This document shows positions 1 through 18,658 of a stretch of DNA of 18,658 nucleotides, one piece after another. Source of the stretch: a virus. Taxonomy: Duplodnaviria > Heunggongvirae > Uroviricota > Caudoviricetes. Below the pieces are notes generated by a model. That model was not told where the DNA came from. It ran no database searches and saw only the letters and a program-made list of their open reading frames with translations. The stretch lies in the IMG/VR virus record IMGVR_UViG_3300028453_000031, one strand, 5' to 3'. Position numbers and translations under genes: made by a program. How positions within the stretch are numbered: position 1 is the stretch's first letter; each line of letters starts with the position of its first letter.

Positions 1-586
1 TTTCCACCCGGCGCGCAGAAAGCATACGCAGCAGACGTTCACGGCTGAGAATTTCGCCCGGATTGGTCACAAATGCCACCAACATTTCATACTCTGCGCG
101 GGTTAGTTTAATCGGTTCGCCATCAAAACCTTTCAGGCGCGAATACACCGTCACCACCACAAACGGCAGGCAGAAGGTGATATGCGAGAACAGCAGCGAC
201 CAGAAGCAAAGCTGAATACCCAGCAGCATAAACAGCACCAGAAGCGAAATCGCCATCACAATATCTGGCGACATCATCACCACAAACAGCATTCCGCTAA
301 CGAACGGCTTACCACGAAAGCGATAACGGTACAACGCAACTGCCGTCAGTGAACCGATAAGCGTAGCAAACGTCGCCGAAAACACCGCCATCGTCAGTGA
401 ATGCTGAGCTGCCTGCAACAGACTGTCGTTGTTCATCAGCAGGCTATACCATTTGGTGGTAAAACCCTGCCAGTTGATGCCAAAGCGCGAGCTGTTGAAA
501 GAGTTCACAATCAAAATAATGATTGGGATATACAGGTACGCGTAGATAGCGGTCATAAAACCGCCGCGAAGCAGTCGACCGATCAT
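1..586 (-). CDS. potC: Host ABC transporter permease, PotC-like N-terminal region; apparently disrupted and chimeric at its 3' side
   Basis: Minus-strand ATG at 584-586 translates to MIGRLLRGGFMTAIYAYLYIPIIILIVNSFNSS..., which matches my recollection of the PotC N-terminus. As displayed, the frame hits TGA at 347-349 while PotC-like sequence continues in another frame. The last ~40 codons (1-121) encode GEPIKLTRAEYEMLVAFVTNPGEILSRERLL, an OmpR-family winged-helix segment. Confidence 0.5.
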   Translation of the reverse strand, partial: MIGRLLRGGFMTAIYAYLYIPIIILIVNSFNSSRFGINWQGFTTKWYSLLMNNDSLLQAAQHSLTMAVFSATFATLIGSLTAVALYRYRFRGKPFVSGMLFVVMMSPDIVMAISLLVLFMLLGIQLCFWSLLFSHITFCLPFVVVTVYSRLKGFDGEPIKLTRAEYEMLVAFVTNPGEILSRERLLRMLSARRVE

Positions 587-752
587 TCGAGTTCCACCTT
601 CTTATTCATAAGGCGGGGTACTTTCAGGATTTTGAATTTATTCAATTTTTTCCTTTCTCCAAAATCTCTCCAAAACTTTTCCCCAAAACAAGGCCACGCA
701 TTTTACAACACTTTTTTCCTGCGATGGTGACGGATATTCCATATAGTGTTTG
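587..752. other. Probable attL arm: AT-rich intergenic region between host gene start and integrase 3' end
   Basis: A/T tracts between the PotC-like start and the int stop; int is oriented toward it. The core sequence cannot be fixed without the other prophage end. Confidence 0.4.
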
Positions 753-1871
753 TCAAATAACCAACTTAACCCATTCCTGACCTCGGGTATCGTTATAGCG
801 ATCGGTGGTTGCCTGGACTTTATGTCCTAGTAAGGTTTTTGTATCGATACCCTGTGCACGGTACAGCCGTTCAGATAGAGAGCGTTGTTCATGAAATGTG
901 GGCGGTGTTTTTCCTGCTGGTGGAATTATTCCAGCCAGATCCCGCGCTTTGGCAAAGTAGTCGCTCAGGTTGTCTTTACTCATCGGCTTTGGTTGTTTCT
1001 GGTGCCGACTATGGATTAGATATGGACTTAATATTCTGTCTCGGCATCCATCAATAACGTCTTTTAACGTTATCCCAATGGCATCACAGCGTAGTGTAAG
1101 CGGTAACGCCAGACGCATTCCGGTTTTTCCCTGGGTGATATGCAAGTGTTCGTTCCACACATCTGAAAAACGCATGTGGCAAATGTCATCACGGCGCTGA
1201 CCAGTGACAATCGCAAGAAGCATTGCGTTACGGATAAAGTGTTTTTCCGGTGTTGCGTTGTAAATTTTTTGCCAGTCTTCCAGGGCGAGCCTGGCTCTGG
1301 TTACTTTAGGGATCGGTTTACGGGTAGCCTCCGGAGGATTCCATCCAGGAGGAACTTCCCCTGCATGTTGTGCTTCTTTATAAATATCAACCCATAATCC
1401 GCGATTTACTCTCGCTGTGCTGACCATGTCTTTATCCAGCCATTCATCCAGTATTAATGCAAAGTCTCTTACTTCCAGGTCTTTCAATGGGTGATTTCCC
1501 AGGCGGGAAACTAGGTATGCAGCCATTCGCGCCTTTTCTTTGTGGGTTGTAGCTGCAATATCTCCATTTTTCAGTCGTGAGTCCTGTATTTTCAGATATC
1601 GATCAACCCATGCTTTTAATCTGATACCCCGACGTTTTGTTGCTGATGGACTTTCATCAATTTTGCGCATGAAATATTCTGCTTCTGCTGCAGCTATTCG
1701 TTGATTAGCCGTGGAAGCGATTTTTTCTGCCTTGCCTTTGTCTGTTCCGAGTCCGTGAAATTTACCAGTCACTGGATTTTTATACTGGTAGTAAACCTTG
1801 CCAGTTCTGCGATCAAACTTTTCGTAAAGACATGCTATGTCAGTGCTGTTTTTTCGTGGCCTCGGTGACAT
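753..1871 (-). CDS. int: Tyrosine site-specific integrase (lambda Int family)
   Basis: 372-aa ORF with C-terminal catalytic motifs HEQRSLSERLY and LLGHK...DRYND, and an R-containing box (TGQRRDDI). Its start overlaps the xis stop region. Confidence 0.95.
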   Translation of the reverse strand: MSPRPRKNSTDIACLYEKFDRRTGKVYYQYKNPVTGKFHGLGTDKGKAEKIASTANQRIAAAEAEYFMRKIDESPSATKRRGIRLKAWVDRYLKIQDSRLKNGDIAATTHKEKARMAAYLVSRLGNHPLKDLEVRDFALILDEWLDKDMVSTARVNRGLWVDIYKEAQHAGEVPPGWNPPEATRKPIPKVTRARLALEDWQKIYNATPEKHFIRNAMLLAIVTGQRRDDICHMRFSDVWNEHLHITQGKTGMRLALPLTLRCDAIGITLKDVIDGCRDRILSPYLIHSRHQKQPKPMSKDNLSDYFAKARDLAGIIPPAGKTPPTFHEQRSLSERLYRAQGIDTKTLLGHKVQATTDRYNDTRGQEWVKLVI

Positions 1872-2109
1872 GAGTTAAAATCTCCTTCAGTGCGTCATCA
1901 TCGTCAGTATGAATTTCCGGCGCAATTCCTGTTTCACCAGGACCCACAAATACTGCTCGGCGATCTATCAGCCAACGCCCACGGATTTTTTGTGGCCTTG
2001 GAACGATGTATCCCAGTTTTCCGTATTTCACCAGGGTAGAGTTTGTTATTGGGAGACTGAACCGTTTAGGCTTCCACTCGTCGAGCGTTATCAGGTACTG
2101 TTCGCTCAT
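1840..2109 (-). CDS. xis: Excisionase (Xis-like)
   Basis: MSEQYLITLDEWKPKRFSLPITNSTLVKYGKLGYIVPRPQKIRGRWLIDRRAV resembles lambda Xis (YLTLQEWNARQ...PPPVKDGREYLF). ATG at 2109 has a GGAG 8 nt upstream; the 3' end overlaps the int start. Confidence 0.8.
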   Translation of the reverse strand: MSEQYLITLDEWKPKRFSLPITNSTLVKYGKLGYIVPRPQKIRGRWLIDRRAVFVGPGETGIAPEIHTDDDDALKEILTHVTEATKKQH

Positions 2110-2170
2110 GGCCATCACTCCGGAATGCGCCAGTTGCAGAATAGCAACTACAACTGGCGACGGTTGAACA

Positions 2171-4627
2171 TTAAAAATCAGCCTGACTCGGGATCAGTTT
2201 TTGCCAGATGGCTGAAACGTATTTTGCCTGGTAACGCGCATCGTGCAGGGCGTTATGGCGTTCACCTTCGAATGGAATAGTCGTTCTTGCGTCGAAATCC
2301 ATCACCAGTCCCAGAGCAACCATCGTTCTTACATCGCGATCATTGGTATAACGCCACGGGCAGGGGATCCCCTGCCGTTCATATGAACGGCGTAAAATCA
2401 CGTTGTCGAAAGTTGCACCGTTACCCCAGACCTGAACAAAAAATTCACCGGAGTTTTCGTCGATAAATTCCCGCAATTGTAACAGTGCATCATCTAACGG
2501 GATTTCATCGGTCATAATGGCAGATTGCGCTTCGCGTGATTGCTTAAGCCACCATTTAATGGTGTCCCGATCAATGACTCCGCCAGCAGTTTCCAGATCG
2601 ACAGTCTTACTAAATTCCGGTCCCATATCTCCGGTTTGCGGATCGAAAAATATTGCACCTATTGAGATAATCGGGGCATCAGGATTTTTTCCCATGGTTT
2701 CAAGGTCGATCATTAGATGGTCACACGTCCTGCTGGTGGATGTGATAACGTGATGACCGTTCACCGTAATTAAGGGATCTGCCGTCTCGTCAGTTTCACT
2801 ATCGCTGGCGTGGTCCTGAGCGCTGCCAGCATTCTCCTTGCGTGGATGTTCAGCGCCTTCCATTTTCTCCGAATCGTCTTCCTGAACTTCAACCTGGTTC
2901 TTGTCATCGAATGTTTCCTGGTATGTTGCGTCGCCCATCACCGCACCACAATCAGGGCAGTTGCCGCCACCGCTCTGACCGCAGGCGGTGCAGATCTTTT
3001 CCGGTTCTTGTTGCACTACTGGTTCAGGTTGTTTCGTTTCTGGCTCGTTTTGTTGCGTATTTGGGCTGTTTTGTTCCGCTTTCTGGTCGTTCTGTTCCGT
3101 TTCTTGCTGGTTCTGGTTCACAGAATCGCGGGTTTCAATCCCCTTCACCCATTTAGGATCATTCGGATCGCTAATCCCTTCAACAAATTCACCACGCGAT
3201 ACAGCAAGCAACTTATCGGCATCAGGCTGGCTGATACTGGCTGCCTGCATAGTTTTGTTTACTTCGTCAGCGGTGACTTTTAATTGGTTAGCGGAACTCA
3301 CCTGCGACTGAGCATCCAGCGACTGCGCGTCCTGGCAATGTTCAGTTGTATCCGGTTCCATTCTTTCAGTTGTTGCCTGTTCACCTGCCATTGCGTCAGA
3401 TGGTTGTGGTTTTTCTTTTTCTGTTTCACGCTCAGTAACCACCTCGCGGTTAATTTCTTCCAGGATATCTTTTTCCGGCGTATGCCGGGCAGCTGTGAGA
3501 GTTTCCTTGCTGGGGTTCTCGTGATCAGTTTCCGTCAAATAGGCGTTGATATACCCCTGAAGGCGTCCCGGGTAGTGATAAAATTCAGGGTGTGCGCTTC
3601 GGATAAGTGCAAAAATAGCGGCGCGGGAATAGTCCAGAATACCCGGGGTTGCACGAAGTTCTGCGGACCATTCTTTGAACGGACTTTCTTTTTTCAGGAC
3701 GACTTCTTTTGCGCGACGATAAATGCTGCCCGGAATTTCATAAATATTAAAATCCATCGGAAGTGTGGCTGCTGCAATCTCCACATCCAGTGTGTCGAGG
3801 GTGTGTACTAAATTCGGATTGCGATCGGTTTTGTTCCCTCCACCGGCATTAGCACCGGAAGTCGTGCGGGTGATGCGTGAAACACGATTTCCTTTCATCC
3901 ACTCTTTTGTCAGCAGACCGCGATCGGTGTAGTCAGCGCCCAGGTATGCTTCGAAAAAAGCAGTCATCAGCCCCAGGTCTGAATTACCAGGATTAGGGAA
4001 AACCTTGTCAGTGTCACGAACCAGTTTGTGGAGATCGCGAATTTCCAGCGGTTCGAGTTGCGCAGCTTTATTTGAGATGGCCAGCGCGGTAACGGCGGGA
4101 AGTTTTTCATCCTGTGCGTTATGTAATGCACGCAGTTCGCCCCGCGAAACGTGTGTGATCGGTTTTTCGCTGCCGTGCTGTGCCAGCCATTGAACAGGCA
4201 GAATCTGACCTGAAACCGGCAGGAGCATATTCTCCTCAATCTCAGTCATGTCTTCGCTGTTGACGTTGGTATTGTCAGTGCTGGCTGGTTTGTCCTGAAC
4301 AGAGGATGAGGGCGCGATAGGTGAGGGCGCGATAAGTACCATTGTGATACCATCTTCCCCGCCTTTTTCGTATCGGTTGCAGAATTCGGTATCAAACACG
4401 CCTTCCGGAGGAAGGTCATTCACAACGGGTAAATGGACGCGAACAGGTTTTTTAAAATCCTCTTCGTCAAATCCAGCATCGTCCATTGCGACAACACCGC
4501 GTGATATTGCAACCGATAATTTTTTTGCTGTGCGCCAGTAAAAACCGCCTTTAATCCCAAGACGTTTTCTGACTTTGTCATTTTTGGCTTCGTAATATAG
4601 TGCAATTTCTTCTTTATCAGCGCTCAT
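2171..4627 (-). CDS. Large early protein with C-terminal DnaQ-like (DEDDh) 3'-5' exonuclease domain
   Basis: 818-aa ORF. C-terminal motifs: Exo I MIDLETMG, Exo II WGNGATFDNVIL, Exo III HNALHDARY. Central acidic/Gln-rich low-complexity region with CTACG...CPDCG zinc-ribbon-like pairs. GAGG 8 nt upstream of ATG. Confidence 0.8.
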   Translation of the reverse strand: MSADKEEIALYYEAKNDKVRKRLGIKGGFYWRTAKKLSVAISRGVVAMDDAGFDEEDFKKPVRVHLPVVNDLPPEGVFDTEFCNRYEKGGEDGITMVLIAPSPIAPSSSVQDKPASTDNTNVNSEDMTEIEENMLLPVSGQILPVQWLAQHGSEKPITHVSRGELRALHNAQDEKLPAVTALAISNKAAQLEPLEIRDLHKLVRDTDKVFPNPGNSDLGLMTAFFEAYLGADYTDRGLLTKEWMKGNRVSRITRTTSGANAGGGNKTDRNPNLVHTLDTLDVEIAAATLPMDFNIYEIPGSIYRRAKEVVLKKESPFKEWSAELRATPGILDYSRAAIFALIRSAHPEFYHYPGRLQGYINAYLTETDHENPSKETLTAARHTPEKDILEEINREVVTERETEKEKPQPSDAMAGEQATTERMEPDTTEHCQDAQSLDAQSQVSSANQLKVTADEVNKTMQAASISQPDADKLLAVSRGEFVEGISDPNDPKWVKGIETRDSVNQNQQETEQNDQKAEQNSPNTQQNEPETKQPEPVVQQEPEKICTACGQSGGGNCPDCGAVMGDATYQETFDDKNQVEVQEDDSEKMEGAEHPRKENAGSAQDHASDSETDETADPLITVNGHHVITSTSRTCDHLMIDLETMGKNPDAPIISIGAIFFDPQTGDMGPEFSKTVDLETAGGVIDRDTIKWWLKQSREAQSAIMTDEIPLDDALLQLREFIDENSGEFFVQVWGNGATFDNVILRRSYERQGIPCPWRYTNDRDVRTMVALGLVMDFDARTTIPFEGERHNALHDARYQAKYVSAIWQKLIPSQADF

Positions 4628-4717
4628 TGATAAACCTCATAACCATTTTTAGGGTGAACAAGTCCCTGCCATTGCTGGCATATAAAAATGAAACCGGATA
4701 TTTATTACGGTGCTGGT

Positions 4718-4909
4718 TTAAAGCCCTGCCGGGACTTCGTTATTATCCATGCGAATAACTTTATCTACCGGATAACAGTTACCGGGAATTTTCTGTTCAT
4801 CTGCGGCAGCCATGCATTCTTCCATTGAGTCACGTATATCAACAATAAGATCAAGTGGTTCGCCGGTATTAAGAAAAACTGTCAGAACGAGTGCGAATGC
4901 TGTATTCAT
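4718..4909 (-). CDS. Small hypothetical early protein (63 aa) with hydrophobic N-terminus
   Basis: MNTAFALVLTVFLNTGEPLDL...; start is coupled by an ATGA overlap to the stop of the upstream small gene. The ORF track's longer version (4718..4963) uses an upstream start I consider less likely. Confidence 0.5.
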   Translation of the reverse strand: MNTAFALVLTVFLNTGEPLDLIVDIRDSMEECMAAADEQKIPGNCYPVDKVIRMDNNEVPAGL

Positions 4910-5094
4910 TGCCAGTATCCTTTTTGCATCAGACGTAAACGGGCCAGCATTGAAACAATGCATATTTGATTTAATAACTCCCGTTCGTGTTTTCTCTTAT
5001 TAATGGCATCTTCAGTAAATGCAGGGTTACTGATACTGACACCAATTTCAAAACAACCTTCAGACGTATTAACGTTTGGTAATAACGTTTCCAT
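4906..5094 (-). CDS. Small hypothetical early protein (62 aa)
   Basis: ORF METLLPNVNTSEGCFEIG... with a GAGGA Shine-Dalgarno ~7 nt upstream of the ATG. Confidence 0.55.
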   Translation of the reverse strand: METLLPNVNTSEGCFEIGVSISNPAFTEDAINKRKHERELLNQICIVSMLARLRLMQKGYWQ

Positions 5095-5270
5095 TATCGC
5101 GTCCTCAACAATGAATTTTGTGATGCGGTGCCTGGTGCCTCCAGATGACGTTAACCAGTTAACAATTAACGCCGGATTGTTAGTTGATGTCTGTTACGGA
5201 AGTAAAAGACCGCTTGTTTTAACTGTTCCGCGTGCGCATAGCCGCATTCACCGCATCACAAAATTCACTT

Positions 5271-5297
5271 TAAAAAGGGCGGATATCCATTTCCGCC
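5271..5297 (-). terminator. Rho-independent terminator candidate for leftward early transcription (tL-like)
   Basis: Inverted repeat GGCGGA / TCCGCC (5278-5283 and 5292-5297) with an 8-nt loop; on the minus strand it is followed by a U-run (plus-strand A-run 5272-5276). Confidence 0.5.
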
Positions 5298-5617
5298 GAA
5301 TCACCAGAAAAGTGATAACAGAGGTTGTTGTGGCTGGGGTGTCACTTAAGCGTATGGTCAACCTGACAACCCGGTGTCCTCAATGGGGGAAGGAATAACC
5401 CCGCCATACTTACCGCCGCGCCATTTCGCGGATTGCCACAACCGGAAGCGCACGGTCGAATTAAATTTAACGACAAAGTACAGAGAGACGAACTTCGCCG
5501 AGCGCTTTCGTGTTGTGTGCCTGCTTTTAACCACGTCAGGTGAGGTGGACCTGTTATTCCCCAACAACAAGGATCTTGTTAATCTGGATATCCACAACAA
5601 CAATAAGAGTATTGAAT

Positions 5618-5797
5618 GTGATCGCTGAATTAACGGCAGCAATGACGGCTATTCGTGAAACCGCTCAGATTGCAAAACTAATGAACGAGGCAAAAACTCA
5701 AGCTGAAGTAAATGCGGCTATTGGTGAACTGAACTCAAAGCTTGCATCTATTCAGCGCGAATGCGTGTCTCTCGTTGAGCTGGTGGGCACTTATTAA
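5618..5797 (+). CDS. Small coiled-coil-like ORF on the plus strand, ending at an in-frame TAA
   Basis: Frame encodes ...VIAELTAAMTAIRETAQIAKLMNEAKTQAEVNAAIGELNSKLASIQRECVSLVELVGTY*. Start is uncertain (GTG 5618 with weak AAGAG, or ATG 5645). The same frame stays open after the stop through 6133. Confidence 0.35.
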   Translation: MIAELTAAMTAIRETAQIAKLMNEAKTQAEVNAAIGELNSKLASIQRECVSLVELVGTY

Positions 5798-5917
5798 GAA
5801 ATAAATGCTTCTCTCAAAGCTAAAATTGCAGAATTTGAAAACTTTGAGGCTCAGACGGAAGGTTATATCCTTAACCAACTTGAGTCGGGAACTTTTGTGT
5901 ACTCGAAGGAGGTAACC

Positions 5918-6133
5918 GTGAACGGCGGCAGCATAATCATGCATCTTTGTCCAAAATGTTTTGGACAAAATATAGTATCGATACTTCAACCATTCCCGGT
6001 TAGAGAATATGAGTTTTTTCATAAAAGCAGGTGCCTATACTGTGAAAATCAGTTTATTATGAATAAAAATCCGGATTATGTATCGCCTCCATCTATTGAG
6101 AAGTTGGCCAGAAAACTGAACGGCAATCTGTAG
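5918..6133 (+). CDS. Small zinc-ribbon protein (CxxC...CxxC) on the plus strand
   Basis: Strong Shine-Dalgarno AAGGAGG at 5906-5912, 5 nt before GTG 5918. Product VNGGSIIMHLCPKCFGQN...RCLYCENQF... has two CxxC pairs. Confidence 0.5.
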   Translation: MNGGSIIMHLCPKCFGQNIVSILQPFPVREYEFFHKSRCLYCENQFIMNKNPDYVSPPSIEKLARKLNGNL

Positions 6134-6246
6134 ATTGTTACTGTTATGGATATCCAGATTGTTAAAGAGCATGCCGGATGCTTGCTTGTGTCCGGCGCGT
6201 GTGCACCAGTTCTCCCCGTGGAGGATTCCTTAACTACCAGACTTCA

Positions 6247-6480
6247 TTAGTTAGAGTTTCTTGCTAACCAGCGATGCGCGCCAGCTGCGGTTTTAAACGT
6301 TTTACTTTTGGTATACGTCATCGCGGTGAAGGTGCCGTCCTGGTTAGGGAACACACCGCATACCAGAGATTCGTTGTTACCAAGATTGAGCGTATCCATG
6401 TTGACCTCATTTCCCCTTAACGCCGGGGGAGCGGAACAAAAACCTGCTGCATAGTTATTAATGTTGAACCCTGCCGTCAT
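6247..6480 (-). CDS. Hypothetical protein, first gene of the leftward (pL-like) operon
   Basis: 77-aa ORF with GAGG ~9 nt upstream of the ATG, immediately downstream of the left operator pair. Not Arg-rich, so not obviously N-like. Confidence 0.5.
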   Translation of the reverse strand: MTAGFNINNYAAGFCSAPPALRGNEVNMDTLNLGNNESLVCGVFPNQDGTFTAMTYTKSKTFKTAAGAHRWLARNSN

Positions 6481-6585
6481 GTTCTTACGCCTCAGGCTGG
6501 CTACTTAACCCCTGACCACTGCCGGGTAACTCGAAGTATTGCCCTGCGTTCTGTGGGGCGGGGTGGGTTGGTATGAAAAGAAGGA

Positions 6586-6621
6586 TACCCATAGGTATTT
6601 AAAAAGTAAATACCCATGGGT
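6586..6621. promoter_or_regulatory. Left operator pair (OL-like): two copies of ATACCCAYRGGT
   Basis: ATACCCATAGGTAT at 6586-6599 and ATACCCATGGGTA at 6609-6621 (TACCCATGGGTA is a perfect palindrome). The same motif recurs on the other side of the repressor gene. Confidence 0.5.
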
Positions 6622-6666
6622 AACTTTTTTTACGGTGTCTTAACTGGTGACTGGTTGTTTGGTGAG

Positions 6667-7086
6667 CTATGATGCGTTTTGCGCTTTCTTTTTACGGATT
6701 TCTTCGTAGATCATATTGTAATACTGTTTTTTCTCTTCAAGAGTTTTTAATAAGTTATCCGCTTCACTTTCTGGCAGTTCGTCTAAGAGATCTAAAAAAA
6801 TACGTTGTCGTGGCGTTAGAACCCTTGTTTCATAACTGGAGGCTGTGTTCGTTGATGATGAAACGATACCATCCATCCATCCCCGGGGTAACCCAAAGGA
6901 CTCTTCGATAATCTCCACCATATCATCAGCGATCCGTTTTTTTCCCTTTTTCCCCTCTGGGTACAACATTCTTGATACATAAGAAGGCTCGCGCCCGATC
7001 TTTCTGGCCACGTTAACCGCTTTACCATCGCATTTCTCATCACGAATTTTGATGAGTTGCTGTCGTCTAAATTCATATTTGTCCAT
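6667..7086 (-). CDS. Prophage repressor, RacR-like, HTH, without a LexA-type peptidase domain
   Basis: 139-aa ORF divergent from the cro-like gene, with an HTH-like segment AVNVARKIGREPSYVSRMLY and no S24 peptidase motifs. No obvious Shine-Dalgarno, so possibly leaderless like lambda cI. Confidence 0.8.
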   Translation of the reverse strand: MDKYEFRRQQLIKIRDEKCDGKAVNVARKIGREPSYVSRMLYPEGKKGKKRIADDMVEIIEESFGLPRGWMDGIVSSSTNTASSYETRVLTPRQRIFLDLLDELPESEADNLLKTLEEKKQYYNMIYEEIRKKKAQNAS

Positions 7087-7122
7087 AGGTAAATAATAGA
7101 TGCGATTACTGCAAGGTAAACA

Positions 7123-7158
7123 ACCTGTGGGTATTGACTTTTGTTTACCTGCGGGTAT
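7123..7158. promoter_or_regulatory. Right operator pair (OR-like) in the divergent promoter region
   Basis: ACCTGTGGGTAT at 7123-7134 and ACCTGCGGGTAT at 7147-7158 are reverse complements of the ATACCCAYRGGT motif seen at 6586-6621, within direct repeats TTGTTTACCTG. Confidence 0.55.
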
Positions 7159-7186
7159 TCTTTGCTGTGTTTACTAAGGAGTAGCT

Positions 7187-7468
7187 ATGGAAGAATTAAG
7201 AATATTTCTCAATTCTCTTTCGTCAGATGAACAGCGTATGTTTGCATGCGAGTGCGGTACCAGCATCGGTTATCTAAGAAAGGCATTGAGTAAAGGTCAA
7301 GTGTTAGGGGCATCGTTATGTGTCCTTATTGAGCGAGCCAGTAATGGTGAAGTTACACGTCAGCAACTAAGGCCTTTTGATTGGATGAATATTTGGCCCG
7401 AGCTGGAAGATACCAAAACGTTAACACAACCACTTTCTAGGAGCTTGATTCATGAAAATCAAGCATGA
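7187..7468 (+). CDS. Cro/CI-type HTH regulator, YdaS-like
   Basis: 93-aa ORF with AAGGAG Shine-Dalgarno, divergent from the repressor. HTH-like CGTSIGYLRKALSKGQ. Position and size match Rac ydaS. Confidence 0.75.
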   Translation: MEELRIFLNSLSSDEQRMFACECGTSIGYLRKALSKGQVLGASLCVLIERASNGEVTRQQLRPFDWMNIWPELEDTKTLTQPLSRSLIHENQA

Positions 7469-7877
7469 ACACATCTGTATGGCGATGAATGCCTGGGCGC
7501 GTCCTGATGGCGAAAAAGTTCCAGTAGCTGCAATAACCCAGGCTTATTTTGAGTTGGGTATGACGTTTCCTGAACTGTATGACGACAGCCATCCGGAAGC
7601 CCTGGCTCGCAATACCCAGAAAATTTTCCGCTGGGTAGAGAAGGACACCCCTGATGCTGTTGAAAAAATTCAGGCGTTGTTACCGGCGATCGAAAAGGCG
7701 ATGCCGCCTTTGCTGGTGGCCCGTATGCGCAGTCACAGCTCTGAATATTACCGTGAGATCGTCGAACGGAGGGATCGACTGGTGAAGGATGTCGATGATT
7801 TTGTTGCGTCAGCGGTTGTTTTGTATGACCAGATGAATCGCGGCGGCCCGGCAGGGAATGCTGTGGTGATGCACTAA
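7452..7877 (+). CDS. YdaT-like protein
   Basis: 141-aa ORF overlapping the YdaS-like 3' end, AGGAGC before the ATG. Order and size match Rac ydaS-ydaT. Confidence 0.7.
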   Translation: MKIKHEHICMAMNAWARPDGEKVPVAAITQAYFELGMTFPELYDDSHPEALARNTQKIFRWVEKDTPDAVEKIQALLPAIEKAMPPLLVARMRSHSSEYYREIVERRDRLVKDVDDFVASAVVLYDQMNRGGPAGNAVVMH

Positions 7878-7899
7878 AAGCACGGTGTTCGGGGGTTTT

Positions 7900-8862
7900 A
7901 TGAGCAGCAAGCTTCATGGTCTTGTCTGGGAAGGGTGCGCCTTCACCGGCATGATCTTATCCAGGGTGGCAGTTATGGCCCGTCTTGCAGACTACAGCAA
8001 TGACGAGGGCGTGTCATGGCCTGCCATTGAAACTATCCGGCGTCAGATCGGTGCAAGAAGTGAATCTACCGTGAAATCTGCTATTGCAGAACTGGCGAAA
8101 GAGGGCTGGCTGACGAAGGAAGAGCGTAAGGTCGGTGGGCGTAACGTAAGCAATATCTATCGGCTTAATGTGGAAAAACTCGAAGCAGCTGCAGCTGCGG
8201 CCCGTGAGGCATATAAACCGAAAAGAAAAATTAGCCCGGCAAAAAATGACCCGTTAACAGTTGACCCGTCAAATATTGACCCCTCAACTGTTGACCCGTC
8301 AAATTTTGATGGATCAACTGTTGATAAAAAACTGCCGATTAGGGGGGCGATGATTGACCCCGATCCGTCAGTATTAAAACCTGATCCGTCAGATAAAAGA
8401 TCTTCTTGTCCGGACGTTTCGCAACCGGACCCGCAGACGGCTGAACAGGATTTTTTAACCCGACACCCTGACGCGGTTGTGTTCAGTGCGAAAAAACGCC
8501 AGTGGGGAAGTCAGGAAGATTTGGCGTGCGCACAGTGGATCTGGGGACGAATCGTGAGTCTTTACGAGCAGGCGGCCAGCGATGATGGCGAGATCACGAG
8601 ACCGAAAGAACCCAACTGGACAGCATGGGCCAATGATGTGCGCACAATGCGGATGCTGGATGGCAGAACTCACAGACAAATTTGTGAAATGTTTGGGCGT
8701 GTCCAGCGGGATTCGTTCTGGGTAAAAAACATCATGAGTCCGGCAAAACTCCGGGAAAAATGGGATGAACTGGTTATCCGCCTGGGGCGTTCGCCCGCGC
8801 AGCGTTGCGTGAATCACATTTCTGAACCGGACACTGAAATACCGCCGGGATTCAGGGGGTGA
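7900..8862 (+). CDS. Replication initiator (O-like / YdaU-like) with N-terminal winged helix
   Basis: N-terminal HTH region (ARLADYSNDEGVSWPAIETIRRQIGARSESTVKSAIAELAKEGWL); internal tandem iterons; immediately upstream of the DnaC-like gene. ATG 7900 preferred over the track's GTG 7885 (G-rich SD-like stretch upstream). Confidence 0.8.
   Translation: MSSKLHGLVWEGCAFTGMILSRVAVMARLADYSNDEGVSWPAIETIRRQIGARSESTVKSAIAELAKEGWLTKEERKVGGRNVSNIYRLNVEKLEAAAAAAREAYKPKRKISPAKNDPLTVDPSNIDPSTVDPSNFDGSTVDKKLPIRGAMIDPDPSVLKPDPSDKRSSCPDVSQPDPQTAEQDFLTRHPDAVVFSAKKRQWGSQEDLACAQWIWGRIVSLYEQAASDDGEITRPKEPNWTAWANDVRTMRMLDGRTHRQICEMFGRVQRDSFWVKNIMSPAKLREKWDELVIRLGRSPAQRCVNHISEPDTEIPPGFRG
8246..8320. repeat. Iterons (candidate ori): five tandem ~15-bp repeats inside the initiator gene
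   Basis: Units TGACCCGTTAACAGT / TGACCCGTCAAATAT / TGACCCCTCAACTGT / TGACCCGTCAAATTT / TGATGGATCAACTGT with 15-bp period, encoding DPLTVDPSNIDPSTVDPSNFDGSTVD. This is the lambda O-type arrangement. Confidence 0.65.
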
Positions 8863-8868
8863 CGTGTC

Positions 8869-9606
8869 ATGAAAAACATTGCGGCAGTTGGGGTTCTTGA
8901 ACGTATTCGCAGAATTGCACCACAGGGGGAGGTTCCACCGTACCGTACGGTGGAGGAGTGGCGGGAATGGCAGCTTGCTGAAGGGCGTAAGCGCAGCGAG
9001 GAGGTTAATCGCCTGAATCATCAGACGCGGGTTGAAAAAATCATTAACCGCTCCGGTATCCAGCCGCTTCACTGGAAGTGTACGTTCGGTAACTACCGGG
9101 TGCAGAACGATGGTCAGCGCCATGCCCTGAGTCAGGCGAAATCCATTGCGGCAGAGCTGGAAGGCGGCTGTACGAATTTTGTTTTCAGTGGCCGACCTGG
9201 CACAGGGAAAAACCACCCGGCGGCGATAGGCAATCGGCTGATGGAGAAGGGGCGCAGCGTAATTATCATCACTGTGTCTGATGTCATGAGTGTGTCGCAC
9301 GACAGTTACGACAACGGCAAATCAGGTGAAAAATTTTTACAGGAGCTTTGCGAGGTGGATTTGCTGGTCCTGGATGAAATTGGCATGCAGCGGGATACGC
9401 GCAATGAGCAAGTCACGCTTAATCAGATTGTTGACCGCAGAACGTCATCATTACGCAGTGTAGGGATGCTGACGAACCTGAATCATGTCGCAATGAATAC
9501 GCTTGTAGGCGAAAGGGCAATGGACCGCATGTCCATGAACGGTGGTCGCTGGGTGACTTTTGACTGGGAGAGCTGGCGTCCGAACGTCAGCCAGCACAGG
9601 AACTGA
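8869..9606 (+). CDS. DnaC-like helicase loader (AAA+ ATPase)
   Basis: SGRPGTGKNHPAAIGN (Walker A as in E. coli DnaC GKPGTGKNH), LLVLDEIGMQ (Walker B), and a C-terminal region resembling DnaC (NQIVDRR...GMLTNLN). Start is coupled to the initiator stop. Confidence 0.85.
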   Translation: MKNIAAVGVLERIRRIAPQGEVPPYRTVEEWREWQLAEGRKRSEEVNRLNHQTRVEKIINRSGIQPLHWKCTFGNYRVQNDGQRHALSQAKSIAAELEGGCTNFVFSGRPGTGKNHPAAIGNRLMEKGRSVIIITVSDVMSVSHDSYDNGKSGEKFLQELCEVDLLVLDEIGMQRDTRNEQVTLNQIVDRRTSSLRSVGMLTNLNHVAMNTLVGERAMDRMSMNGGRWVTFDWESWRPNVSQHRN

Positions 9607-9634
9607 GATGTAATTTTTGTCGGAGGAAATTTTA

Positions 9635-10405
9635 ATGGAAACCGTTTTTGACGCACTGAAAGCAATGGGAAAAGCCACATCGGTAGAACTGGCTGCGCGA
9701 CTTGATATCAGTCGTGAAGAGGTTCTCAACGAGCTGTGGGAACTCAAAAGAAATGGCGTCGTTGATAAAACTGGTCACACCTGGTTTCTGGCTGGCGAAG
9801 GTGAATCCCGGGTAACCGAAGAGCAGCCAGCAAAATCTGAAGCACCGGATGTGCTGACCGGGGAGGTCGAACAAAAAGTTACCGCAGACATGATGATTGA
9901 GTTTATCGGTCAGGAGGGGGCTAAAACGTGTGAGGAACTGGCGGGTAAGTTCGGTGTTAGCACTCGCAAGGTTGCTTCCACGCTGGCGGTAGTAACCGCA
10001 ACGGGGCGGTTGGCACGCGTTAATCAGAACGGTAAATTTCGTTACTGCATGCCGGGCGATAATTTACCAGTAGAGCCGAAAGCCGCGCCGGTAACGGAAA
10101 ATGATGGTAAGGCATTTCCTCAGTCAGCAGGTGTTGCGTTACCAGTCCGGGAAGCTGCAACACAGGAAGAAATTAAAACAGAAACTGTGGCGGACATTGT
10201 GCAGTCGTTGCCATCGTTCACCGAAACGCAAACGGATGACCTGGTTTTACCATCGCTGCATATGGCAAACCGCGAACTGCGTCGGGCGAAAAGTCATGTC
10301 CAGAAGTGGGAGCGTGTCTGCGCCGCGTTGCGGGAGCTGAACAAGCACCGGGATATTGTTCGACAGATTGTCGATTCCTCCAGTCGTATTGTGTCGGAAA
10401 AGTGA
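9635..10405 (+). CDS. Hypothetical protein with two winged-helix-like repeats
   Basis: GGAGG 8 nt before ATG 9635 (track start TTG 9617 less likely). Two similar HTH-like segments: [26 protein letters not shown] and [30 protein letters not shown]. Confidence 0.7.
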
Positions 10406-10420
10406 TTGCCGGAGGCGCTT

Positions 10421-10843
10421 ATGGCAAAAGTATTTACACAGGAAGAGCGGGAAAAAATTAAAGGGCAGGTTGTTGAGCTAGTACGCCAGAGTGGGCGCGA
10501 GACGTTACGGCAACTGGAAGCCAAGACAGGTGCGACAAGATATCTGATGAGCGTTCTCGCAAGAGAGCTGGTTGCCAGTGGTGATGTATACAACTCTGGC
10601 TACGGGTTATTTCCCTCTGAACAGGCTCGTAAGGACTGGCAAAACGCCCGCAAAAAACTATCGAGGGCAAAGATGAAGAAATCGGTTGCAGTTGATCCGG
10701 ACCTTATCTGGTCATTACCTGACGGAGAAATACGTCGTTATGACAGGCACCAAAACATAATTTGCTGTGAGTGCCGGAAGAGTGAAGTTATGCAGCGTGT
10801 ACTGGCTTTCTATCAGGGTAATTTTCAGGAGGCGGTACTGTGA
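10421..10843 (+). CDS. Hypothetical protein
   Basis: GGAGG 5 nt before ATG 10421; 140-aa ORF tightly packed with its neighbours. Confidence 0.65.
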   Translation: MAKVFTQEEREKIKGQVVELVRQSGRETLRQLEAKTGATRYLMSVLARELVASGDVYNSGYGLFPSEQARKDWQNARKKLSRAKMKKSVAVDPDLIWSLPDGEIRRYDRHQNIICCECRKSEVMQRVLAFYQGNFQEAVL

Positions 10844-10900
10844 GTGAAATTAGCTATCAGGCTTCAATTGTCGCTGGCATTCGCATCAAAGGAGAGGAGC

Positions 10901-11257
10901 ATGGAAATAAAACCAGAAGATGAGTTAAGCAATATTGTTTTATTTCCGGTAAAAGAGGATGACCCACGTAATCAGGTTAATTTTCTTTATGAGCCATCGG
11001 AAAGACCATACTGCCATCACGCCTCTGTCCGGGTTGACGAAAAAGAGCGCCAGGTCCGATGCAAAATTTGCGGTGCGGTTGTGGAGCCATTTGACTGGAT
11101 GCTCTCAGTGGCGAAAAGAGAAACCAGACTGGCAGATGATGTAAGGCTATTGCGCCAGGAGGAACAGGAAAGGCGAAAAAATATAGAAAAGCTAATTCAG
11201 ATTGAGCGTAACGCGAAAGCGCGGATACGCAGGGCGACAAAATTTAGCCCCGAATAA
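10901..11257 (+). CDS. Hypothetical zinc-ribbon protein
   Basis: GGAGAGGAG before ATG 10901 (track GTG 10844 is in frame but has a weaker context). CHH...CKICG motif. Confidence 0.6.
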   Translation: MEIKPEDELSNIVLFPVKEDDPRNQVNFLYEPSERPYCHHASVRVDEKERQVRCKICGAVVEPFDWMLSVAKRETRLADDVRLLRQEEQERRKNIEKLIQIERNAKARIRRATKFSPE

Positions 11258-11422
11258 TTAACATTATTATCGGAAATAAAATCCTTAACCGGAGGGATTT
11301 CTGCACCCTCAGAACATCAGGAGGCCACCAGAAATGGCGGTAATGAAAAATTAACCAGAGAGCAATTAATCAAAGAAGCCAAATTAAAAATAGCGGTTGC
11401 GAAATGTCACCCCAATTCAGAG

Positions 11423-11689
11423 ATGGCTAGGGTAGAGGGCGAGCTATTCAAAATTGCACTGGCATCGCTGGAAGCAGAACCGGTGGCATATCAGTATCGC
11501 CTGTGGGATGCGGAATATGATGAATGGGGGGAATGGGAAGATTGCGGAGAATGCGCTTACGAAGGATTTGTTGAGGAAGAGAAACTCCAGGGGGCAGCTG
11601 TTCAGACCCGTAAGCTATACGCCACACCGCCAGTGCCGGTAGTGCCGGAATTTGAAACATGGTTTAACAGCCAGGAGTCAGGGAGATAA
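11423..11689 (+). CDS. Hypothetical acidic protein
   Basis: 88-aa ORF in the same orientation and operon context; weak RBS. Confidence 0.5.
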   Translation: MARVEGELFKIALASLEAEPVAYQYRLWDAEYDEWGEWEDCGECAYEGFVEEEKLQGAAVQTRKLYATPPVPVVPEFETWFNSQESGR

Positions 11690-11692
11690 ATC

Positions 11693-12193
11693 ATGATTAA
11701 TCGTACTAAACTGGAGCACATCCTCGAATATGCCAGGCAGCAGAGGCATATTGGTCAGCATTGTAAAATTCCAGCAGGAGATATGGTTGAAATCGTGGAG
11801 ATTGCCATGTGTAAGACTGGTAACTCTCAGGTAATTCCAGATGAGGTGCTGTCAGCAATTATGAAGGTAGTCAGGATTCGTACCGACTTTGCCGATTTTG
11901 ACGGTGACAGGCGAGGTATCGGTGATTGTCTGGATGAGTCTGAGCAAGAGCTTATCGTTACCATTAACAAATATGCCAGTCAGTTGGTAGTGGAACCGGT
12001 AGTACCTGATGAAGAACGGGAACAGACAGTCACGCCGCCAACACCTGGTAACCAGATTAACGAATTAACCATGTTGGTTAAGCGATTAGCCAGTTCGCTA
12101 AAAAGCGTCAATAAATCAAGCAAGCTACCTGATAAAGCGATGGAATATCTGAAGCAGAACGGACTGGTTGGTGTGGAGGATATTTTACGATGA
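11693..12193 (+). CDS. Hypothetical protein
   Basis: GGAG-rich Shine-Dalgarno before ATG 11693; 166-aa ORF; stop overlaps the next small ORF start (ATGA). Confidence 0.65.
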   Translation: MINRTKLEHILEYARQQRHIGQHCKIPAGDMVEIVEIAMCKTGNSQVIPDEVLSAIMKVVRIRTDFADFDGDRRGIGDCLDESEQELIVTINKYASQLVVEPVVPDEEREQTVTPPTPGNQINELTMLVKRLASSLKSVNKSSKLPDKAMEYLKQNGLVGVEDILR

Positions 12194-12273
12194 CCTGGCC
12201 TGAAGCATTTGCAATTGTAGGCGTTGCTATGGCTATCGCTTTTTTAGTATATGTTATTTGTCGGTGGGGGTAA
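12190..12273 (+). CDS. Small hydrophobic peptide (27 aa), single predicted TM helix
   Basis: MTWPEAFAIVGVAMAIAFLVYVICRWG; ATG overlaps the upstream stop (ATGA coupling). Confidence 0.4.
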   Translation: MTWPEAFAIVGVAMAIAFLVYVICRWG

Positions 12274-12307
12274 AACGTTCGCCGGGATTCACACCAAAGG
12301 AGGGAAT

Positions 12308-12412
12308 ATGTCGGATGATATTTCACTGGCAATGGAAGGCGCTCTGGCTGTTATTGCTGTTGTTATTGTTTACTGCCTGGTTGTGTTTTTGATGGATCGG
12401 CTGGGGAACTGA
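12308..12412 (+). CDS. Small hydrophobic peptide (34 aa), single predicted TM helix
   Basis: MSDDISLAMEGALAVIAVVIVYCLVVFLMDRLGN; strong AAGGAGGG Shine-Dalgarno at 12297-12304. Confidence 0.45.
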   Translation: MSDDISLAMEGALAVIAVVIVYCLVVFLMDRLGN

Positions 12413-12422
12413 ATTCATTGCG

Positions 12423-12656
12423 ATATGGGAATTCCCATATTGGGCAAAAACGGTTTGCTGTAAAGCGAGAGTTAAGTAGAATTGCTGCGGGTGCTTGAGG
12501 CTGTCTGCCTCGGGCATGCCGCCGTAAGGCAGACAGAGAAAAGCCCCAGTTAACATAACGCGTCCTGCAAGACGCTTAACATTAATCTGAGGCCCAATCT
12601 ATGTCTCACAAATGTAGGTTAGCCTCTTACGTGCCGAAGGCAAGGAGAAGCAGGCT
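12423..12656 (+). promoter_or_regulatory. hok mRNA leader region with strong secondary structure; expected location of the antisense (sok-like) RNA
   Basis: 18-bp perfect palindrome ATATGGGAATTCCCATAT (12423-12440); 10-bp perfect stem CTGTCTGCCT / AGGCAGACAG (12501-12510 and 12527-12536); short leader ORF 12601-12660 ending in ATGA at the hok start. Confidence 0.45.
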
Positions 12657-12812
12657 ATGAAGCAGCAAAAGGCGACGTTAATCGCCCTGATCGTCATCTG
12701 TTTAACCGTCATAGTGACGGCACTGGTAACGAGGAAAGACCTCTGCGAGGTACGAATCCGAACCGGCCAGACGGAGGTCGCTGTTTTCACAGTCTACGAA
12801 CCTGAGGAGTAA
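12657..12812 (+). CDS. hok: Hok/Gef family type I toxin
   Basis: 51-aa product MKQQKATLIALIVICLTVIVTALVTRKDLCEVRIRTGQTEVAVFTVYEPEE matches the Hok family pattern (TM helix then TRK.LCE.R.R.G..EVA....YE). AAGGAG 9 nt upstream. Confidence 0.85.
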   Translation: MKQQKATLIALIVICLTVIVTALVTRKDLCEVRIRTGQTEVAVFTVYEPEE

Positions 12813-12878
12813 GAGTGACCTGGGCGGGGTACTGATCCCATCCCCGCCCACCTCTGATGTGTCAGGCATCCTCAATGC

Positions 12879-12902
12879 ACCCGCACTTAACCCGCTTCGG
12901 CG
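12879..12902 (+). terminator. Rho-independent terminator after hok
   Basis: CCCGC-TTCG-GCGGG hairpin followed by TTTGTTTTTT. A further GGGCGGGG...CCCCGCCC inverted repeat lies at 12821-12848. Confidence 0.6.
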
Positions 12903-12986
12903 GGGTTTGTTTTTTCCTGGCATTCTGGTTTACAATTCGCACGTCAGCCTGAACAACTGGCACCTGCTGCGTCACCGGAGATCCCG

Positions 12987-13256
12987 ATGGCGCACGATAC
13001 CAGATTGCACAATTCTGCCGACCTTGCCAGCAGGCATGGGCGGCGTTCTCACACATTCAAATCTGACTGGTTCCAGCATGACCCGTGCACTGAAGAACAG
13101 GCCGAATGGCTGATTCAGTGCTACCGCAGACGTGGTTACGAGTTTCAGAAAGATCTCAGCTTCGATCGTCGTCACTGGATAATCTCCGTCAGGCTCCCTT
13201 ATTCCGAACGCCCACCGCGTTCATCCCGCACATACCAGCAACGTATCTGGAGGTAA
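12987..13256 (+). CDS. Hypothetical protein (89 aa)
   Basis: ATG with GGAG 8 nt upstream; stop lies one base before the GTG start of the next gene. Confidence 0.45.
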   Translation: MAHDTRLHNSADLASRHGRRSHTFKSDWFQHDPCTEEQAEWLIQCYRRRGYEFQKDLSFDRRHWIISVRLPYSERPPRSSRTYQQRIWR

Positions 13257-13257
13257 C

Positions 13258-14316
13258 GTGCGGGTATTACTTCGACCTGTTCTGGTACCGGAACTCGGGC
13301 TGGTGGTCCTTAAGCCGGGCCGTGAATCCATGCCGGTATTTCACAATCCCCGTGTGCTGGTGGAGCCTGAACCGAAAAGCATGAGTGGCCAGCCATCCGG
13401 GATCGTTCCTGTCGTTCGCCAGCCGCTGGCTGAGGATAAATCATTACTGCCATTTTTCAGCGATGAGCGGGTGATCCGTGCTGCTGGCGGTGCTGGTGCA
13501 CTGCCTGACTGGTTATTACGTCACGTGAAATCCTGTCAGTGGCCTCATGGTGATTATCATCACAGCGAAACCGTCATTCACCGTTACGGTACCGGCGCGA
13601 TGGTGTTGTGCTGGCACTGCGACAACCAGTTGCGGGAGCAGACATCTGATTCACTGGAGCAACTTGCTCAGCAGAATCTGGCAGCCTGGATGATTGATGT
13701 CATACGTCACGCAATGAATGGCACACAGGAGCGGGAACTGTCGCTGGCCGAATTATCCTGGTGGGCGGTCTGCAATCAGGTGGCTGATGCGCTTCCGGAG
13801 TCTGTATTGCGTCGTTCGCTGGGATTACCGGTGGAAAAAATCCGCTCCGTATACCGTGAGAGTGACATCATTCCGGGAGCGCAGACCTCCACCAGCATAC
13901 TGAAACAGCGCACAAAAAATATTACGCTACCGCCTCATACCCACCAGCAACAGACCCTACCACAGGAAAAGACGTTAGTAAGCATCGCCGTTGATCCGGA
14001 GTCTCCGGCTCAGTACCTCCAGCGCCAGAAACCACAACGGGAAGAGATGCCCGTATACACGCGCTGGGTAAAAACGCAGAAATGCATGACGTGTGGCAAT
14101 CAGGCAGATGATCCGCATCACATCATTGGTCATGGACTGGGAGGGATGGGAACAAAGGCTGACGATTTGTTTGTTATTCCGTTGTGCCGTAAATGCCATA
14201 ACGAACTGCATGCCGGAGTAAAAGATTTTGAAGAGAAACACGGCAGTCAGCTGTTGTTGCTGATTCGTTTTTTAATGCACGCGAGAAATTCGGGTGTTCT
14301 GAAGTGGAAAGCATAA
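13258..14316 (+). CDS. DUF968/YdfU-like protein with C-terminal HNH/YbcO-like zinc-binding nuclease motif
   Basis: C-terminus CMTCGNQADDPHHIIGHGLGGMGTKADDLFVIPLCRKCHNELH has the cysteine/histidine pattern of YbcO/DUF968-type phage nucleases. GGAGG ~4 nt before GTG 13258. Confidence 0.7.
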   Translation: MRVLLRPVLVPELGLVVLKPGRESMPVFHNPRVLVEPEPKSMSGQPSGIVPVVRQPLAEDKSLLPFFSDERVIRAAGGAGALPDWLLRHVKSCQWPHGDYHHSETVIHRYGTGAMVLCWHCDNQLREQTSDSLEQLAQQNLAAWMIDVIRHAMNGTQERELSLAELSWWAVCNQVADALPESVLRRSLGLPVEKIRSVYRESDIIPGAQTSTSILKQRTKNITLPPHTHQQQTLPQEKTLVSIAVDPESPAQYLQRQKPQREEMPVYTRWVKTQKCMTCGNQADDPHHIIGHGLGGMGTKADDLFVIPLCRKCHNELHAGVKDFEEKHGSQLLLLIRFLMHARNSGVLKWKA

Positions 14317-14553
14317 ATGACCGAACGCATAGAATTTGTTTTGCCTTACCCGCCAACGGTGAACACTTACTGGCGACGTCGTGACCTGGACAACATTCTG
14401 AAAGCGCCACTGGATGCGCTGACGCATGCAGGACTACTTATCGACGACGAGCAGTTTGATGAAATTAATATTGTGCGCGGTCTGCCTGTTCCTGGCGGAC
14501 GGCTTGGTGTGAAAATTTACGAAATAACGCATGGCGGGCAGGCAAAAGAATGA
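14317..14553 (+). CDS. rusA: RusA-family Holliday junction resolvase with apparent internal in-frame deletion (78 aa versus ~120 aa)
   Basis: N-terminus LPYPPTVNTYW and C-terminal part RRRDLDNILKAPLDALTHAGLLIDDEQ...GGRLGVKIYEI align to RusA as I recall it; about 40 central residues are absent. ATGA coupling at both ends. Confidence 0.65.
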   Translation: MTERIEFVLPYPPTVNTYWRRRDLDNILKAPLDALTHAGLLIDDEQFDEINIVRGLPVPGGRLGVKIYEITHGGQAKE

Positions 14554-15371
14554 AACTGGAAGATTTACCAAAATACTATTCCCCAAAATCACCGGGTCTG
14601 ACGGATGCATCGGCCTCAACGTCAAAAGATGCGCTGAGTATCACTGATGTGATGGCAGCGCAGGGCATGACACAGAATCGGGCTGAGATGGGGTTTTCTG
14701 CGTTCCTTGGGAAAATGGGCATTAGTATGAATGACAGAGAGCGGGCAACAGAATTGCTGACAGAATATGCACTCAGTCGGTGTGATCGCGTGGCGGCGTT
14801 AAGAAAACTCCCGGCAGAAATAAAACCGGCAGTGATGCGTATTATGGCTTCGTATGCGTTTGAAGATTATGCCCGTAGCGCGGCGAGCAAAAAACAGTGC
14901 CCCTGCTGTCACGGAAAAAAATTTATTGAAAGCGAGGTTTTTACAAACAAGATCCAGTATCCGGATGGTAAGCCGCCAGTGTGGGCAAAGTGCACAAAAG
15001 GCGTGTATCCGTCTTACTGGGAGGAATGGAAAAAAGTCAGGGAGGTGGTAAAAGTTGCCTGTCCGGAGTGTGGAGGGAAGGGAGAGGTATCCACTGCCTG
15101 TAAAGATTGTCGTGGGCGCGGTGTTGCCATTCATCGTGAAGAGTCGGAAAAACAGGGTGTGCCGGTTTTCAGAAACTGTCAGCGTTGTGGTGGGCGTGGC
15201 TATGAAAGATTACCTTCAACGGAGGCATTTAATGCCATATGTAATGTAACCGATGCCATATCTCTTGATACATGGAAAAAAACAGTTAAACGTTTTTACG
15301 ATACGCTGGTGGTGCAGTTTGATATTGAAGAAGCATGGGCAGAACAACAACTGAAAAAGGTGACCAGATAG
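14550..15371 (+). CDS. Late-gene antiterminator Q-like protein (multi-CxxC zinc binding)
   Basis: Position after rusA and before the late promoter and tRNAs. SPKSP...TDVMAAQGM N-terminal pattern and several CxxC pairs. Family assignment is from memory of Q-type proteins. Confidence 0.65.
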   Translation: MKLEDLPKYYSPKSPGLTDASASTSKDALSITDVMAAQGMTQNRAEMGFSAFLGKMGISMNDRERATELLTEYALSRCDRVAALRKLPAEIKPAVMRIMASYAFEDYARSAASKKQCPCCHGKKFIESEVFTNKIQYPDGKPPVWAKCTKGVYPSYWEEWKKVREVVKVACPECGGKGEVSTACKDCRGRGVAIHREESEKQGVPVFRNCQRCGGRGYERLPSTEAFNAICNVTDAISLDTWKKTVKRFYDTLVVQFDIEEAWAEQQLKKVTR

Positions 15372-15376
15372 CTTTG

Positions 15377-15404
15377 TTGATTTTTCCCGAATCTGTGGTA
15401 AATT
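15377..15404 (+). promoter_or_regulatory. Candidate late promoter (PR'-like)
   Basis: TTGATT (15377-15382), 16-nt spacer, TAAATT (15399-15404), directly downstream of the Q-like gene. Confidence 0.3.
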
Positions 15405-15450
15405 TGCCCTAACGATGGGCGTTTTATGCCTGACGTTAGAAGATTTTTAC

Positions 15451-15476
15451 ACCCGTCGCCAGGCGGGTTTTTTTAT
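15451..15476 (+). terminator. Candidate tR'-like terminator in the late leader
   Basis: ACCCG...CGGGT stem (5 bp, 8-nt loop) followed by TTTTTTTA. Confidence 0.45.
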
Positions 15477-15596
15477 GACTGAAATCACGCCAGTACATAA
15501 AATGTGCAGGTGGTTATTAATACCGGTCTTTCAGCTTGCTGGCTTTTTTGACAAGAGTTATTGGTGTGTCACGTTAACCGGAAAAGGGAAAAAGAC

Positions 15597-15794
15597 ATGC
15601 TGAAACAGCAGGATATGACCGAAACCGCCAGAGTGGTGTTTAATGAATTAAGCGTCACCGAACCGGCGACAGTCGGGGAGATTGCGCAGAATACTTACCT
15701 TTCACGCGAACGCTGCCAGTTAATACTGACCCAGCTTGTTATGGCGGGTCTGGCAGACTATCAGTTCGGTTGTTACAGACGCCTTCAGTCATGA
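15597..15794 (+). CDS. Small hypothetical protein (65 aa), possible winged helix
   Basis: MLKQQDMTETARVVFNELSVTEPATVGEIAQNTYLSRERCQLILTQLVMAGLADYQF...; first ORF after the late leader. Confidence 0.5.
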   Translation: MLKQQDMTETARVVFNELSVTEPATVGEIAQNTYLSRERCQLILTQLVMAGLADYQFGCYRRLQS

Positions 15795-15944
15795 AGGCTT
15801 TTTTATTTGTGGTAAATGGGCGGCTGGTGGGTGTTAGGGGCACTCACCAGCCATCTGCTCATGCGTCTGGATCACAAGCAAACCTCAGGCCCACTGCTTT
15901 GCGCAAAAGCAGAATGAGCCTATCAGAGACAGGCTTAATGATCC

Positions 15945-17003
15945 ATGTTTAATACTGTAAAAATATCCAGTTGTGAGTTGATCAACGCTGACTGCCTGGA
16001 ATTTATCCGGTCGTTACCCGAAAATTCTGTTGACCTGATAGTCACGGACCCGCCGTCCTTTAAAGTGAAGCCTGAGGGCTGGGATAACCAGTGGAAGGGC
16101 GACGATGATTACCTGAAATGGCTGGACCAGTGTCTGGCGCAGTTCTGGCGGGTGCTGAAACCTGCCGGAAGTCTTTACCTGTTCTGTGGCCATCGCCTGG
16201 CATCTGACATTGAAATCATGATGCGAGAACGCTTCAGTGTGCTGAACCATATTATCTGGGCGAAGCCGTCCGGACGCTGGAACGGGTGCAACAAGGAAAG
16301 CCTGAGGGCGTATTTCCCCGCCACAGAGCGCATTCTGTTCGCGGAACATTATCAGGGGCCGTATCGTCCGAAAGATGCCGGGTATGAGGCGAAGGGCAGG
16401 GCACTGAAACAGCATGTGATGACACCGCTGATTGCTTACTTTCGTGATGCGCGTGCTGCCCTGGGGATAACGGCAAAACAGATTGCTGATGCCACAGGAA
16501 AGAAAAACATGGTGTCGCACTGGTTCAGTGCCAGTCAGTGGCAGTTACCGAACGAAAGCGATTATCTGAAATTACAGGTGCTGTTTGCCCGGGTGGCAGA
16601 AGAGAAGCATCAGCGGGGTGAACTGGAAAAGCCCCACCACCAGCTGCTGGAGACGTATACTTCACTGAACCGGCAGTATGCGGAACTGCAGAGTGAATAT
16701 AAGCATCTGCGGCGGTATTTTGGCGTGACGGCGCAGATGCCGTACACGGATGTGTGGACGCATAAACCGGTGCAGTACTATCCCGGGAAACATCCGTGCG
16801 AAAAACCGGCAGAAATGCTGCAGCAGATAATCAGCGCGAGCAGTCGTCCGGGTGACCTGGTTGCAGATTTTTTCATGGGGTCGGGTTCGACAGTCAAAGC
16901 CGCGATGGCGCTGGGGCGGCGTGCAACTGGCGTTGAGCTGGAGACTGAACGTTTTGAGCAGACGGTCAGAGAAGTTCAGGATTTAGTCAGTCAGAACGGA
17001 TGA
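15945..17003 (+). CDS. Orphan DNA methyltransferase, beta-class amino-MTase (N6-adenine or N4-cytosine)
   Basis: Motif IV-like LIVTDPPSF near the N-terminus and motif I FFMGSGST near the C-terminus (beta-class order). No adjacent restriction endonuclease gene. Confidence 0.85.
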   Translation: MFNTVKISSCELINADCLEFIRSLPENSVDLIVTDPPSFKVKPEGWDNQWKGDDDYLKWLDQCLAQFWRVLKPAGSLYLFCGHRLASDIEIMMRERFSVLNHIIWAKPSGRWNGCNKESLRAYFPATERILFAEHYQGPYRPKDAGYEAKGRALKQHVMTPLIAYFRDARAALGITAKQIADATGKKNMVSHWFSASQWQLPNESDYLKLQVLFARVAEEKHQRGELEKPHHQLLETYTSLNRQYAELQSEYKHLRRYFGVTAQMPYTDVWTHKPVQYYPGKHPCEKPAEMLQQIISASSRPGDLVADFFMGSGSTVKAAMALGRRATGVELETERFEQTVREVQDLVSQNG

Positions 17004-17043
17004 TATTGCAGGATTAGTTACGTACCGTTATTATCCTGCGCCC

Positions 17044-17119
17044 GGCCCTTTAGCTCAGTGGTGAGAGCGAGCGACTCATAATCGCCAGGTCGCTGGTTCA
17101 AATCCAGCAAGGGCCACCA
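17044..17119 (+). tRNA. ileZ: tRNA-Ile (anticodon CAU, lysidine type), ileX/ileZ-like
   Basis: 76 nt, 7-bp acceptor stem GGCCCTT/AAGGGCC, anticodon loop CTCATAA, T-loop TTCAAAT, 3' CCA. Near-identical to E. coli tRNA-Ile2 as I recall it. Confidence 0.85.
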
Positions 17120-17128
17120 TATCACATA

Positions 17129-17205
17129 CCGCCATTAGCTCATCGGGATAGAGCGCCAGCCTTCGAAGCTGGCTGCGCGGGGTTCGAGTCCTCGATGGCG
17201 GTCCA
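17129..17205 (+). tRNA. tRNA-Arg (anticodon UCG)
   Basis: 77 nt, acceptor CCGCCAT/ATGGCGG, D-arm GCTC/GAGC, anticodon stem CCAGC/GCTGG with loop CTTCGAA, T-arm CGGGG-TTCGAGT-CCTCG, 3' CCA. Resembles the rare-codon Arg tRNA (argO-like) of Stx phages. Confidence 0.8.
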
Positions 17206-17483
17206 TTATCTGCATTATGCGTTGTTGGTTCTGATGAGTGAATCATTGTCTTTTGAGCAACAGGCTATCATATAAGATAGCCTCAGACTTCCTTGTTTAT
17301 TCTCGCCGGATGCTTCGTAGATATTTGCAGGCATCTGTATGCAGGGGTATTATTGCGGCATATATCATCCGGAAAAATAAAAACTACATGCTGATCCGGA
17401 GATGATAGTTACAAGTCCTCCCGGATCCCGCATATTTACTATATTTTATAGATAATTGTTCTTGTTAATATGGAGATGGATAA

Positions 17484-17912
17484 ATGTATTGCCGTGCTGT
17501 ACCGGTTCTTGTTTTGATATTAGCCAGTCTGACAACTGGCTGCACAAAAGATGTATCGACAAATAATCATGATGCTTCTCTGTATCACTCAGATAAATTA
17601 ATAAAGTCGCAAAATTTGAGCTCATCGGAACGTACCCCTGATGCCAGTGAAGAAATCCGGCAGTATGCCATTCAGGTCAGGAAAGCCATAGAAGAACAGT
17701 TAAAGGATGCGAGTAAGTATTCAGGAAAAGAGTGTTCACTGAGAATGTATATGGCCCCGAATGGTCTTCTGCTACAGGTTAAAAGAGAAAGCGGTGATCC
17801 CGATTTATGTCGTGAAGCGATGAATGCAGTAAAGAATGCTGATATACCATCACCACCGTCTTCAGGAGTATATAAAGCATTTAGAAATGGCGTGCTGGAT
17901 TTTAAACTCTGA
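17484..17912 (+). CDS. Lipoprotein with TolA C-terminal domain (domain III)-like mature region; moron candidate
   Basis: Signal peptide with lipobox LTTGC. Residues ~57-142 (YAIQVRKAIEEQLKDASKYSGKECSLRMYMAPNGLLLQVKRESGDPDLCREAMNAVKNADIPSPPSSGVYKAFRNGVLDFKL) align with the TolA C-terminal domain, including both cysteines. GGAG 8 nt upstream; markedly AT-rich gene and flanks. Confidence 0.8.
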   Translation: MYCRAVPVLVLILASLTTGCTKDVSTNNHDASLYHSDKLIKSQNLSSSERTPDASEEIRQYAIQVRKAIEEQLKDASKYSGKECSLRMYMAPNGLLLQVKRESGDPDLCREAMNAVKNADIPSPPSSGVYKAFRNGVLDFKL

Positions 17913-17942
17913 CAGGGGGAGAAGATTTTCTCCTGTCCTGAT
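17913..17942 (+). terminator. Hairpin after the lipoprotein gene (weak terminator candidate)
   Basis: GACAGGGGGAGAA...TTCTCCTGTC imperfect inverted repeat directly after the stop. Confidence 0.35.
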
Positions 17943-18202
17943 GATTTTGGGGCGCTGGAAAGATATTGTGCTGTGAAGTGTTAAATCCCTCACAATTCAG
18001 TAAGTTGACAGTTGCCTGTCAGACTGAGCATTTGTTAAAAAAATTTCGCATGGTGAATCCCCCTGTGCGGAGGGGCGACTGGTGAACGGTATGATCTCTT
18101 TGATGATCGTAAGCGAGAATACGCGGGTTTGGTGTCACCGGGCTGAACTCACCGGGAGGCACCCGGCACCATGCTCATGGTGATACAGAAATGCGGCTTC
18201 AG

Positions 18203-18228
18203 CCCCTCTCCGGAGGGGCTTTCTTATG
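18203..18228 (+). terminator. Rho-independent terminator (plus strand)
   Basis: GCCCCTC-TCCG-GAGGGGC perfect 7-bp stem followed by TTTCTTAT. Confidence 0.5.
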
Positions 18229-18232
18229 GACA

Positions 18233-18261
18233 AAAAAAGCCCGCGCTGGGAGACGCGGGCG
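18233..18261 (-). terminator. Rho-independent terminator (minus strand)
   Basis: GCCCGCG...CGCGGGC stem preceded on the plus strand by A7, i.e. a U-run on the minus strand. Confidence 0.5.
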
Positions 18262-18382
18262 GCAAGGAATAAACAATAAAACGTGAAGTAATACTTCAAC
18301 TGGCGAATAATACCCGACAGTAATCACTCTGCGCAATAGCGTGGCCTTTTTCGAATTGCGGGCTGTAGTCTCCCTTCTGCCG

Positions 18383-18543
18383 GGTGTCCTGGTTGCAGAT
18401 TTCTTCATGGGGTAGGGTTCGGCAGTTAAAGCAGCGATGGCGCTGGGGCGTCGTGCAACTGGCGTTGAGCTGGATACCGGGCGTTTTGAACAGACTGCGC
18501 AGGAAATCAGGGATGTATTTAGCGGGAGCGCTTTGCAGAAGTA
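18383..18543 (+). pseudogene. Degenerate duplicate of the methyltransferase 3' end (motif I region) with an in-frame stop
   Basis: Aligns to 16851-17003: CTGGTTGCAGATTTCTTCATGGGGTAGGGTTCGGCAGTTAAAGC versus CTGGTTGCAGATTTTTTCATGGGGTCGGGTTCGACAGTCAAAGC. Encodes LVADFFMG*GSAVKAAMALGRRATGVELDTGRFEQT... with TAG replacing TCG. Confidence 0.7.
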
Positions 18544-18658
18544 ATCTCCCAAAATGCCATTTTTGGAATATACTGGTATTAAGTCTTTTTGCTCAGGTTA
18601 ATTCAAAATGGATGTTGCCTGCTCTGTGGTCCTGATTCGCTATCCGATAGATATTTTT

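Follow-up and report, generated by a model that had tools for sequence, protein, structure and literature searches.

Is the joint between a permease gene and a response-regulator gene at one end of a prophage-bearing sequence a feature of a bacterial chromosome, or the trace of a chimeric molecule? The question is raised by the left end of IMG/VR virus record IMGVR_UViG_3300028453_000031, an 18,658-nt stretch of caudoviricete DNA that was analysed whole and is called the window below. Here a minus-strand reading frame passes from potC to torR a few hundred nucleotides outside an integrated phage. An earlier note on this DNA, made from its letters alone, had described the gene as chimeric and frame-disrupted.

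Content of the left-end reading frame

We translated the minus strand of positions 1-600 and found the frame that begins at ATG 586-584 to be open from 586 to position 2. Open reading frames running off the window go unlisted in the ORF track, which is why this one was missing from it and accounts for the caveat on that point in the earlier note. The PotC-like N-terminus that had been read from this ATG was borne out, as 154 of its 155 residues match residues 1-155 of K-12 PotC, with G127C as the sole difference. The TGA placed by the note at 347-349 is CTG in that frame, and its proposed 1-nt deletion near 355-361, with PotC continuing in another frame, is contradicted by the open frame and by alignments of 127-604 that run without gaps against both K-12 potC-potB and a lysogen. 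Relative to intact potC there was neither an indel nor a premature stop.

Only part of PotC is present. The full protein has ~264 aa, a cytoplasmic EAA loop and six transmembrane helices; the alignment to K-12 PotC ends at residue 155, directly ahead of ...VRMLEAAKDLG, and the potC part lacks the EAA loop and the last two helices. Pfam BPD_transp_1 was correspondingly partial in the ORF, scoring 16.3 bits, under its cut-off of 26.4. After ...VYSRLKGFD the product reads GEPIKLTRAEYEMLVAFVTNPGEILSRERLLRMLSARRVE. Residues 155-195 of the ORF are identical to residues 152-192 of K-12 TorR (41/41), so that the TorR winged helix named in the note was correct, and at the DNA level positions 1-126 match torR in 18 complete E. 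coli genomes (126/126 nt). Pfam Trans_reg_C, the winged helix of TorR and other OmpR-family response regulators, was found at ORF residues 156-190 (28.5 bits, cut-off 26.2), the domain being cut by the window edge. No receiver domain with a phospho-acceptor Asp was found in the ORF upstream of the joint, where the sequence is that of PotC.

We give practically no credence to a frameshifted potC pseudogene, or to a natural single-gene family that pairs a permease and a winged helix. No stop interrupts the frame and the alignment with potC shows no indel, the halves match two different E. coli genes at 99-100% identity, and none of 3176 hits in a 5.8-billion-cluster protein set was a homologue spanning both halves. 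Nor is 1-586 colinear with any single gene, since colinearity with potC covers 127-586 only. Of the earlier description the frame disruption has thus fallen: the sequence is chimeric and its frame is intact. A plus-strand ORF of 109 aa at 401-730 lies antisense to potC and spans attL; it is almost certainly no gene.

Table 1 Features at the left end of the window, with the evidence for each.
Feature	Position	Strand	Evidence or remark
torR 3'-proximal fragment, TorR 152-192, winged-helix DNA-binding domain	1..126	-	DNA and protein identity, Pfam; exits window
Joint microhomology TCAA / CATCAA	121..126		Three-way alignment, allele survey, chance estimate
potC 5' part, codons 1-155, ATG 586-584, colinear with intact potC	127..586	-	Translation, alignments
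C>A (G>T in potC sense strand), PotC G127C, strain marker	208		0/5358 complete E. coli genomes, 0/14 fetched loci; in same-strain contig L055
C>A, synonymous, private to window, 116 nt from joint	242		C in every other sequence, 5358 complete E. coli genomes and L055 included
potB last codons (…NKKVELE), stop TGA 585-583 overlapping potC ATG, left at attL	583..604	-	Translation, alignment
attL core CCTTCTTATTCA of potB-site prophage	593..604		Common to attL (window), attB (K-12) and attR (strain M18)
Phage arm of attL, core to int stop codon	605..752		Lysogens only; 1400/5426 complete genomes match through 752
Lambda-type tyrosine integrase	753..1871	-	Pfam Arm-DNA-bind_1 and Phage_integrase
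Excisionase	1840..2118	-	Pfam Exc 23.1 bits, cut-off 23; annotated excisionase in relatives

The prophage and its attachment site

The 12-nt attL core sits within the last potB codons, directly between host and phage DNA and beside int. The host/phage boundary falls at 604/605, with K-12 similarity lost past 604, and at attR phage DNA is joined straight to potB. An exoVIII-like gene of 818 aa follows the excisionase. Of 5426 complete E. coli genomes, 1400 have int beside a 264-aa potC that is intact (match from 116/123 to 752), and proteins identical to the integrase adjoin an intact 264-aa potC in 8/8 cases among the matches listed. The potB locus is documented as a prophage site of STEC, named 'PP_potB' in genome studies of STEC O157:H7 and O145:H28 (PMC9997748, PMC7067040). 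Both the prophage and its site were already known, and the prophage is in its ordinary place.

Roughly 470-477 nt of ordinary host DNA separate the core from the potC-torR joint, and the joint sequence is unlike the core. The earlier note was therefore right that a direct join of a permease 5' part to a response-regulator 3' end is unexplained by simple integration at attB. Its suggestion of recombination at a secondary site, with integrase-mediated insertion or excision at an attachment site in torR, would fit a joint <500 nt from the prophage end and the imperfect match (11/12) between the torR and potC sites. We consider it highly improbable, because an intact attL occupies the usual potB site and has the core of attB and attR, the intervening host DNA is ordinary, and the prophage occupies the same documented place in those 1400 complete genomes. 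Chromosomal genes lie on both sides of the joint, with no core-like sequence, and a secondary-site junction was rejected on these grounds and by the alignment of att sites.

We also rejected a phage-borne copy of the potC 5' part brought into torR, or integrated into potC, by the phage. Two INPHARED entries, ON470612.1 and ON470619.1, do match the window from 116 on and might be taken as phages that carry potC; both are prophage predictions whose flanks hold host genes (cobB, ycfZ, ymfA, potD, potC). Prophage-free K-12 is colinear with the window up to 604, the lysogen MFDS1022581 holds a single potC copy (its two matching places being potC and torR), and attR has phage DNA directly against potB. 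This origin has next to no probability. An inversion between prophages that would bring torR beside potC was worked through on paper and rejected, as the orientations do not yield the joint.

Several further observations concern the prophage itself. In three other genomes (loci L018, L021 and L022) the potC flank at 245-601 differs at ~13 sites while the prophage part is nearly identical, and these are therefore the same phage in different host backgrounds or cases of a recombined flank. Between Q (14550-15371) and a DNA methyltransferase gene (15945-17003), positions 15448-15791 show ~23 differences within 340 nt against three relatives (L028, L043 and L044) that are otherwise 99.8% identical, a pattern suggestive of a patch of recombination. 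An ORF of 65 aa inside the patch (15600-15794) is extremely widespread, occurring in 14,113 blocks, Stx phages included. Downstream of Q and the methylase, 17044-17205 holds a tRNA pair, one with anticodon CAT (annotated as tRNA-Ile in relatives) and one tRNA-Arg(TCG), in the spot where the stx genes lie in Stx phages; the window contains no stx genes. Colinearity with strain M18 stops exactly at 17205. Beyond it lies a module common in STEC prophages, with a TolA-like ORF (17484-17912) followed by the sRNA STnc100 (18019-18231).

Anatomy and uniqueness of the joint

A three-way alignment placed the switch from potC to torR at 126/127. Both parents have TCAA there (123-126), and the closest relative's potC allele, …TTCGCACATCAA followed by AACC, lengthens the overlap to CATCAA (121-126). 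An allele survey of 14 loci extended the likeness of the torR and potC sites to 11/12 with one 1-nt gap, TTCGC(A)CATCAA. For joints drawn at random from this part of the K-12 genome, overlaps of at least 4 nt have a probability of 0.018 and overlaps of at least 6 nt one of 0.002. Microhomology beyond chance indicates a homology-guided process and fits polymerase template switching; it speaks against blunt ligation and against arbitrary concatenation. The two coding parts share one frame, for which the chance is 1 in 3. Neither an IS element nor an att site lies at the joint, and literature on potC together with torR yielded irrelevant word matches only. The 126-nt torR stub equals k-1 at k = 127, a possible de Bruijn-graph signature if position 1 is the end of the contig.

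The joint was not found in 5426 complete E. coli genomes, in PLSDB or in INPHARED, a search for the exact junction in IMG/VR, among the GTDB species representatives and in JGI metagenomes gave no match, and a PotC-TorR fusion was absent among the 3176 protein hits. All contigs read that encode an identical integrase or exonuclease have an intact 264-aa potC followed by potD, and relatives that share the window's integrase, exoVIII, DUF968, 65-aa or 137-aa ORF have normal flanks only. The 78-aa ORF had no match on record. The closest relative, an isolate contig (GCA_028611705.1), is identical to the window over 123-10627 except at 208, 242 and 5511, and its potC is intact. The torR allele of the window is rare (100% identity in only 18 complete genomes) and occurs in genomes that overlap those with the best potC matches. 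Both halves therefore come from one lineage, which fits an intragenomic chimera.

Distance and essential genes between torR and potC

Every reference has torR and potC on one strand, 123.8 kb apart in MFDS1022581 and ~125 kb apart in K-12, and the orientation of the pair is that of a deletion. The interval contains murJ, rne, plsX, fabD, fabG, acpP, tmk, holB and lolCDE, which the Keio collection reportedly shows to be essential to E. coli K-12; potC and torR themselves are dispensable. With about ten essential genes in the interval, a simple deletion that lost ~124-125 kb would not be viable, so that the pair has the orientation expected of a simple deletion and fails on viability. A real variant would require the block to have been relocated or duplicated, and with it at least two further rare events.

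Same-strain contigs and the quality of contig ends

One metagenome contig, L055 (JGI 3300022692 Ga0251769_1000263, 12,522 bp), matches the window over 165-12680 save at 167, 174, 242 and 12636, and this four-position difference identifies it as the same strain. Its end falls near position 160 of the window, 34 nt short of the joint. Its last 15 nt hold 5 mismatches, and these end bases are mismatched sequence and not torR. L055 carries A208, the reference C at 242 and an extra A at 12636.

These positions bear on how the window's left end is read. A208 is probably a real strain SNP, a missense change in a transmembrane segment. Its presence in L055 weakens the argument from a cluster of two private G>T changes at the joint, since only A242 is then private; A242 is a probable base error. 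At 12636, inside a sok hit (12489-12662), the window has a private 1-nt deletion (AAA to AA) where all relatives, same-strain contigs included, have AAA, and the choice lies between an error in base calling and a mutation of hok/sok.

A further difference is shared with L055. At 11348, between the features at 10844-11257 and 11423-11689, the window has an 8-nt deletion (GGCTGAAT) against six relatives, flanked by AAT repeats. With it a 115-aa ORF loses its ATG and an ORF of 88 aa remains, on record on only 5 contigs, all of them metagenomic (JGI 3300022692, 3300037678 and 3300037694; ENA ERZ27247011). The 88-aa and 295-aa ORFs led to the same-strain metagenome contigs, and the deletion with its 88-aa ORF is a handy marker for the strain or phage. 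Unaligned or error-rich ends were also seen on two other same-strain contigs (JGI 3300037678, 3300037694), at 1-518 of L047 and at the right end of L048, which suggests that low-coverage, error-prone ends are common among contigs of this phage.

Taken from sequence, the L055 end, A242 and the deletion at 12636 point to a left end of the window that had about single-read support. The joint locus would likewise have had roughly single-read support in the L055 assembly.

Origin of the joint

Among the three causes offered by the earlier note, the alignment of att sites disposed of secondary-site recombination, and rearrangement and assembly chimera both stand as candidates. At a probability of about 0.7, judged from the sequence, we take the joint to be a one-off chimeric molecule or read at the low-coverage end of a contig that is probably metagenomic, and not a feature of the chromosome. 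This reading is favoured because about ten essential genes would otherwise be lost, because the joint is unique and because it lies at a putative low-coverage, error-prone contig end. The chimera would have arisen when a polymerase switched templates, either in a dying cell or as the library was amplified, and a torR-ending strand was primed on potC via ...TTCGCCATCAA. The chimeric fragment may have been the sole read reaching past ~160-250, with which the assembler then extended the contig, and the in-frame PotC-TorR product would be accidental and functionless. Four points weigh against a chimera: assemblers usually clip short, low-coverage chimeric tips, the two genes are fused in frame, microhomology-mediated joints also form in vivo, and the end of L055 near the joint could be the sign of a real discontinuity in the strain.

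A heritable structural variant that joined potC codon 155 to torR codon 152, through replication template switching or an MMEJ-type event, is unlikely, though it deserves serious weight. The essential 124-kb block would then be kept elsewhere, translocated or as a second copy in a merodiploid. Such a variant would account for the same-strand deletion orientation with its 4-6 nt of microhomology, for the single lineage of the two halves and for a joint between two dispensable genes. It would also account for the break of an independent same-strain contig 34 nt away, for which the chance is ~1% as a rough estimate unless both assemblies share reads; identical or sister read sets behind the two assemblies would lead one to expect the coincidence. 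What makes the variant doubtful is the essential interval with the further rare events it entails, the absence of the joint from every other sequence of the collections searched, the intact potC-potD of all close relatives and the mismatched bases, in place of torR, at the L055 end.

A much fuller version, which we regard as very unlikely, is a real rearrangement beside an active potB prophage that relocated or duplicated the 124-kb block and made an in-frame, membrane-tethered TorR DNA-binding protein. If it were true, four N-terminal PotC transmembrane helices would tether the TorR winged helix on the cytoplasmic face, without a receiver domain, giving a product like the membrane-anchored regulators of the ToxR/CadC type. 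A joint that proved real would rank among the rare documented cases in which microhomology mediated a large rearrangement next to a prophage, yet in a single strain.

Under the favoured chimeric molecule or read, the locus matters mainly for quality control. Read literally, the window would point to a novel permease-regulator fusion, a secondary phage attachment site within torR or the deletion of 124 kb, and none of the three is supported. The prophage contig of a thinly covered genome can gain a short foreign tail, and an apparent frameshift can be a misreading.

Comparison with known systems

In its phage part the window does not differ from the PP_potB lambdoid prophages. It has the same left end of integrase, excisionase and exoVIII, the same core at the 3' end of potB and the same position of int beside potC; the host flank is abnormal only past potC codon 155. 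Specialised-transducing lambdoid phages, which arise by aberrant excision, likewise carry host DNA near attL together with the int end. In those phages, however, the host flank meets DNA of the prophage's other end, whereas in the window it meets torR, which belongs to the chromosome and lies 124 kb off.

Microhomology-mediated illegitimate recombination in E. coli resembles the joint in the direct orientation of the two sites, in the 4-6 nt of microhomology and in the lack of an IS element or att site. The deletion implied here covers essential genes and so would be no simple viable deletion, unlike the deletion junctions formed in that way. Template-switch chimeric reads and misjoins at contig ends are tips that assemblers usually prune; in other respects they would be like the joint, in that two non-adjacent loci of one genome are linked through a short microhomology in one assembly, with a private base adjoining (242) and an error-laden end on the contig of the same strain.

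Follow-up and report, generated by a model that had tools for sequence, protein, structure and literature searches.

RecE (exodeoxyribonuclease VIII), encoded by the Rac prophage of Escherichia coli K-12, is a processive 5′-3′ double-stranded DNA exonuclease that belongs to a two-component exonuclease-annealase recombinase and serves as a workhorse of recombineering. Its nuclease domain comprises residues 564-866, while the N-terminal ~600 residues have been described as being of unknown function (PMC11611040). DexA of the lytic phage T4 (8KEL and 8KEN), a stand-alone protein of 227 residues with a DEDDh fold, is a 3′-5′ DNA exonuclease (PMC12153337). EcD (HREX), a protein of E. coli origin from the same domain family as DexA and with conserved catalytic residues, consists of the domain only, starting at the Exo I motif (MIDTET...) and ending in ...TIPETY according to the cloning primers, and a role in defence was demonstrated only with EcD carried on a plasmid (PMC12153337). 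A further relative is the 823-residue exonuclease of the mEp460, CP-933P and Qin ydfE type, of which K-12 has just a remnant, ydfE, truncated by IS2.

Described here is an 818-residue prophage protein in which the N-terminal part of RecE is joined to a DEDDh exonuclease domain. The sequence family is already catalogued (the same coding sequence in E. coli M18 is labelled ‘exonuclease' by PGAP, WP_073527772.1); the novelty lies in the interpretation and not in a new gene. Whole-word literature searches found no paper on a RecE-DEDDh fusion, nor any on ydfE as an exonuclease; that the K-12 copy is truncated may explain the absence of a functional study from these searches.

The gene and its prophage context

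The window (the whole stretch of DNA that was analysed, 18,658 nt) belongs to a Rac/Qin-like lambdoid prophage beside potC, and its longest open reading frame is that of the 818-residue protein. The sequence-only reading had placed a large protein here with the strand unstated; the frame of 818 residues is real and lies on the minus strand, the plus-strand reading being rejected as it is interrupted by stops throughout. The copy of the nuclease gene in E. coli M18 is 100% identical, but the ORF positions shift by 1 and further on by 10 nt against the M18 record, so that the window stems from a very close relative or another assembly and not from M18 itself. The gene and its neighbours are as follows.

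753-1871, minus strand: integrase, at the prophage end and adjoining potC
1840-2109, minus strand: excisionase, beginning 62 nt past the nuclease stop codon with no gene between
2171-4627, minus strand: complete coding sequence (818 residues plus stop), RecE-type scaffold fused to DEDDh exonuclease
4718-5094, minus strand: ydfD-like gene (DUF1482; 4718-4909) and dicB (4906-5094), upstream of the nuclease gene and on the same strand
6667-7086, minus strand: repressor-like regulator, heading the leftward arm

The gene order matches dicB-ydfD-ydfE of prophage Qin. Since the repressor-like regulator heads the leftward arm, the nuclease gene is placed as the distal gene of an early-left operon of the dicB type. 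A promoter scan gave 6 matches versus 7.5 expected in shuffled sequence, none of them directly upstream of the nuclease gene, and an Rfam search of positions 1-8000 of the window returned no family at the gathering score and no DicF match.

A three-part nuclease with a RecE-type scaffold and tether

The protein has three parts: a folded scaffold of ~400 residues of the RecE type, an acidic and mostly disordered tether of ~230 residues and a C-terminal DEDDh domain. RecE has the tether too, which includes a conserved short motif, a Q-rich repeat of heptads and a Cys4 ribbon. The DEDDh domain, of the DexA/Rv2179c family, sits exactly at the place of the PD-(D/E)XK 5′-3′ nuclease of RecE. The modules, all encoded on the minus strand, are listed below from the N to the C terminus.

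4457-4627, minus strand: N1 head (residues 1-57), variable, predicted strand-helix-strand-helix; dN/dS 0.15
3818-4456, minus strand: N2 (residues 58-270), the RecE N-terminal domain, with PF06630 at residues 56-194; dN/dS 0.15
3428-3817, minus strand: N3 (residues 271-400), helical block
3311-3427, minus strand: acidic disordered segment (residues 401-439), pLDDT <50; dN/dS ~0.87 versus Rac recE
3134-3310, minus strand: MID conserved motif block (residues 440-498; VTADEVNK...SRGEFVEGISDPNDPKWVKGIETRD); dN/dS 0.17-0.36
3029-3112, minus strand: Q-rich stretch (residues ~506-533), four degenerate copies of a 21-nt (7-residue) tandem repeat
2948-2992, minus strand: Cys4 zinc-ribbon-like motif (residues 546-560; CTACGQSGGGNCPDC); dN/dS 0.06-0.14
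2741-2941, minus strand: acidic disordered tail (residues 563-629); dN/dS 0.55-0.8
2174-2740, minus strand: DEDDh 3′-5′ exonuclease domain by prediction (residues 630-818), with PF16473 at residues 637-808

The N-terminal ~620 residues are homologous to those of Rac RecE. The Pfam family PF06630 (Exonuc_VIII) was matched with an E value of 9e-27, and residues 1-621 aligned to positions 1-603 of the 877 of the NCBIfam exonuclease VIII model NF007259, with a score (903.2 bits) below its equivalog cut-off of 1269. By BLASTP the protein is 51% identical to K-12 RecE from residue 58 to ~621, with no meaningful alignment beyond, and DNA homology to Rac recE stops within the acidic tail, at window position 2769 (codon ~620). 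Shared with K-12 RecE are PF06630, the SRGEFV.GISDPNDPKWVKGI motif, the Q-rich stretch, the Cys4 ribbon and the acidic tail, as well as the genome position (a Rac-like prophage, upstream of xis and int). Residues 1-49 of K-12 RecE, however, are unlike the N1 head, and its Q-rich stretch is 14 residues shorter. The principal difference is at the C terminus, where the PD-(D/E)XK domain of RecE (PF12684, present in K-12 RecE) has no match in the 818-residue protein and the DEDDh domain is found instead; the polarity we infer is opposite to that of RecE.

These results change the view of the N-terminal region. The sequence-only reading had held that only the C-terminal ~180 residues are recognisable and had treated what precedes them as a linker, and on both points it was mistaken: residues 1-400 are predicted to form folded domains (mean pLDDT 84) and disorder is predicted only for residues ~401-630. 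What precedes the DnaQ-like exonuclease is the N-terminal part of RecE itself, which it had missed; the fusion, the acidic linker and the ribbon that it described do stand. The Q/E-rich stretch was confirmed (residues 401-620 have a net charge of −32, with 12.7% E and 11.4% Q), as was the CTACG...CPDCG pair (CTAC at residue 546, CPDC at 557). With its first 620 residues, among them linker and ribbon, corresponding to the N-terminal region of RecE, the protein is, as judged from sequence, not an unrelated nuclease but a RecE in which the catalytic domain has been swapped.

Within the scaffold, N2 contains a disordered loop at residues 102-117, and N3 is the part conserved most widely across Enterobacteriaceae, being weakly present in the mEp460/ydfE-type variant too. 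A Foldseek search against PDB and BFVD returned nothing significant for the scaffold (best E values 1.3 and 0.3), the query being the whole multi-domain model, with which small-domain matches could be missed. In the tether, the MID block (pLDDT 68-75 around residues 470-489) is common to Rac RecE and the mEp460-type protein. The Cys4 ribbon is kept in E. coli-type proteins including RecE; as a family-defining feature it was rejected, since it is missing from the divergent DEDDh fusions, the Pfam DZR match has an E value of 0.11 and the confidence of the AF2 model is low there.

The mEp460-type exonuclease shares the other end of the protein. Residues ~449-818, which span the motif block, Q-rich repeat, ribbon, acidic tail and DEDDh domain, are about 90% identical to it at the DNA level, and its context (dicB, ydfD, exonuclease, xis and int) is identical; yet its first ~245 residues are unrelated, the next ~150 are weakly similar and PF06630 is not matched.

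The C-terminal domain, proposed as DEDDh by the sequence-only reading, is confirmed. Its match to PF16473 (Rv2179c-like; E value 9e-66) scored 221.4 bits against a gathering score of 27 and covered model positions 2-177 of 177, and D641, E643, D741, H791 and D796 are invariant with D7, E9, D119, H186 and D191 of DexA. T4 DexA is the best PDB match by sequence (8KEL/8KEN, E value 1e-8; identity 24-29% depending on the method), and the same two structures were the top Foldseek matches of the domain model (pLDDT ~90), with an E value of 5e-11 and TM scores of 0.63-0.71 on the target. The domain also has strong structural neighbours in RNase T, oligoribonuclease and REXO2. The fold argues for a 3′-5′ polarity. 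Whereas the domain stands alone in DexA, here it forms the C terminus of a multi-module protein, and two surface insertions of DexA are missing as alignment gaps; both are likewise missing in EcD (PMC12153337). At other DexA positions the equivalents, which depend on the alignment, are T761 for W152 (with W758 three residues upstream), P710 for S87, D713 for D90 and D777 for D169.

All folded modules are under purifying selection (dN/dS 0.06-0.17 in N1, N2, the ribbon and the DEDDh domain). The RecE N-terminal region, as this protein shows, is an independent, folded and selected module.

Partner genes across enterobacterial loci

Relative to Rac, this prophage is devoid of recT, ralR and rcbA. 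A RecT, Bet or Erf-type gene was found neither in the window nor in the whole prophage, in agreement with the earlier observation that no partner recombinase is evident nearby, and an annealing protein was not found in phage HannyBb either. When ten ORFs of the window and four early ORFs of HannyBb were scanned against PHROG, only families of unknown function or unrelated families were returned; an unrecognised annealing protein may hide among the small hypothetical early genes.

The association between nuclease type and partner was then considered over 32 Enterobacteriaceae loci, 27 of which keep a detectable C-terminal nuclease module (9 DEDDh and 18 PD-(D/E)XK, the latter being 4 Rac-type plus 14 divergent). 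In the DEDDh version, xis/int directly follows the nuclease gene in all nine loci, starting 80-550 nt on, while in the PD-(D/E)XK version a RecT-family gene lies immediately downstream in each of the 12 checked (4 Rac-type and 8 divergent). The same DEDDh fusion recurs, at 40-60% identity, in Klebsiella, Enterobacter, Pluralibacter and Phytobacter. C-terminal tails without a Pfam match were also found. Both the architecture and the lost partnership with RecT are secure.

The suspicion that this may not be a standard RecE-like recombination exonuclease is borne out, the PD-(D/E)XK domain having been replaced and no annealing gene having been found in the prophage. The domain search and the comparison with RecE, both proposed by the sequence-only reading, found PF06630 and PF16473 and confined the RecE homology to the non-catalytic part; a full-length homology to a characterised exonuclease with its partner encoded elsewhere was not what emerged.

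The DEDDh module is widespread: of 5426 complete E. coli genomes, 4048 (about 75%) have it, as compared with 1730 that have canonical RecE. Relatives of Shiga-toxin phages carry the same module, and the gene is intact in the viable phages mEp460, HannyBb and vB_EcoS-640R1.

Proposed role and competing explanations

The reading that we favour, with some reserve, is that of a RecT-independent enzyme that trims or degrades DNA ends and is encoded in the early-left dicB-type operon; its substrate, polarity and role we infer. Under this model the nuclease would be made from that operon after prophage induction, and its DEDDh domain would, by analogy to DexA, remove nucleotides from DNA 3′ ends. Scaffold and tether would supply the same targeting or assembly function as they do in RecE, plausibly at DNA ends or at a partner protein, with targeting to DNA ends being a guess from the behaviour of RecE. 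Its targets could be broken DNA of the host, competing DNA or the ends of phage DNA. As a 3′-5′ polarity would destroy the 3′ tails needed by annealing proteins and the module never occurs with recT, the enzyme is probably not half of a two-component recombinase.

By analogy, stand-alone EcD as a reported anti-T4 defence nuclease suggests that the role might be a different one (PMC12153337). The protein could be an EcD/HREX-like nuclease of defence or exclusion that degrades incoming 5hmC-type DNA of T-even phages and spares host DNA, an alternative that we regard as unlikely. DexA and EcD are of the same family as the domain, and E. coli with EcD on a plasmid was reported to be protected from T4 (PMC12153337); the equivalent of D169 is kept as D777; the gene is carried by prophages, is very common and often occurs in several copies (up to seven per genome); and in a P2-like phage a stand-alone homologue, located between replication gene A and the portal gene, adjoins a gene that is a candidate for defence (PADLOC PDC-M03). 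EcD, on the other hand, is domain-only and not a fusion. The signature given for EcD consists of a replaced D90, the tetramer residue of DexA (Ala in EcD), with the readers W152 and D169 kept, whereas the 818-residue protein retains Asp at the D90 position (D713) and has T761 at that of W152, thereby departing from the authors' signature. Moreover, no PADLOC model matches the protein, and its gene is distal in a repressed early-left operon with no promoter-like site directly upstream and no overall enrichment of such matches.

A second alternative, that the protein is a 3′-5′ exoribonuclease acting during induction on RNA such as transcripts of host or phage, small RNAs or the 3′ ends of tRNAs, seems distinctly unlikely. 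PF16473 is named for the Mycobacterium tuberculosis exoribonuclease Rv2179c, and many database entries call such proteins ‘3′-5′ exoribonuclease'; together with the RNase T and oligoribonuclease neighbours noted above (REXO2 among them), the family name makes an RNA substrate possible. However, RNase T cuts DNA too, so that the fold neighbours leave the substrate unsettled, while DexA, which comes closest among characterised relatives in sequence as well as in fold, is a DNase, and the scaffold and tether are common to a DNA exonuclease.

We consider it improbable that the protein is a counter-defence nuclease that destroys the nucleic-acid part of a host immune system, for example retron msDNA, and acts as a trigger in hosts that guard that part. 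This idea draws on canonical RecE, which degrades retron msDNA, triggers retron-Sen2 and retron-Eco9 and is cited in the same work as anti-restriction (bioRxiv 10.1101/2020.06.22.160242); the shared scaffold could serve a conflict role without RecT, and arms-race genes typically exchange modules often, as is seen here. Yet the cleavage of msDNA in vitro was by a truncated RecE, the commercial product of NEB (bioRxiv 10.1101/2020.06.22.160242), which locates the activity in the PD-(D/E)XK nuclease and is uninformative on the scaffold.

A recombination exonuclease that borrows its annealing protein (RecT or Bet of another prophage) or uses host RecA is very improbable. The gene occupies the genome position of Rac recE, E. 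coli genomes often hold several prophages, some with recT, and T4 DexA aids double-strand-break repair in intron homing (PMC12153337). The part of RecE that interacts with RecT, however, is its nuclease domain and hence the missing part; the 3′-5′ polarity would remove the 3′ tails on which annealing proteins act; and an adjacent annealing gene is absent from the nine DEDDh loci across genera as well as from free-living phages. Finally, although prophage left arms often decay, and ydfE of K-12 is a truncated pseudogene, as is a copy in O157, a non-functional chimera in which a deletion would have joined a decaying recE to a gene downstream of it is scarcely credible, given the purifying selection on all folded modules, the thousands of intact copies, the same architecture in other genera and the presence in viable phages.

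The protein bears on RecE as well. More than once the scaffold has acquired a nuclease of opposite predicted polarity, in every case without RecT, which argues that what it does is independent of RecT-mediated annealing. A more speculative reading, and one to which we give little credence, is that the RecE N-terminal scaffold and the acidic tether constitute a general nuclease-delivery platform of enterobacterial lambdoid phages that serves phage-host or phage-phage conflict and not recombination, on which nuclease ‘warheads' are swapped, the DEDDh version being an exclusion or counter-defence nuclease. The exchangeable ends would be a 5′-3′ PD-(D/E)XK nuclease with RecT, a 3′-5′ DEDDh nuclease alone, or further tails; if so, studies of the DEDDh version, the commonest in E. 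coli, would reveal the job of the N-terminal two-thirds of RecE. A scaffold with two nuclease types is a natural domain-swap system for testing scaffold function. If the nuclease degrades DNA ends at induction or excludes phages, recombination between prophages and gene flow would be affected, including those of the relatives of Shiga-toxin phages.

The gene and its prophage locus

Translation of 2171-4627 gave an open reading frame of 818 codons on the minus strand; the plus-strand reading met stops throughout. The gene is 100% identical to one annotated 'exonuclease' in E. coli M18 (NZ_CP010219.1), where the host element is a lambdoid prophage inserted beside potC.

Features of the leftward arm, in leftward order
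6667-7086: repressor-like gene, first
between the repressor-like and window genes: ydfA-like DUF1391 gene, then dicB, then ydfD-like DUF1482 gene
4627-2171, minus: window gene
1840-2109: xis
753-1871: int, last

The xis gene begins 62 nt past the window gene's stop codon, and the rightward arm resembles that of Rac in having ydaS/ydaT-like, O-like and ydaV-like genes. From this gene order and the Rac-like rightward arm, the window gene is the distal member of an early-left, dicB-type operon, and 'early protein' is, judged on position, a reasonable label (predicted early).

An inverted repeat (6586-6622, minus; 16-bp stem, then T-run) closely follows the repressor-like gene, ahead of the ydfA-like gene, and could be a terminator or operator-like element governing entry into the operon. 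Upstream of dicB (5094-5620), neither DicF small RNA nor any other Rfam family reached gathering score; this region holds a terminator-like hairpin (5278-5297, minus). A PGAP hypothetical CDS with an internal stop (5618-6133, plus; pseudogene) opposes the operon. By the M18 record, hokD lies near window 12657-12812, and window ~17044-17198 and 15945-17003 belong to the late-regulatory region, where a DNA methyltransferase gene is followed by tRNA-Ile and tRNA-Lys; these positions are shifted by ~10 nt relative to M18. As ORF coordinates equal those of M18 up to ~6400 and are then offset by 1 nt, later 10 nt, the window is not the identical sequence but stems from a very close relative or from a different assembly.

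RecE-like region, tether and DEDDh domain

The C-terminal DEDDh exonuclease domain proposed in the sequence-only reading was confirmed by PF16473 (Rv2179c-like; aa 637-808, E 9e-66; Pfam) and by five catalytic residues (D641, E643, D741, H791 and D796) invariant in alignment with T4 DexA. DexA was the only PDB sequence match (8KEL/8KEN) and the best fold match of the AF2 domain model (pLDDT ~90; E 5e-11); RNase T, oligoribonucleases and REXO2 came next.

The last ~180 residues had been held to be the only recognisable part, yet the N-terminal 620 residues correspond to the non-catalytic part of RecE. PF06630 (Exonuc_VIII) spans aa 56-194 (Pfam), the NCBIfam exonuclease VIII equivalog model was matched over positions 1-603 of 877 (903 bits, under the 1269-bit cut-off), and K-12 RecE is 51% identical from aa 58 to about 621, where similarity ceases (BLASTP). 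The two proteins share SRGEFV.GISDPNDPKWVKGI, a Q-rich stretch, a Cys4 ribbon (CNACGQTGGDNCPDCG in RecE) and an acidic tail. DNA homology with Rac recE ends at window 2769 (codon ~620 of the window gene, codon ~590 of recE), at the boundary of RecE's nuclease domain, placed at residues 564-866 in a 2023 review (PMC11611040). PF12684 (PD-(D/E)XK) was found in K-12 RecE (615-850) but not in the window protein. Moreover, the Rac order is recE, recT, ralR, rcbA, xis, int, whereas in the window xis comes straight after the exonuclease. With homology limited to the non-catalytic part and xis directly downstream, the protein is a RecE whose catalytic domain was exchanged and whose partner gene is gone.

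The acidic, Q/E-rich stretch was likewise evident (aa 401-620: net charge -32, 12.7% Glu, 11.4% Gln), as were the Cys pairs (CTAC at 546, CPDC at 557) in a protein of only 8 cysteines. In the Q-rich part a 21-nt repeat recurs in four degenerate copies (3029-3112; heptads QNQQETE / QNDQKAE / QNSPNTQ / QNEPETK), and K-12 RecE is 14 residues shorter here. A model of aa 1-440 from a 53-sequence alignment (mean pLDDT 84.3; 268 residues at 90 or above) had no significant structural neighbour (PDB best E 1.3, BFVD best E 0.3). In the aa 430-818 model, the DEDDh domain was confident, 430-630 mostly had pLDDT < 50, an element at aa ~470-489 was of modest confidence and ribbon confidence was low.

Predicted structure of the N-terminal part
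aa ~1-100: alpha/beta head
aa 102-117: disordered loop
aa ~120-400: mostly helical body
from aa 410: disordered chain

dN/dS of the window gene against the vB_EcoS-640R1 phage copy (90% identical), mEp460 and Rac recE
N1 and N2 (aa 1-57 and 58-270): ~0.15
motif block (aa 440-545): 0.17-0.36
ribbon (aa 546-560): 0.06-0.14
DEDDh domain: 0.16-0.17
acidic stretches (aa 401-439 and 563-629): 0.55-0.9

By these ratios the gene is functional, and the acidic stretches behave like compositional linkers. Synonymous divergence from vB_EcoS-640R1 ranged from 0.011 (N3, aa 271-400) to 0.75 (N1), and this ~70-fold spread among modules indicates intragenic recombination, making the gene a mosaic. A second common variant (mEp460/CP-933P type, 823 aa) is about 90% identical in DNA over aa ~449-818 and unrelated in its first ~245 residues.

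Partner genes and distribution

Scanning genomes at species level with aa 1-440 gave 32 loci, nearly all in Enterobacteriaceae genera (Escherichia, Shigella, Citrobacter, Kluyvera, Enterobacter, Pluralibacter, Klebsiella, Raoultella, Atlantibacter, Phytobacter, Yokenella, Scandinavium) or enterobacterial MAGs; a MAG contig labelled only 'Proteobacteria bacterium' is Rac at 99-100% identity. A 'Veillonella parvula' MAG contig (JAGZPX010000007.1) has a prophage arm of E. coli type, whose xis and int match those of mEp460 at 100% identity, and is probably a mis-binned enterobacterial contig.

The C-terminal nuclease module was still detectable in 27 of the 32 loci. Where it is PD-(D/E)XK (18 of 27), recT lies directly behind in four Rac-type loci, and the more divergent loci have a 1.5-2 kb gap ahead of xis/int wherever these were detected; in all eight divergent loci examined the gap ORF is of the RecT family (351-371 aa; PF03837 E 1e-33 to 1e-42). 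At all nine DEDDh loci xis/int start 80-550 nt past the nuclease, thus leaving no space for another gene. Furthermore, no annealing protein was recognisable in the whole M18 prophage, the mEp460 left arm or the complete phage HannyBb, so the remark that no partner recombinase lies near the gene stands. Judged by downstream gene content, the unit exchanged is the PD-(D/E)XK domain plus recT versus the DEDDh domain alone, with the conserved tether the likely crossover site.

With aa 1-620 as query, 264 representatives (E <= 0.001) were found among 1.84 billion 50%-identity cluster representatives. Those of at least 450 aa carried DEDDh in 14 and RecE-type PD-(D/E)XK in about 20. A Pfam scan of another 39 representatives, the majority having C-terminal tails outside the query modules, found DUF3799 (PD-(D/E)XK-like) in eight, a few overlapping the ~20, and RecT on the same polypeptide as PD-(D/E)XK in three, which are genuine RecE-RecT fusions or else gene calls merged over overlapping recE/recT stop/start; the remaining tails had no Pfam match. 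Tails of 200-500 aa without a Pfam match are found in many scaffold representatives.

Among 5426 complete E. coli genomes (at least 80% coverage), the DEDDh module was present in 4048 (8063 places, up to 7 per genome), the RecE PD-(D/E)XK module in 1730 and the full window-type gene in 1257. All 120 close-homologue matches listed had the PF06630 + PF16473 architecture, under the names 'exonuclease', '3'-5' exoribonuclease' and, misleadingly, 'exodeoxyribonuclease VIII'. In K-12 MG1655, ydfE (Qin; L041:5079-5999) is an IS2E-cut pseudogene that matches the mEp460-type protein over its first 255 residues at 96% identity; K-12 thus has only a decapitated remnant of the family. In Escherichia phage 899 (P2-like; L007:2998-5202), a DEDDh exonuclease of 183 aa stands alone, with 44% identity to window aa 630-818. 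Its place, between replication gene A and the portal gene, is the P2 tin/old defence hotspot; an adjoining 519-aa protein matches PADLOC candidate defence system PDC-M03.

Candidate functions

What is established for the window gene is its architecture, that its catalytic residues are intact, that it is under purifying selection, that it lacks an annealing partner, and its place in the operon. By analogy with the DexA/DnaQ family, the protein would remove nucleotides at 3' ends, Mg-dependently, and its N-terminal module and tether may give the same service as in RecE, whose full-length form is reported to boost linear-linear recombination (Fu et al. 2012, as cited in PMC11611040). Annealing proteins and RecA use 3' tails, which 3'-5' digestion destroys, so the protein is not a two-component recombinase. 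Our best guess is a RecT-independent enzyme that trims or degrades DNA ends after induction, which would resemble the host-DNA breakdown and end processing of DexA (PMC12153337).

Among rival readings, a counter-defence nuclease is favoured by degradation of retron msDNA by canonical RecE, and an exoribonuclease is another. A defence nuclease like EcD, the stand-alone E. coli DexA homologue (PMC12153337), is opposed by EcD being a domain-only protein (cloning primers), whereas the window protein is a fusion, and by a partial match to its signature residues (authors' DexA positions D90, W152 and D169 align with D713, T761 and D777). A recombination exonuclease with its partner encoded elsewhere is a further rival. 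A dead chimera is contradicted by selection and distribution.

The sequence-only reading was largely right in its observation; its suspicion that this is no standard recombination exonuclease of the RecE type stood, and its view of the N terminus, which is RecE-like, did not. The family is abundant and already has entries in Pfam, PHROG and RefSeq; a literature search on its function found no paper. Against characterised systems, the protein is a catalytic-domain-swapped RecE variant bearing a DexA-type nuclease. It is of use chiefly as a way into the two-thirds of RecE that lack an explanation, and as an E. coli prophage nuclease that is both very common and unstudied.

Follow-up and report, generated by a model that had tools for sequence, protein, structure and literature searches.

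We found that positions 5618-6133 on the plus strand of the window, by which we mean the whole 18,658-nt stretch of viral DNA analysed here, are best read as a single prophage-encoded abortive defence gene of the Rip1 ('ring interacting pore 1') family, inactivated by a change of CAA to TAA at codon 60. We put the probability of this reading at roughly 0.88. The window consists of a lambdoid (Rac/Qin-like) prophage that is integrated beside potC in E. coli. The first-pass annotation, made from the letters alone, had proposed for this frame either a counter-oriented pair of genes, for example a toxin-antitoxin or defence module, or one gene carrying a nonsense mutation or undergoing stop-codon readthrough. 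Comparison with intact alleles and with the wider family indicates that 5618-6133 (+) is one 171-codon gene and not a pair.

Translation of 5540-6133 (+) gave one frame that ends at a terminal TAG (6131-6133) and is interrupted by an internal TAA at 5795-5797 and by no other stop, just as the first-pass annotation had described it. In the ORF listing of the window, this frame appears as two pieces, 5540-5797 and 5897-6133. We placed the start of the rip1-like gene at GTG 5618 instead of at 5540 or 5612 because the N-terminal sequence MIAEL... is conserved. The features along the frame are as follows.

5618-6133, plus strand: rip1-like gene, pseudogenised, with 171 codons plus stop; the assignment draws on a PGAP call of 'internal stop' with the same coordinates in E. 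coli M18 and CI5, on intact 171-aa orthologues and on Rip1 homology.
5618, plus strand: GTG start codon of the rip1-like gene, with AAGAG 8 nt upstream.
5618-5794, plus strand: N-terminal fragment that is still translatable (59 aa), covering helix 1 and the first half of helix 2 of the AlphaFold2 model.
5795-5797, plus strand: premature stop TAA at codon 60, derived from CAA (Gln) by C>T at 5795 in the alignment with intact alleles.
5798-6130, plus strand: untranslated remainder, covering the second half of helix 2 and a beta-rich, four-cysteine (zinc-ribbon-like) C-terminal domain.
5906-5920, plus strand: AAGGAGG (5906-5912), 5 nt and GTG 5918 (codon 101), a Shine-Dalgarno-like arrangement, in frame and within the coding sequence.
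5948-5959, plus strand: first CxxC motif, Cys111 and Cys114 (codons 111-114), invariant in family alignments.
6032-6043, plus strand: second CxxC motif, Cys139 and Cys142 (codons 139-142), likewise invariant in family alignments.

The two CxxC motifs and the near-perfect Shine-Dalgarno sequence ahead of GTG 5918 had both been noticed in the first pass and are present as reported. The frame had also been called more AT-rich than its neighbours, which is correct for the immediate flanks, as the rip1-like gene has 40-41% GC against 49-50% for 5150-5600 and 6200-6500, and incorrect for the dicB region at 4550-5150 (39-42% GC). The composition contrast is thus modest, because the dicB region to the left is just as AT-rich. 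A promoter scan upstream of 5618 detected no consensus sigma-70 promoter, and its two regional matches equal the number expected from shuffled sequences. On the plus strand, no Rfam family overlaps the rip1-like gene. A minus-strand ORF at 5735-6022, antisense to the rip1-like gene, was rejected as a gene because it has no PHROG match and is annotated nowhere.

The stop at codon 60 is private to a few closely related prophages. The window prophage is 99.5-99.6% identical to the prophages of E. coli M18 and CI5, in both of which PGAP/RefSeq calls the stretch equal to 5618-6133 a pseudogene ('hypothetical protein, internal stop'). Whether the stop is conserved had been raised as a question in the first pass, and it is not: the closest intact alleles, those of M3, PG20180057, RM10466 and phage PhiR49_1, have CAA (Gln60) at this position and encode a 171-aa protein. 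The intact allele of M3 and PG20180057 is 99% identical to the window sequence (protein WP_148886034.1), and that of RM10466 encodes WP_000559919.1. Together with the RefSeq label on the identical allele, these CAA alleles bear out the proposal of a single gene with a nonsense mutation. Using a 31-mer that matches only if T is present at 5795, we searched 5,426 complete E. coli genomes and found the T in two of them, M18 and CI5 only, while the gene itself is carried by about 649 of the 5,426 (about 12%).

This distribution also bears on two other accounts of the stop. The first is that a full-length protein is nevertheless made by programmed readthrough or recoding, or with the help of a phage suppressor tRNA, for which one could cite the otherwise intact frame and the presence of tRNA genes in the prophage. 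However, the stop is not conserved, occurring in only 2 of the 5,426 genomes, and the two tRNAs of the window are Met(CAT) and Arg(TCG), neither of them a suppressor. UAA is, moreover, the most efficient terminator in E. coli. We therefore consider the readthrough proposed in the first pass extremely improbable. The second account is a sequencing or assembly error, with the gene really intact in the source strain, as might be suspected for a difference of one substituted base. This is very unlikely, since the same T is found in the two independently assembled complete genomes of M18 and CI5 and is accompanied in all three strains by four allele-specific changes.

Compared with the nearest intact allele, the window allele has five substitutions, all of them GC>AT, the first being the nonsense change at 5795. 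The four derived changes past the stop are at 5971 (K118N), 6037 (synonymous), 6056 (L147I) and 6101 (E162K), and all four are common to the window, M18 and CI5 along with the T, whereas codons 1-59 are the same as in the nearest intact allele. Counted over the aligned prophage, 60 positions separate M18 (from mouse) from the window and 29 separate CI5 (from human) from it, and we therefore regard the three as separate strains. Between the window and M3, the interval 5795-6101 has 5 substitutions in 307 nt, compared with 52 in 6,453 nt (background 0.6-0.8%). The excess past the stop is suggestive only of relaxed selection, as a rough Poisson test gave a marginal p of about 0.05. Other E. coli strains have other damaged versions (among P0043, P0019, P0054 and P0086): one is truncated near residue 108, inside the first CxxC, and in others the family sequence gives way at about residues 84-126 to an unrelated fused part (tail-fibre-like or DUF1627). 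These truncated and fused versions look like independent inactivations, which fits a repeated loss of the rip1-like gene in decaying prophages. Elsewhere in the prophage, a DUF551 fragment at about 11702-11863 (L002 15303-15464) is incomplete in M18 and frameshifted in CI5; this second decayed gene suggests that lesions are accumulating throughout the prophage.

The protein family to which the intact alleles belong is large and consists of single chains. Among 5.8 billion proteins searched, we found 119 homologues across Enterobacterales, none of them named, from Escherichia, Salmonella, Citrobacter, Klebsiella, Enterobacter, Cronobacter, Edwardsiella, Serratia, Arsenophonus and other genera. 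Those homologues that are neither cut off nor fused are single ORFs of about 155-175 aa, with both halves covered. When 1.84 billion cluster representatives were searched with a profile, 3,340 relatives passed E <= 1e-3 and 1,824 of them E <= 1e-10; among the matches listed, nearly all cluster representatives have 145-180 aa and align from profile position about 1 to 150. The four cysteines, L66, G91, V94 and Y95 do not vary among 32 diverse members that we aligned. Searches of Pfam, NCBIfam and PADLOC with the intact protein and with each half gave only sub-threshold coiled-coil and zinc-ribbon noise; the PADLOC version used (2023) predates Rip1.

These data are difficult to reconcile with a counter-oriented two-gene module, in which a coiled-coil gene upstream and a zinc-ribbon gene downstream would form a toxin-antitoxin or defence pair. 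The tandem ORFs and the Shine-Dalgarno-like motif ahead of the second one do give that appearance. Yet the two ORFs share a frame and are parted only by one codon, which is CAA in relatives, and the listed relatives that are neither cut off nor fused are one protein with both halves. The solved Rip1 structure is likewise a single chain with both parts, and neither PADLOC nor Pfam gave a toxin-antitoxin match. A two-gene module is thus hardly credible, the relatives being single chains with a length of about 145-180 aa. Of the pair proposed in the first pass only the kind of function survives, as a Rip1-family gene would indeed be a defence gene.

The same alignments account for the ribosome-binding signal inside the frame. 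The AAGGAGG-GTG motif is unchanged in the intact alleles of RM10466 and PhiR49_1, and the residues that it encodes (K97, E98, V99 and V101) vary across the 32 aligned members. Because it is kept in intact alleles and its residues are unconserved in the family, we take the motif to be a by-product of the coding sequence. Independent initiation at 5918, which had been suggested from the motif, is accordingly not upheld.

We assigned the single 171-codon gene to Rip1 on several lines of evidence. The intact protein matched phrog_1244 ('unknown function') in PHROGs with E = 1e-57. The same PHROG also takes in HK446 Rip1, HK620 HkaP and JBD30 gp30, the four proteins matching it with E = 1e-51 to 1e-61. 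When the family profile was run against all PDB sequences with hmmsearch, 9oox, which according to its PDB title is Escherichia phage HK446 Rip1 in complex with the phage T6 small terminase, was matched with E = 2.6e-23 over profile positions 5-152. Used as a single sequence, the protein matched 9oox in phmmer (E = 4.5e-7), with both CxxC motifs aligned. Using tblastn against phage genomes, we obtained E-values of about 1e-11 for JBD30, DMS3 and D3112, 1e-12 for HK620 hkaP and 1e-5 for HK446, and the matches fall into three groups: HK446 gp37; HkaP of HK620, HK629 and HK630; and the Pseudomonas Mu-like phages JBD30, DMS3, MP38 and D3112 (orf25). Between the window subfamily, HK446 Rip1, HkaP and JBD30 gp30 there is no variation at Q46, L66, Y83, V94, Y95, I122 or any of the four Cys, and the motifs VY and SILQ also align with the latter three.

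The predicted structure agrees with this assignment. The AlphaFold2 model, which was built on the alignment, has a mean pLDDT of 90.7. Its N-terminal part is formed by two long helices, at residues 2-23 and 28-79, and is followed by six strands that make up a domain over 84-150 and then by a short helix at the C-terminus; the upstream part, called coiled-coil-like in the first pass, is thus predicted to be helical. In a Foldseek search against the PDB, the model matched 9oox_M with E = 4.5e-7, a probability of 1.00, TM-scores of 0.54/0.70 (0.70 when normalised to the target) and 27% identity, and nothing else significant was found there, the next match having E = 0.25. As a sequence proxy for amphipathicity, we calculated the hydrophobic moment over residues 1-30, which was 0.27-0.41, compared with 0.27-0.41 for HK446 Rip1 and 0.28-0.33 for JBD30 gp30. 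The N-terminal amphipathicity is therefore moderate (muH 0.3-0.4), comparable to that of known Rip1 proteins and not stronger. The characterised Rip1 proteins are 27-30% identical to the window subfamily, and by homology to relatives at this distance we infer the function of the intact branch. A complete ORF with both pore and sensor parts is absent from the window copy owing to the TAA at codon 60, so the copy itself is to be classed, from its sequence, as a pseudogene of the Rip1 family and not as a functional member.

The primary report on Rip1 (Patel et al. 2026, Nature 651:1060) is known to us through a review (PMC13434031), a conference report (PMC12908700) and a citing paper (PMC13601566), and the following description is limited to what these three accounts relate. 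Rip1 is a single-protein defence of a P. aeruginosa prophage, sited between the small and large terminase genes. Alone it is non-toxic, while superinfected cells round up. Phages that escape have mutations in the portal gene (Pseudomonas phages) or in the small terminase gene (E. coli phages). By cryo-EM, an 11-mer ring of small terminase is surrounded by 12 Rip1 subunits, which contact the ring through their C-terminal half, whereas the N-terminal part is an amphipathic helix. Dye leaks from liposomes exposed to Rip1 complexes, and E. coli is perforated by them; homologues are widespread in proteobacteria, chiefly in prophages (PMC13434031, PMC12908700, PMC13601566). The review describes the N-terminal part as amphipathic and pore-forming and the C-terminal domain as the part that contacts the phage protein ring (PMC13434031).

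By homology with the Pseudomonas and HK446 Rip1 proteins, the intact protein of our branch would be produced by the lysogen, where expression of the gene is presumed, and would be harmless alone. A superinfecting phage would then make ring-shaped morphogenesis proteins, either the small terminase 11-mer or the portal, around which the C-terminal four-cysteine beta domain may bind. The ring would template a Rip1 12-mer whose N-terminal amphipathic helices could form a membrane pore, and the pore would break the integrity of the inner membrane, so that the cell would be killed or lysed before progeny mature. Codon 60 falls in the middle of helix 2 in the AlphaFold2 model. Since translation ends there after 59 residues, the whole sensor (ring-binding) domain is missing, and the window copy is predicted to be non-functional, a null allele.

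Could the two fragments nevertheless retain some activity? The 59-aa helical peptide, a C-terminal fragment started at GTG 5918 or ATG 5939, or both, might act as a decoy or dominant-negative form against other Rip1 copies, as a small membrane-active peptide or as a two-part defence. The Shine-Dalgarno sequence before GTG 5918 is near-ideal in sequence and spacing, the TAA allele occurs in at least three strains (window, M18 and CI5), and codons 1-59 are unaltered relative to the nearest intact allele. However, intact alleles have the Shine-Dalgarno-GTG arrangement too, and its presence is thus no adaptation to the stop. Restarting translation at GTG 5918 (codon 101) or ATG 5939 (codon 108) would cost the product the first two strands of the C-terminal domain; in the AlphaFold2 model, the codon-101 start removes strands 84-87 and 93-101. 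In addition, the split state is absent among the listed relatives, the allele is rare (2 of the 5,426 genomes), and three of the four changes past the stop are non-synonymous. Activity of the split gene is for these reasons quite improbable. Improbable too is an adaptive origin of the knockout, in which intact Rip1 of this subtype would be triggered on induction by the small terminase or portal ring of its own or a co-resident prophage and the stop would have been selected against self-killing, or in which the 59-aa peptide or the 5918 fragment would serve as a decoy modulating other Rip1 copies. If such an adaptive or decoy role were true, the window would illustrate how, in nature, a ring-sensing defence is traded off against resident prophages. 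We retain the null allele of a single Rip1-family gene as the best reading.

The rip1-like gene forms a self-contained cassette in the leftward early region of the prophage. The surrounding features are as follows.

4906-5094, minus strand: dicB, a neighbour of the rip1-like gene.
5297-5278, minus strand: terminator-like hairpin between the rip1-like gene and dicB.
5511-6170, plus strand: mobile cassette consisting of the rip1-like gene flanked by about 107 nt of upstream and 37 nt of downstream sequence, 94% identical to PhiR49_1.
6247-6399, minus strand: DUF1391/ydaF-like gene, the other neighbour of the rip1-like gene.
6667-7086, minus strand: repressor-like gene in the same leftward region.

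The leftward order is repressor-like gene, DUF1391/ydaF-like gene, rip1-like gene (+), hairpin, dicB, DUF1482 gene, exonuclease, xis and int. That the frame is transcribed against the surrounding operon had been recognised in the first pass, and the dicB, DUF1391/ydaF-like and repressor-like genes are indeed all on the minus strand; the rip1-like gene is on the plus strand, against the flanking minus-strand operon, in the window, M18 and RM10466 alike. The block 5511-6170 behaves as an autonomous 'moron' cassette because PhiR49_1 has it amid different flanking genes. Relatives are counter-oriented in other genera as well, between xis and the S24 repressor in Citrobacter prophages and between exonuclease genes and N in Edwardsiella prophages. 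In Edwardsiella (L016 7105-8507; L015/L016 4962-6279), two plus-strand genes of 228 and 175 aa follow the rip1-like gene before N, and one strain has a gene with a GmrSD_N domain near it; the Edwardsiella early-left region may be a small defence hotspot.

Several other elements of the window were observed along the way. A strong match to the Rfam sRNA STnc100 lies at 18019-18231 (+), with 172 bits. A second, STnc100-like match, weak and below threshold (32.5 bits, E = 9e-5), lies at 5062-5279 (-), just upstream of dicB, and ends at the hairpin at 5297-5278. In Rac, the sRNA KilS occupies this position, and the match may represent a diverged prophage sRNA upstream of a division inhibitor. A small ORF at about 5361-5531 (-) matches phrog_8854 (unknown function) with E = 4e-31 and has no PGAP annotation in M18, CI5 and M3. 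The DNA beneath it (5400-5575) is 91-96% conserved in many lambdoid and Stx phages, and it may be a conserved non-coding element instead of a protein gene, because the translation is very basic and of odd composition. The prophage also contains a hok/sok type I toxin-antitoxin locus at 12489-12822, with Rfam sok at 12489-12662 (109 bits) and hokD at the M18 equivalent of 12667-12822. Its Met(CAT) and Arg(TCG) tRNA genes are situated at 17044-17205 (+), downstream of the antiterminator gene, and the one with the CAT anticodon may presumably be of the Ile2 type, as in Stx phages. At the left end of the window (1-122), the first 115-122 bases are not contiguous with potC or its neighbourhood in M18, CI5 and M3, where the potC match runs from 116/123 on, which may reflect a rearrangement or junction.

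What was already known of this locus is that RefSeq flags the identical allele as a pseudogene, there with no link to Rip1. What is new is that the sequence and model comparisons place a common enterobacterial 'hypothetical protein' in the Rip1 family and in the slot of sieB. The main value of the assignment thus lies in annotation, as it concerns a 171-aa 'hypothetical protein' of about 12% of complete E. coli genomes and of many other Enterobacterales. The window copy is a dead allele from which nothing mechanistically new is to be learned; together with the truncated and fused versions, it points to a rip1-like defence gene repeatedly lost as prophages decay. The intact alleles are candidates for finding the phage ring proteins sensed by this branch.

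Among the closest known systems, SieB of Rac, lambda and P22 shares its genomic position with the window gene. SieB is a single prophage-expressed gene that aborts a superinfecting phage. In the K-12 prophage Rac, sieB is a plus-strand gene between kilR/kilS, a kil-type division inhibitor with its sRNA, and ydaF (DUF1391), so the rip1-like gene occupies the sieB slot. The window protein had no match to the SieB family in Pfam, NCBIfam or PHROGs, and, judged from its sequence, SieB is a positional analogue and not a homologue. HkaP of phage HK620 (NP_112049, 'putative superinfection exclusion protein') is, in contrast, in the same PHROG, with 29% identity over 90% of the length, and hkaP is counter-oriented in the pL operon between N/hkaQ and cIII. 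It differs from the window gene in being intact and on a different branch of the family, and its superinfection-exclusion annotation is positional only; the hkaP literature that we found consists of one biosensor engineering paper, without functional data.

The closest characterised counterparts are Rip1 of HK446 (gp37, YP_007111990, PDB 9oox) and the Rip1 of P. aeruginosa Mu-like prophages (JBD30 gp30-type). Like the window gene, they fall in the length class of 164-171 aa, combine long N-terminal helices with a beta-rich C-terminal domain in which the four cysteines align, and are encoded by a single prophage-borne gene on the strand opposite to the surrounding operon. HK446 Rip1 is counter-oriented between N and the ral-like/cIII/kil genes, the same early-left region as that of the window gene, whereas JBD30 gp30 is counter-oriented with a DNA-binding (small-terminase-like) gene on one side and the large terminase gene on the other, which matches the Pseudomonas Rip1 locus as the review describes it (PMC13434031). 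Besides its low identity, the window gene differs from both in other respects. With its stop at codon 60, the window copy is unable to encode the sensor domain, and, in the window subfamily as a whole, the C-terminal tail past the second CxxC is different, so the phage trigger recognised by the intact members may also differ from that of the HK446 and JBD30 proteins.

Follow-up and report, generated by a model that had tools for sequence, protein, structure and literature searches.

A probable lambda-plan immunity switch with a mosaic repressor lacking an S24 domain in an apparently complete lambdoid prophage

A locus at positions 6586-7877 of an 18,658-nucleotide stretch of viral DNA (the window, i.e. 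the whole stretch analysed) is probably an immunity (lysis-lysogeny) switch, laid out like that of lambda with CI, Cro and CII analogues and belonging to a lambdoid prophage that appears complete. The switch is of an ordinary kind and presents no new kind of regulatory mechanism. The prophage is inserted between potC and potB and carries integration, replication, Q, lysis, head and tail genes; its leftward early operon includes DUF1391, dicB, and then the exonuclease, xis and int genes. The DicF sRNA was also sought, and is absent at Rfam gathering thresholds. The prophage of Escherichia coli M18 is near-identical to that of the window. The genes and protein domains discussed below are the following.

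4906-5094, minus strand: dicB
6667-7086, minus strand: repressor gene, CI analogue (139 aa; phrog_5736; 'hypothetical protein' in RefSeq)
6868-7086, minus strand: N-terminal DNA-binding domain of the repressor (aa 1-73; helix-turn-helix at aa 23-40)
6670-6825, minus strand: C-terminal helical hairpin of the repressor (aa 88-139), homologous to the tails of DicA and Tritos CI
7187-7468, plus strand: Cro analogue, YdaS-like (93 aa)
7452-7877, plus strand: YdaT, CII analogue (141 aa)

A preliminary description of this DNA had proposed a repressor flanked by a four-copy operator motif, and the shared motif proved to be real. A search for ATACCCAYRGGT with up to one mismatch returned six matches, which represent only four sites because two of the palindromes match on both strands (6585-6596, 6610-6621, and, on the minus strand, 7123-7134 and 7147-7158). 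This is far above the chance expectation of 0.21 matches over 200 shuffles, none of which reached six. The fourth copy, ATACCCGCAGGT, carries one mismatch to the consensus first proposed. Throughout ~62 kb of the M18 prophage and its flanks, the motif is confined to the OL and OR positions. The true operator unit is a 14-bp palindrome, WTACC-N4-GGTAW, found exactly at 6585-6598, 6610-6623 and 7145-7158; sites are indeed present where the motif had been placed, but its start at 6586 was one base off (6585). A fifth, weaker site at 7106-7119 gives the locus a lambda-like layout of three OR and two OL sites, all five of which retain the invariant arms. The original count of four, true of the sites that it named, is therefore an undercount of a conserved three-plus-two design. 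One operator pair does precede the leftward operon, with the remaining operators in the divergent promoter region, as had been described. The two OL sites are spaced 25 bp centre-to-centre. A literature search with six operator strings retrieved unrelated primer sequences only. The operators and promoters, with the hairpin formed by the OL pair, are given here.

6582-6610, minus strand: candidate PL promoter; -35 TTTACT (6610->6605), 17-nt spacer, -10 TATCCT (6587->6582)
6585-6598: OL1 operator (predicted), ATACCCATAGGTAT, a near-perfect 14-bp palindrome; overlaps the spacer and -10 of candidate PL
6586-6622, minus strand: OL hairpin; both OL palindromes pair in a 16-bp stem, followed by TCCTTCTTTT
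6610-6623: OL2 operator (predicted), ATACCCATGGGTAA; adjoins the -35 of candidate PL
7093-7120, minus strand: PRM-like promoter of the repressor gene; TTTACC, 16-nt spacer, TATTAT
7106-7119: OR3 operator (predicted, weak), TTACTGCAAGGTAA, one core mismatch; covers the PRM -35 and spacer
7121-7134: OR2 operator (predicted), minus strand ATACCCACAGGTTG, outer arm degenerate; lies between the PRM -35 and the PR -35
7134-7161, plus strand: PR-like promoter (cro-ydaT-O-P...); TTGACT, 16-nt spacer, TATTCT
7145-7158: OR1 operator (predicted), TTACCTGCGGGTAT; covers the PR spacer and -10

The geometry of these sites is conserved across species. We compared 54 loci encoding the same N-terminal repressor domain, comprising the window, phage mEp043 and 52 species-level genomes from Enterobacterales, Aeromonas, Neisseria, Burkholderiales and Xanthomonadales (gamma- and betaproteobacteria). 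Against a background frequency of ~5e-4 per position, the TACC-N4-GGTA core is present exactly at about -74 from the repressor start codon in 45 of the 54 loci, with at most two mismatches at about -49 in 44, and with at most one mismatch at about -34, again in 44; the OR sites of the window itself lie at -72, -48 and -33. An OL pair is found in 38 of the 54 loci, with a spacing of 25-26 bp and TTGAC between the sites, and in these 38 pairs the -10 begins within the last bases of the second site. The divergent gene is homologous to the Cro gene of the window in 43 of the 53 relatives.

A scan of positions 6100-7950 for sigma-70-like promoters returned only the divergent PR and PRM, both interleaved with the operator sites. 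Because the PRM -10 ends 6 nt before the repressor ATG and no Shine-Dalgarno sequence is present, a leaderless repressor mRNA is predicted, which would probably start at its own ATG as do those of lambda cI and PaaR2. Among the 54 loci, 30 have a -10-like hexamer that ends 6-8 nt ahead of the repressor ATG, and only eight have Shine-Dalgarno-like sequences in front of the repressor. Candidate PL was read by hand, as its hexamers match 8 of 12 consensus positions and fall below the scan threshold. It has the same layout as PR, and the equivalent hexamers are stronger in relatives, with TTGAC.. between the sites followed by TATATT or TAATAT.

The hairpin of the OL pair (-25.1 kcal/mol, z = -4.4) lies on the strand of the repressor, 44 nt past its stop codon, and its 16 base pairs followed by TCCTTCTTTT resemble a terminator. 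It could accordingly be argued that the left pair at 6585-6623 is mainly the intrinsic terminator of the repressor transcript, and that its likeness to the OR sites is incidental to the inverted repeat. We consider this improbable, as two palindromic sites that share a sequence are necessarily complementary to one another. Moreover, the 38 loci that keep the pair at its spacing have a -35-like TTGAC in the would-be loop and a -10 after the second site, the T-run downstream of the pair is missing in most relatives, and the pair lies exactly at the junction with the shared leader of the leftward operon. The OL pair may have a dual role, as operator-promoter and, through its hairpin, as terminator of the repressor transcript.

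The repressor is short and has no S24/LexA-like domain (no match to PF00717), in agreement with the earlier statement that it lacks an autocleavage domain; no Pfam family matches it, with each half tested at E values up to 10. Having no S24 domain, it cannot be induced through self-cleavage stimulated by RecA; such a domain is present in many relatives that share its N-terminal domain. By sequence, the repressor is a mosaic: its N-terminal 73 aa form a DNA-binding domain of the mEp043-cI type, matching CI repressors that bear S24 (65% identity to the cI of phage mEp043), and its C-terminal ~50 aa form a tail of the DicA/Tritos type, with matches in Qin DicA and in CI of phage Tritos. The recognition-helix stretch REPSYVSRMLYPEGK.GKKRIADDM is identical in mEp043 cI, and S35, Y36, V37, R39 and M40 are invariant in an alignment of nine N-terminal domains. 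In a search of a representative library of 1.84 billion proteins, the N-terminal domain is matched by 624 representatives of 50%-identity clusters; when the C-terminal 56 aa served as the sole query, nothing but fragments of this same protein came back.

In an AF2 model of the repressor (mean pLDDT 86), a helical HTH domain is followed by a disordered linker (residues 77-87) and two C-terminal helices, the latter forming a hairpin that presumably mediates dimerisation or oligomerisation. Among solved structures, the Rep repressor of SPC32H, in its Rep-Ant complex (5d50), is the top Foldseek match of this model, though a weak one, and the other Foldseek matches are generic XRE-type HTH proteins. 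A search of solved structures with the repressor sequence gave nothing meaningful.

The rightward genes were correctly described as YdaS/YdaT-like, and for YdaT the resemblance is well above threshold (39.5 bits to Pfam PF06254, cut-off 21). The protein matches PDB 8bt1 with an E value of 1e-86, is ~95% identical to YdaT of prophage CP-933P and is 31% identical to Rac YdaT. The match to YdaS is weaker, at 25.8 bits to Pfam PF15943, under the cut-off of 30, and is limited to 28 aa of Rac YdaS; RefSeq sometimes labels the protein 'YdaS family'. Judged by its homologies to phrog_35 (4.8e-23) and to PDB 8c7k and 8co2 ('antirepressor protein Cro', E 1e-10), the YdaS-like gene product is clearly a Cro-type protein. 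A further element of this region matches a published site exactly (PMC9986795, PMC11879457).

7445-7462: YdaT box, TTGATTCATGAAAATCAA; spans the ydaT start codon (7452)

The CP-933P YdaS and YdaT proteins have been described as Cro and CII analogues rather than toxins (PMC8630535, PMC5917428). For CP-933P YdaT no toxicity was observed, and the addictiveness of CP-933P is due to paaA2-parE2.

These relationships bear on the suggestion, made in the preliminary description, that the switch doubles as an addiction module. On that account the locus would be a RacR-like toxin-repressor module, in which the repressor mainly silences toxic ydaS and ydaT and loss of the locus or of the repressor kills the cell. 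The gene order of the window is that of Rac, the Pfam family names say 'toxin', and in Rac itself racR is essential, ectopic YdaS or YdaT is toxic (PMC5700373, PMC5700377), and YdaT causes filamentation through rcsA (PMC11879457). However, the repressor of the window is unrelated to RacR. BLASTP aligns the two over 7 aa with an E value of 2.3, and hhalign with a 30-sequence family profile assigns a probability of 0.1%; homology to RacR was rejected on these two comparisons, and BLASTP shows no relationship between RacR and DicA either. The non-toxic CP-933P YdaT is a near-copy of the protein in the window, and it and CP-933P YdaS act as CII and Cro analogues (PMC5917428). Past the repressor, which stops at 6667, there are no paaA2-parE2 genes, with OL beginning at 6623, and positions 6586-7877 hold no toxin-antitoxin gene. 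Lethality on derepression would arise more simply from dicB and from replication and lysis of an apparently intact prophage. We therefore regard an addiction module as very unlikely. What the repressor has in common with RacR is context, namely its divergence from a ydaS-ydaT pair and its lack of an S24 domain, and not ancestry; the term 'RacR-type' is valid only loosely, for the grouping by Lemire et al. (PMC3121763) of short prophage repressors that cannot be cleaved.

The immunity cassette is widespread. Of 5426 complete E. coli genomes, 822 (~15%) carry this 864-bp segment, mostly at 95-99% identity, and Shiga-toxin-producing strains are among them; the short form of the repressor is ~16 times commoner in complete E. 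coli genomes than the other form (822 against 52). Although many lambdoid prophages of E. coli are defective, the PL hexamers are weaker in the window than in relatives and a neighbouring gene has an internal stop, it is hardly credible that the motifs and reading frames are decayed relics in a cryptic prophage that no longer regulate, given three intact regulator ORFs, this degree of conservation over 822 genomes, invariant arms in all five sites and a complete complement of genes for replication, lysis and morphogenesis.

The mechanism that we infer for the immunity switch draws on these sites, their positions relative to consensus promoters and the homologies of the proteins. The 139-aa repressor would bind the WTACC-N4-GGTAW palindromes as an oligomer, presumably cooperatively, with the DicA-type C-terminal hairpin holding its subunits together. 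At OR1 and OR2 it would block PR, keeping cro, ydaT, the replication genes and downstream Q off. The location of OR2 beside the weak PRM -35, and of OR3 over PRM, suggests activation of the repressor gene at low repressor concentration and self-repression at high concentration; the position of OR3 would also permit Cro to shut off PRM. Occupation of OL1 and OL2 (6585-6623) would occlude PL and silence the leftward operon, including dicB, the recombination exonuclease, xis and int. Cro is expected to bind the same operators as the repressor in the opposite order. YdaT, acting at its box in a CII-like manner, would drive a leftward establishment promoter. A hand-read candidate for this promoter (TTGATT 7462->7457, 17 nt, TAGAAA 7439->7434) is not claimed, as it conflicts with the published location of the box downstream of PRE933P. 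In CP-933P, none of the PRM, PR and PL promoters responded to YdaT, whose overall role is less well established than CII's.

Induction could follow from an antirepressor or from a stochastic flip of a bistable switch. The antirepressor route that had been proposed is plausible by analogy, although no antirepressor is annotated in the full M18 prophage, a search that small or trans-acting ones could escape, and no exact LexA box (CTGT-N8-ACAG) occurs in the window. One LexA-like site lies at 15953, before a methyltransferase gene and not beside a candidate antirepressor.

A wider reading, which we offer tentatively and consider possible but doubtful, is that the N-terminal domain, the three-plus-two operators and Cro form an ancient, uncatalogued 'specificity cassette' that has recombined repeatedly at the linker with interchangeable C-terminal 'induction modules'. 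Such a cassette may span gamma- and betaproteobacterial prophages, its modules comprising various S24 subtypes as well as a number of short non-cleavable tails. Were this true, the prophage in E. coli would represent the mEp043 immunity type in an SOS-blind form, conferring immunity to SOS-inducible phages of the same specificity yet escaping induction by DNA damage, which could help to explain the excess of the short form. One DNA-binding domain with its operators occurs joined to either an SOS-cleavable or a non-cleavable tail, which makes the family a natural experiment in how the mode of induction evolves apart from immunity specificity. The assignment made here gives a predicted function, operator sequence and promoter map to a 'hypothetical protein' of ~15% of complete E. 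coli genomes, which should improve prophage annotation, and provides a testable handle on the inducibility of cassette-bearing prophages. It also counters the persistent 'toxin YdaS/YdaT' annotation at this locus.

The likeness to lambda is one of layout. Both have divergent PRM and PR promoters with three operators, OR2 beside the PRM -35, a distant OL and a leaderless repressor mRNA (predicted in the window), and the OR1-OR2 spacing of 24 bp centre-to-centre is lambda-like. The lambda proteins have no sequence similarity to those of the window, the lambda sites span 17 bp as opposed to 14 bp in the window, and OR2 and OR3 are 15 bp apart centre-to-centre compared with 23 bp in lambda, so that the occupancy rules of lambda may not transfer. 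Two OL sites are recognised and the repressor has no S24 domain, unlike in lambda.

Rac shares the gene order and orientation of RacR/YdaS/YdaT with the window. Over the 30 bp that hold the YdaT box and the first codons of ydaT, identity is 97%, and the DUF1391 region on the left is 84-87% identical. The toxicity of Rac YdaT is host-directed, via rcsA, a trait that YdaT of the CP-933P type is not known to share.

Kinship of the repressor tail lies with DicA and Tritos CI. The C-terminal ~50 aa are homologous to those of Qin DicA (33% identical, E 1e-7, hhalign probability 80%), and NCBIfam NF007257 matches the C-terminal domain in part. The 139-aa CI of Tritos is ~78% identical over the last ~50 aa and 39% over 119 aligned residues. 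All three repressors are short, lack S24 and lie upstream of a DUF1391...dicB leftward operon. The N-terminal domains of DicA and Tritos CI are Pfam HTH_3 and unrelated in sequence to that of the window, and their operators therefore differ. At 139 aa, the repressor fits the DicA/Gifsy-type short repressors of ~135-150 aa with no cleavage motif and a DicA-homologous tail (Lemire et al., PMC3121763).

In CP-933P, the PaaR2/YdaS/YdaT system has been shown by experiment to work as a CI/Cro/CII-type switch (PMC8630535). It too combines a short non-cleavable repressor (PaaR2, likened here by its published description), a divergent Cro-like YdaS, YdaT, and OR and OL operators (PMC8630535, PMC9986795), and its YdaT box, TTGATT-N6-AATCAA, is identical to that of the window. 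Its repressor mRNA has been shown to be leaderless, which in the window is a prediction only. The CP-933P operators are 18-bp repeats with the consensus GTTTAGTAA, as opposed to 14-bp palindromes, and this difference implies that the two are heteroimmune. PaaR2 heads the paaR2-paaA2-parE2 toxin-antitoxin operon, whereas the repressor of the window is monocistronic.

The locus has its operator consensus in common with phage mEp043 (PV340537, JQ182734), for which a search of the mEp043 papers found no published operator or immunity analysis. Its Cro is 73% identical to that of the window, and it has three OR sites, TTACCTGTAGGTAA, ATACCCATAGGTTA and TTACCGGCAGGTAA, at the offsets of the window, together with an OL pair. 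A gene annotated cII takes the place of YdaT. The mEp043 cI has 228 aa with an S24 peptidase domain, and on account of that domain is presumably SOS-cleavable, where the repressor of the window has a 50-aa DicA-type tail instead. On sequence comparison, the homologous CI DNA-binding domain and Cro and the same operator consensus argue for placing the window with the mEp043-type immunity group.

The window belongs to an Escherichia coli lambdoid prophage. A near-identical element in E. coli M18 (NZ_CP010219; 99.8% identity across the region) is inserted between potC and potB, and carries int, xis, a RecE-like exonuclease gene, dicB, replication genes, hokD, rusA, Q, and lysis, head and tail genes. 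The genes that concern the immunity region are:

4906-5094, leftward (-): dicB, encoding a cell-division inhibitor, in the leftward (PL) operon
6667-7086, leftward (-): repressor ORF, 139 aa
7187-7468, rightward (+): Cro ORF, 93 aa
7452-7877, rightward (+): YdaT ORF, 141 aa, overlapping the Cro ORF

The DicF sRNA, present in Qin and phage Tritos, has no match in the window at Rfam gathering thresholds. Between dicB and the DUF1391 gene lies a rightward gene (5618-6133, +) in the position of sieB in Rac; in RefSeq it is a pseudogene, interrupted by an internal stop, and its last ORF (5897-6133), which matches no Pfam model, has apparent paired Cys-x-x-Cys motifs when the sequence is read by hand. 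An O-like replication initiator gene (7885-8862) contains TTGACCCGTCAA-like units of 15-bp periodicity with nested inverted symmetry (8226-8325), which are likely to be iterons of the replication origin, comparable with those of lambda ori.

The repressor is a mosaic protein and is not RacR-like. The preliminary description had called the switch RacR-type, but as kinship this was rejected, since BLASTP revealed no similarity to K-12 RacR and profile comparison gave a probability of 0.1%. No Pfam model matched the protein, whole or in halves, at E values up to 10. In a database search, residues 1-73 showed 65-84% identity to the N-termini of S24 (LexA-type) peptidase repressors of 220-240 aa, from Salmonella, Edwardsiella, Klebsiella, Pantoea and other hosts. 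The closest cultured phage for this domain is mEp043, whose 228-aa cI is 65% identical across residues 1-86 and has the stretch REPSYVSRMLYPEGK.GKKRIADDM in identical form. For residues 88-139 the homologues are the tail of Qin DicA (33% identity, E 1e-7, hhalign probability 80%) and the 139-aa CI of Tritos (~78% identity over the last 50 residues, read off the alignment); the N-terminal domains of these two proteins are ordinary Pfam HTH_3 domains, unlike the unmatched N-terminus here. An AlphaFold model (pLDDT 86) comprises a helical HTH domain (helices 3-18, 23-30, 34-40 and 54-63), a disordered linker (77-87) and a helical hairpin (92-103 and 106-138), and its best solved-structure match is Rep of the Salmonella phage Rep-Ant complex (5d50, E 8e-4). 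The mosaic also appears in shared DNA:

6254-6575: leftward-operon leader and DUF1391, common to Rac, Qin and Tritos
6701-6783: Tritos CI tail, shared with Tritos
6872-6990: mEp043 cI N-terminal domain, shared with mEp043
7440-7866: Tritos ydaT, shared with Tritos

Because DNA-level joints flank it, the stretch at ~6576-7439 can be taken as the immunity cassette proper. The untranslated interval from OL to the DUF1391 gene (6412-6575) is 87% identical to the racR-ydaG interval of Rac and 92% identical to Tritos, despite otherwise different immunity types; this conserved leftward-operon leader may contain a regulatory element.

The repeated motif first noticed in this region was borne out, with four sites for ATACCCAYRGGT at <=1 mismatch against 0.21 expected. 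The real unit of each is a 14-bp palindrome, WTACC-N4-GGTAW, and the count of four must be extended by a fifth site with one mismatch (OR3). When the motif search was carried across the M18 prophage and its flanks (~62 kb), as had been proposed, the sites were confined to two clusters, OL and OR. Both clusters are where they had been placed, before the leftward operon and in the divergent region, although OR holds three sites and not a pair. A consensus scan of 6100-7950 returned exactly two promoter-like sites, PR and PRM; PL is a candidate read by hand.

7134-7161 (+): PR, TTGACT (7134-7139), 16-nt spacer, TATTCT (7156-7161)
7120-7093 (-): PRM, TTTACC (7120-7115), 16-nt spacer, TATTAT (7098-7093)
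7145-7158: OR1, over the PR spacer and -10
7121-7134: OR2, touching the PR -35 and directly upstream of the PRM -35
7106-7119: OR3, over the PRM -35 and spacer
6610-6582 (-): candidate PL, TTTACT (6610-6605), 17-nt spacer, TATCCT (6587-6582)
6585-6598: OL1, over the PL spacer and -10
6610-6623: OL2, abutting the PL -35

By lambda logic, the predicted occupancy of OR1 and OR2 would repress PR, possibly with activation of PRM from OR2, and PRM would be shut off via OR3; the 15-bp OR2-OR3 spacing is unusual in comparison with lambda. PL has the layout of the PR module with one indel, and its hexamers (8/12 consensus positions) fall under the scan threshold, with stronger hexamers at the same register in relatives. 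The two OL palindromes pair as a hairpin with a 16-bp stem, and a T-rich run comes next on the repressor's strand; this structure could terminate the PRM transcript. Across relatives, what is kept at OL is the promoter and not the T-run.

Comparative evidence came from a one-genome-per-species scan with the N-terminal-domain alignment, which yielded 52 loci from Enterobacterales, Aeromonas, Neisseria, Burkholderiales and Xanthomonadales; with the window and mEp043 these made 54, oriented on the repressor start. An exact TACC-N4-GGTA core lies at about -74 in 45 of the 54, a core with <=2 mismatches and a systematically degenerate outer arm at about -49 in 44, and one with <=1 mismatch at about -34 in 44 (background ~5e-4 per position); the window's sites are at -72, -48 and -33. 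The downstream pair, spaced by 25-26 bp, is present in 38 loci; its two sites enclose TTGAC, and a -10 begins within the last bases of the second. Operator arms are invariant and the central four bases are free to vary, even between the window and M18. A nine-sequence alignment of the N-terminal domain shows no variation at S35, Y36, V37, R39 and M40 of the predicted recognition helix. A homologue of the window's Cro is the divergent gene in 43 of 53 loci, and YdaT adjoins the cassette only in the window among the loci compared, which argues that N-terminal domain, operators and Cro move as a block, with repressor tail and CII-type gene exchangeable. Tails joined to this domain include several S24 subtypes (at least four) and several unrelated short forms, as in Paraburkholderia (L027 and L028), Herbaspirillum (L038) and Ralstonia (L042). 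An exhaustive search found 624 cluster representatives (50% identity) that contain the domain; the best 150 of the 624 range in length from ~70 to 400 aa.

The PRM -10 ends 6 nt ahead of the repressor ATG, and the repressor gene has no Shine-Dalgarno sequence. Since the same -10/ATG arrangement occurs in 30/54 loci (Shine-Dalgarno-like sequences in only 8/54), the repressor mRNA is likely to be leaderless, as is the lambda cI mRNA by demonstration. The PaaR2 mRNA of prophage CP-933P has also been shown to be leaderless (PMC8630535).

The rightward genes had been likened to ydaS and ydaT, and the first likeness is the weaker. The 93-aa protein is a Cro by its matches: its identity to mEp043 Cro is 73%, and it matches the PDB 'Cro' entries 8c7k and 8co2 (E 1e-10) as well as phrog_35; its score against Pfam YdaS_toxin (25.8) is below the cut-off of 30, and its likeness to Rac YdaS covers 28 aa only. 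YdaT matches the solved CP-933P protein 8bt1 (E 1e-86, ~95% identity as judged from the alignment), and its identity to Rac YdaT is 31%. Footprinting has defined a high-affinity YdaT site, TTGATT-N6-AATCAA (PMC9986795), for which an exact match lies at 7445-7462 with the ydaT ATG within its spacer, as is also the case in Rac (PMC11879457).

The repressor indeed lacks an autocleavage domain: S24 is absent, an informative result given that most relatives sharing the DNA-binding domain carry S24. In the Gifsy / DicA / RacR class, it is antirepressors under LexA control that inactivate the short repressors (PMC3121763). Since this class and the best structural match (5d50) are antirepressor-controlled, an antirepressor is, by analogy, a reasonable guess for the inducer; none is annotated in the whole M18 prophage, and the window has no canonical LexA box. 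A LexA-box-like TACTGTAAAAATATCCAGTT at 15953-15972 (16/20 consensus matches, CTG-N10-CAG) begins 8 nt within a 352-aa DNA methyltransferase ORF (15945-17003), downstream of the Q antiterminator gene, and could place the methyltransferase gene under SOS control. Directly past this gene are two tRNA genes (17044-17202; Ile and Lys in the M18 annotation) and, downstream of them, a full-length match to the STnc100 sRNA (18019-18231, 172 bits).

Loss of repression would very probably do harm, most simply through dicB in the PL operon and through lytic development of a prophage that looks intact, rather than through YdaS/YdaT toxicity. The suggestion of addiction through YdaS/YdaT is accordingly disfavoured, as CP-933P YdaT showed no toxicity and addictiveness there is due to paaA2-parE2 (PMC8630535). 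Separate from the immunity region, the same prophage has a genuine addiction-type element, a hok/sok-type locus at 12489-12812:

12489-12662: sok antitoxin RNA, Rfam match, 108.9 bits
12657-12812: hokD ORF, placed by offset from the M18 annotation

Of 5426 complete E. coli genomes, 822 contain the 864-bp cassette, mostly at 95-99% identity and with its repressor annotated as hypothetical; the long, mEp043-type form is in 52 genomes. No description of the operators or the N-terminal domain was found in the open-access literature. New here are the placing of a protein that is common in E. coli, and labelled 'hypothetical', within a specific CI family, a defined operator with a conserved 3+2 geometry, and the finding that a specificity cassette is coupled to induction tails that are interchangeable. 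Systems of this kind are thoroughly known. In CP-933P, PaaR2, YdaS and YdaT are analogues of CI, Cro and CII and form a bistable switch (PMC8630535); because the CP-933P operator consensus, GTTTAGTAA, differs from the operators here, the two prophages would be heteroimmune, with the YdaT module alone in common.

Follow-up and report, generated by a model that had tools for sequence, protein, structure and literature searches.

What do the genes that follow the replication module of a lambdoid prophage contribute? In phage lambda, ren confers the classical Rex-resistance phenotype, and the nin region holds the terminators tR2-tR4. A two-hybrid assay shows Ren to interact with Rex proteins, and the protein has been called 'likely involved in DNA replication' (bioRxiv 10.1101/2021.04.19.439022); lambda ren is dispensable according to the literature summarised in PMC10695390. 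Rac ydaW is reported to have emerged from an overexpression screen for genes that block the retron-Sen2 toxin RcaT. Finally, the Ea22 and DUF551 proteins of lambdoid and Stx phages have been described as following the same mosaic logic that we find below in the present locus (PMC10834534).

The window, by which we mean the whole 18,658-nucleotide stretch of viral DNA, derives from a Rac-like lambdoid prophage of a type common in E. coli and is 99.7% identical to a prophage of E. coli M18, in which the matching stretch is annotated as DUF1627, DUF977, three hypothetical proteins and a DUF551 fragment. The block under study lies on the + strand in the rightward early operon (Table 1). An earlier note, made from the sequence alone, had listed five same-strand ORFs at 9635-12193 between the replication genes and the Q-proximal genes; the coordinates proved exact, and the gene order, with DUF968, RusA and Q beyond the block, bears out the placement. 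The same note called the ORFs tightly packed, which describes ORF1/2 (15 nt), ORF2/3 (57 nt) and ORF4/5 (3 nt) but not ORF3/4 (165 nt), and credited them with good ribosome-binding sites, which is true of the GGAGG or AGGAG preceding ORF1, ORF2, ORF3 and ORF5 but not of the ORF4 ATG at 11423, which is preceded only by CAGAG. We propose, with a confidence somewhat above even, that the block is an accessory tail of the replication (early-right) operon, made up of a constant Ren-like gene and exchangeable cassettes, and that it serves in Ren-type anti-exclusion.

Table 1. Features of the block and of the replication genes upstream of it (window coordinates).
Feature	Coordinates	Strand	Description
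O-like initiator	7885-8862		replication gene upstream of the block, with iterons (iteron or origin DNA at 8226-8322)
DnaC-like gene	8869-9606		replication gene upstream of the block
ORF1	9635..10405	+	256 aa; full-length YdaW / DUF1627 (phrog_630)
ORF2	10421..10843	+	140 aa, pI 9.5; DUF977 / 'LygF'; long-form lambda Ren homologue by profile comparison
ORF3	10901..11257	+	118 aa; phrog_1621; no Pfam family
Stub MAVMKN	11334..11354	+	6 codons behind strong AGGAGG at 11320
ORF4	11423..11689	+	88 aa, pI 4.2; what is left of a 115-aa mosaic protein after 5' truncation
ORF5	11693..12193	+	166 aa; chimera of three modules
27-aa hydrophobic ORF MTWPEAFAIVGVAMAIAFLVYVICRWG	12190..12273	+	overlaps the ORF5 stop (ATGA)

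Four of the ORFs are clearly genuine genes, with HMM matches in Pfam or PHROGs at E values from 2e-98 to 1e-37. ORF1, ORF2 and ORF3 are intact, proteins identical to them are present in other strains, and comparison with 11-39 other alleles gives dN/dS ratios of 0.35, 0.10 and 0.06, respectively, indicating purifying selection. These three alone are probably fully functional in the source prophage. The picture of five clean genes does not extend to the remaining two, ORF4 having lost its start and ORF5 being a rare three-module chimera. Within the block we found no Rfam RNA family and no meaningful repeats, and PDB sequence searches with ORF1, ORF2, ORF3 and ORF5 returned no significant relative.

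The ORFs had been described as having no recognisable function, a statement that fails for ORF2, a lambda Ren homologue, and for ORF1, the full-length form of K-12 Rac YdaW. ORF2 matches the Pfam model DUF977 (PF06163) with 112.7 bits (cutoff 22.1) over profile positions 1-134 of 134, and both ORF2 and lambda Ren match phrog_142, the 'Ren-like exclusion protein' family, at E values of 1.5e-47 and 1.6e-41, respectively. Furthermore, hhalign aligns the DUF977 profile with lambda Ren over 73 columns that take in the winged helix and the C-terminal motif (probability 95.7%, E 1e-8); by plain BLASTP only the C-terminal 20 aa of ORF2 align with Ren. The protein consists of an N-terminal winged helix, an insert of ~40 aa and the C-terminal motif N-x2-C-x-E-C-R-x-S-x2-M-x-R-V-L-A-F-Y, in which the CxxC is invariant. 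All of the 74 related loci ascertained on ORF2 have this gene directly behind the replication module or ORF1, the gene that ends just before it being either ORF1 or an O-like initiator. Judged by profile similarity and gene order, ORF2 is a homologue of lambda Ren and its positional equivalent.

ORF1 matches phrog_630 at E 1.4e-136 and, across all 155 profile positions, DUF1627 (PF07789) with 326.8 bits (cutoff 28.1). An acidic winged-helix-like segment (aa 4-49) is joined by a linker to a basic one (aa 84-137), followed in the C-terminal half of the protein by an acidic disordered stretch (138-205) and a long basic helix (206-254). The segments had been read as duplicated. Two HTH-like segments (aa 4-48 and 85-133) are indeed present, backed by sub-threshold Pfam HTH matches and by a helix-helix-helix-strand pattern in a low-confidence AF2 model, but duplication is not shown because BLASTP finds no similarity between them. 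Since each of the 120 listed homologues is 79-94% identical, the AF2 model (pLDDT 51.6) is too poor to be used in a fold comparison. We considered and rejected a Z-alpha identity for ORF1: three of seven weak PDB matches are Z-alpha domains (ADAR1, E3L), with E values of 0.1-0.8, and Pfam z-alpha gives no match at E<=1. Likewise rejected were paralogy of the second winged helix with that of ORF2 (hhalign probability only 46%) and paralogy of the C-terminal helices of ORF1 and ORF3, the comparison of which gave nothing.

ORF3, which matches phrog_1621 at E 2.8e-56, combines an acidic disordered N-terminus, a C38-x-H40...C54-x2-C57 ribbon and a single, strongly conserved basic helix of ~50 residues (aa 63-114, 'LRxEExxRRxNIEKLIQIERNAKARIRR'). 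That one of the genes carries a zinc ribbon had been suggested before, and none of C38, H40, C54 and C57 varies among 52 sequences with identities down to 46%; the AF2 model (pLDDT 73.7; strands 43-46, 51-54 and 60-61) places them on a beta-hairpin knuckle. At the level of predicted fold, ORF3 fits a zinc ribbon, with four conserved predicted ligands on a beta-hairpin. The TFIIB zinc-ribbon model PF08271 scores ORF3 at 21.5 bits (E 1.7e-4), below its cutoff of 29; the best Foldseek match in the PDB is the TFIIB N-terminal ribbon (prob 0.90, E 0.27), which is not significant, and the fold search against BFVD gave nothing significant. Homologues of ORF3 form 150 clusters among 5.8e9 proteins, and the hosts named by their sources are all Enterobacterales. 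In other strains, ORF3 is fused to an Ead/Ea22 N-terminus.

ORF4 retains half of a common N-terminal module ('...ELFKIALASLEAEP') followed by a variable acidic tail. Relative to the M18, CI5 and O111 prophages, the window has an 8-bp deletion at 11348/11349 that removes the native start codon of a protein of 115-123 aa, which begins MAELTREQL... in M18 and CI5 (WP_071886252.1) and MTELTKEKL... in O111. Consistent with this, matches to phrog_5117 and phrog_660 begin at profile positions 28 and 31 in the window ORF4 and at 1-3 in the M18 form, and inspection of the sequence upstream of 11423 reveals no Shine-Dalgarno motif. The ribosome-binding site at 11320 now drives the short stub rather than ORF4. 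By this alignment, ORF4 is here a start-loss allele. In many related loci, homology with the window breaks off at 11348, and in these the 11320 ribosome-binding site and ATG begin other genes, for example one encoding a very acidic 60-aa protein; on such comparisons, the cassette region has its conserved left-hand junction at the stub.

In ORF5, the N-terminal ~50 aa are common to DUF551 proteins and resemble the N-terminus of a DUF551 protein of O111, the central part corresponds to phrog_14306, and the last ~50 aa ('ELTMLVKRL...LPDKAMEYLKQNGL..EDILR') match the C-terminal end of phrog_660. In this O111 relative, DUF551 occupies aa 51-116; in ORF5 itself Pfam finds no DUF551 domain (PF04448), and the PGAP annotation stops after ~54 codons, which it labels an incomplete DUF551 pseudogene. 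Matches to ORF5 in related loci come module by module; among 5426 genomes, 1117 contain its modules and 3 the combination at full length. The 27-aa ORF that overlaps its end has tblastn matches in ~40 of 80 related loci, and the DNA homology of related loci picks up again at ~12120-12275. From these alignments, the cassette region ends on the right in a conserved junction formed by the C-terminal module of ORF5 and the 27-aa ORF.

Between these boundaries, turnover is extensive. The description of the position as a variable hotspot holds for everything downstream of ORF2, where 49 loci contain 84 ORF clusters and the interval from ORF3 to hokD ranges from 1.07 to 3.26 kb in related prophages. 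The Ren-like gene is the sole constant member of the block in related prophages; ORF1 and ORF3-5 are exchangeable, and many related prophages keep the replication genes yet lack ORF1 or ORF3. Conserved junctions lie at 8860/10411, about 10715, 10832/10870, 11302-11348 and about 12120-12275. An obligate ORF2-ORF3 pair, apparent when loci were ascertained on ORF3, was rejected, since of 75 loci ascertained on ORF2 just 20 have ORF3 behind the Ren-like gene. Pfam returns no match for ORF4 or ORF5 at E<=1, and thus none to Ead_Ea22 (PF13935).

The block had been called nin-equivalent. This is apt for its position between the replication genes and Q but not for its content: the named Pfam and PHROG matches of the five ORFs include no NinB-NinI homologue, and in a crude consensus scan the + strand of the block is free of terminator-like sites, which first appear at 12764-12780 and 12891, in the hok region. 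The equivalence is therefore positional only, and the five are not all well-characterised nin proteins. Consensus scans place a + strand promoter-like site at 7134-7161 and weaker 9/12 matches at 9242 and 10010, and detect no promoter exceeding 9/12 and no terminator-like site between the block and the ydaS/ydaT-O-DnaC genes. From these scans we infer that the block is probably co-transcribed with those genes.

How might such a tail work? We propose that after induction the block would be transcribed with the replication genes from the repressor-controlled rightward promoter. ORF2, a basic winged-helix protein, may bind DNA or the phage replication complex and, being Ren-like, could protect the replicating phage from abortion where lambdoid prophages in the same host carry Rex-type exclusion systems. 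ORF1, with its two winged-helix segments and basic helix, is a cassette inserted mostly behind helicase-loader genes, and ORF3, with its zinc ribbon and basic helix, another exchangeable cassette. ORF4 and ORF5 belong to a small acidic mosaic family with a common N-terminal module and C-terminal modules swapped in the style of Ead/Ea22 and DUF551 proteins, and recombination at the conserved junctions would reassort the cassettes.

Alternatively, the whole block could be an anti-defence or host-takeover island in which each protein neutralises host or prophage immunity, which we regard as unlikely. YdaW, for instance, would counter retron-type toxins, Rex would be the target of the Ren-like protein, and the acidic mosaic proteins would serve as decoys, details that we consider improbable as well. 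The appearance of Rac ydaW among blockers of RcaT, the family label 'exclusion protein', the extreme cassette turnover downstream of ORF2 and the strong acidity of ORF4 and of the 60-aa protein of neighbouring loci would all fit such an island. However, the available text of the screen names ydaW only among its prophage-gene blocker hits and reports the re-testing of 11 without stating whether ydaW was included, and the K-12 copy of ydaW is truncated. Moreover, defence-related models give nothing beyond generic winged-helix similarity (among PADLOC models, nothing significant for ORF2-5 and a match of ORF1 to the Csa3/CARF HTH at E ~3e-5; in NCBIfam, generic HTH similarity only), and the strong purifying selection on ORF2 and ORF3, together with their conserved basic surfaces, is more like that of housekeeping nucleic-acid binders than of arms-race proteins. 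Overall, the anti-defence idea for the block draws on two indirect leads, the Rex-resistance phenotype of Ren and the recovery of Rac ydaW in the screen, and is only weakly supported.

It is likewise doubtful that ORF1-3 are accessories of a replisome organiser with no exclusion role. YdaW would then link the helicase loader to the initiator or origin, and origin firing or the switch to late replication would be tuned by the Ren-like and zinc-ribbon proteins, again a scheme to which we assign a low probability. ORF1 is preceded by the DnaC-like gene or by a 221-aa protein, which we take to be P-like, in 22 of 31 related loci and directly follows the initiator in 2 of 20 loci with initiator-only modules, loci that are closely related and non-independent. 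In addition, the DnaC-like gene and ORF1 behave as a single insertion/deletion unit (8861-10410) in related loci, the origin iterons lie 1.3 kb upstream, and Ren has been described as probably replication-related (bioRxiv 10.1101/2021.04.19.439022). Against this, lambda ren is non-essential (PMC10695390), many related prophages have the same replication genes without ORF1 or ORF3, and seven loci carry the DnaC-like gene without ORF1.

A bolder variant, to which we give little credence, would make the YdaW, Ren-like and zinc-ribbon proteins a joint portable anti-abortive-infection module: made with the replication genes, they would bind replication intermediates or the replisome and leave sensors of co-resident prophages and retrons (RexAB, or the retron-Sen2 toxin RcaT) untriggered, the complex being assembled through the basic helices of ORF1 and ORF3 together with the invariant CxxC of ORF2. 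Finally, that the block is the decaying, now functionless ballast of a cryptic prophage is very improbable: the lost start of ORF4, the annotation of ORF5 only as a 54-codon pseudogene fragment, an internal deletion of ~46 aa in RusA and a 1-aa deletion adjoining the Walker A motif of the DnaC-like protein would suggest it, but ORF1-3 are intact, identical to other strains' proteins and constrained across many alleles (dN/dS 0.06-0.35), and these genes are also carried by inducible, sequenced phages.

We return to our preferred reading, an accessory tail of the replication operon with a constant Ren-like gene, and to its import. Parts of a 3.1-kb query across the block (9400-12500) match 4702 of 5426 complete E. 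coli genomes (87%), frequently as multiple copies and with Stx-converting phages among the carriers, so that the block is ordinary and already catalogued; all five ORFs belong to catalogued families, and nothing here will surprise a specialist in lambdoid phages. It is this abundance in E. coli, Stx-converting phages included, that gives the families their relevance. A firm link between DUF977 and lambda Ren opens a cheap genetic approach to the Ren phenotype, unexplained for 45 years. For annotation, 'LygF/DUF977' can be read as Ren-like, ORF4 of the window as a start-loss allele, and the region as cassettes between fixed junctions.

How closely, then, does each part of the block resemble its nearest described counterpart? 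TFIIB-type ribbons are the best Pfam and Foldseek similarity of ORF3, in which four conserved residues, the putative metal ligands, are likewise set on a beta-hairpin knuckle, but in TFIIB the ribbon is followed by cyclin folds, whereas ORF3 has a C-H-C-C set and a single 50-residue basic helix. The Ead/Ea22 and DUF551 proteins differ from ORF4 and ORF5 in lying in the exo-xis region rather than in the rightward operon, and ORF4 and ORF5 match neither Pfam model; they are alike in having a common N-terminal module and portable C-terminal modules and in being acidic (PMC10834534), and the N-terminal module of ORF5 is one borne by DUF551 proteins. K-12 Rac YdaW (b1361) is 62% identical to ORF1 over aa 1-154 and occupies the same place, after the DnaC-like YdaV, which is itself 74% identical to the DnaC-like protein of the window. 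However, YdaW has 186 aa, its similarity to ORF1 stops at ~aa 151-154 and rzpR comes directly next; relative to ORF1, which has the full 256 aa with the C-terminal DUF1627 helix, the K-12 protein is truncated. Finally, lambda Ren is shorter than ORF2 (96 against 140 aa, the latter with the ~40-aa insert), lacks the CxxC that is invariant in DUF977 and fails to match the Pfam DUF977 model, and the function of ORF2 may therefore have diverged from that of Ren. Nevertheless, both belong to phrog_142, both are basic and combine a winged helix with a C-terminal 'ECRxSxxMxRVLAxY' motif, and, like ren directly after P in the pR operon, ORF2 is encoded immediately 3' of the replication genes.

What is the block of five ORFs (9635-12193) that lies between the replication genes and the Q-proximal genes? 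Its ORF boundaries match the earlier note exactly, and the evidence best fits an accessory segment of Ren type within the replication operon, with exchangeable cassettes on its flanks. The identity, architecture, selection and mosaicism of the block were observed directly, and its features are genuine, previously catalogued, very widespread and unremarkable in a lambdoid prophage. The window is a Rac-type lambdoid prophage from E. coli: a 3.1-kb query around the block is 99.7% identical to a prophage of E. coli M18, which adjoins potC, and only five differences separate the two within 602-14722. From inside the Q gene identity falls from about 100% to about 90% (14723-17205), and the alignment stops at 17205. 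This drop marks a recombination junction, so the late region of the prophage came from another lineage. Two tRNAs in 14723-17205 carry the anticodons CAT and TCG; the M18 annotation has Ile and Lys instead.

Features of the window in gene order (window numbering)
Feature	Position	Strand	Remarks
integrase, xis, RecE-like exonuclease, dicB, repressor		minus	
ydaS-like, then ydaT-like		plus	5' of the O-like initiator
O-like initiator	7885-8862	plus	
DnaC/YdaV-like loader	8869-9606	plus	followed by the five ORFs
ORF1	9635-10405	plus	YdaW/DUF1627
ORF2	10421-10843	plus	DUF977
ORF3	10901-11257	plus	zinc-ribbon protein
ORF4	11423-11689	plus	
ORF5	11693-12193	plus	
hydrophobic ORF, 27 aa	12190-12273		MTWPEAFAIVGVAMAIAFLVYVICRWG; overlaps ORF5 stop; just 5' of sok/hokD
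hydrophobic ORF, 33 aa	12311-12412		MSDDISLAMEGALAVIAVVIVYCLVVFLMDRLGN; just 5' of sok/hokD
sok antisense RNA	12489-12662		Rfam 108.9 bits
hokD type I toxin gene	12657-12812		
DUF968			
RusA	14317-14553		78 aa
Q			
methyltransferase			
tRNAs			
STnc100 sRNA	18019-18231		Rfam 172 bits

A consensus scan of the plus strand listed one promoter-like site at 7134-7161 and otherwise only two 9-of-12 matches, at 9242 and 10010; terminator-like sites first occur in the hok region (12764-12780 and 12891). From this we infer co-transcription of the block with the replication genes. A strong terminator-like hairpin 3' of sok/hokD (12891-12904) seems to be where transcription first meets a barrier 5' of DUF968-RusA-Q. 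The O-like gene holds five to six 15-bp iterons (TTGACCC[G/C]T[C/T]AA) at 8226-8322, which have overlapping inverted symmetry, encode the repeated peptide DPS.(I/V)DPS and are probably the phage's origin of replication. In the loader, GTGKNH-PAAIG stands where K-12 YdaV and an O111 relative have GTGKNHLAAAIG; this one-residue deletion plus Pro directly after the Walker A motif, common to M18, may impair the ATPase. RusA has lost about 46 internal residues in frame, compared with the 124-aa protein of an O111 prophage, and is therefore probably inactive. The two hydrophobic ORFs may encode small membrane or toxin-like peptides; tblastn matches to the 27-aa one occur in roughly half of the related loci. 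A 2026 preprint links the prophage sRNA STnc100 with PasD sRNAs from pathogenic E. coli.

DNA comparison of the window with 80 related loci revealed recurrent breakpoints at 8860/10411, ~10715, 10832/10870, 11302-11348 and ~12120-12275. The DnaC-like gene and ORF1 behave as a single insertion/deletion unit, and the DNA of the ORF2 C-terminal module and ORF3 forms one recombination unit, with homology beginning at ~10715 in many loci. When loci are ascertained on ORF3, ORF2 nearly always lies 5' of it; when they are ascertained on ORF2, ORF3 is next in only 20 of 75, and the remainder carry other cassettes in the ORF3 slot, including QueH-like, deoxyribosyltransferase-like and methyltransferase genes. 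Thus, the Ren-like gene is the only constant element, and we classify ORF1 and ORF3-5 as cassettes. The variable region that the earlier note placed here is borne out by this turnover: across 49 related loci the ORF3-hokD interval varies in length between 1.07 and 3.26 kb and contains 84 full-length ORF clusters, 31 of them linked by partial similarity only, with a shared N-terminal "...ALASLEAEP" module and swapped C-terminal modules.

By their sequences, ORF4 and ORF5 are members of one mosaic super-family, and Ea22/DUF551 proteins have been described as mosaics that follow the same logic (PMC10834534). ORF5 joins an N-terminal module of ~50 aa that DUF551 proteins also carry, a middle module, and a widespread C-terminal module that always lies 5' of the 27-aa hydrophobic ORF. 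The full combination occurs in 3 of 5426 genomes and its parts in 1117; PGAP annotates only the first ~54 codons, which it calls an incomplete DUF551 pseudogene. When aligned with M18, CI5 and an O111 prophage, the window proves to have lost 8 bp at 11348/11349 and thereby the native start (MAELTREQL...) from which a protein of 115-123 aa is read, leaving an 88-aa ORF from an internal Met (ORF4) and a 6-codon stub behind a strong ribosome-binding site. In agreement, PHROG matches begin at profile positions 28 and 31 in ORF4, versus 1-3 in the M18 form. Good ribosome-binding sites, which the earlier note gave to all five ORFs, precede ORF1, 2, 3 and 5 (GGAGG/AGGAG-type), and ORF4 lacks one. Decay as an explanation fits ORF4 and possibly ORF5. 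We note that in 25 of the 49 loci the slot at window position 11334, where the window has the stub, encodes a 60-aa, extremely acidic protein, MRKFKIIIETGIAGGDFEDEFEVDDDATPDEIHDEAKDIFFNYCNYSYHEIKDEEEEQNG, from a conserved ribosome-binding site and ATG; this protein, absent from the window, is a plausible candidate for the DNA-mimic type.

A Pfam profile search assigns ORF1 to DUF1627 (326.8 bits), and its alignment makes it the full-length counterpart of K-12 Rac YdaW, to which it is 62% identical over aa 1-154, where similarity to the 186-aa K-12 copy stops. It comes after a DnaC-like gene or one for a 221-aa, putatively P-like protein in 22 of 31 loci, and directly after the initiator in 2 of 20. 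Its two HTH-like segments, aa 4-48 and 85-133, match many winged-helix families in Pfam at sub-threshold scores, and a low-confidence AF2 model (pLDDT 51.6) predicts a pair of helix-helix-helix-strand units with disordered linkers and, at the C-terminus, a long helix (206-254). Segment 1 is acidic, and segment 2 and the C-terminal helix are basic. The segments show no similarity to each other, so their earlier description as duplicated is not supported. The zinc ribbon of the earlier note lies in ORF3: 52 sequences down to 46% identity keep C38, H40, C54 and C57 without exception and the C-terminal helix almost unchanged, and the AF2 model (pLDDT 73.7) predicts a beta-hairpin ribbon between a disordered N-terminus and a single helix (63-114). 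Neither Pfam nor Foldseek scores the resemblance to the TFIIB ribbon above threshold, and a fold search of BFVD gave nothing significant. ORF3 belongs to phrog_1621 and to no Pfam family; its family has 150 clusters in a 5.8-billion-protein set, and all source-named hosts are Enterobacterales.

Could the block serve anti-defence, as the earlier note suggested? The classical ren phenotype, reportedly resistance to Rex exclusion (Toothman and Herskowitz, in 1980), is one indirect lead; another is Rac ydaW, a hit as RcaT blocker in an overexpression screen. However, a PADLOC search of the block returned generic HTH similarity only, and the anti-defence reading is weakly indicated. Pure decay of ORF1-3 is ruled out by selection, with dN/dS against other alleles of 0.35, 0.10 and 0.06, respectively.

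As a Ren-type accessory segment, the block would act by nucleic-acid or replisome binding, protecting the phage from Rex-type exclusion. Lambda ren is non-essential (PMC10695390), probably replication-related, and interacts with Rex proteins (bioRxiv 10.1101/2021.04.19.439022). ORF2 belongs to DUF977 (Pfam), annotated as "LygF" in phage records, a narrow family with 102 representatives among 1.84 billion proteins. Both ORF2 (E 1.5e-47) and lambda Ren (E 1.6e-41) match phrog_142, "Ren-like exclusion protein", and a profile built from 14 diverse DUF977 proteins can be aligned with lambda Ren (hhalign probability 95.7%, E 1e-8) across the winged helix and, at the C-terminus, the ECR-S-M-RVLA-Y motif. 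Within aa 105-140 of ORF2 (10733-10843), which hold C115 and C118, DUF977 proteins have no other conserved metal ligand nearby; the CxxC might contribute one half of a zinc site shared between molecules. In lambda, Ren directly follows P, and ORF2 occupies the equivalent slot. In contrast to lambda Ren, which does not match the Pfam DUF977 model, ORF2 has an insert of ~40 aa and, like all DUF977 proteins, the invariant CxxC that lambda Ren lacks.

Follow-up and report, generated by a model that had tools for sequence, protein, structure and literature searches.

A conserved, unnamed 27-residue phage microprotein and its already known 34-residue neighbour upstream of a prophage hok/sok locus

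The stretch of DNA analysed here (18,658 nucleotides in full, hereafter the window) is a lambdoid prophage integrated beside potC in E. coli, with 99.9% identity to strain M18 (NZ_CP010219.1). Its plus strand carries, in order, a cro-like regulator, a YdaT-like gene, replication genes, DUF1627, DUF977 and two hypothetical genes, followed by a mosaic gene of 166 aa, two very small open reading frames (ORF1 and ORF2) and hok. Beyond hok lie a rem-like gene, DUF968, rusA, a Q-type antiterminator and a DNA methyltransferase. The features around the two small frames are the following.

11693..12193, plus strand: upstream gene of 166 aa, from the list of open reading frames; its TGA stop overlaps the ORF1 start
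12175..12179, plus strand: GGAGG, a Shine-Dalgarno-like motif within the upstream gene, 10 nt before the ORF1 ATG
12190..12273, plus strand: ORF1, predicted single-helix microprotein of 27 aa, MTWPEAFAIVGVAMAIAFLVYVICRWG, of the conserved phage family MxWPEAF ... CRWG
12272..12283, no strand assigned: short repeated motif, copy 1, AAAACGTTCGCC, the left edge of the ORF2 segment by comparison with 933W
12297..12304, plus strand: ORF2 Shine-Dalgarno AAGGAGGG, 3 nt before the ATG, without variants in 28/28 unique module sequences
12308..12412, plus strand: ORF2, predicted single-helix protein of 34 aa, MSDDISLAMEGALAVIAVVIVYCLVVFLMDRLGN, identical to RefSeq WP_072134538.1
12423..12440, plus strand: perfect palindrome of 18 nt, ATATGGGAATTCCCATAT; as a stem-loop it lies at the 3' end of the ORF2 segment, and no U-tract follows
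12447..12458, no strand assigned: short repeated motif, copy 2, AAAACGGTTTGC, which overlaps the hok promoter at its probable -35 region
12477-12482: TAGAAT, a -10-like element of the hok promoter, placed, like the leader start at 12489, from the Rfam match
12489..12812, plus strand: hok/sok locus (leader 12489-12662, hok 12657-12812), a neighbour given for context and separate from ORF1 and ORF2

The sequence-only reading of this region had described two tandem frames of 27 and 34 aa, each with one hydrophobic helix and credible translation signals, immediately upstream of hok. This description was borne out. A single, strongly hydrophobic stretch dominates each peptide; the highest Kyte-Doolittle mean over 17 aa is 2.77 in ORF1 and 3.24 in ORF2. 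The neighbouring locus is a genuine hok/sok, with an Rfam RF01794 match to the leader and sok (108.9 bits) and a Pfam HOK_GEF match to the hok product (9.7e-22). As the leader model starts at 12489 while ORF2 ends at 12412, both frames lie just outside hok/sok, at least 77 nt upstream of the hok mRNA leader, and neither can be counted as a mok-like frame or another component of that leader. A scan of the plus strand from 11300 to 12412 predicted no terminator; in the simplest reading, therefore, the early rightward transcript would have these two frames as its final cistrons. The antitermination gene lies at 14550-15371, which leaves ORF1 and ORF2 2.1 kb upstream of it in the early region, a position that does not correspond to that of holins, antiholins or spanins, whose late lysis cassette follows the Q antiterminator.

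ORF1 shows the marks of a conserved coding sequence. The frame is 27 codons long in 169 of the 170 homologous instances collected, and its start overlaps a preceding stop as ATGA in every one (170/170). The 15 distinct 27-residue peptides all share M1, W3, P4, A6, F7, G11, R25 and W26, and in the helix core only hydrophobic residues replace one another. At residue 2 only T, N, I and S occur, each from an ANN codon, because the overlapping TGA demands this. Variable sites number 14, 12 and 22 at the first, second and third codon positions, and among divergent copies (212 pairs) the median dN/dS is 0.21 at a median dS of 0.98. Where nucleotide identity falls to 65-78%, most differences are at third positions, and the copies retain the peptide with its length and both its start and stop. 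Similarly, the window's own ORF1 gives dN/dS values of 0.07-0.2, with dS above 1, when compared with the copies of 933W, ArgO145, Stx2a_1447 and Av-05; the differences from the ArgO145 copy fall 6/2/14 over the three codon positions. It also carries all four features of the family, namely 27 codons, an MxWP(E/D)AF N-terminus, a (C/F)RW(G/W/R) C-terminus and the ATGA overlap. Within the closely related module that joins ORF1, ORF2 and hok, the purifying signal is absent (3 synonymous versus 10 non-synonymous changes), and the commonest O157 allele carries A17D, which places an Asp in the middle of the helix. Searches of Pfam, PHROG, NCBIfam, PADLOC and PDB with ORF1 returned no significant match, all Pfam and NCBIfam scores lying under the curated cut-offs. 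That ORF1 is a genuine conserved gene, worth annotating, is thus a well-supported conclusion from these sequence comparisons.

The gene in whose stop codon ORF1 begins is far less constant. In the window it joins an Ea22/DUF551-type N-terminus to a C-terminus ending in NGLVGVEDILR and matches phrog_924, 24004, 14306 and 660; the PGAP call covers its first 162 nt only, as a partial DUF551 pseudogene. The genes overlapped by the ORF1 start encode 51 distinct, extremely mosaic proteins of 12-473 aa. The W-M-x-L-P-E-P-P end motif, which closes DUF551, is found in 43 of these 51, and PF04448 scores in five of eight upstream proteins tested, one of the five also carrying Ead_Ea22. A second class of upstream proteins, that of the window included, ends in ...NGL(V/I)xxED(I/V)LR. 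A few nucleotides before the ATGA, a purine-rich motif (GGAGG, AAGGTG or GGGGATG) occurs in all seven related contexts examined that end in DUF551 or ...NQ. Downstream, ORF1 is followed by ORF2 and hok, by hok directly (933W), by a strong terminator (locus L091 and ArgO145) or by xis-int (Stx2a_1447 and VT1-Sakai), and it also occurs with neither ORF2 nor hok. As its downstream neighbours vary, ORF1 travels with its upstream partner and not with hok.

Two other relationships were considered for ORF1 and rejected. A fusion with DUF551, or a programmed frameshift between the two, came into question when the 27-aa peptide was found to share a 90% cluster with DUF551 proteins of 121 aa. However, these proteins end in ...PPQEVNQ and contain no ORF1 sequence, and no conserved slippery site precedes the ATGA. 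ORF1 and ORF2 are not recognisable as paralogues either (BLASTP E = 2.9).

By tblastn, ORF1 was located in 92 phage records, including 933W, VT2-Sakai, VT1-Sakai, BP-4795, ArgO145 and the Vequintavirinae phage Av-05. A further 227 plasmid records, of Escherichia, Salmonella and Klebsiella origin, carry it; those listed are mostly non-mobilizable, with sizes of about 84-120 kb, and the two plasmids examined are IncY replicons. At least 530 IMG/VR stretches encode it. A scan of GTDB species-representative genomes for the MxWPEAF pattern returned only E. coli, Shigella and two oddities, and no wider taxonomic origin was traced. Despite this spread, the expectation that such a frame would probably be unannotated is correct for ORF1. 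The 27-codon frame carries no annotation in any of the seven phage records examined or in the Sakai RefSeq record, the reference records of 933W, VT1-Sakai and O157:H7 Sakai included. In a large protein collection, searched with an extended query of 45 aa, ORF1 surfaces as 18 scattered 'hypothetical protein' calls from E. coli and E. albertii, mostly with a wrong N-terminal extension and without a Pfam domain. ORF1 represents a new, unnamed phage-encoded small membrane protein, whose family is that of Escherichia and Salmonella phages and phage-plasmids and is essentially unannotated. As a side observation, an ORF of 65 aa on a metagenome-assembled contig (L094) has the first 13 residues of ORF1 in common; a search with this ORF found no relatives.

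For ORF2, the same expectation of missing annotation failed. PGAP lists the frame as a hypothetical protein in M18 (WP_072134538.1), O157:H7 FRIK2455 (WP_001278450.1) and, as ECs_5710, prophage Sp6 of Sakai. ORF2 and ECs_5710/XECs145 of O157:H7 Sakai are one and the same, already known gene: the two proteins share 33 of 34 residues, the exception being residue 20 (Gly in Sakai, Ile in the window), and fall in the same protein cluster. In Sp6 the homologue also has the same Shine-Dalgarno sequence, gene order and position, between the 27-aa ORF and a hok-type locus. The translation that the sequence-only reading anticipated is on record for this gene in a published RIBOseq study of O157:H7 Sakai (Hücker et al. 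2017, PLoS One, PMC5597208). In LB, XECs145 reached RPKM values of 79.1 (transcriptome) and 346.1 (translatome), with a ribosome coverage value of 4.35 and a coverage of 0.99; in BHI the corresponding values were 121.3, 150.1, 1.14 and 0.84 (PMC5597208, S2 Table). With a translatome value of 1.1, translation was nearly gone under cold and osmotic stress. The authors predicted that the product lies in the inner membrane; they modelled XECs145 as a longer ORF that begins at an alternative start further upstream and stated that it is annotated as hypothetical in another EHEC strain (PMC5597208). The ORF1-ORF2-hok module is found in several copies per O157 genome, so the reads assigned to XECs145 may be multi-mapped. 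Literature searches by peptide string and accession number for ORF1 and ORF2 returned nothing beyond this RIBOseq supplement, and a PDB sequence search with ORF2 gave no matches.

The range of ORF2 is narrow. Some 673 of 5,426 complete E. coli genomes hold the ORF1-ORF2 stretch at 90-95% identity. By blastn and tblastn, no match to ORF2 was found among 50,697 phage records, a result to which the low-complexity filter of tblastn may contribute, and only seven matches, all of at least about 76% identity, were found among 1.84 billion representative proteins. ORF2 accordingly looks like a young gene of E. coli prophages only. Substitutions were examined over 75 loci (28 unique sequences), a redundant and non-random sample in which allele changes and not tree events were counted. 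Variable sites fall 7/4/12 over the three codon positions, and 13 changes are synonymous against 12 non-synonymous, where about 28% synonymous would be expected (binomial P = 0.01). Other frames over ORF2 show no synonymous excess, and the antisense frame that shares its wobble positions contains a stop. The non-synonymous changes are mostly conservative (I/V/L/M, A/S, A/V, D/E, N/S), with I20G and a change of Gly33 to a stop as exceptions; the variants include a 32-aa form, L24P and D30V. The Shine-Dalgarno sequence and ATG are invariant in all 28 unique modules. Further, in the 34-nt spacer that separates the two frames and contains this Shine-Dalgarno motif, the window differs from 73 of the 75 loci by a 1-nt indel that alters the frame further upstream, which argues that the ATG at 12308 is the conserved start of ORF2. 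The modest synonymous excess gives moderate, not strong, support for coding constraint on ORF2. The initial description of two small membrane peptides with credible translation signals now has conservation behind it, and in the case of ORF2 RIBOseq as well.

ORF2 sits within a discrete segment. In 933W, the stop of ORF1 runs directly into AAACGGTTTGC and the hok promoter region, and the ORF2 segment is absent. In the window, the approximately 175 nt between the two copies of the motif (12272-12283 and 12447-12458) contain the Shine-Dalgarno sequence, ORF2 and the 18-nt palindrome. Variants of the palindrome lie in its loop or yield G-U pairs, and it stays with ORF2 at loci without hok. The non-coding flanks of ORF2 are as conserved as ORF2 itself.

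The resemblance of both frames to type I toxins, which the sequence-only reading had put forward, holds for size and hydrophobicity and goes no further. Both peptides are shorter than about 60 aa with one predicted transmembrane helix, like the adjacent Hok and like the type I toxins TisB, Ldr, ShoB and DinQ, which are of similar size and hydrophobicity and also have a single helix. They are likewise prophage-borne and lie beside a real hok/sok, as in the comparison with Hok/Gef and other type I toxins (PF01848; hokW-sokW of Sp5, PMC8621323); the paper on hokW-sokW makes no mention of small upstream ORFs. If one or both were membrane-depolarising toxins of type I or another kind, they would have to be held in check by an undetected antisense RNA, and two weak minus-strand promoter-like sites (12332-12305 and 12274-12246, 9/12 matches each) could be read in this sense. 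However, their number is that expected by chance (2 found, 2.3 expected), terminator-like sites are likewise no commoner than chance, and no minus-strand terminator lies nearby, although such scans are weak tests for an antisense RNA. Rfam gave no family match on 12190-12412, and the folding of 12186-12470 is ordinary (z = -1.31 on the plus and -0.46 on the minus strand). Neither peptide has a significant Pfam or NCBIfam match, or any PADLOC match, among toxin and defence families (Hok/Gef, Ldr, Ibs, TisB, ShoB, Zor, DinQ and others). A type I toxin would have a transcription unit to itself and a long, structured 5' leader, which neither ORF has. The ATG of ORF1 overlaps the preceding stop, which leaves no room for a 5' UTR or regulatory leader, and its translation appears coupled to the upstream gene; ORF2 has the 34-nt spacer before it, with AAGGAGGG 3 nt ahead of the ATG. 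In O157:H7 Sakai cells in exponential growth, ORF2 is translated at an RPKM of 346, which speaks against a potent toxin without a guard, and the several copies of the module per genome point the same way. Nor is ORF2 a component of hok/sok, since the ORF1-ORF2 pair is found without hok (loci L049-L051) or with an IS-disrupted hok (L016 and L059), with ORF2 intact in the hok-less loci. The toxin likeness of the two frames is consequently one of size, hydrophobicity and composition as judged from sequence, and a toxin role is considered very improbable. Less probable still, to the point of being scarcely credible, is that ORF1 owes its conservation to a nucleic-acid element, be it a recombination joint, an RNA structure or an opposite-strand gene, instead of to a 27-aa protein. 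The mosaic breakpoints coincide exactly with the ORF1 start, the antisense frame is open in 27/27 unique sequences, and the phage record POCJ13 has minus-strand ORFs annotated at this site and a TAG at codon 3 of ORF1. However, the antisense frame has no conserved start, varies from 47 to 156 aa in open length and has a higher dN/dS (0.32) than the ORF1 frame. Neither the ordinary folding nor the divergent copies, which keep the peptide and its boundaries through mostly third-position change, would be expected of such an element.

A further alternative grants function to ORF1 only and regards ORF2 as a recent, translated but dispensable proto-gene or indel passenger, conserved mainly because the module is young. 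The narrow range described above would suit it (seven close relatives in the protein collection, none in the phage records), as would the equal conservation of the non-coding flanks, the absence of the segment from 933W and the truncating or radical variants. Against it stand the synonymous excess confined to the ORF2 frame, the conservative nature of most of its 12 non-synonymous changes, the invariant Shine-Dalgarno sequence and ATG, the RIBOseq ribosome coverage value of 4.35 and the intact state of ORF2 in the most divergent, hok-less context. We regard this alternative as unlikely. The account that we hold to be probable is that ORF1 and ORF2 are two unrelated, genuine genes for single-pass inner-membrane microproteins, located outside hok/sok, and are not type I toxins.

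According to the favoured account of two genuine microprotein genes, both frames would be expressed at the tail of the early rightward operon of the prophage. ORF1 would probably be made by termination-reinitiation, or by Shine-Dalgarno-driven initiation, coupled to the upstream gene; such coupling is probable because the ORF1 ATG without exception overlaps, as ATGA, the stop codon of a mosaic Ea22/EaA-type gene. ORF2 would be translated from its own Shine-Dalgarno sequence. Both peptides are predicted to insert as single helices. In each, the N-terminus is acidic and the helix is followed by one basic residue, from which the positive-inside rule tentatively suggests an N-out/C-in orientation. 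ORF1 probably acts with the upstream Ea22/DUF551-type product, or shares a membrane target with it. The likeliest role would be that of a non-lethal, membrane-embedded partner or modulator produced alongside early phage genes, and of the two roles suggested at the outset, that of small membrane modulators is the better half, as a putative assignment.

Known small membrane-protein regulators such as MgrB, AcrZ, MgtS, KdpF and CydX have fewer than 50 aa, one transmembrane helix and short polar ends. ORF1 and ORF2 share this plan, and in ORF1 the residues at the two membrane interfaces include conserved aromatic and charged ones. In contrast to these regulators, ORF1 and ORF2 are phage-encoded and have no sequence relationship to them, so that the likeness is one of architecture alone. 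For ORF1, the small ORFs of the lambdoid exo-xis/ea region (orf60a, orf61, orf63, orf73, ea22 and ea8.5; PMC4195576) offer another comparison. The genes ahead of ORF1 in 933W are L0141, whose annotation is a C4-type zinc finger, L0140 and L0139, and the VT1-Sakai record describes genes of its own as similar to L0140 and to lambda Ea22. In phage 24B, a C4 zinc-finger ORF is equated with orf73 and vb_24B_6c with ea22 (PMC4195576). By these equivalences, ORF1 would be an unlisted terminal cistron of the exo-xis/ea region. However, it is missing from the ORFs described for that region, and in the window it lies in the rightward replication-nin region instead.

A bolder reading, which we consider possible but doubtful, is that ORF1 belongs to an unrecognised family of 27-residue membrane proteins whose translation is obligatorily coupled to Ea22/EaA/DUF551 genes and which serve as the membrane-bound partner or anchor of their products. 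Such a family would range over lambdoid phages, Stx phages among them, over phage-plasmids about 84-120 kb in size (the two examined being IncY) and over one Vequintavirinae phage, Av-05.

For studies of prophages, the locus carries a caution, namely that a small hydrophobic ORF beside hok need not be another toxin. ORF2 offers nothing new beyond confirmation of an annotated, RIBOseq-supported orphan, and ORF1 is the more interesting of the two. Its importance is modest: the gene is strongly conserved, lies at the end of the exo-xis/ea region and has been overlooked in reference records. The exo-xis/ea region has genetic effects on Stx-prophage induction and shifts the outcome of lambdoid and Stx-phage development, and DUF551 is listed by Pfam as being of unknown function. 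Naming the ORF1 cistron gives a concrete, cheap handle on the upstream proteins that end in DUF551. If ORF1 does act as their membrane-bound partner or anchor, the exo-xis/ea region would be placed at the inner membrane.

The following features lie around the small-peptide ORFs ORF1 (27 aa) and ORF2 (34 aa) and the type I toxin gene hok:

11693-12193, an intact 166-aa ORF upstream of ORF1, with PHROG matches spanning its full length
12423-12440, a perfect 18-nt palindrome, ATATGGGAATTCCCATAT, 3' of ORF2
12601-12660, a mok-like frame 5' of hok

In the near-identical E. coli strain M18, PGAP calls just 162 nt of the counterpart of the 166-aa ORF, as a 'partial DUF551 pseudogene'. This pipeline has probably under-called a genuine mosaic gene.

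Inside the ORF1-ORF2-hok module, changes in ORF1 comprise 3 synonymous versus 10 non-synonymous substitutions, unlike the ORF1 family overall. The commonest allele in the module, carried by the related loci L002 and L177 and by most O157 copies, is A17D, which places an aspartate mid-way along the hydrophobic helix (codon 17). In the homologue from Shigella phage POCJ13 (L004, 1201-1334), codon 3 is an in-frame TAG, and what the POCJ13 record shows over this stretch instead is a pair of 'hypothetical proteins', both on the minus strand. In two other relatives, L016 and L059 (about 1950-3000), an IS element with a minus-strand gene for a 362-aa transposase sits at the hok Shine-Dalgarno and hok has been removed; ORF1 and ORF2 are both intact there despite this loss.

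ORF1-like sequences were also found in unexpected records. A 431-nt contig of Xanthomonas pisi DSM 18956 (L093) encodes a 27-aa peptide with the same sequence as the ORF1 copy in the Stx phage 933W, followed by a near-identical hok-leader junction, and looks like E. coli phage contamination in that assembly. A metagenome-assembled contig assigned to Pseudobdellovibrionaceae (L094) carries a 65-aa ORF with an ATGA start (1501-1698), of which residues 1-13 (MTWPEAFAIVGVA) are identical to ORF1, the remainder being an unrelated polar tail; no relatives turned up when this ORF was used as a query.

The mok-like frame in the window starts 56 nt ahead of the hok ATG and is therefore out of frame with hok, its TGA stop overlapping the hok start codon (ATGA). 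The corresponding distance is 57 nt in 69 of the 75 related loci, where mok is in frame into hok.

The palindrome 3' of ORF2, which no U-tract follows in the window sequence, could be read as a protein-binding DNA site or as an RNA stem-loop. Because its variants among related loci either fall in the 4-nt loop or convert a G-C pair to G-U, an RNA stem-loop is the better fit.

Follow-up and report, generated by a model that had tools for sequence, protein, structure and literature searches.

The window, that is, the whole 18,658-nt stretch of viral DNA analysed here, carries a hok/mok/sok cassette in its early-right (nin-like) region, with replication genes on one side and the DUF968, RusA and Q genes on the other. 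The toxin gene hok (12657–12812, plus strand) codes for a product of 51 amino acids, which matches the Hok/Gef family of Pfam (HOK_GEF, PF01848) with an E-value of 9.7e-22 and a score of 76.8 bits (cut-off 22), as well as PHROG 251 ("MokW-like host killing") with an E-value of 4e-31. The Pfam match bears out the assignment of this ORF to the Hok family in the original prediction. NCBI annotates this same sequence as hokD in E. coli M18 and CI5; the annotated hokD of M18 has 99.8% identity to the locus, and the hokW/sokW locus of phage 933W, in which mokW, hokW and sokW are all annotated, has about 90%. Between 12404 and 12918 (hok locus to terminator T run) a 1-nt deletion alone separates the locus from those of M18 and CI5, although the whole prophages are 1.5% divergent. 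Of the 5426 complete E. coli genomes searched, 4725 have matches of the hokD/hokW type, the median being 2 copies per positive genome. That the locus is not novel had been recognised from the start, as hokW of 933W was known, and we agree given the annotation in that phage together with the Pfam, PHROG and Rfam matches: it is an already described, ordinary type I toxin-antitoxin cassette. Its upstream neighbour, which lies outside hok/sok, is a small hydrophobic ORF of 34 amino acids (MSDDISLAMEGALAVIAVVIVYCLVVFLMDRLGN; 12308–12412, plus strand) taken from the ORF list. The annotations of M18 and CI5 list it as a hypothetical protein, and it has no match in Pfam or PHROG. Many other prophages have kin of this ORF (ending in VLMDRLSD and a stop codon) directly 5' of hok, with no palindrome there.

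The Rfam alignment proposed as a check of the original prediction returned a match of the leader to the hok/sok model (RF01794) at 108.9 bits (gathering score 59). This model represents the sense strand between the mRNA 5' end and the hok AUG, and its full length (1–157) aligned to 12489–12662 on the plus strand. At permissive thresholds it was the only Rfam model matching between 12300 and 13000. Three features agree on a start of the hok mRNA at about 12489, namely the beginning of the Rfam match, the position of the conserved –10 box and the 5' partner of the 3' end, and this gives a transcript of about 426 nt up to the terminator T run (12489–12914, plus strand). The inferred promoter (12454–12482, plus strand) was read from the sequence as a weak –35 box TTTGCT (12454–12459), a spacer of 17 nt and a –10 box TAGAAT (12477–12482). 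The –10 box, together with its immediate surroundings (GTTAAGTAGAAT), is kept in most of the distinct upstream sequences found amongst 72 viral relatives, with a few variants (for example GTTAGAAT or TACAAT), and the sequence farther upstream is mosaic. Neither this promoter nor that of Sok was called by a generic sigma-70 scan.

The predicted fold of the hok mRNA has an energy of –168.4 kcal/mol (z = –5.1 compared with shuffled sequences). Inverted-repeat search and folding identified a 5' element (tac, 12489–12500) and its partner, a 3' fold-back element complementary to the 5' end of the mRNA (fbi, 12870–12882), which are paired with each other in the predicted fold (mean unpaired probability 0.01). 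This pairing is further indicated by compensatory changes in relatives from Photorhabdus and Pantoea (GGGCGC/GCGCCC and GAGA/TCTC). The 5' element is followed by a conserved leader hairpin (12501–12536), the first helix of the Rfam model, with a perfect 10-bp stem between CTGTCTGCCT (12501–12510) and AGGCAGACAG (12527–12536); the copies in 933W and PPompW have a compensatory change from G-C to A-T here (CTATC..GATAG). Just 3' of the hok stop codon, a second hairpin (12821–12850) has a perfect 9-bp stem with arms at 12821–12829 and 12842–12850, and the relatives have a different sequence at the same site, from which a stem is still formed. The transcript ends with an intrinsic terminator (12891–12914) detected by the terminator scan, consisting of CCCGCTTCGGCGGG (hairpin at 12891–12904) and a T run. 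The 10-bp stem, the 3' inverted repeat, the terminator and the folded hok mRNA architecture, with its 3' fold-back element, are thus all present as the original prediction had described them.

By analogy with the rest of the family, the weak promoter would give rise to a stable mRNA, which would be translationally inert as long as its 5' end and 3' fold-back element are paired, and would be released by trimming of the 3' end. Translation of the mok leader ORF and, with it, of the membrane toxin Hok would then follow, unless the short and unstable Sok RNA (12609→12539) forms a duplex with the region of the mok start codon and ribosome-binding site, which would block translation and lead to decay. 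The predicted folds of the 3'-truncated mRNA did not clearly reproduce the activating refolding.

Sok is predicted as an antisense RNA of 71 nt (12539–12609, minus strand) by alignment with the annotated sokW of 933W (positions 1594–1664 of our record L001). It would have a single-stranded 5' tail of 14 nt covering the mok start codon and ending within 2 nt of the mok Shine-Dalgarno sequence (GAGG, 12590–12593), which itself lies 5' of the mok ATG (12601) and inside the hairpin-forming part of Sok. Its 3' portion is a long hairpin followed by UUUU, the fold energy is –27.1 kcal/mol (z = –4.75), and the terminator scan found a terminator-like site at 12575–12560 on the minus strand. A sok-like RNA had been anticipated on this strand at around 12560–12660, an interval which does overlap the one obtained by homology, though the generic promoter scan was blank there. 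The prediction of a minus-strand promoter, also suggested as a check, therefore came out negative with the generic sigma-70 scan, and the promoter was recognised by its homology to that of sokW alone. This putative promoter (12616–12643, minus strand) has the same hexamers as in 933W, with a –35 box TTGCCT (12643→12638) and a –10 box TAACCT (12621→12616) separated by 16 nt. When the Sok promoter was located with a simple pattern, a spacer of 17 nt was obtained in 36 of the other 53 distinct relatives in the alignment. Mutations in the –10 box of sokW have been shown to abolish the antitoxin activity (PMC8621323).

The mok leader ORF (12601–12660, plus strand) has 19 codons, and its stop codon TGA (12658–12660) overlaps the start codon of hok (ATGA). 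The short overlapping leader ORF of the original prediction is thus present, but this is not the usual arrangement in the clade, as mok is in frame with hok in 61 of the 72 viral relatives, where the distance between the two start codons is 57 nt instead of the 56 nt observed here. The ORF is short because of the deletion mentioned above, at 12637–12638, where alignments show AA in place of the AAA of relatives. The additional A is intact in the M18 and CI5 loci, which are otherwise identical, and in all 53 of the other distinct relatives, and the full length of the locus had no exact match in the 5426 E. coli genomes. Losing this base changes the frame of mok, shortens the spacer of the Sok promoter from 17 to 16 nt and turns a GAAA tetraloop into a GAA triloop. 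In this copy, mok is thereby no longer an N-terminal extension in frame with Hok, and has become a 19-codon ORF ending at ATGA.

A deletion found in one sequence could also mean that the cassette is a crippled or misassembled allele, the missing base being due to a sequencing mistake within an A run or to a recent mutation that inactivates the locus, in which case the coupled leader ORF would be meaningless. We regard this as possible, though doubtful. It is in line with the homopolymeric nature of the site, with the deletion being the sole difference from M18 and CI5 in prophages that have otherwise diverged, and with its absence from the other sequences examined, the E. coli genomes included. 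Against this, the same layout (56-nt spacing, 19-codon mok and ATGA) has been reached by other indels in a separate lineage and occurs in 10 of the 72 viral loci, and therefore appears to be viable. In addition, there are just 13 gap openings in the alignment with M18 over 17 kb, which is unlike an error-rich assembly, and sigma-70 promoters are able to work with a spacer of 16 nt. Even as a natural allele, the deletion could weaken the transcription of Sok or alter the coupling between mok and hok, and the allele may be misregulated or heading to inactivation.

Amongst the named systems that are closest to the cassette is hokW/mokW/sokW of the Stx2 phage 933W and of the Sakai prophage Sp5. 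The parts come in the same order, and nucleotide identity between the –35 region and the fold-back element is about 90%; both Sok promoters have the same hexamers, and both Hok proteins have 51 amino acids, 46 of which are the same (5 positions differ). They differ in that mokW is in frame with hokW (70 amino acids), the Sok spacer is 17 nt and the hairpin after the stop codon has another sequence in 933W. The palindrome and KilA-N relic described below are also absent from it, the homology to the window beginning past the relic at AAAACGG. The location differs as well, the 933W locus being near the end of the record (about 58.4–58.8 kb of 61.7 kb), and that of the window between the replication and Q genes. 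For the 933W/Sp5 homologue, HokW has been shown to be toxic and its suppression to require the sokW promoter, with a dependence on RNase III and Hfq (PMC8621323). The toxin clade is also shared with hokD (relF) from the Qin prophage of E. coli K-12 and with the annotated hokD loci, which similarly lie upstream of DUF968 (ydfU) and Q genes. Some of the hokD copies, for example that of a laboratory-developed strain, match positions 244–515 of the query only, and so comprise the toxin ORF and 3' part with no leader, mok or sok, unlike the complete copy of the window; in K-12, the place of the hokD leader/mok/sok region is taken by relBE. With hok/sok of plasmid R1, the founder of the family, the locus shares a Hok/Gef toxin, mok, a predicted Sok covering the mok start, 5'–3' pairing and a terminator. 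By our count, the mok of R1 is in a frame 58 nt from hok, most of which it overlaps. The R1 system is located on a plasmid and the present copy in a prophage, for which post-segregational killing is thus not an obvious role. A blastn search against plasmids gave hokD-type copies only, R1 hok/sok being too diverged at the DNA level; the HokW protein is 44% identical to Hok from R1 (PMC8621323). Compared to the Rfam consensus, the predicted Sok of the window has an additional internal hairpin of 16 nt.

The most conspicuous inverted repeat of the region is a perfect 18-bp palindrome, ATATGGGAATTCCCATAT (12423–12440), found by inverted-repeat search. The original prediction had placed it in the leader of hok and considered it as part of the leader architecture. 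While the palindrome is real, its location in the leader is not, as it lies 49–66 bp upstream of the inferred start at about 12489, and upstream of the –35 region too. Nor does it belong to the hok architecture: it is present in 9 of the 72 Hok-anchored viral loci and missing from the other 63 as well as from 933W, falls outside the Rfam model, which leaves it unmatched even at permissive thresholds, and is best read as a gene relic (see below). In the relatives that carry one, the palindrome is perfect and 16–26 bp long. It occurs once in the window (0.01 copies being expected within 3 mismatches), where no second copy or half-site was found with up to 3 mismatches. An intrinsic terminator was considered at this position and rejected, since the T run is missing on both strands and the terminator scan was silent.

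The sequence around the palindrome is similar to intact KilA-N-domain genes and to the corresponding part of sister hok loci, and we interpret it as the relic (pseudogene) of such a gene, about 40 nt long (12404–12445, minus strand) and reading LPN-MGIPIS-Q*-IQFP, where the asterisk is a stop codon two codons after MGIPIS. The 16-nt core of the palindrome has exactly the sequence of the (D)MGIPI(S) codons of intact KilA-N genes, and 16–22 nt correspond to the DMGIPIS codons. Together with about 25 nt on one side, the palindrome matches the S-x-D-M-G-I-P-I-S-E-L-I-Q stretch of phage KilA-N genes (PF04383, including those that combine KilA-N with BstA-C). The 25 flanking nucleotides share 13 identities with the KilA-N gene L097 (coding for a 257-aa protein) in the window, and 19–22 in the sister loci of the L024, L088 and L206 types. 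In the sister hok loci, the relic reads SPDMGIPISE*IQ, SPDMGIPISRLTQSVKA or SPDMGIPISGLI*PVK, the retained flank of the KilA-N gene being broken by stop codons, and in some prophages an intact, divergently oriented KilA-N gene is found about 350 nt upstream of hok. Unlike those genes, the window holds a fragment interrupted by a stop codon, with no ORF and no domain; indeed, the KilA-N domain profile had no hit when run on the window's ORFs in all six frames. The low flank identity in the window itself (13 of 25) and the weak tblastn E-values for the relics (0.14–2.4) speak against this reading. Considering all of the above, it is likely that 12454–12914 is a hokD/hokW-type hok/mok/sok cassette of an E. 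coli lambdoid prophage and that the palindrome outside of it is a KilA-N relic. The palindrome would then be the core of a KilA-N remnant stranded at a mosaic joint just 5' of the hok promoter.

One observation is unexpected for a purely decaying relic: across 133 loci sampled by their flanks, 1 site varies within the 16-nt core, compared to 6 of the 11 adjacent positions. This, along with the perfect palindromy of the element (18 bp here and 16–26 bp in relatives), its position 14 bp upstream of the –35 box and the fold of about –16.5 kcal/mol obtained for the palindrome and its flanks as RNA, is what could be expected of a working cis element. Such an element might be the operator of a DNA-binding protein that acts as a dimer, with its centre near –57 of the hok promoter, or an insulating or processing RNA hairpin acting on read-through transcripts of the early-right operon before hok. 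However, the 63 palindrome-free loci of the same hok clade have several unrelated sequences upstream, the palindrome of the sister locus L206 has decayed (4 of the 16 bases are changed), and the window has neither a second copy or half-site nor a T run for termination. We also know of no regulator of hok promoters, and consider a working cis element to be improbable.

Intact KilA-N genes have been found to keep the palindrome through compensatory substitutions, some of which are non-synonymous. It is located at about codons 58–65 of canonical KilA-N genes. In 30 distinct gene sequences, 90.3% of the cells (pair positions by sequence) are paired and 9 of the 10 pairs have changed on both sides. 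G-U pairs are found in 2 of the 300 cells, which points to DNA rather than RNA. Some of the palindrome-bearing genes code for a BstA-type C-terminal domain. A search of the available literature for a palindrome inside KilA-N genes returned no description of one.

The palindrome next to hok might be an orphan version of a cis element acting at the DNA level and carried within the coding sequence of a large KilA-N subfamily, ranging from enterobacterial prophages to low-GC contigs of 250–400 kb and contigs labelled as giant-virus MAGs, and could serve as a KilA-N recognition site, either as a decoy or as a regulatory input; we give this a small likelihood. A more specific proposal, that the site would have been kept to titrate or evade KilA-N proteins such as the BstA-like abortive-infection proteins of co-resident prophages, in analogy to the anti-BstA DNA element aba, seems quite unlikely to us. 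It could account for the conservation of the palindrome at the exact same codon position in intact genes, where the covariation is DNA-like and some members have the BstA-type domain, and for an orphan core more conserved than its flanks. BstA proteins are moreover known to be neutralised by a cognate DNA element within their own locus (PMC8585504). On the other hand, the published element (aba) has another sequence, which includes direct repeats of CCCGCC, and another place, where bstA begins, and the BstA of BTP1 is devoid of the motif. In addition, no KilA-N gene is present in the window or in 26 kb of the M18 prophage. Of 26 other, non-hok occurrences that were checked, a single one has a KilA-N gene nearby, and many may be chance hairpins. 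The preferred reading remains that of a relic.

Several related candidates were rejected. An operator model based on adjacency is unsupported, given the single non-hok orphan near a KilA-N gene and the absence of such a gene from the fetched flanks of all 55 hok-adjacent loci. The extended palindromy of occurrences that are associated neither with hok nor with KilA-N was discounted as a sign of function, as a palindromic query of 16 nt favours unrelated hairpins; we estimate that tens of chance palindrome hits are to be expected in a collection of this size. The palindrome is not an anti-BstA aba either. The resemblance to the aba of prophage BTP1 is in concept only (a short, DNA-acting element inside a KilA-N-like defence gene), the latter being 63 bp long with its direct repeats at the termini, and there is no similarity in sequence or position, nor does BTP1 BstA contain the MGIPI and GTW motifs. 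Roi of HK022, which reportedly binds a site within its own gene, was dropped as a precedent because it is not a KilA-N protein and the region has no palindrome with arms of at least 8 bp.

The significance of the hok finding itself is small, since such cassettes are widespread in E. coli and the 933W/Sp5 copy has been characterised. What is gained is a corrected list of parts for this copy, including the positions of Sok and its promoter, and a natural allele in which the loss of one base alters the reading frame of mok, a tetraloop of the leader and the spacing within the Sok promoter together, and for which M18 and CI5 provide the AAA counterpart for direct comparison. The analysis also calls for caution, as the conspicuous palindrome is probably a relic at a mosaic joint and not a regulatory feature of hok. 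The palindrome of the KilA-N genes, although a by-product of this analysis, may be more interesting than the hok finding. If the reading of an orphan element were true, it would suggest self-marking, autoregulation or an aba-like self-immunity of BstA-type defence proteins, and if the palindrome were a protein recognition site, it would bear on how KilA-N/BstA-type phage-defence proteins discriminate between self and non-self.

The window represents an E. coli prophage of the lambdoid (Rac/Qin-like) type, and aligns with 98.5% identity over 17 kb to the prophage inserted beside potC in strain M18. The plus-strand gene order runs from regulators and replication genes through several small ORFs to the hok region, followed by an 89-aa ORF, a DUF968/HNH protein, RusA, a Q-like antiterminator, a DNA methyltransferase and two tRNA genes, which places hok in the early-right, nin-like part, with transcription running the same way as in that operon. 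Two small hydrophobic ORFs of 27 aa (12190-12273) and 34 aa (12308-12412) lie immediately on the upstream side of hok; neither gave a family match, and their relatives in other prophages (..VYSICRWG*, ..VLMDRLSD*) stop right before the hok promoter. The two tRNA genes after the methyltransferase (17044-17205) are one with anticodon CAT and a tRNA-Arg (TCG); the M18 prophage differs here by several indels, and its two genes are annotated as tRNA-Ile and tRNA-Lys. Downstream of them, a full-length Rfam match to the STnc100 sRNA was found at 18019-18231 (172.4 bits, gathering score 47).

The 51-aa ORF at 12657-12812 belongs to the Hok family, as originally predicted (Pfam Hok/Gef, E=9.7e-22; PHROG 251, 'MokW-like host killing'), and the Rfam comparison proposed with that prediction returned RF01794 at 12489-12662, across the full model, with 108.9 bits and thus above the gathering score of 59. 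Despite its name, 'sok', RF01794 describes the sense strand of the hok leader. The 531 bases surrounding the locus, annotated as hokD, have matches in 4725 of the 5426 complete E. coli genomes (median per matching genome, two copies), and match 79 phage records as well. Among these is the Stx2 phage 933W, where mokW, hokW and sokW are all annotated at the homologous locus. In the homologous hokW-sokW system of Sakai prophage 5, HokW is toxic, its suppression requires the sokW promoter, and the system is RNase III- and Hfq-dependent (PMC8621323). The locus is securely assigned as hok/mok/sok, an already known system; the original statement that the locus is not novel holds, given hokD in E. coli genomes and the characterised hokW/sokW. 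All the sequence features first described (palindrome, 10-bp stem, 51-aa ORF, short overlapping ORF, 3' inverted repeat and terminator) are present.

The hok transcript probably starts at about 12489, since the Rfam model begins there, conservation in 72 relatives begins at GTTAAGTAGAAT, upstream of which their sequence is mosaic, and the first 12 bases pair with 12870-12882. Homology and direct reading give a -10 box TAGAAT (12477-12482) and a weak -35 box TTTGCT (12454-12459) on the plus strand. For those 12 bases, the partition function of the resulting 426-nt RNA gives a mean unpaired probability of 0.01, the whole molecule folds with z=-5.1 relative to shuffles, and Photorhabdus and Pantoea relatives show compensatory changes in the end-pairing (GGGUGC/GCACCC to GGGCGC/GCGCCC; GAGG/CCUC to GAGA/UCUC). 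In the copies of 933W and PPompW, a G-C pair of the perfect 10-bp 5' stem (12501-12510 with 12527-12536) is replaced by A-U, a compensatory change. The hok stop codon is followed by a 9-bp inverted repeat (12821-12850), and a terminator hairpin (12891-12904) by a T run.

The short leader ORF, mok, extends from the ATG at 12601 to the TGA at 12658-12660, its stop overlapping the hok ATG. The overlapping arrangement first described is present, but is a private variant of the window that arises through a 1-nt deletion. Over 12404-12918, the window differs by a single base (GCCGAAGG instead of GCCGAAAGG; AAA to AA at 12637-12638) from E. coli strains M18 and CI5, whose annotated hokD loci are otherwise identical; past the terminator T run, the sole other difference is one substitution in CI5. 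The extra A is present in 53 of 53 other distinct aligned relatives, and no complete E. coli genome contains a full-length exact match to 12606-12670. The deletion changes the mok ATG-hok ATG distance from 57 nt, in frame, to 56 nt, giving a mok of 19 codons with an ATGA overlap, while in 933W the in-frame arrangement yields an annotated 70-aa MokW-type product. It also turns the GAAA tetraloop of the leader into a GAA triloop and leaves the predicted Sok promoter with a spacer of 16 instead of 17 nt. It is either a real allele or a sequencing error. Among the loci compared (L172-L251 and L005-L171), the hokD/hokW clade has the 57-nt, in-frame configuration in 61 of 72 viral loci and the 56-nt one in 10, where the same 19 codons and ATGA were reached by different indels in another lineage. 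A 58-nt distance, in the other frame, is found in genome loci L127, L132 and L133, and appears to resemble the arrangement of plasmid R1. Since the three versions coexist, the mok frame is evidently flexible in this clade.

Carrying over the sokW annotation of 933W by alignment places a putative 71-nt Sok on the minus strand (12609 to 12539), complementary to the mok Shine-Dalgarno (GAGG, 12590-12593) and start codon. Its predicted fold (-27.1 kcal/mol, z=-4.75) leaves 14 nt free at the 5' end, followed by a long hairpin and UUUU. The tip of this hairpin is a 16-nt self-complementary insert, GCGTCCTGCAAGACGC (12560-12575), extra relative to the Rfam consensus and PPompW-type copies and present in 933W with one base changed. 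The putative minus-strand Sok promoter consists of TTGCCT (12643 to 12638), a 16-nt spacer and TAACCT (12621 to 12616), both hexamers being the same in 933W sokW. A generic sigma-70 scan called neither the hok nor the Sok promoter because their -10 boxes match poorly, so that the promoters are assigned from homology and from the sokW promoter mutant described in the literature.

The 18-bp perfect palindrome ATATGGGAATTCCCATAT (12423-12440) occurs once in the window, against 0.01 expected within three mismatches. Its emphasis as a leader feature in the original prediction is unsupported: it lies outside the leader, 49-66 bp upstream of the inferred hok start, and only 9 of the 72 relatives have it, 63 lacking it, with one further locus holding a decayed version. 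These viral contigs were fetched via the Hok protein, hence the sample is unbiased for the palindrome. Phage 933W is without it, its homology to the window starting just past it. Scanning viral contigs for the 16-nt core, the central part of the palindrome, gave 120 loci, of which 55 are hok-adjacent, at least 29 fall within intact ORFs and the rest are miscellaneous. The intact ORFs encode KilA-N-domain proteins (Pfam E=1e-20 to 1e-27), with the core encoding (D)MGIPI(S); in some prophages, a gene of this kind that has a BstA-type C-terminal domain is located about 350 nt upstream of hok, in divergent orientation. Beside hok, the minus strand reads SPDMGIPISE*IQ, SPDMGIPISRLTQSVKA or SPDMGIPISGLI*PVK in sister loci and LPNMGIPISQ*IQFP in the window. 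The 25 nt flanking the palindrome on its far side from hok agree with the intact gene at 19-22 positions in three sister types and at 13 in the window, which contains no KilA-N ORF. The simplest reading would make the palindrome part of a KilA-N pseudogene remnant, about 40 nt long, at a mosaic joint. Among 133 loci found through exact flanks and not through the core, 1 core position varies, compared with 6 of the 11 positions immediately surrounding it; this hints at constraint, a reservation against the relic reading, and because of it a functional palindrome beside hok is kept as a minor rival.

An unrelated lambdoid contig has a further KilA-N relic, about 45 nt long (DMGIPISD*IQRF, L030 7069-7084), between its cro-like and cII-like genes; it retains the same sub-fragment as the hok-adjacent relics and agrees with the intact gene of contig L097 at 19 of 25 flank nt. 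The only non-coding core copy found adjoining a KilA-N gene is a 26-bp perfect palindrome (L102 5873-5888). It lies about 135-190 nt upstream of the intact gene, according to which start codon is taken, and the segment inside that gene is a different one (LSVDTGIPVS).

Because KilA-N genes were collected by matching degenerate peptide patterns, codon choice did not bias the sample. Nearly all of the 33 distinct sequences carry, in the L-S-x-D-M-G-I-P-I-S-E-L segment, a palindrome with arms of 9-13 bp and a centre of 4 nt (L252-L331, codons ~55-67; also L097 2537-3310 on the minus strand, L019, L338, L339 and L335). Across 18 distinct [M/T]-G-[I/V]-P-[I/V] segments, Pro is always CCC, Gly only GGA or GGG, and the second Ile ATA in 17, the remaining segment having GTA (Val). 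Differences in the peptide come with joint changes of the two arms, as in SMGIPMD (GGTCCATGGGAATTCCCATGGACC), DVGIPTS (CCGATGTCGGAATTCCGACATCGG), ETRIRVS (CCGAAACGCGTATACGCGTTTCGG), ETGYPVS (GGAAACGGGATATCCCGTTTCC) and DTGIPVT (TACGGGAATTCCCGTA). Over 30 distinct sequences, 90.3% of cells pair, compared with 70% in shuffles and 32-48% with the partner slid, and both-side changes occur in 9 of 10 pairs (46 cells), with G-U in only 2 cells. With wobble pairs nearly missing, selection on DNA is favoured over selection on an RNA hairpin. On this comparative evidence, the palindrome is kept by compensatory, often amino-acid-changing, substitutions in a large subfamily. It is found in contigs of GC 0.22 to 0.66, including 250-400 kb contigs and those labelled giant-virus MAGs, and comparable palindromes occupy the same position in a Bacteroides phage, a cyanophage and, with another sequence, a Klebsiella phage; D3 orf11, HK544, a Nodularia phage and Mcat20 have none there. 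The published aba element of BstA was considered and rejected, as it is not the same element, and the searchable literature yielded no description of the internal palindrome. The hok finding itself is of low interest; the KilA-N palindrome is kept as a lead.

Follow-up and report, generated by a model that had tools for sequence, protein, structure and literature searches.

The rusA locus and the rest of the window

The window, i.e., the whole 18,658-nt stretch of DNA analyzed here, is the arm of a lambdoid prophage that carries the early and nin regions. The genes run from int, xis and a RecE-like exonuclease through immunity and replication genes to hokD/sok, a DUF968 gene, rusA and Q, followed by an N6-methylase gene, two tRNA genes and an open reading frame with a TolA C-terminal domain. 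The reading frame under study (positions 14317-14553, plus strand) comprises 78 uninterrupted codons and a stop, and its product is MTERIEFVLPYPPTVNTYWRRRDLDNILKAPLDALTHAGLLIDDEQFDEINIVRGLPVPGGRLGVKIYEITHGGQAKE. It was recognized as a deletion allele of rusA from the list of open reading frames, its match to the Pfam RusA family and a match in two blocks to a RusA structure in the PDB. The same protein from M18 and CI5 is present in RefSeq (WP_046201483.1), labeled as a RusA family protein without a pseudogene flag.

Upstream of rusA is a gene of the DUF968/YdfU family (13258-14316, plus strand; PF06147, 213.8 bits) with an HNH-like C-terminus (PF16784, 31.8 bits), and downstream is the gene for the late-gene antiterminator Q (14550-15371, plus strand), identified by PF03589 (174.4 bits) and by its sequence. 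The TAA stop codon of the DUF968 gene (14314-14316) directly abuts the ATG of rusA, the TGA of rusA overlaps the ATG of Q as ATGA (14550-14553), and a weak AGG is located 7 nt upstream of the Q start codon, within the 3' end of rusA. The first-pass annotation, made from the sequence alone, had described the same arrangement, which suggests that rusA may be translationally coupled to both neighbors. DUF968 preceded rusA in every related locus and backbone examined. Speculatively, a second nuclease in the operon, the HNH-like DUF968 protein, may ease tolerance of the loss of RusA.

The remainder of the window contains several other recognizable features. The RecE-like exonuclease (2171-4627, minus strand) is an 818-aa protein in which a RecE-like N-terminal region (PF06630) is combined with an Rv2179c-like 3'-5' exoribonuclease domain (PF16473, 221 bits) at the C-terminus. 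Positions 12489-12812 (plus strand) encode a type I toxin-antitoxin system, hok/sok, which consists of a HokD open reading frame (12657-12812) and an Rfam sok match (12489-12662); the position is occupied by ParDE in other backbones. Two phage tRNA genes lie just after the methylase gene on the plus strand, one with the anticodon CAT (17044-17119) and one with the anticodon TCG (Arg; 17129-17205). The former is called Ile by PGAP in relatives and is probably a tRNA-Ile2, and the M18 prophage has Ile and Lys tRNAs at this place instead. A 142-aa open reading frame with a TolA C-terminal domain (17484-17912, plus strand; PF06519, 81 bits) lies beyond Q and the tRNAs in the moron slot, which is the place of stx in related phages, and an AraC-type regulator is found next in related loci. 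An sRNA of the STnc100 family (18019-18231, plus strand; Rfam, 172 bits vs. a gathering threshold of 47) is located in the same late-region moron area.

At the left end of the window, a torR fragment (1-121) is fused to codons 1-155 of potC (122-586), both on the minus strand, and the torR part is 100% identical to the torR of several genomes. The BLAST matches of the two genes overlap by 6 nt (GTTCGC, 116-121), and in a reference genome about 122 kb separates the two collinear pieces. Among 5,426 complete genomes of E. coli, none had this torR-potC junction. If it had arisen by simple deletion, essential genes, lolCDE among them, would have been lost, and the junction is therefore the product either of a chimeric assembly or of a rearrangement that kept the segment elsewhere.

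The deletion and what it leaves of the RusA fold

The relationship of the 78-aa product to RusA was significant with both Pfam and E. coli RusA. The RusA profile (PF05866) gave a score of 30.6 bits against a gathering threshold of 22.8, with the match confined to profile positions 77-122 of 124, and a phmmer comparison with E. coli RusA (1q8r; E = 2.8e-10) aligned residues 7-22 with RusA 6-21 and residues 20-70 with RusA 67-117. The two aligned blocks overlap on the tripeptide RRR. The gene of the E. coli protein, in the DLP12 prophage (1Q8R, 2H8C, 2H8E; PF05866), likewise lies in a lambdoid nin region directly before Q. The two proteins are homologous at both ends, and the short one keeps the Arg-rich loop as well as counterparts of D70, D72, K76 and D91. 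In contrast to E. coli RusA, the short allele has no equivalents of residues ~22-66, which make up the distal part of the flexible loop, alpha1 and beta2.

Alignment of the window with full-length sisters of 126 aa (D1 and Ecol_316), at both the DNA and the protein level, revealed a single clean gap, exactly 144 nt (48 codons) long. Over the shared residues, the short allele had 97% amino acid identity to the rusA product of D1 (WP_023307891.1) and 88% to that of Ecol_316 (WP_000140014.1). The closest full-length relative at the DNA level was D1, which differed at 8 of 237 nt (96.6% identity); no full-length parent that exactly matched the allele of the window was found, the nearest sequences being D1 and, at the protein level, P0004 (70/74 aa). 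The single gap, together with the two-block match, bears out the first-pass reading of this gene as a rusA with an in-frame internal deletion that kept the N-terminal motif and the catalytic C-terminal region. The length of 78 aa was also correct, but the loss had been put slightly too low, at about 40 of about 120 residues rather than 48 of 126.

The breakpoint was located from the overlap of the BLAST pieces, the DNA alignment and breakpoint analysis. The pieces of matches that aligned in two parts overlap at query positions 274-284, which correspond to window positions 14373-14383 (plus strand) and to the sole kept copy of a repeat, GCGACGTCGTG, encoding W19-R20-R21-R22-D23. The N-terminal remnant (codons 1-19; 14317-14373, plus strand) consists of beta1 and the helical turn of PPTVNTYW, equivalent to about residues 1-18 of RusA, as judged from the alignments to RusA 6-21 and to the full-length alleles and from the secondary-structure map of the model (E2-7 and H13-16). 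The C-terminal remnant (codons 23-78; 14383-14550, plus strand) contains alpha2, beta3 and beta4 and aligns to RusA 67-117.

Full-length parents contain two copies of the repeat 144 bp apart, TGG-CGA-CGT-CGT-GGC (W-RRR-G) on the 5' side and AAG-CGC-CGT-CGT-GAC (K-RRR-D) on the 3' side. The two copies agree at 10 of 11 positions, with an exact core of 7 nt, and make up an imperfect direct repeat of 11 nt, GCGNCGYCGTG. Across the parents, the copies (GCGACGTCGTG and GCG(C/T)CGTCGTG) are 141-144 nt apart, and a single copy is left in each short allele. Since both repeats encode RRR in one codon register at a distance of 144 nt, a deletion between them is in frame by construction, without selection. 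Classic spontaneous deletions in lacI, described by Albertini and colleagues in 1982, reportedly also occurred between short direct repeats by slipped-strand mispairing. The rusA deletions resemble those of the lacI type in having endpoints within short direct repeats, in keeping one copy and in a crossover point that varies between events. They differ in that the rusA repeats are in codon phase and the product stays open; replication slippage in rusA, presumably independent of RecA, is inferred from the deletion product. A search of the deleted 144 bp for promoters and terminators found only a weak hairpin (CGCCGTGATGTGGCG), and the scan, with two hits against 0.5 +/- 0.8 expected, did not exceed noise.

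RusA resolves Holliday junctions as a homodimer, cutting them symmetrically with Mg2+, and suppresses ruv mutants; its structure indicates what the deletion would cost. The monomer is a four-stranded mixed sheet with two flanking helices, and the dimer interface is formed between the sheets (PMC1636454). A flexible loop (residues 15-28) enters the opened center of the junction, with R19, R24 and T25 aiding sequence recognition (PMC1636454). The catalytic residues are D70, D72, D91 and K76, R69 binds DNA, and the Arg-rich loop (residues 65-69) provides the main DNA contacts (PMC1636454; PMC10956419). In the 78-aa product, alignment places D23 (14383-14385) and D25 (14389-14391) of the DLD motif, K29 (14401-14403), and D43 and D44 (14446-14448) of DDEQ, all on the plus strand, at the positions of D70, D72, K76, D90 and D91, and R22 at that of R69; the Arg-rich loop is kept as the fused RRR. 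Of the loop that inserts into the junction, only the proximal NTYWRRR is left and the equivalents of RusA 22-28 are deleted. The equivalent of the conserved R35 (PMC1636454) also falls in the deleted part.

AlphaFold2 models emphasized these losses. A full-length relative (P0002, 124 aa) was modeled confidently (pLDDT 85.5, pTM 0.79), with the elements E2-7, H13-16, E17-20, E23-26, H28-43, E54-60, H67-83, E93-100 and E109-115 in the order beta1, short helical turn, beta-hairpin, alpha1, beta2, alpha2, beta3 and beta4. The deletion spans parent residues 21-68 and takes out alpha1 (28-43) and beta2 (54-60) entirely, together with connecting loops and the distal half of the hairpin. At equal alignment depth, the short form was modeled at low confidence (pLDDT 53.2, pTM 0.30) with only E4-9, H21-38 and E49-54, values that are to be read in light of the models being monomers and of AlphaFold2 confidence not being a validated predictor of stability for deletion mutants. 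Foldseek matched the full-length model to RusA structures at a TM score of 0.80 (E = 2e-11), and the best RusA match of the short model was non-significant (E = 0.09, TM 0.39). Without alpha1 and beta2, the 78-aa form does not contain the complete fold of four strands and two helices. Left with one helix out of two and three strands out of four, the short product is predicted to be unfolded or misfolded, unable to form the RusA fold or the sheet-to-sheet dimer, and hence not to be an active resolvase.

Judged by sequence alone, the short product may have residual DNA binding or some activity, given the catalytic residues and Arg-rich loop that it keeps. One rival reading is a minimized resolvase in which beta1, alpha2, beta3, beta4 and the catalytic set still dimerize and cut junctions. 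Although the equivalents of D70, D72, K76, D91 and R69 are present and the Pfam gathering score is passed, 40% of the fold is gone, including alpha1 of the core, beta2 and the loop that inserts into the junction. The low AlphaFold2 confidence and the lack of a significant RusA match in Foldseek also argue against it, as does the finding that no RusA family of this size was present among 400 homologs, in which the short proteins were singleton derivatives of full-length alleles. We regard a still active enzyme as very improbable. The first-pass annotation had allowed for either a tolerated remnant or a minimized variant, and the former is favored over the latter, with alpha1, beta2 and half of the hairpin missing and the fold no longer predicted.

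Distribution of the short allele and recurrence of its junction

The DUF968-rusA-Q segment was detected in about 1,000 of the 5,426 complete E. coli genomes, and nearly all of the matches listed consisted of two pieces spanning 845 bp, compared to 701 bp in the window. Only two of these genomes, M18 and CI5, were collinear with the window. Full-length RusA of this lineage (clusters P0002, P0004 and P0008) has the same neighbors, ATGA overlap, start and stop as the window allele, but contains the 144-bp segment between the RRR-coding repeats; it is the common state, found in about 1,000 complete genomes and in clusters with over 1,000 member sequences, compared to two genomes for the short allele. 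None of about 15 deposited phage genomes with this rusA lineage had the short form, and all of them matched in two pieces across the junction, with 144 additional nt. The exact 78-aa protein was found on 99 contigs, with 173 blocks in the contig index, which amounts to about 100-170 assemblies.

The carrier was always one lambdoid prophage integrated at potC. In M18, the prophage adjoins potC and runs from int through Q to lysis genes, terminase, portal and protease. A cytochrome b gene after the lysis cassette had raised the idea that the carrier is a remnant without morphogenesis genes, which was rejected since terminase, portal and protease genes lie beyond it in M18. Three loci in draft genomes shared 99.77% identity with the window, and the M18 type about 98%. 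By BLAST, window and M18 were essentially identical from about 500 to 14722, with no differences in the 237 nt of rusA or the 1,059 nt of DUF968. They diverged by 5-10% from 14723, inside Q, to 17205, and the moron region beyond was wholly different. A mosaic recombination breakpoint can be placed at about 14554-14723, with identity through the first ~170 nt of Q and divergence after it. The short allele has persisted in two sub-lineages of the potC prophage, set apart by a mosaic exchange that came later and begins within Q. The pattern points to a single deletion event inherited by descent in this lineage, with the carriers having since swapped the module from Q to the morons.

A search of 5.8 billion proteins retrieved 400 homologs, a set biased toward in-frame alleles that keep both ends because the short protein was the query. 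Among them, three other short alleles carried the same YWRRR|DLDN junction in different phage backbones. P0005 (76 aa) is from a Shiga-toxin phage with ParDE upstream and stxA and stxB after Q, P0050 (72 aa) has a PF06323-type Q downstream, and P0121 (71 aa) has a DnaB-type replication module upstream. Each of the short alleles was nearest to a full-length one: P0005 to P0032 (76/76 identical residues), P0121 to P0015 and P0020 (71/71), P0050 to P0073 (70/72) and the window allele (P0001) to P0004 (70/74). Compared with each other over shared columns, the short alleles were only 69-90% identical. The DNA of matched pairs gave the same result. A full-length and a short allele from Stx phages (L011 and L005) had no mismatches in 231 nt outside the 144-nt deletion, and the pair L013 and L010 had two in 216 nt outside a 141-nt deletion. 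The loci L005, L006 and L007 (gene at 3001-3231 in L005) belong to an Stx-converting prophage with stxA and stxB right after Q and an independent occurrence of this rusA deletion.

The repeat variant at each junction (CGA CGT CGT, CGT CGT CGT or CGC CGC CGT) was that of the allele's own parent, and the crossover occurred in different sub-segments of the repeat from event to event. A single ancient deletion spread by recombination was rejected, since both the repeat variant at the junction and the two flanks match the respective parent. Sequence comparison indicates at least three, and probably four, independent deletions through one repeat pair. A second class of alleles (P0033, P0037 and P0062) has its 5' endpoint in a YRR cluster at codons ~33-35 joined to the same 3' RRR cluster, with deletions of 93-99 nt that are in frame and leave the overlap with Q. 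Relative to the window allele, the sister deletions differ in backbone, junction codons and size (141, 144 or 93-99 nt). Taken together, the alleles suggest that the Arg-codon repeats act as a recurrent deletion hotspot, which is a modestly new point. The repeat pair itself is statistically ordinary, an equally good 10/11 pair being present in 25-38% of codon-shuffled genes, and the term hotspot therefore rests on recurrence and not on repeat strength. Literature searches yielded no description of truncated RusA alleles or of this hotspot.

Further in-frame internal deletions of 4 to 58 residues were observed in P0003, P0010, P0013, P0044, P0047, P0051, P0072, P0080, P0083 and P0086, and in P0072, P0083 and P0086 the DLD motif itself is lost. 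A single assembly set (DIV21, DIV28 and DIV31) yielded three different junctions in one background, which may be assembly noise. That set, and the several other short RusA-like proteins in the database, are what could be cited for a sequencing or assembly artifact or a naturally short RusA subfamily. For the window allele both are refuted, leaving them next to no probability: the short alleles are polyphyletic, each beside its full-length parent, and M18 and CI5, two independent complete chromosomes, both contain the identical 237-nt gene, with the exact protein on at least 99 contigs and in many assemblies from different samples.

The recurrence raises the question of selection. The product of 71-78 aa could have been selected or become neo-functional as a spacer for coupling to Q or as a DNA-binding or dominant-negative partner of the full-length RusA of co-resident prophages, or selection could have favored the loss of a nuclease costly to the lysogen. 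Consistent with this, at least three or four backbones acquired the same junction independently, all of the short alleles overlap the start of Q, whether it is of the PF03589 or PF06323 type, the Arg-rich loop and acidic residues are kept, and P0001 outlasted a later mosaic exchange and reached its 100-170 assemblies. Against it, in-phase repeats fully account for both the recurrence and the retained frame, the search favored in-frame alleles with both ends, every short allele is rare next to full-length clusters of more than 1,000 member sequences, and the in-frame deletions that remove DLD point to undirected decay. No selection signal could be obtained for the short allele, as its carriers, identical across rusA and the upstream 1,059-nt gene, are too alike for purifying selection to be detected. 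A selected mini-protein is in our judgment improbable. Hardly more probable, and still unlikely, is the related idea that the Arg-codon clusters (codons 18-20, 34-35 and 66-68) constitute a built-in, recurrent switch to an open reading frame of ~75 aa, with either the product or the loss of RusA with preserved translation of Q being selected in lambdoid and Stx phages.

Origin and significance of the short allele

The most likely explanation is an ordinary kind of prophage gene decay that left a dead but tolerated remnant. Specifically, we propose that the gene is a loss-of-function allele of a lambdoid-prophage rusA that arose by a slippage-type deletion and remains open, inactive and tolerated, and we put the probability of this reading at roughly 0.8. 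The parent would have been a gene for a 126-aa RusA with two Arg-codon repeats in phase, separated by 144 bp. During replication, slipped-strand mispairing or some other deletion by short homology would have dropped the segment and left one copy of the repeat, and with RRR in the same register on both repeats, the product would automatically be in frame. The first-pass annotation had called a clean in-frame deletion in a resolvase unusual, a view that does not hold when the frame follows mechanically from the repeats and the event is repeated. The deleted protein would then fail to form the RusA fold and dimer and leave no active resolvase.

Lambda nin5 and rap genetics are the basis for considering rusA dispensable in this phage, and the rusA of DLP12 is silent in K-12. 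Tolerance of the short allele probably reflects the accessory role of RusA in recombination, as a nin-region function, and an open frame that would leave the ATGA overlap, and hence any coupling into the essential late regulator Q, undisturbed.

As a decayed accessory prophage gene, the allele by itself changes little. RefSeq and PGAP call the 78-aa product and similar products of 71-88 aa intact, under the name RusA family crossover junction endodeoxyribonuclease, and gene-content or machine-learning studies with rusA presence as a feature (e.g., PMC12711010) would include among the positives an allele that is probably dead. The occurrence of the same junction in four backgrounds provides a clean natural case in which codon-phase repeats for a basic motif predispose a gene to in-frame collapse, and the recurrent junction could be used to measure the rates of slippage-type deletion in prophages. 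If retention of the frame matters for Q, translational coupling would limit gene decay in the nin region, including that of Stx phages, where Q controls toxin release.

Follow-up and report, generated by a model that had tools for sequence, protein, structure and literature searches.

The window, a stretch of 18,658 nucleotides, corresponds, in an E. coli lambdoid prophage of the Stx-phage-like kind, to the late-gene cargo region between the antiterminator Q and the lysis genes. It contains the 3' end of a phage DNA methyltransferase (MTase) gene twice, and it is probable (about 0.8) that the second, incomplete copy is a non-functional scar, formed when the late regions of two related phages were fused out of register, by a mechanism and in an order of events that we infer. 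The features concerned are the following.

14550-15371: antiterminator Q (PF03589)
15945-17003, + strand: intact phage DNA MTase of 352 aa, N6_N4_Mtase (Pfam PF01555, E 7e-42)
16848-17003, + strand: repeat copy 1, the final 51 codons and stop of the intact MTase, including the AdoMet motif DFFMGSGS (alignment, BLASTN, translation)
17044-17119, + strand: tRNA with CAT anticodon, corresponding to ileZ of Stx phages (tRNA-Met by ARAGORN, tRNA-Ile by PGAP)
17129-17205, + strand: tRNA-Arg (TCG), argN of Stx phages (tRNA scan, Stx-phage comparison)
17227-17989, strand not given: low-GC cargo segment, replacing argO, stxA and stxB of Stx2a phages (BLASTN breakpoints, GC)
17484-17912, + strand: lipoprotein of 142 aa with lipobox LTTGC, TolA domain-III-like (Pfam TolA_C PF06519, E 6e-23; PHROG 5772)
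18019-18231, + strand: STnc100-family prophage sRNA gene (Rfam RF02076, 172.4 bits)
18201-18220, + strand: STnc100 terminator hairpin (terminator scan)
18232-18379, + strand: conserved leader, which in Stx2a phages runs on into nanS-p and is truncated here at ...CTTCTGCC (alignments)
18239-18260, - strand: terminator-like GC hairpin with T-run, back to back with the STnc100 terminator (terminator scan)
18380-18544, + strand: repeat copy 2, the MTase 3' remnant, 54 codons and stop, 165 bases (repeat scan, BLASTN, translation, PGAP)
18608-18658, + strand: start of an AraC-family (YdeO/GadX-like) regulator gene, which runs off the window; its product has 241 aa in locus L001, nearly identical to the window

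Two copies of the methyltransferase 3' end

The repeat scan returned a single direct repeat of 143 nt (16848-16990 and 18380-18522), 83% identical and ungapped at a spacing of 1532 nt, and BLASTN aligned 16848-16963 with 18380-18495 at 89.7% identity over 116 nt (E = 1e-39). The diverged duplicate announced in the original prediction is real, with coordinates 1-3 nt away from those proposed, and the similarity is far too significant to be dismissed as short or weak. In the pairwise alignment of the two copies identity collapses past about column 116; the prediction had correctly seen a high-identity start, but its estimate of ~85 nt was conservative. Beyond 116 nt the remnant tail is roughly half identical to the intact copy and the similarity is at the protein level only.

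In the MTase frame the remnant reads PGVLVADFFMG*GSAVKAAMALGRRATGVELDTGRFEQTAQEIRDVFSGSALQK*, with a premature in-frame TAG at 18413-18415 and its own stop TAA at 18542-18544, and the 3' end of the intact gene reads PGDLVADFFMGSGSTVKAAMALGRRATGVELETERFEQTVREVQDLVSQNG*. The in-frame translation of the remnant aligns to the C-terminal 51 MTase residues, DFFMGSGS included. Hence, the translations of both copies confirm the premature TAG and the protein-level similarity of the tail, both of which had been predicted. The remnant has the properties of a PF01555 MTase pseudogene fragment: it is significantly homologous to the MTase gene, in frame with it, at both the nucleotide and the protein level, the homology starts at MTase codon ~302, the N-terminal catalytic part is missing and the frame is interrupted by the TAG. 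Indeed, it is already recorded as a pseudogene in RefSeq, where PGAP describes it as 'DNA methyltransferase; internal stop; incomplete; missing N-terminus'.

The intact MTase shares 97% identity with the one that precedes stx2 in Stx2a phages and has DPPS in place of DPPY as its motif IV in the motif comparison. The non-specific M.EcoGII type, homologues of which are present in STEC prophages according to the literature, was considered for this MTase without being assigned to it. The remnant, judged from the alignments, ends in a C-terminal tail different from that of the intact gene and would come from another MTase allele. Similar tails end the MTase homologues of other Enterobacteriaceae genera, which indicates that this alternative tail is that of a genuine allele and not drifted junk.

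Organisation of the cargo locus

As in a lambdoid late-region cargo (moron) module, the locus lies between Q, present in the window, and the lysis cassette, present in L001, a locus 99.8% identical to the window in which nanS-p, holin and lysozyme are located downstream; furthermore, its cargo is replaced between homologous flanks, by argO and stxAB in Stx2a phages. In BLASTN comparisons with these phages the MTase and the first two tRNAs are 97% identical, homology ends at 17226 and returns at 17990, and 17990-18391 is matched at 91%, with argO, stxA and stxB taking the place of the lipoprotein segment 17227-17989. The modular exchange put forward originally does occur, but the unit swapped against stxAB is 17227-17989 and not the whole MTase-bracketed segment. 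A TolA-like gene is present in the same interval of phage mEp460. The GC content of the cargo segment is 36-44% compared to 52-56% in the flanks; it has one weak promoter-like site (17324-17353), with a promoter count not above the shuffled expectation, and terminators follow in STnc100.

The two tRNAs and the TolA-III-like lipoprotein announced between the copies are found there. The CAT-anticodon tRNA is taken here as tRNA-Ile2, and argO, the third tRNA of Stx phages, is absent from the window. The lipoprotein aligns to residues ~333-420 of E. coli TolA (PDB 1S62, 3QDP; E 2e-25). Full-length TolA is built of an N-terminal membrane anchor, a long helical domain II and domain III. Against NF007065 the lipoprotein scores 103 bits for a cut-off of 213, in a match limited to TolA positions 297-386, and against TIGR02794 (tolA_full) it clears the cut-off of 59.45 with 75.9 bits, yet only through the domain-III part, profile positions 266-361 of 362. 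The PGAP name TolA was rejected for this protein of 142 aa, which has domain III alone and not the full-length architecture; by its sequence it is a TolA-domain-III lipoprotein and not TolA. It might act in the periplasm as a decoy for colicins or phages that depend on Tol, or modulate Tol-Pal. No relevant publication on a TolA-like lipoprotein of prophages came out of the literature searches.

The hairpin-rich noncoding stretch noted between the copies corresponds to a full-length STnc100 sRNA gene, with a score of 172.4 bits for a gathering score of 47 over the full model (positions 1-206 of 206). The anti-sRNAs AsxR and AgvB were also considered for this stretch and rejected, as no such Rfam hit was obtained and STnc100 was found instead.

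On its left side the remnant is bounded by a clean junction between non-homologous sequences, located 62 nt ahead of the expected nanS-p start. The leader end ...CTTCTGCC continues in Stx2a phages with ATTGTCCTGTAAC... and the nanS-p ATG, the STnc100 flank running into nanS-p without a remnant; in the window ...CTTCTGCC is followed by GGGTGTCCTGGTTGC..., i.e. by MTase sequence. Microhomology at the join consists of CC, with TGTCCTG nearby. Downstream, L001 shows a module made of the MTase remnant, the AraC-like gene and three more STnc100 copies, intercalated before nanS-p. When the remnant with the downstream AraC-like gene was sought in the phage collection, only a 116-nt MTase match was obtained and no phage with the AraC-like gene.

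Relatives and mosaic alleles

Of 5,426 complete E. coli genomes, 99 contain the full window-type arrangement and 1 contains the SMBL type, named after strain SMBL of E. coli. In this strain the AraC-like gene of the window comes immediately after an MTase of 355 aa that ends ...ELDTGRFEQTAQEIRDVFSGSGLQK. This junction, from alternative-tail MTase to AraC-like gene, is also found on several draft contigs, and the exact SMBL-type 355-aa protein on 60 contigs. Relatives in which an intact MTase directly precedes the post-remnant sequence do therefore exist, and since the alternative tail ends an intact MTase in them, they support the proposal that the remnant is a recombination scar marking the end of another MTase allele. 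The region upstream of the MTase in SMBL differs from that of the window and from that of L001.

What these genomes show directly is the repeat with its junction, together with the variants and the mosaic pattern that they display. The remnant haplotype has GTC at codon 3 of the repeat, GCA-GTT at codons 15-16 and the alternative tail. In the SMBL allele the first 54 nt of the repeat carry the intact-copy haplotype at all 6 of 6 diagnostic sites and the remnant haplotype follows; mismatches between SMBL and the remnant are clustered accordingly (6/72 vs 7/1448, Fisher p = 1e-5). The same clustering is also given as 6 mismatches in the first 54 nt and 7 in the 1,448 nt that follow. In L010 the remnant is free of a stop and displays intact-copy sequence in its middle with remnant-type ends. 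In strain LZSFT34 the remnant occurs without the AraC-like gene and its distal part is ~7% diverged; the TAG-bearing haplotype is common to this remnant and to that of the window, which implies that the haplotype is old and predates the split between window and SMBL.

An intact MTase with the complete remnant haplotype was found neither in the phage collection nor in the complete E. coli genomes nor in the species-representative genomes. The repaired remnant peptide, searched against phages by tblastn, had standard-tail MTases as best matches (79% identity) with no alternative-tail allele among them, and the exact 26-nt alternative-tail pattern had no match in 185,579 species-representative genomes. 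A short-peptide search of a 5.8-billion-protein database returned contig-edge fragments only and no full-length parental allele; these fragments were of use for the SMBL-type and L010 variants. As the large protein database is clustered at 90% identity, alleles are not separable there by full-length search, and the C-terminal tails of cluster representatives were compared instead.

Proposed origin of the remnant

We propose that parent A carried, in order, the MTase with the standard tail, ileZ, argN, cargo, STnc100, the leader and nanS-p, a layout that would be that of the Stx2a phages with the TolA-domain lipoprotein as cargo replacing stxAB. Parent B would have carried the MTase with the alternative tail, a downstream sequence (the AraC-like regulator gene in the window's lineage), the STnc100 array, the leader and nanS-p, its exact content being uncertain given the LZSFT34 remnant that lacks the AraC-like gene. 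A non-homologous join would then have fused codon ~302 of the MTase of B to the leader of A at a point 62 nt short of nanS-p. The MTase of B would thereby have been reduced to its last 54 codons and have acquired the TAG later. The outcome would be a partial tandem duplication of the MTase-to-nanS-p interval, with two cargo modules in series and the remnant between them.

The two MTase 3' ends, now ~150-nt direct repeats, are still recombining. Gene conversion has overwritten part of the remnant in one genome, L010, and a crossover between the repeats would delete the 1,532-bp tRNA-lipoprotein-sRNA segment and yield the full-length 355-aa alternative-tail MTase of SMBL type. The SMBL-type allele is itself mosaic, with parts of the intact copy and of the remnant, and is more likely a deletion product of the window type than the ancestral donor. 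The direction from window type to SMBL type rests on parsimony in a highly mosaic system.

The same scar could also have arisen in the reverse order, with the SMBL type as the surviving parent B and a remnant initially identical to it, which later gained its six 5'-proximal differences, the TAG included, by mutation or by conversion from the MTase alleles of other prophages. We regard this order as unlikely, although it has some points in its favour. SMBL-type proteins are not vanishingly rare, STEC strains here carry up to 6-15 related copies, and the LZSFT34 MTase, another intact allele, has two of the six variants specific to the remnant, so that conversion from elsewhere is possible. Against it, the differences between remnant and SMBL are tightly clustered, and at these sites SMBL agrees exactly with the intact copy located 1.5 kb upstream in window-type prophages, and the age of the TAG haplotype implied by the diverged LZSFT34 remnant places it before the window/SMBL split.

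The direct-repeat geometry would fit an in-situ tandem duplication of the phage's own MTase 3' end, followed by divergence and involving no second phage. This is very improbable, since the copies differ by 10% over 116 nt and their tails are only about half identical, compared to differences of 0.2-3% between genomes in the surrounding prophage DNA. Moreover, the alternative tail ends an intact MTase elsewhere and resembles homologues' tails in other genera, and the left junction is nanS-p leader and not MTase-flanking sequence.

Still less credible is a small mobile cassette that would have entered the MTase gene site-specifically, brought a replacement 3' end and displaced the original end as the remnant. 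The geometry is the same as at the attachment site of e14 and phage 21, where icd has a substituted 3' end followed by the insert and a displaced 3' end, icd', of ~160 nt. However, no integrase or recombinase lies between the repeats, where the sole protein gene is that of the lipoprotein, Stx phages hold the 'insert' and the standard tail without a remnant, and the right junction falls inside a leader that is unbroken in relatives. Nor does the junction recur regardless of cargo, as a synthetic query for stx2B, STnc100 and remnant in series found it in 0 of 5,426 genomes.

It is just as implausible that the second copy belongs to a functional gene, be it in another frame or as a short C-terminal MTase fragment: ORFs of 83 aa (18384-18635, + strand) and 117 aa (18199-18552, - strand) overlap it, and a stop-free ORF of 67 aa over the remnant is called as a protein in one draft genome, but neither alternative-frame ORF matches Pfam or is called by PGAP, which reports the pseudogene only, the counterpart of the + strand ORF in the intact copy is just 44 aa, such a fragment would be without the catalytic DPPY half of the enzyme, and the TAG is common to diverged lineages.

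Implications

The joining of two late regions out of register is ordinary phage mosaicism and a scar of a known kind. It offers little as a new kind of biology but provides a well-resolved example of how late-region cargo is built in lambdoid and Stx-type prophages. Conserved genes (the MTase body, the STnc100/nanS-p leader) would act as exchange points, rare non-homologous joins would stack modules, and the repeats so formed would then drive conversion and deletion. It would also explain the recurrent pseudogene call in ~100 complete STEC genomes and carries a warning that the MTase of 355 aa with the 'alternative tail' has probably arisen by recombination. Furthermore, the position of stx can hold a TolA-domain-III lipoprotein gene, and the function of this lipoprotein is the more interesting question.

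The SMBL-type and gene-converted L010 variants indicate that exchanges between the repeats do occur. That the MTase 3' ends serve as recombination handles, by which the tRNA-TolA-lipoprotein-sRNA segment would be lost and regained from co-resident prophages at an appreciable frequency as a crude switch of lysogen phenotype, seems improbable to us. If so, each loss would change the C-terminal tail of the MTase and put the AraC/YdeO-like regulator directly behind it.

Comparison with known systems

The window shares its gene order with the mosaic cargo ('moron') locus found in the late region of Stx-converting and other lambdoid phages (Q, MTase, ileZ-argN-argO, stxAB, nanS-p, lysis genes). In both, the STnc100 element and the leader lie downstream of the cargo, and the cargo is limited by the same two breakpoints, 17226/17227 and 17989/17990, the cargo of the window being of low GC. 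Unlike that locus, the window carries a TolA-domain lipoprotein and not argO and stxAB as cargo, and its type has a second partial module before nanS-p. The STnc100/PasD prophage sRNA family is known upstream of an esterase (nanS-p)-type gene (Zhu, Shabalina & Storz 2026 preprint, doi 10.64898/2026.05.13.724894), and the window copy, one of four in this prophage type, fits both the full model and this context and shows nothing unusual.

The likeness to icd/icd' of e14 and phage 21 lies in an intact gene with a substituted 3' end and a displaced pseudo-3' end of ~160 nt across inserted DNA; the window differs in having no integrase or att core, in an insert that is not an autonomous element and in a junction that is a one-off non-homologous join. 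Textbook phage mosaicism includes the novel joints of Hendrix/Juhala type, in which gene remnants are left by non-homologous joins between lambdoid phages. As in these, the joint in the window is sharp, with microhomology of 2-7 nt; the gene fragment there is truncated, and each flank is continuous with a different relative. Unlike the usual lambdoid novel joints, the one in the window made direct repeats of ~150 nt that are visibly recombining, by conversion and by deletion.

The remnant of the methyltransferase 3' end

The repeat search returned one long direct repeat in the window, with ungapped copies at 16848-16990 and 18380-18522 that are 83% identical and lie 1,532 nt apart from start to start. 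Copy 1 is the 3' end of the intact DNA methyltransferase (MTase) gene and copy 2 is a remnant at 18380-18544. BLASTN aligned their first 116 nt at 89.7% identity (E = 1e-39), past which nucleotide identity drops sharply in the pairwise alignment. Over the repeat the intact MTase ends in PGDLVADFFMGSGSTVKAAMALGRRATGVELETERFEQTVREVQDLVSQNG-stop, while copy 2 reads PGVLVADFFMG-stop-GSAVKAAMALGRRATGVELDTGRFEQTAQEIRDVFSGSALQK-stop in the MTase frame, with a premature in-frame TAG at 18413-18415. The original prediction of a second copy with a high-identity start, a tail similar at the protein level alone and a premature TAG is therefore borne out. Copy 2 is annotated in RefSeq PGAP as 'DNA methyltransferase; internal stop; incomplete; missing N-terminus'. 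No function is apparent for the remnant, since the catalytic half of the enzyme is missing, the stop codon is common to diverged lineages and the alternative-frame ORFs overlapping it gave no family match in Pfam.

Features of the window and of the 99.8%-identical E. coli HY220605 locus (L001)
753-1871: integrase
14550-15371: antiterminator Q
15945-17003: intact MTase gene (352 aa; Pfam PF01555, E 7e-42), its 3' end being repeat copy 1
17044-17119: tRNA with CAT anticodon (tRNA-Met by ARAGORN, tRNA-Ile by PGAP), counterpart of Stx-phage ileZ
17129-17205: tRNA-Arg (TCG)
17484-17912: lipoprotein ORF (142 aa; lipoprotein signal LTTGC; TolA C-terminal domain PF06519, E 6e-23)
18019-18231: STnc100 sRNA gene, complete (Rfam RF02076; 172 bits, gathering score 47)
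L001 9192-9387, 9452-9650 and 9712-9900: downstream tandem STnc100 copies, beyond the window end

Prophage setting

The window is a lambdoid prophage, which besides its integrase and Q encodes a RecE-like exonuclease, replication genes, sok and RusA. From 15900 to 18658 it is 99.8% identical to the HY220605 prophage, where the gene order continues with an AraC-family regulator, three further STnc100 copies, nanS-p, holin and lysozyme. The full 16800-18658 arrangement was found in 99 of 5,426 complete E. coli genomes, mostly STEC of several serotypes, and is therefore no assembly artefact.

Several other features of the prophage were recorded. The RusA-like ORF at 14317-14553 (78 aa) matches only positions 77-122 of the 124 of the Pfam profile and looks truncated or internally deleted by comparison with the 119 aa of RusA in related loci. 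Four iterons with a 15-nt period (8226-8300, consensus ..TTGACCCGT..) lie within a replication-initiator-like ORF (7885-8862) and presumably mark the phage origin. The sok antitoxin RNA of a hok/sok module is found at 12489-12662 (RF01794, 109 bits), in the nin-like region. The 18.7 kb contain 11 Chi sites (GCTGGTGG), where shuffled sequence would be expected to yield 0.68; 8 of the 11 are on the + strand (for example 13299, 13356, 15305 and 15823; 16637 on the - strand). Catalytic motif IV of the intact MTase (16050-16061) is DPPS, with the Ser codon TCC at 16056-16058, and DPPY in all 8 related loci examined, L001 included. The exact DPPS protein turned up on 48 public contigs, which marks it as a real clonal variant; it may be catalytically impaired.

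The segment between the copies

As predicted, two tRNAs and a lipoprotein resembling TolA domain III lie between the copies, and the 'hairpin-rich noncoding stretch' proposed there proved to be the complete STnc100 gene, onto whose terminator a minus-strand terminator-like hairpin backs. In Stx2a phages the MTase and first two tRNAs are 97% identical to those of the window up to 17226, but argO, stxA and stxB follow in place of the lipoprotein gene, and the match resumes at 17990-18391 with 91% identity. The segment exchanged as cargo is therefore 17227-17989, with a GC content of 36-44% against 52-56% in the flanks. It is the stx position, held here by the TolA-domain lipoprotein gene.

The lipoprotein matches E. 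coli TolA residues about 333-420 in solved structures (E 2e-25) and essentially duplicates host TolA domain III, to which TolB, group A colicins and the g3p of Ff phage bind; a decoy or exclusion role would be plausible. The PGAP name 'cell envelope integrity protein TolA' is an over-annotation, and the function entry of its PHROG (5772) is unknown. The exact protein is carried by at least 1000 contigs, and a 67% identical homologue occupies the same Q-to-lysis interval in phage mEp460. STnc100, an already known family of prophage sRNAs, is tied to esterase (nanS-p) neighbourhoods (doi 10.64898/2026.05.13.724894). This prophage type has four copies, one past the lipoprotein gene and three in tandem ahead of nanS-p; the array has two copies in E. 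coli SMBL and in strain LZSFT34, and Stx2a phages have a single STnc100 copy.

The left junction

In Stx2a phages, and downstream of the final STnc100 copy in all prophages examined, a conserved leader ...GCGGGCTGTAGTCTCCCTTCTGCC ATTGTCCTGTAAC... is followed ~62 nt on by the nanS-p ATG. The window's copy of this leader breaks off at ...CTTCTGCC and passes into GGGTGTCCTGGTTGCAGAT..., which is MTase sequence from codon ~302 on. Homology between the partners at the join is limited to CC, plus TGTCCTG nearby; the left edge is a classical non-homologous (microhomology) novel joint. ORF and Pfam searches found no recombinase gene between the repeats. A synthetic stx2B-STnc100-remnant query found the junction behind stx in none of 5,426 genomes; hence the join looks like one historical event, tied to the TolA-lipoprotein module, rather than a recurrent site-specific process.

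An alternative-tail allele and the direction of events

The remnant stems from a different MTase allele, as had been proposed. Strain SMBL carries an intact 355-aa MTase with the ending ...ELDTGRFEQTAQEIRDVFSGSGLQK; directly after it come the same intergenic sequence and AraC-like gene, the locus being 99% identical to the window and L001 beginning at the remnant's first base. Thus relatives in which an intact MTase runs straight into the sequence after 18543 do exist, the junction being present also on draft contigs and the exact 355-aa protein on 60 contigs. Across Enterobacteriaceae this MTase family shows hypervariable C-terminal tails, several of them similar to the alternative tail (e.g. 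...QTVNDIRGIFGGGDS, ...QTSQEIRALTET). The module boundary thus falls inside the MTase gene, at about codon 333, and the last ~20 codons go with the downstream DNA.

The SMBL MTase allele is a mosaic: over the first 54 nt of the repeat all 6 diagnostic sites are in the intact-copy state, and from about nt 90 onward the states are those of the remnant. Between L001 and SMBL there are 6 mismatches in the first 72 nt versus 7 in the next 1,448 nt (Fisher p = 1e-5). This is the expected outcome of a homologous crossover between intact 3' end and remnant, by which the 1,532-bp tRNA-lipoprotein-sRNA segment would be lost. The TAG-bearing haplotype is common to the remnants of the window and of LZSFT34, the latter ~7% diverged in its distal part, and is therefore old. 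Among complete genomes the SMBL type is found in 1 of 5,426, versus about 80-99 for the window type. Given the mosaic allele, the old haplotype and this rarity, we lean, within the overall model, towards reading the SMBL type as a secondary deletion and, probably, not as the ancestral donor. Phages, the protein database clustered at 90% identity and species-representative genomes yielded no intact second-parent MTase bearing the remnant haplotype in full. It is very improbable that the repeats turn the cassette into a unit which is often lost or regained and which also switches the MTase tail.

Exchange is also seen in a draft assembly (GCA_000647455), whose remnant has the same left junction and alternative end but intact-copy sequence in the middle, with TCG in place of TAG and ELETERFEQT in place of ELDTGRFEQT; this middle is a gene-conversion tract. 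The stop-free remnant (1386-1589 of that locus) is called as a 67-aa 'methyltransferase' starting within the STnc100/nanS-p leader (MAFFELRAVVSLLPGD...), an annotation artefact of the scar.

The AraC-family regulator (241 aa) begins right past the remnant, at 18608-18658, and continues into L001 7809-8534. It matches best the acid-resistance regulators YdeO and GadX. No phage in the collection has the gene, and its linkage to the remnant is almost invariable. LZSFT34 (L006 5187-6023) shows a third arrangement, in which the remnant is kept, the 1,279-nt AraC-like-gene segment is missing and the remnant adjoins the STnc100 array, and the AraC-like gene thus forms a separable module.

Proposed origin and comparison with known systems

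One non-homologous event would have joined two related late regions out of register, stacking two cargo modules and reducing the MTase of the second phage to its last 54 codons, a dead fragment. The resulting ~150-nt direct repeats have since been subject to conversion and, probably, deletion. The MTase-remnant observation is correct and neatly resolvable, yet ordinary: STnc100 is already a known sRNA family and the remnant an annotated pseudogene. The geometry of the repeat-bracketed segment is like that of icd/icd' at the e14 attachment site; site-specific insertion of this style was largely rejected, there being neither a recombinase gene between the repeats nor a recurrent junction in the 5,426 genomes. 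The arrangement is instead a textbook case of mosaicism in lambdoid phages, at the much-studied cargo locus between Q and the lysis genes (the stx locus).

Follow-up and report, generated by a model that had tools for sequence, protein, structure and literature searches.

What does it mean for a phage-borne adenine methyltransferase to carry serine where its catalytic motif would be expected to carry an aromatic residue? The DNA analyzed here (IMG/VR record IMGVR_UViG_3300028453_000031, 18,658 nucleotides, hereafter the window) contains on its plus strand, at 15945..17003, an ATG-initiated open reading frame of 352 codons whose motif IV ends in serine, where the consensus is (D/N/S)-P-P-(Y/F/W) (PMC7544214). 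A first reading made from the letters alone, below the sequence-only reading, took the gene for an orphan beta-class methyltransferase with the aromatic residue of motif IV shifted by one position, and suggested that specificity or activity might be altered. Whether the serine truly occupies the catalytic position, whether the allele is real, and what it would do to the enzyme are separate matters, and we consider them in that order.

The encoded protein matches Pfam family PF01555 (N6_N4_Mtase) over residues 29-340 with 144.3 bits (E = 7e-42), above the curated threshold of 26.7 bits, and PHROG DNA methyltransferase families match it with E values of 1e-101 to 1e-104. Direct reading of the codons GAC CCG CCG TCC TTT at 16047-16061 gives D-P-P-S-F for residues 35-39; motif IV itself, D35-P36-P37-S38, spans 16047..16058 on the plus strand, with TCC as codon 38 at 16056-16058, and the fourth position of the motif is thus Ser38 and not an aromatic residue. 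Motif I, the AdoMet-binding FxGxG loop, is intact as F310-M-G-S-G314 (16872..16886, plus strand, direct reading) and pairs with motif I of M.BceJIV, M.RsrI, and CcrM in solved-structure alignments. Between the two motifs, residues ~160-237 (16422..16655, plus strand) form the target-recognition region (TRD), assigned from a weak Pfam HTH_3 match at residues 167-195 and from likeness to M.EcoGII, whose residues 160-237 make up a four-helix TRD with a helix-turn-helix (HTH) (PMC11551740). The order of these elements, IV, then TRD, then I, is that of the beta class, and frame, AdoMet loop, and TRD are all intact. In these respects the sequence-only reading is borne out: the Pfam score and motif order make the protein a beta-class methyltransferase, the codons spell TDPPSF, and motif I is conventional. 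The possibility that the true motif IV lies elsewhere was considered and ruled out, both Pfam and the solved-structure alignments placing it at residues 35-38.

How unusual serine is at this position can be judged from two sets of homologues. The close set comprised the 120 best clusters at 90% identity, 73-95% identical to the window protein and coming from Escherichia, Citrobacter, Klebsiella, Salmonella, and other genera; every one of the 120 has DPPY followed by Phe. The diverse set was drawn from the best 150 representatives at 50% identity out of 1.84 billion proteins, 134 of which cover the motif. Read by motif, these 134 consist of 117 with DPPY, 6 with DPPF, 7 with Tyr behind altered prolines, 3 with a one-residue gap before the aromatic, and a single DPPQ protein (P0170, 604 aa), the one clear natural non-aromatic case. 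Tabulated by position, the same proteins have Tyr in 123 cases, Phe in 6, Gln and Gly in one each, and a gap in 3, the Gly and the three gaps being sites where the pairwise alignments place a gap beside the aromatic residue. Serine was found at the aromatic position in none of the 254 homologues, and the family alignment, which the sequence-only reading had named as the way to see whether serine is tolerated, speaks against tolerance in both sets (0/134 diverse, 0/120 close), while the DPPQ relative indicates that non-aromatic residues are not absolutely barred. The relatives with altered prolines (P0157, P0180, P0197, P0204, P0226, P0244, and P0122, with forms DFPY, DIPY, DWPY, DYPY, DGPY, and DLLY) keep the Tyr; they and the DPPQ protein may likewise be inactive or unusual family members.

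The phenylalanine that follows Ser38 had been regarded as the displaced aromatic. In the HMMER alignment with M.BceJIV (8urk, E = 3e-24), the closest solved structure, Ser38 falls ungapped on the Tyr of DPPY, and the weaker HMMER alignment with M.RsrI alone opens a one-residue gap that pairs Phe39 with the Tyr. Because DPPYF is invariant in the 120 close homologues, where Phe39 adjoins an intact Tyr38, Phe39 is a constant family residue beside the catalytic Tyr and not a catalytic residue that has moved. Thus, the location given to motif IV stands, but the canonical Tyr of the family belongs at the very residue that is now serine, and the notion of a shifted aromatic has to be given up.

The route by which serine came to this position was short. 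The closest complete genome, E. coli HY220605 (locus L001), shares 99.6% identity with the window across the gene and 99.56% across positions 15500-18658. The two genes differ by 4 bases, including TAC (Tyr) in L001 against TCC (Ser) in the window at 16057. Since this closest relative keeps TAC, Ser38 is derived, by a single A-to-C transversion of the catalytic Tyr codon (TAC to TCC), with the C at 16057 as the derived base. The changes specific to the allele, Y38S, A160T, and V265M, are all non-synonymous, and Val265 is otherwise invariant among the close homologues. A phase-variable switch was also entertained and dropped, neither a repeat tract nor a homopolymer being present around codon 38.

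A codon a single base away from the canonical one could also reflect a sequencing or assembly error at base 16057; where else the allele occurs bears on this and on its frequency. In 5,426 complete E. coli genomes, a 33-mer probe centered on the variant base, which detects only alleles with identical neighboring bases, had no match with TCC; with TAC it matched 1,267 of these genomes, at 1,486 places. The Y38S gene has at most 99.6% identity to any complete genome and at most 98.0% to any phage record in the collection. A degenerate pattern for TDPPSFKVKP had no match in 185,579 species-representative (GTDB) genomes and none in JGI metagenome contigs; in IMG/VR it matched one contig, L005 (IMGVR_UViG_3300021279_000024, 5,989 bp), which is 100% identical to window positions 12670-18658, ends at the same base, and probably shares one source with the window. 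The exact 352-aa Y38S protein carries several NCBI accessions; it is present on at least 24 public E. coli contigs, on 48 contigs according to the cluster table, and in 55 blocks of a position index.

These exact-sequence look-ups rule out the sequencing error, to which we now assign practically no probability: the identical protein lies on dozens of independent NCBI, JGI, and Logan contigs under several accessions, and the gene DNA is identical to that of the window in three independently assembled genomes with different flanks (loci L002-L004, fetched from GCA_025848435.1, GCA_020149125.1, and GCA_023296785.1). Because the flanks of these carrier loci differ, one of them having another Q family (PF06530) and a DnaB-type replication module, the assemblies cannot have come from one read set. 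All three match the window exactly from about base 15869 on and diverge upstream; the identity extends for ~2.4 kb in L002, with one difference at 18232; in L003 it reaches the window end, and in L004 it runs up to base 17040, where the contig stops. The allele is therefore present in at least four flanking backgrounds, and this, along with the many draft assemblies, also rules out a mutation private to one genome. The allele is thus rare but genuine; it arose once, has since recombined into several prophage backgrounds, and is found in a minority of E. coli prophages, and since the carriers show zero variation, it is young.

Identification of the family to which the allele belongs gives the question its functional setting. 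M.EcoGII, a beta-class enzyme of 349 aa with a paralogue, M.EcoGI, was described by Murray et al. (2018) and comes from a prophage in E. coli O104:H4 C227-11; it methylates adenine in any context, in double-stranded DNA, single-stranded DNA, RNA/DNA hybrids, and RNA, it is unexpressed in the lysogen, and its constitutive expression sickens cells (PMC5778455). Against the published M.EcoGII, 326 of 348 residues of the window protein are identical, 93.7%, a figure that is approximate and a lower bound because the reference was a machine-read copy of Table S1 of PMC11551740 with evident reading errors (e.g. NHHIW, RRRA); among the members of the 90%-identity cluster that were fetched, there was no clean M.EcoGII sequence. 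Over residues 1-159 the only differences are L2F and Y38S, once one evident reading error of the printed copy is set aside. The two proteins are alike in their ~94% identity, length class (349-352 aa), N-terminal catalytic lobe, HTH-type TRD, C-terminal FxGxG loop, prophage location, and orphan status. They differ in having DPPS in the window protein against DPPY in M.EcoGII, in a few further linker substitutions (residues 232-265), and in the C-terminal tail, which reads ..LVSQNG against ..LIV in M.EcoGII. The window protein and the 349-aa forms share one 90%-identity cluster, and proteins of ~93% similarity were classed as 'M.EcoGI/GII, nonspecific' in REBASE-based methylome work (PMC6602927). 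It has, then, the sequence closeness of the M.EcoGII/M.EcoGI group but not its canonical DPPY: by descent, it is an allele of the M.EcoGII family, and by function, probably not an active member.

Other relatives agree with this placement. The enzyme of phage 1720a-02 has been named as a close relative of M.EcoGII (PMC5778455), and the 1720a-02 methyltransferase is the top phage match of the window gene, at 98.0% nucleotide identity; the genes annotated 'DNA methylase' in 1720a-02 and the Stx2-converting phages (e.g. Stx2a_WGPS2 gp29) lie at 97-98%. The gene family is widespread: of the 5,426 complete E. coli genomes, 1,992 have it, and a single genome may contain as many as 7 copies. M.BceJIV of Burkholderia cenocepacia (PDB 8URK) shares the beta-class fold, and its DPPY and FxGxG regions align with those of the window protein; unlike the M.EcoGII group, it is GTWWAC-specific and acts as a chromosomal epigenetic regulator, and it has another TRD and an intact Tyr.

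The surroundings of the gene suggest when it would be expressed. In content (integrase, excisionase, exonuclease, immunity region, replication genes, DUF968/HNH, and RusA) the window corresponds to the left arm of a lambdoid prophage. The DUF968/HNH gene, upstream of the methyltransferase at 13258-14316, is a standard nin-region gene. The gene for the antitermination protein Q occupies 14550..15371 (Pfam PF03589 Antiterm, E = 5e-52; PHROG Q-like) and, like the features downstream of it, is on the plus strand. A terminator scan located two terminator-like hairpins with T-runs after it, one with its hairpin at 15451-15468 (15451..15476 with the T-run) and the other at 15781-15798 (15781..15806 with the T-run). 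The first opens the conserved methyltransferase module; its stem, compared in four contexts (the window, L001, L002, and L004), is kept despite changes on both arms, and the contexts that share it carry different Q genes. The segment 15451-15476 is the mosaic junction at which the Q module gives way to that of the methyltransferase. The second hairpin lies just upstream of the methyltransferase and is kept in 4/4 aligned contexts. Bracketed by the two hairpins is a conserved 65-aa ORF (15597..15794; phrog_331, function unassigned, E = 1e-37; no match in Pfam), which always precedes the methyltransferase, in L001, in L002-L004, and in a further related locus, L006, and which could be a small regulator of the methyltransferase module.

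On the other side of the gene, ARAGORN finds two tRNA genes (17044..17205) with anticodons CAU and TCG. The CAU tRNA is called Met by ARAGORN, and its RefSeq homologue in L001 and L006 is tRNA-Ile (ileZ); the RefSeq homologue of the TCG tRNA in the same two loci is tRNA-Arg (argN). The local order is thus Q, hairpin, 65-aa ORF, hairpin, methyltransferase, tRNA(CAU), tRNA-Arg(TCG), and a lipoprotein gene. Because of the succession of Q, terminators, methyltransferase, and tRNAs, we place the methyltransferase in the Q-dependent late transcript, a placement that agrees with the silence in lysogens reported for M.EcoGII. The late operon had been recognized by the sequence-only reading, and the position of the gene 3' of antiterminator Q in a lambdoid prophage supports it. 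The absence of a partner endonuclease, claimed by the same reading, also holds over a wider scope: neither the window nor the longer related loci contain a restriction endonuclease partner; in those related loci the neighbors of the methyltransferase include an AraC-type HTH protein, a NanS-p esterase, and lysis genes, and the locus does not have the makeup of a Type II restriction-modification system.

What would the loss of the motif IV Tyr do to such an enzyme? In M.BceJIV the flipped adenine stacks between the DPPY Tyr and a Thr, and the Asp side chain together with a Pro carbonyl holds N6 in line with the AdoMet methyl (PMC11380664); the same general role is given to the motif IV Tyr in PMC7544214. 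The Y107G mutant of the beta-class HP0593 enzyme is catalytically inactive (PMC3036652), and the same paper cites lowered activity for the TaqI Y108A/G mutants and, for EcoP1I and EcoP15I, evidence that the Tyr matters. The engineered mutants of HP0593, M.TaqI, and EcoP15I/EcoP1I resemble Y38S in that the same motif IV residue is exchanged for a small side chain. They differ in being laboratory mutants of sequence-specific enzymes, whereas Y38S is a natural Ser allele of a non-specific family, and the published replacements are Gly or Ala in other enzymes, some of which retain residual activity (PMC3036652).

The window gene is a lambdoid-prophage copy of the M.EcoGII/M.EcoGI family, and by analogy with these enzymes we consider it likely that Y38S leaves it inactive or strongly impaired. 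The intact members of the family are orphan beta-class N6-adenine methyltransferases that act whatever the surrounding sequence and remain silent in the lysogen; they would be turned on late, once the prophage is induced, to shield the phage DNA from restriction. One A-to-C transversion at 16057 turned Tyr38 of the catalytic DPPY loop into Ser. The Tyr normally stacks on the flipped-out adenine and aligns its N6 with the AdoMet methyl; since Ser cannot stack, an enzyme without Tyr38 is expected to be inactive or strongly impaired, that is, Y38S would be a null or strongly weakened allele. Its persistence fits an accessory gene that the lysogen does not need and that does harm if expressed: given that the intact enzyme is toxic when expressed and that the lysogen can do without it, Y38S would be neutral or mildly favored in a resident prophage. 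We infer here both the loss of activity and the neutrality or mild advantage of that loss. As to the role put forward by the sequence-only reading, anti-restriction is what is generally accepted for intact members (PMC5778455) and holds to that extent. Altered specificity, which the same reading had offered, is unlikely because intact M.EcoGII, ~94% identical, is already without specificity and because replacement of the Tyr cuts activity in related enzymes, the mutants being inactive or weak (PMC3036652).

One might argue instead that DPPS is a working variant of the motif, with Phe39 taking over the stacking on the base and with altered kinetics or substrate preference; in one version of this scenario, the enzyme would be weakened so as to be less toxic yet still protective. 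Phe39 directly follows Ser38 and could in principle give partial stacking, HMMER does align it with the M.RsrI Tyr through the one-residue gap, the ORF and all the other motifs are intact, the allele persists in several recombinant contexts, and some Tyr mutants of other adenine methyltransferases are reduced and not dead (PMC3036652). Indeed, an intact ORF and survival through recombination into at least four backgrounds may signify selection for some retained function. However, Phe39 coexists with Tyr38 in each of the 120 close homologues and so has a role of its own, Ser is missing from all 254 homologues, the ungapped M.BceJIV alignment puts Ser38 on the catalytic Tyr, and the allele is rare and one base off the canonical codon. 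On balance, we regard a functional variant as rather improbable.

A second alternative, to which we give still less weight as a very unlikely one, is that the protein is catalytically dead but kept, either to damp an active paralogue by pairing with it or to serve only as a nucleic-acid-binding factor. As beta-class methyltransferases act as dimers, the Y38S protein could pair with intact M.EcoGII-type paralogues carried by other prophages of the same cell, and such heterodimers would damp or redirect toxic, non-specific methylation; as a retained pseudo-enzyme, it could otherwise act late in phage development as a non-catalytic, adenine-flipping binder of DNA or RNA, and for either form of this pseudo-enzyme role the chances seem slender. 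Partners with eroded motifs, MTA9 and METTL14, do exist among dimerizing beta-class enzymes (PMC7544214), M.EcoGII elutes as a dimer (PMC11551740), E. coli genomes hold up to 7 family copies, and the catalytic lobe (residues 1-159) otherwise differs only at L2F, with frame and AdoMet loop intact. Against this, there is no sign of purifying selection after the mutation, the three allele-specific changes are all amino-acid changes, and the rarity of the allele fits drift.

Returning to Y38S as a probable loss-of-function allele, we find in the neighborhood several features of the kind that a prophage under little selection might accumulate. The RusA gene (14317-14553, plus strand) has lost 48 codons in frame between two Arg-Arg-Arg repeats, so that its product is 78 aa long where that of L001 has 119 aa; the short form, which is also found in L002 and L003, is probably non-functional and points to decay of the prophage. 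At 18380-18529, on the plus strand, lies a 50-codon remnant of another methyltransferase of the M.EcoGII type. It shares 74% identity with residues 302-351 of the intact methyltransferase and 83% at the DNA level over 143 nt, and has a TGA stop within its FxGxG loop (FFMG*GS); the homologous stretch in L001 is annotated in RefSeq as a methyltransferase pseudogene. In the PHROG collection the N-terminal half of the methyltransferase and its C-terminal half belong to different families, and many truncated representatives exist, which suggests that disrupted copies are common. The allele-specific changes, the RusA deletion, the methyltransferase remnant, and these signs of disrupted copies are consistent with relaxed constraint, though none of them is conclusive.

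The broad biological weight of these observations is small, as the gene family, its Stx-type prophage position, and its biochemistry have been described before, and the Y38S protein in its exact form is already public under a generic annotation. That annotation matters in one respect, in that pipelines label the Y38S allele 'site-specific DNA-methyltransferase' despite the lost catalytic Tyr; with this Tyr lost, methylome predictions for carrier strains should not count the allele as active. M.EcoGII is a widely used reagent, and the Y38S allele, which is natural and otherwise intact, offers a candidate catalytic-null control that needs no engineering. The allele also provides a small data point that toxic prophage methyltransferases may be disarmed by missense as well as by frameshift.

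Lastly, two minor observations concern a relative of the protein and the far end of the transcript. P0001, a close homologue of 386 aa, has a 34-residue internal tandem duplication, in which YKHLRRYFGVT...GKHPC is repeated, just N-terminal of the C-terminal catalytic half. The lipoprotein gene that follows the tRNAs in the window (17484-17912, plus strand) encodes a predicted lipoprotein of 142 aa with a TolA C-terminal domain (PF06519, E = 6e-23; phrog_5772, function unassigned). Stx2a phages have the same order of Q, 65-aa ORF, methyltransferase, ileZ, and argN, but in Stx2 phages the tRNAs are followed by argO and stx2AB, whereas in the window argO is absent and the TolA-C lipoprotein gene stands there. 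The lipoprotein gene thus occupies the exact place of stx2AB, 3' of the tRNAs in the late transcript, and it may be a phage moron touching the Tol system.
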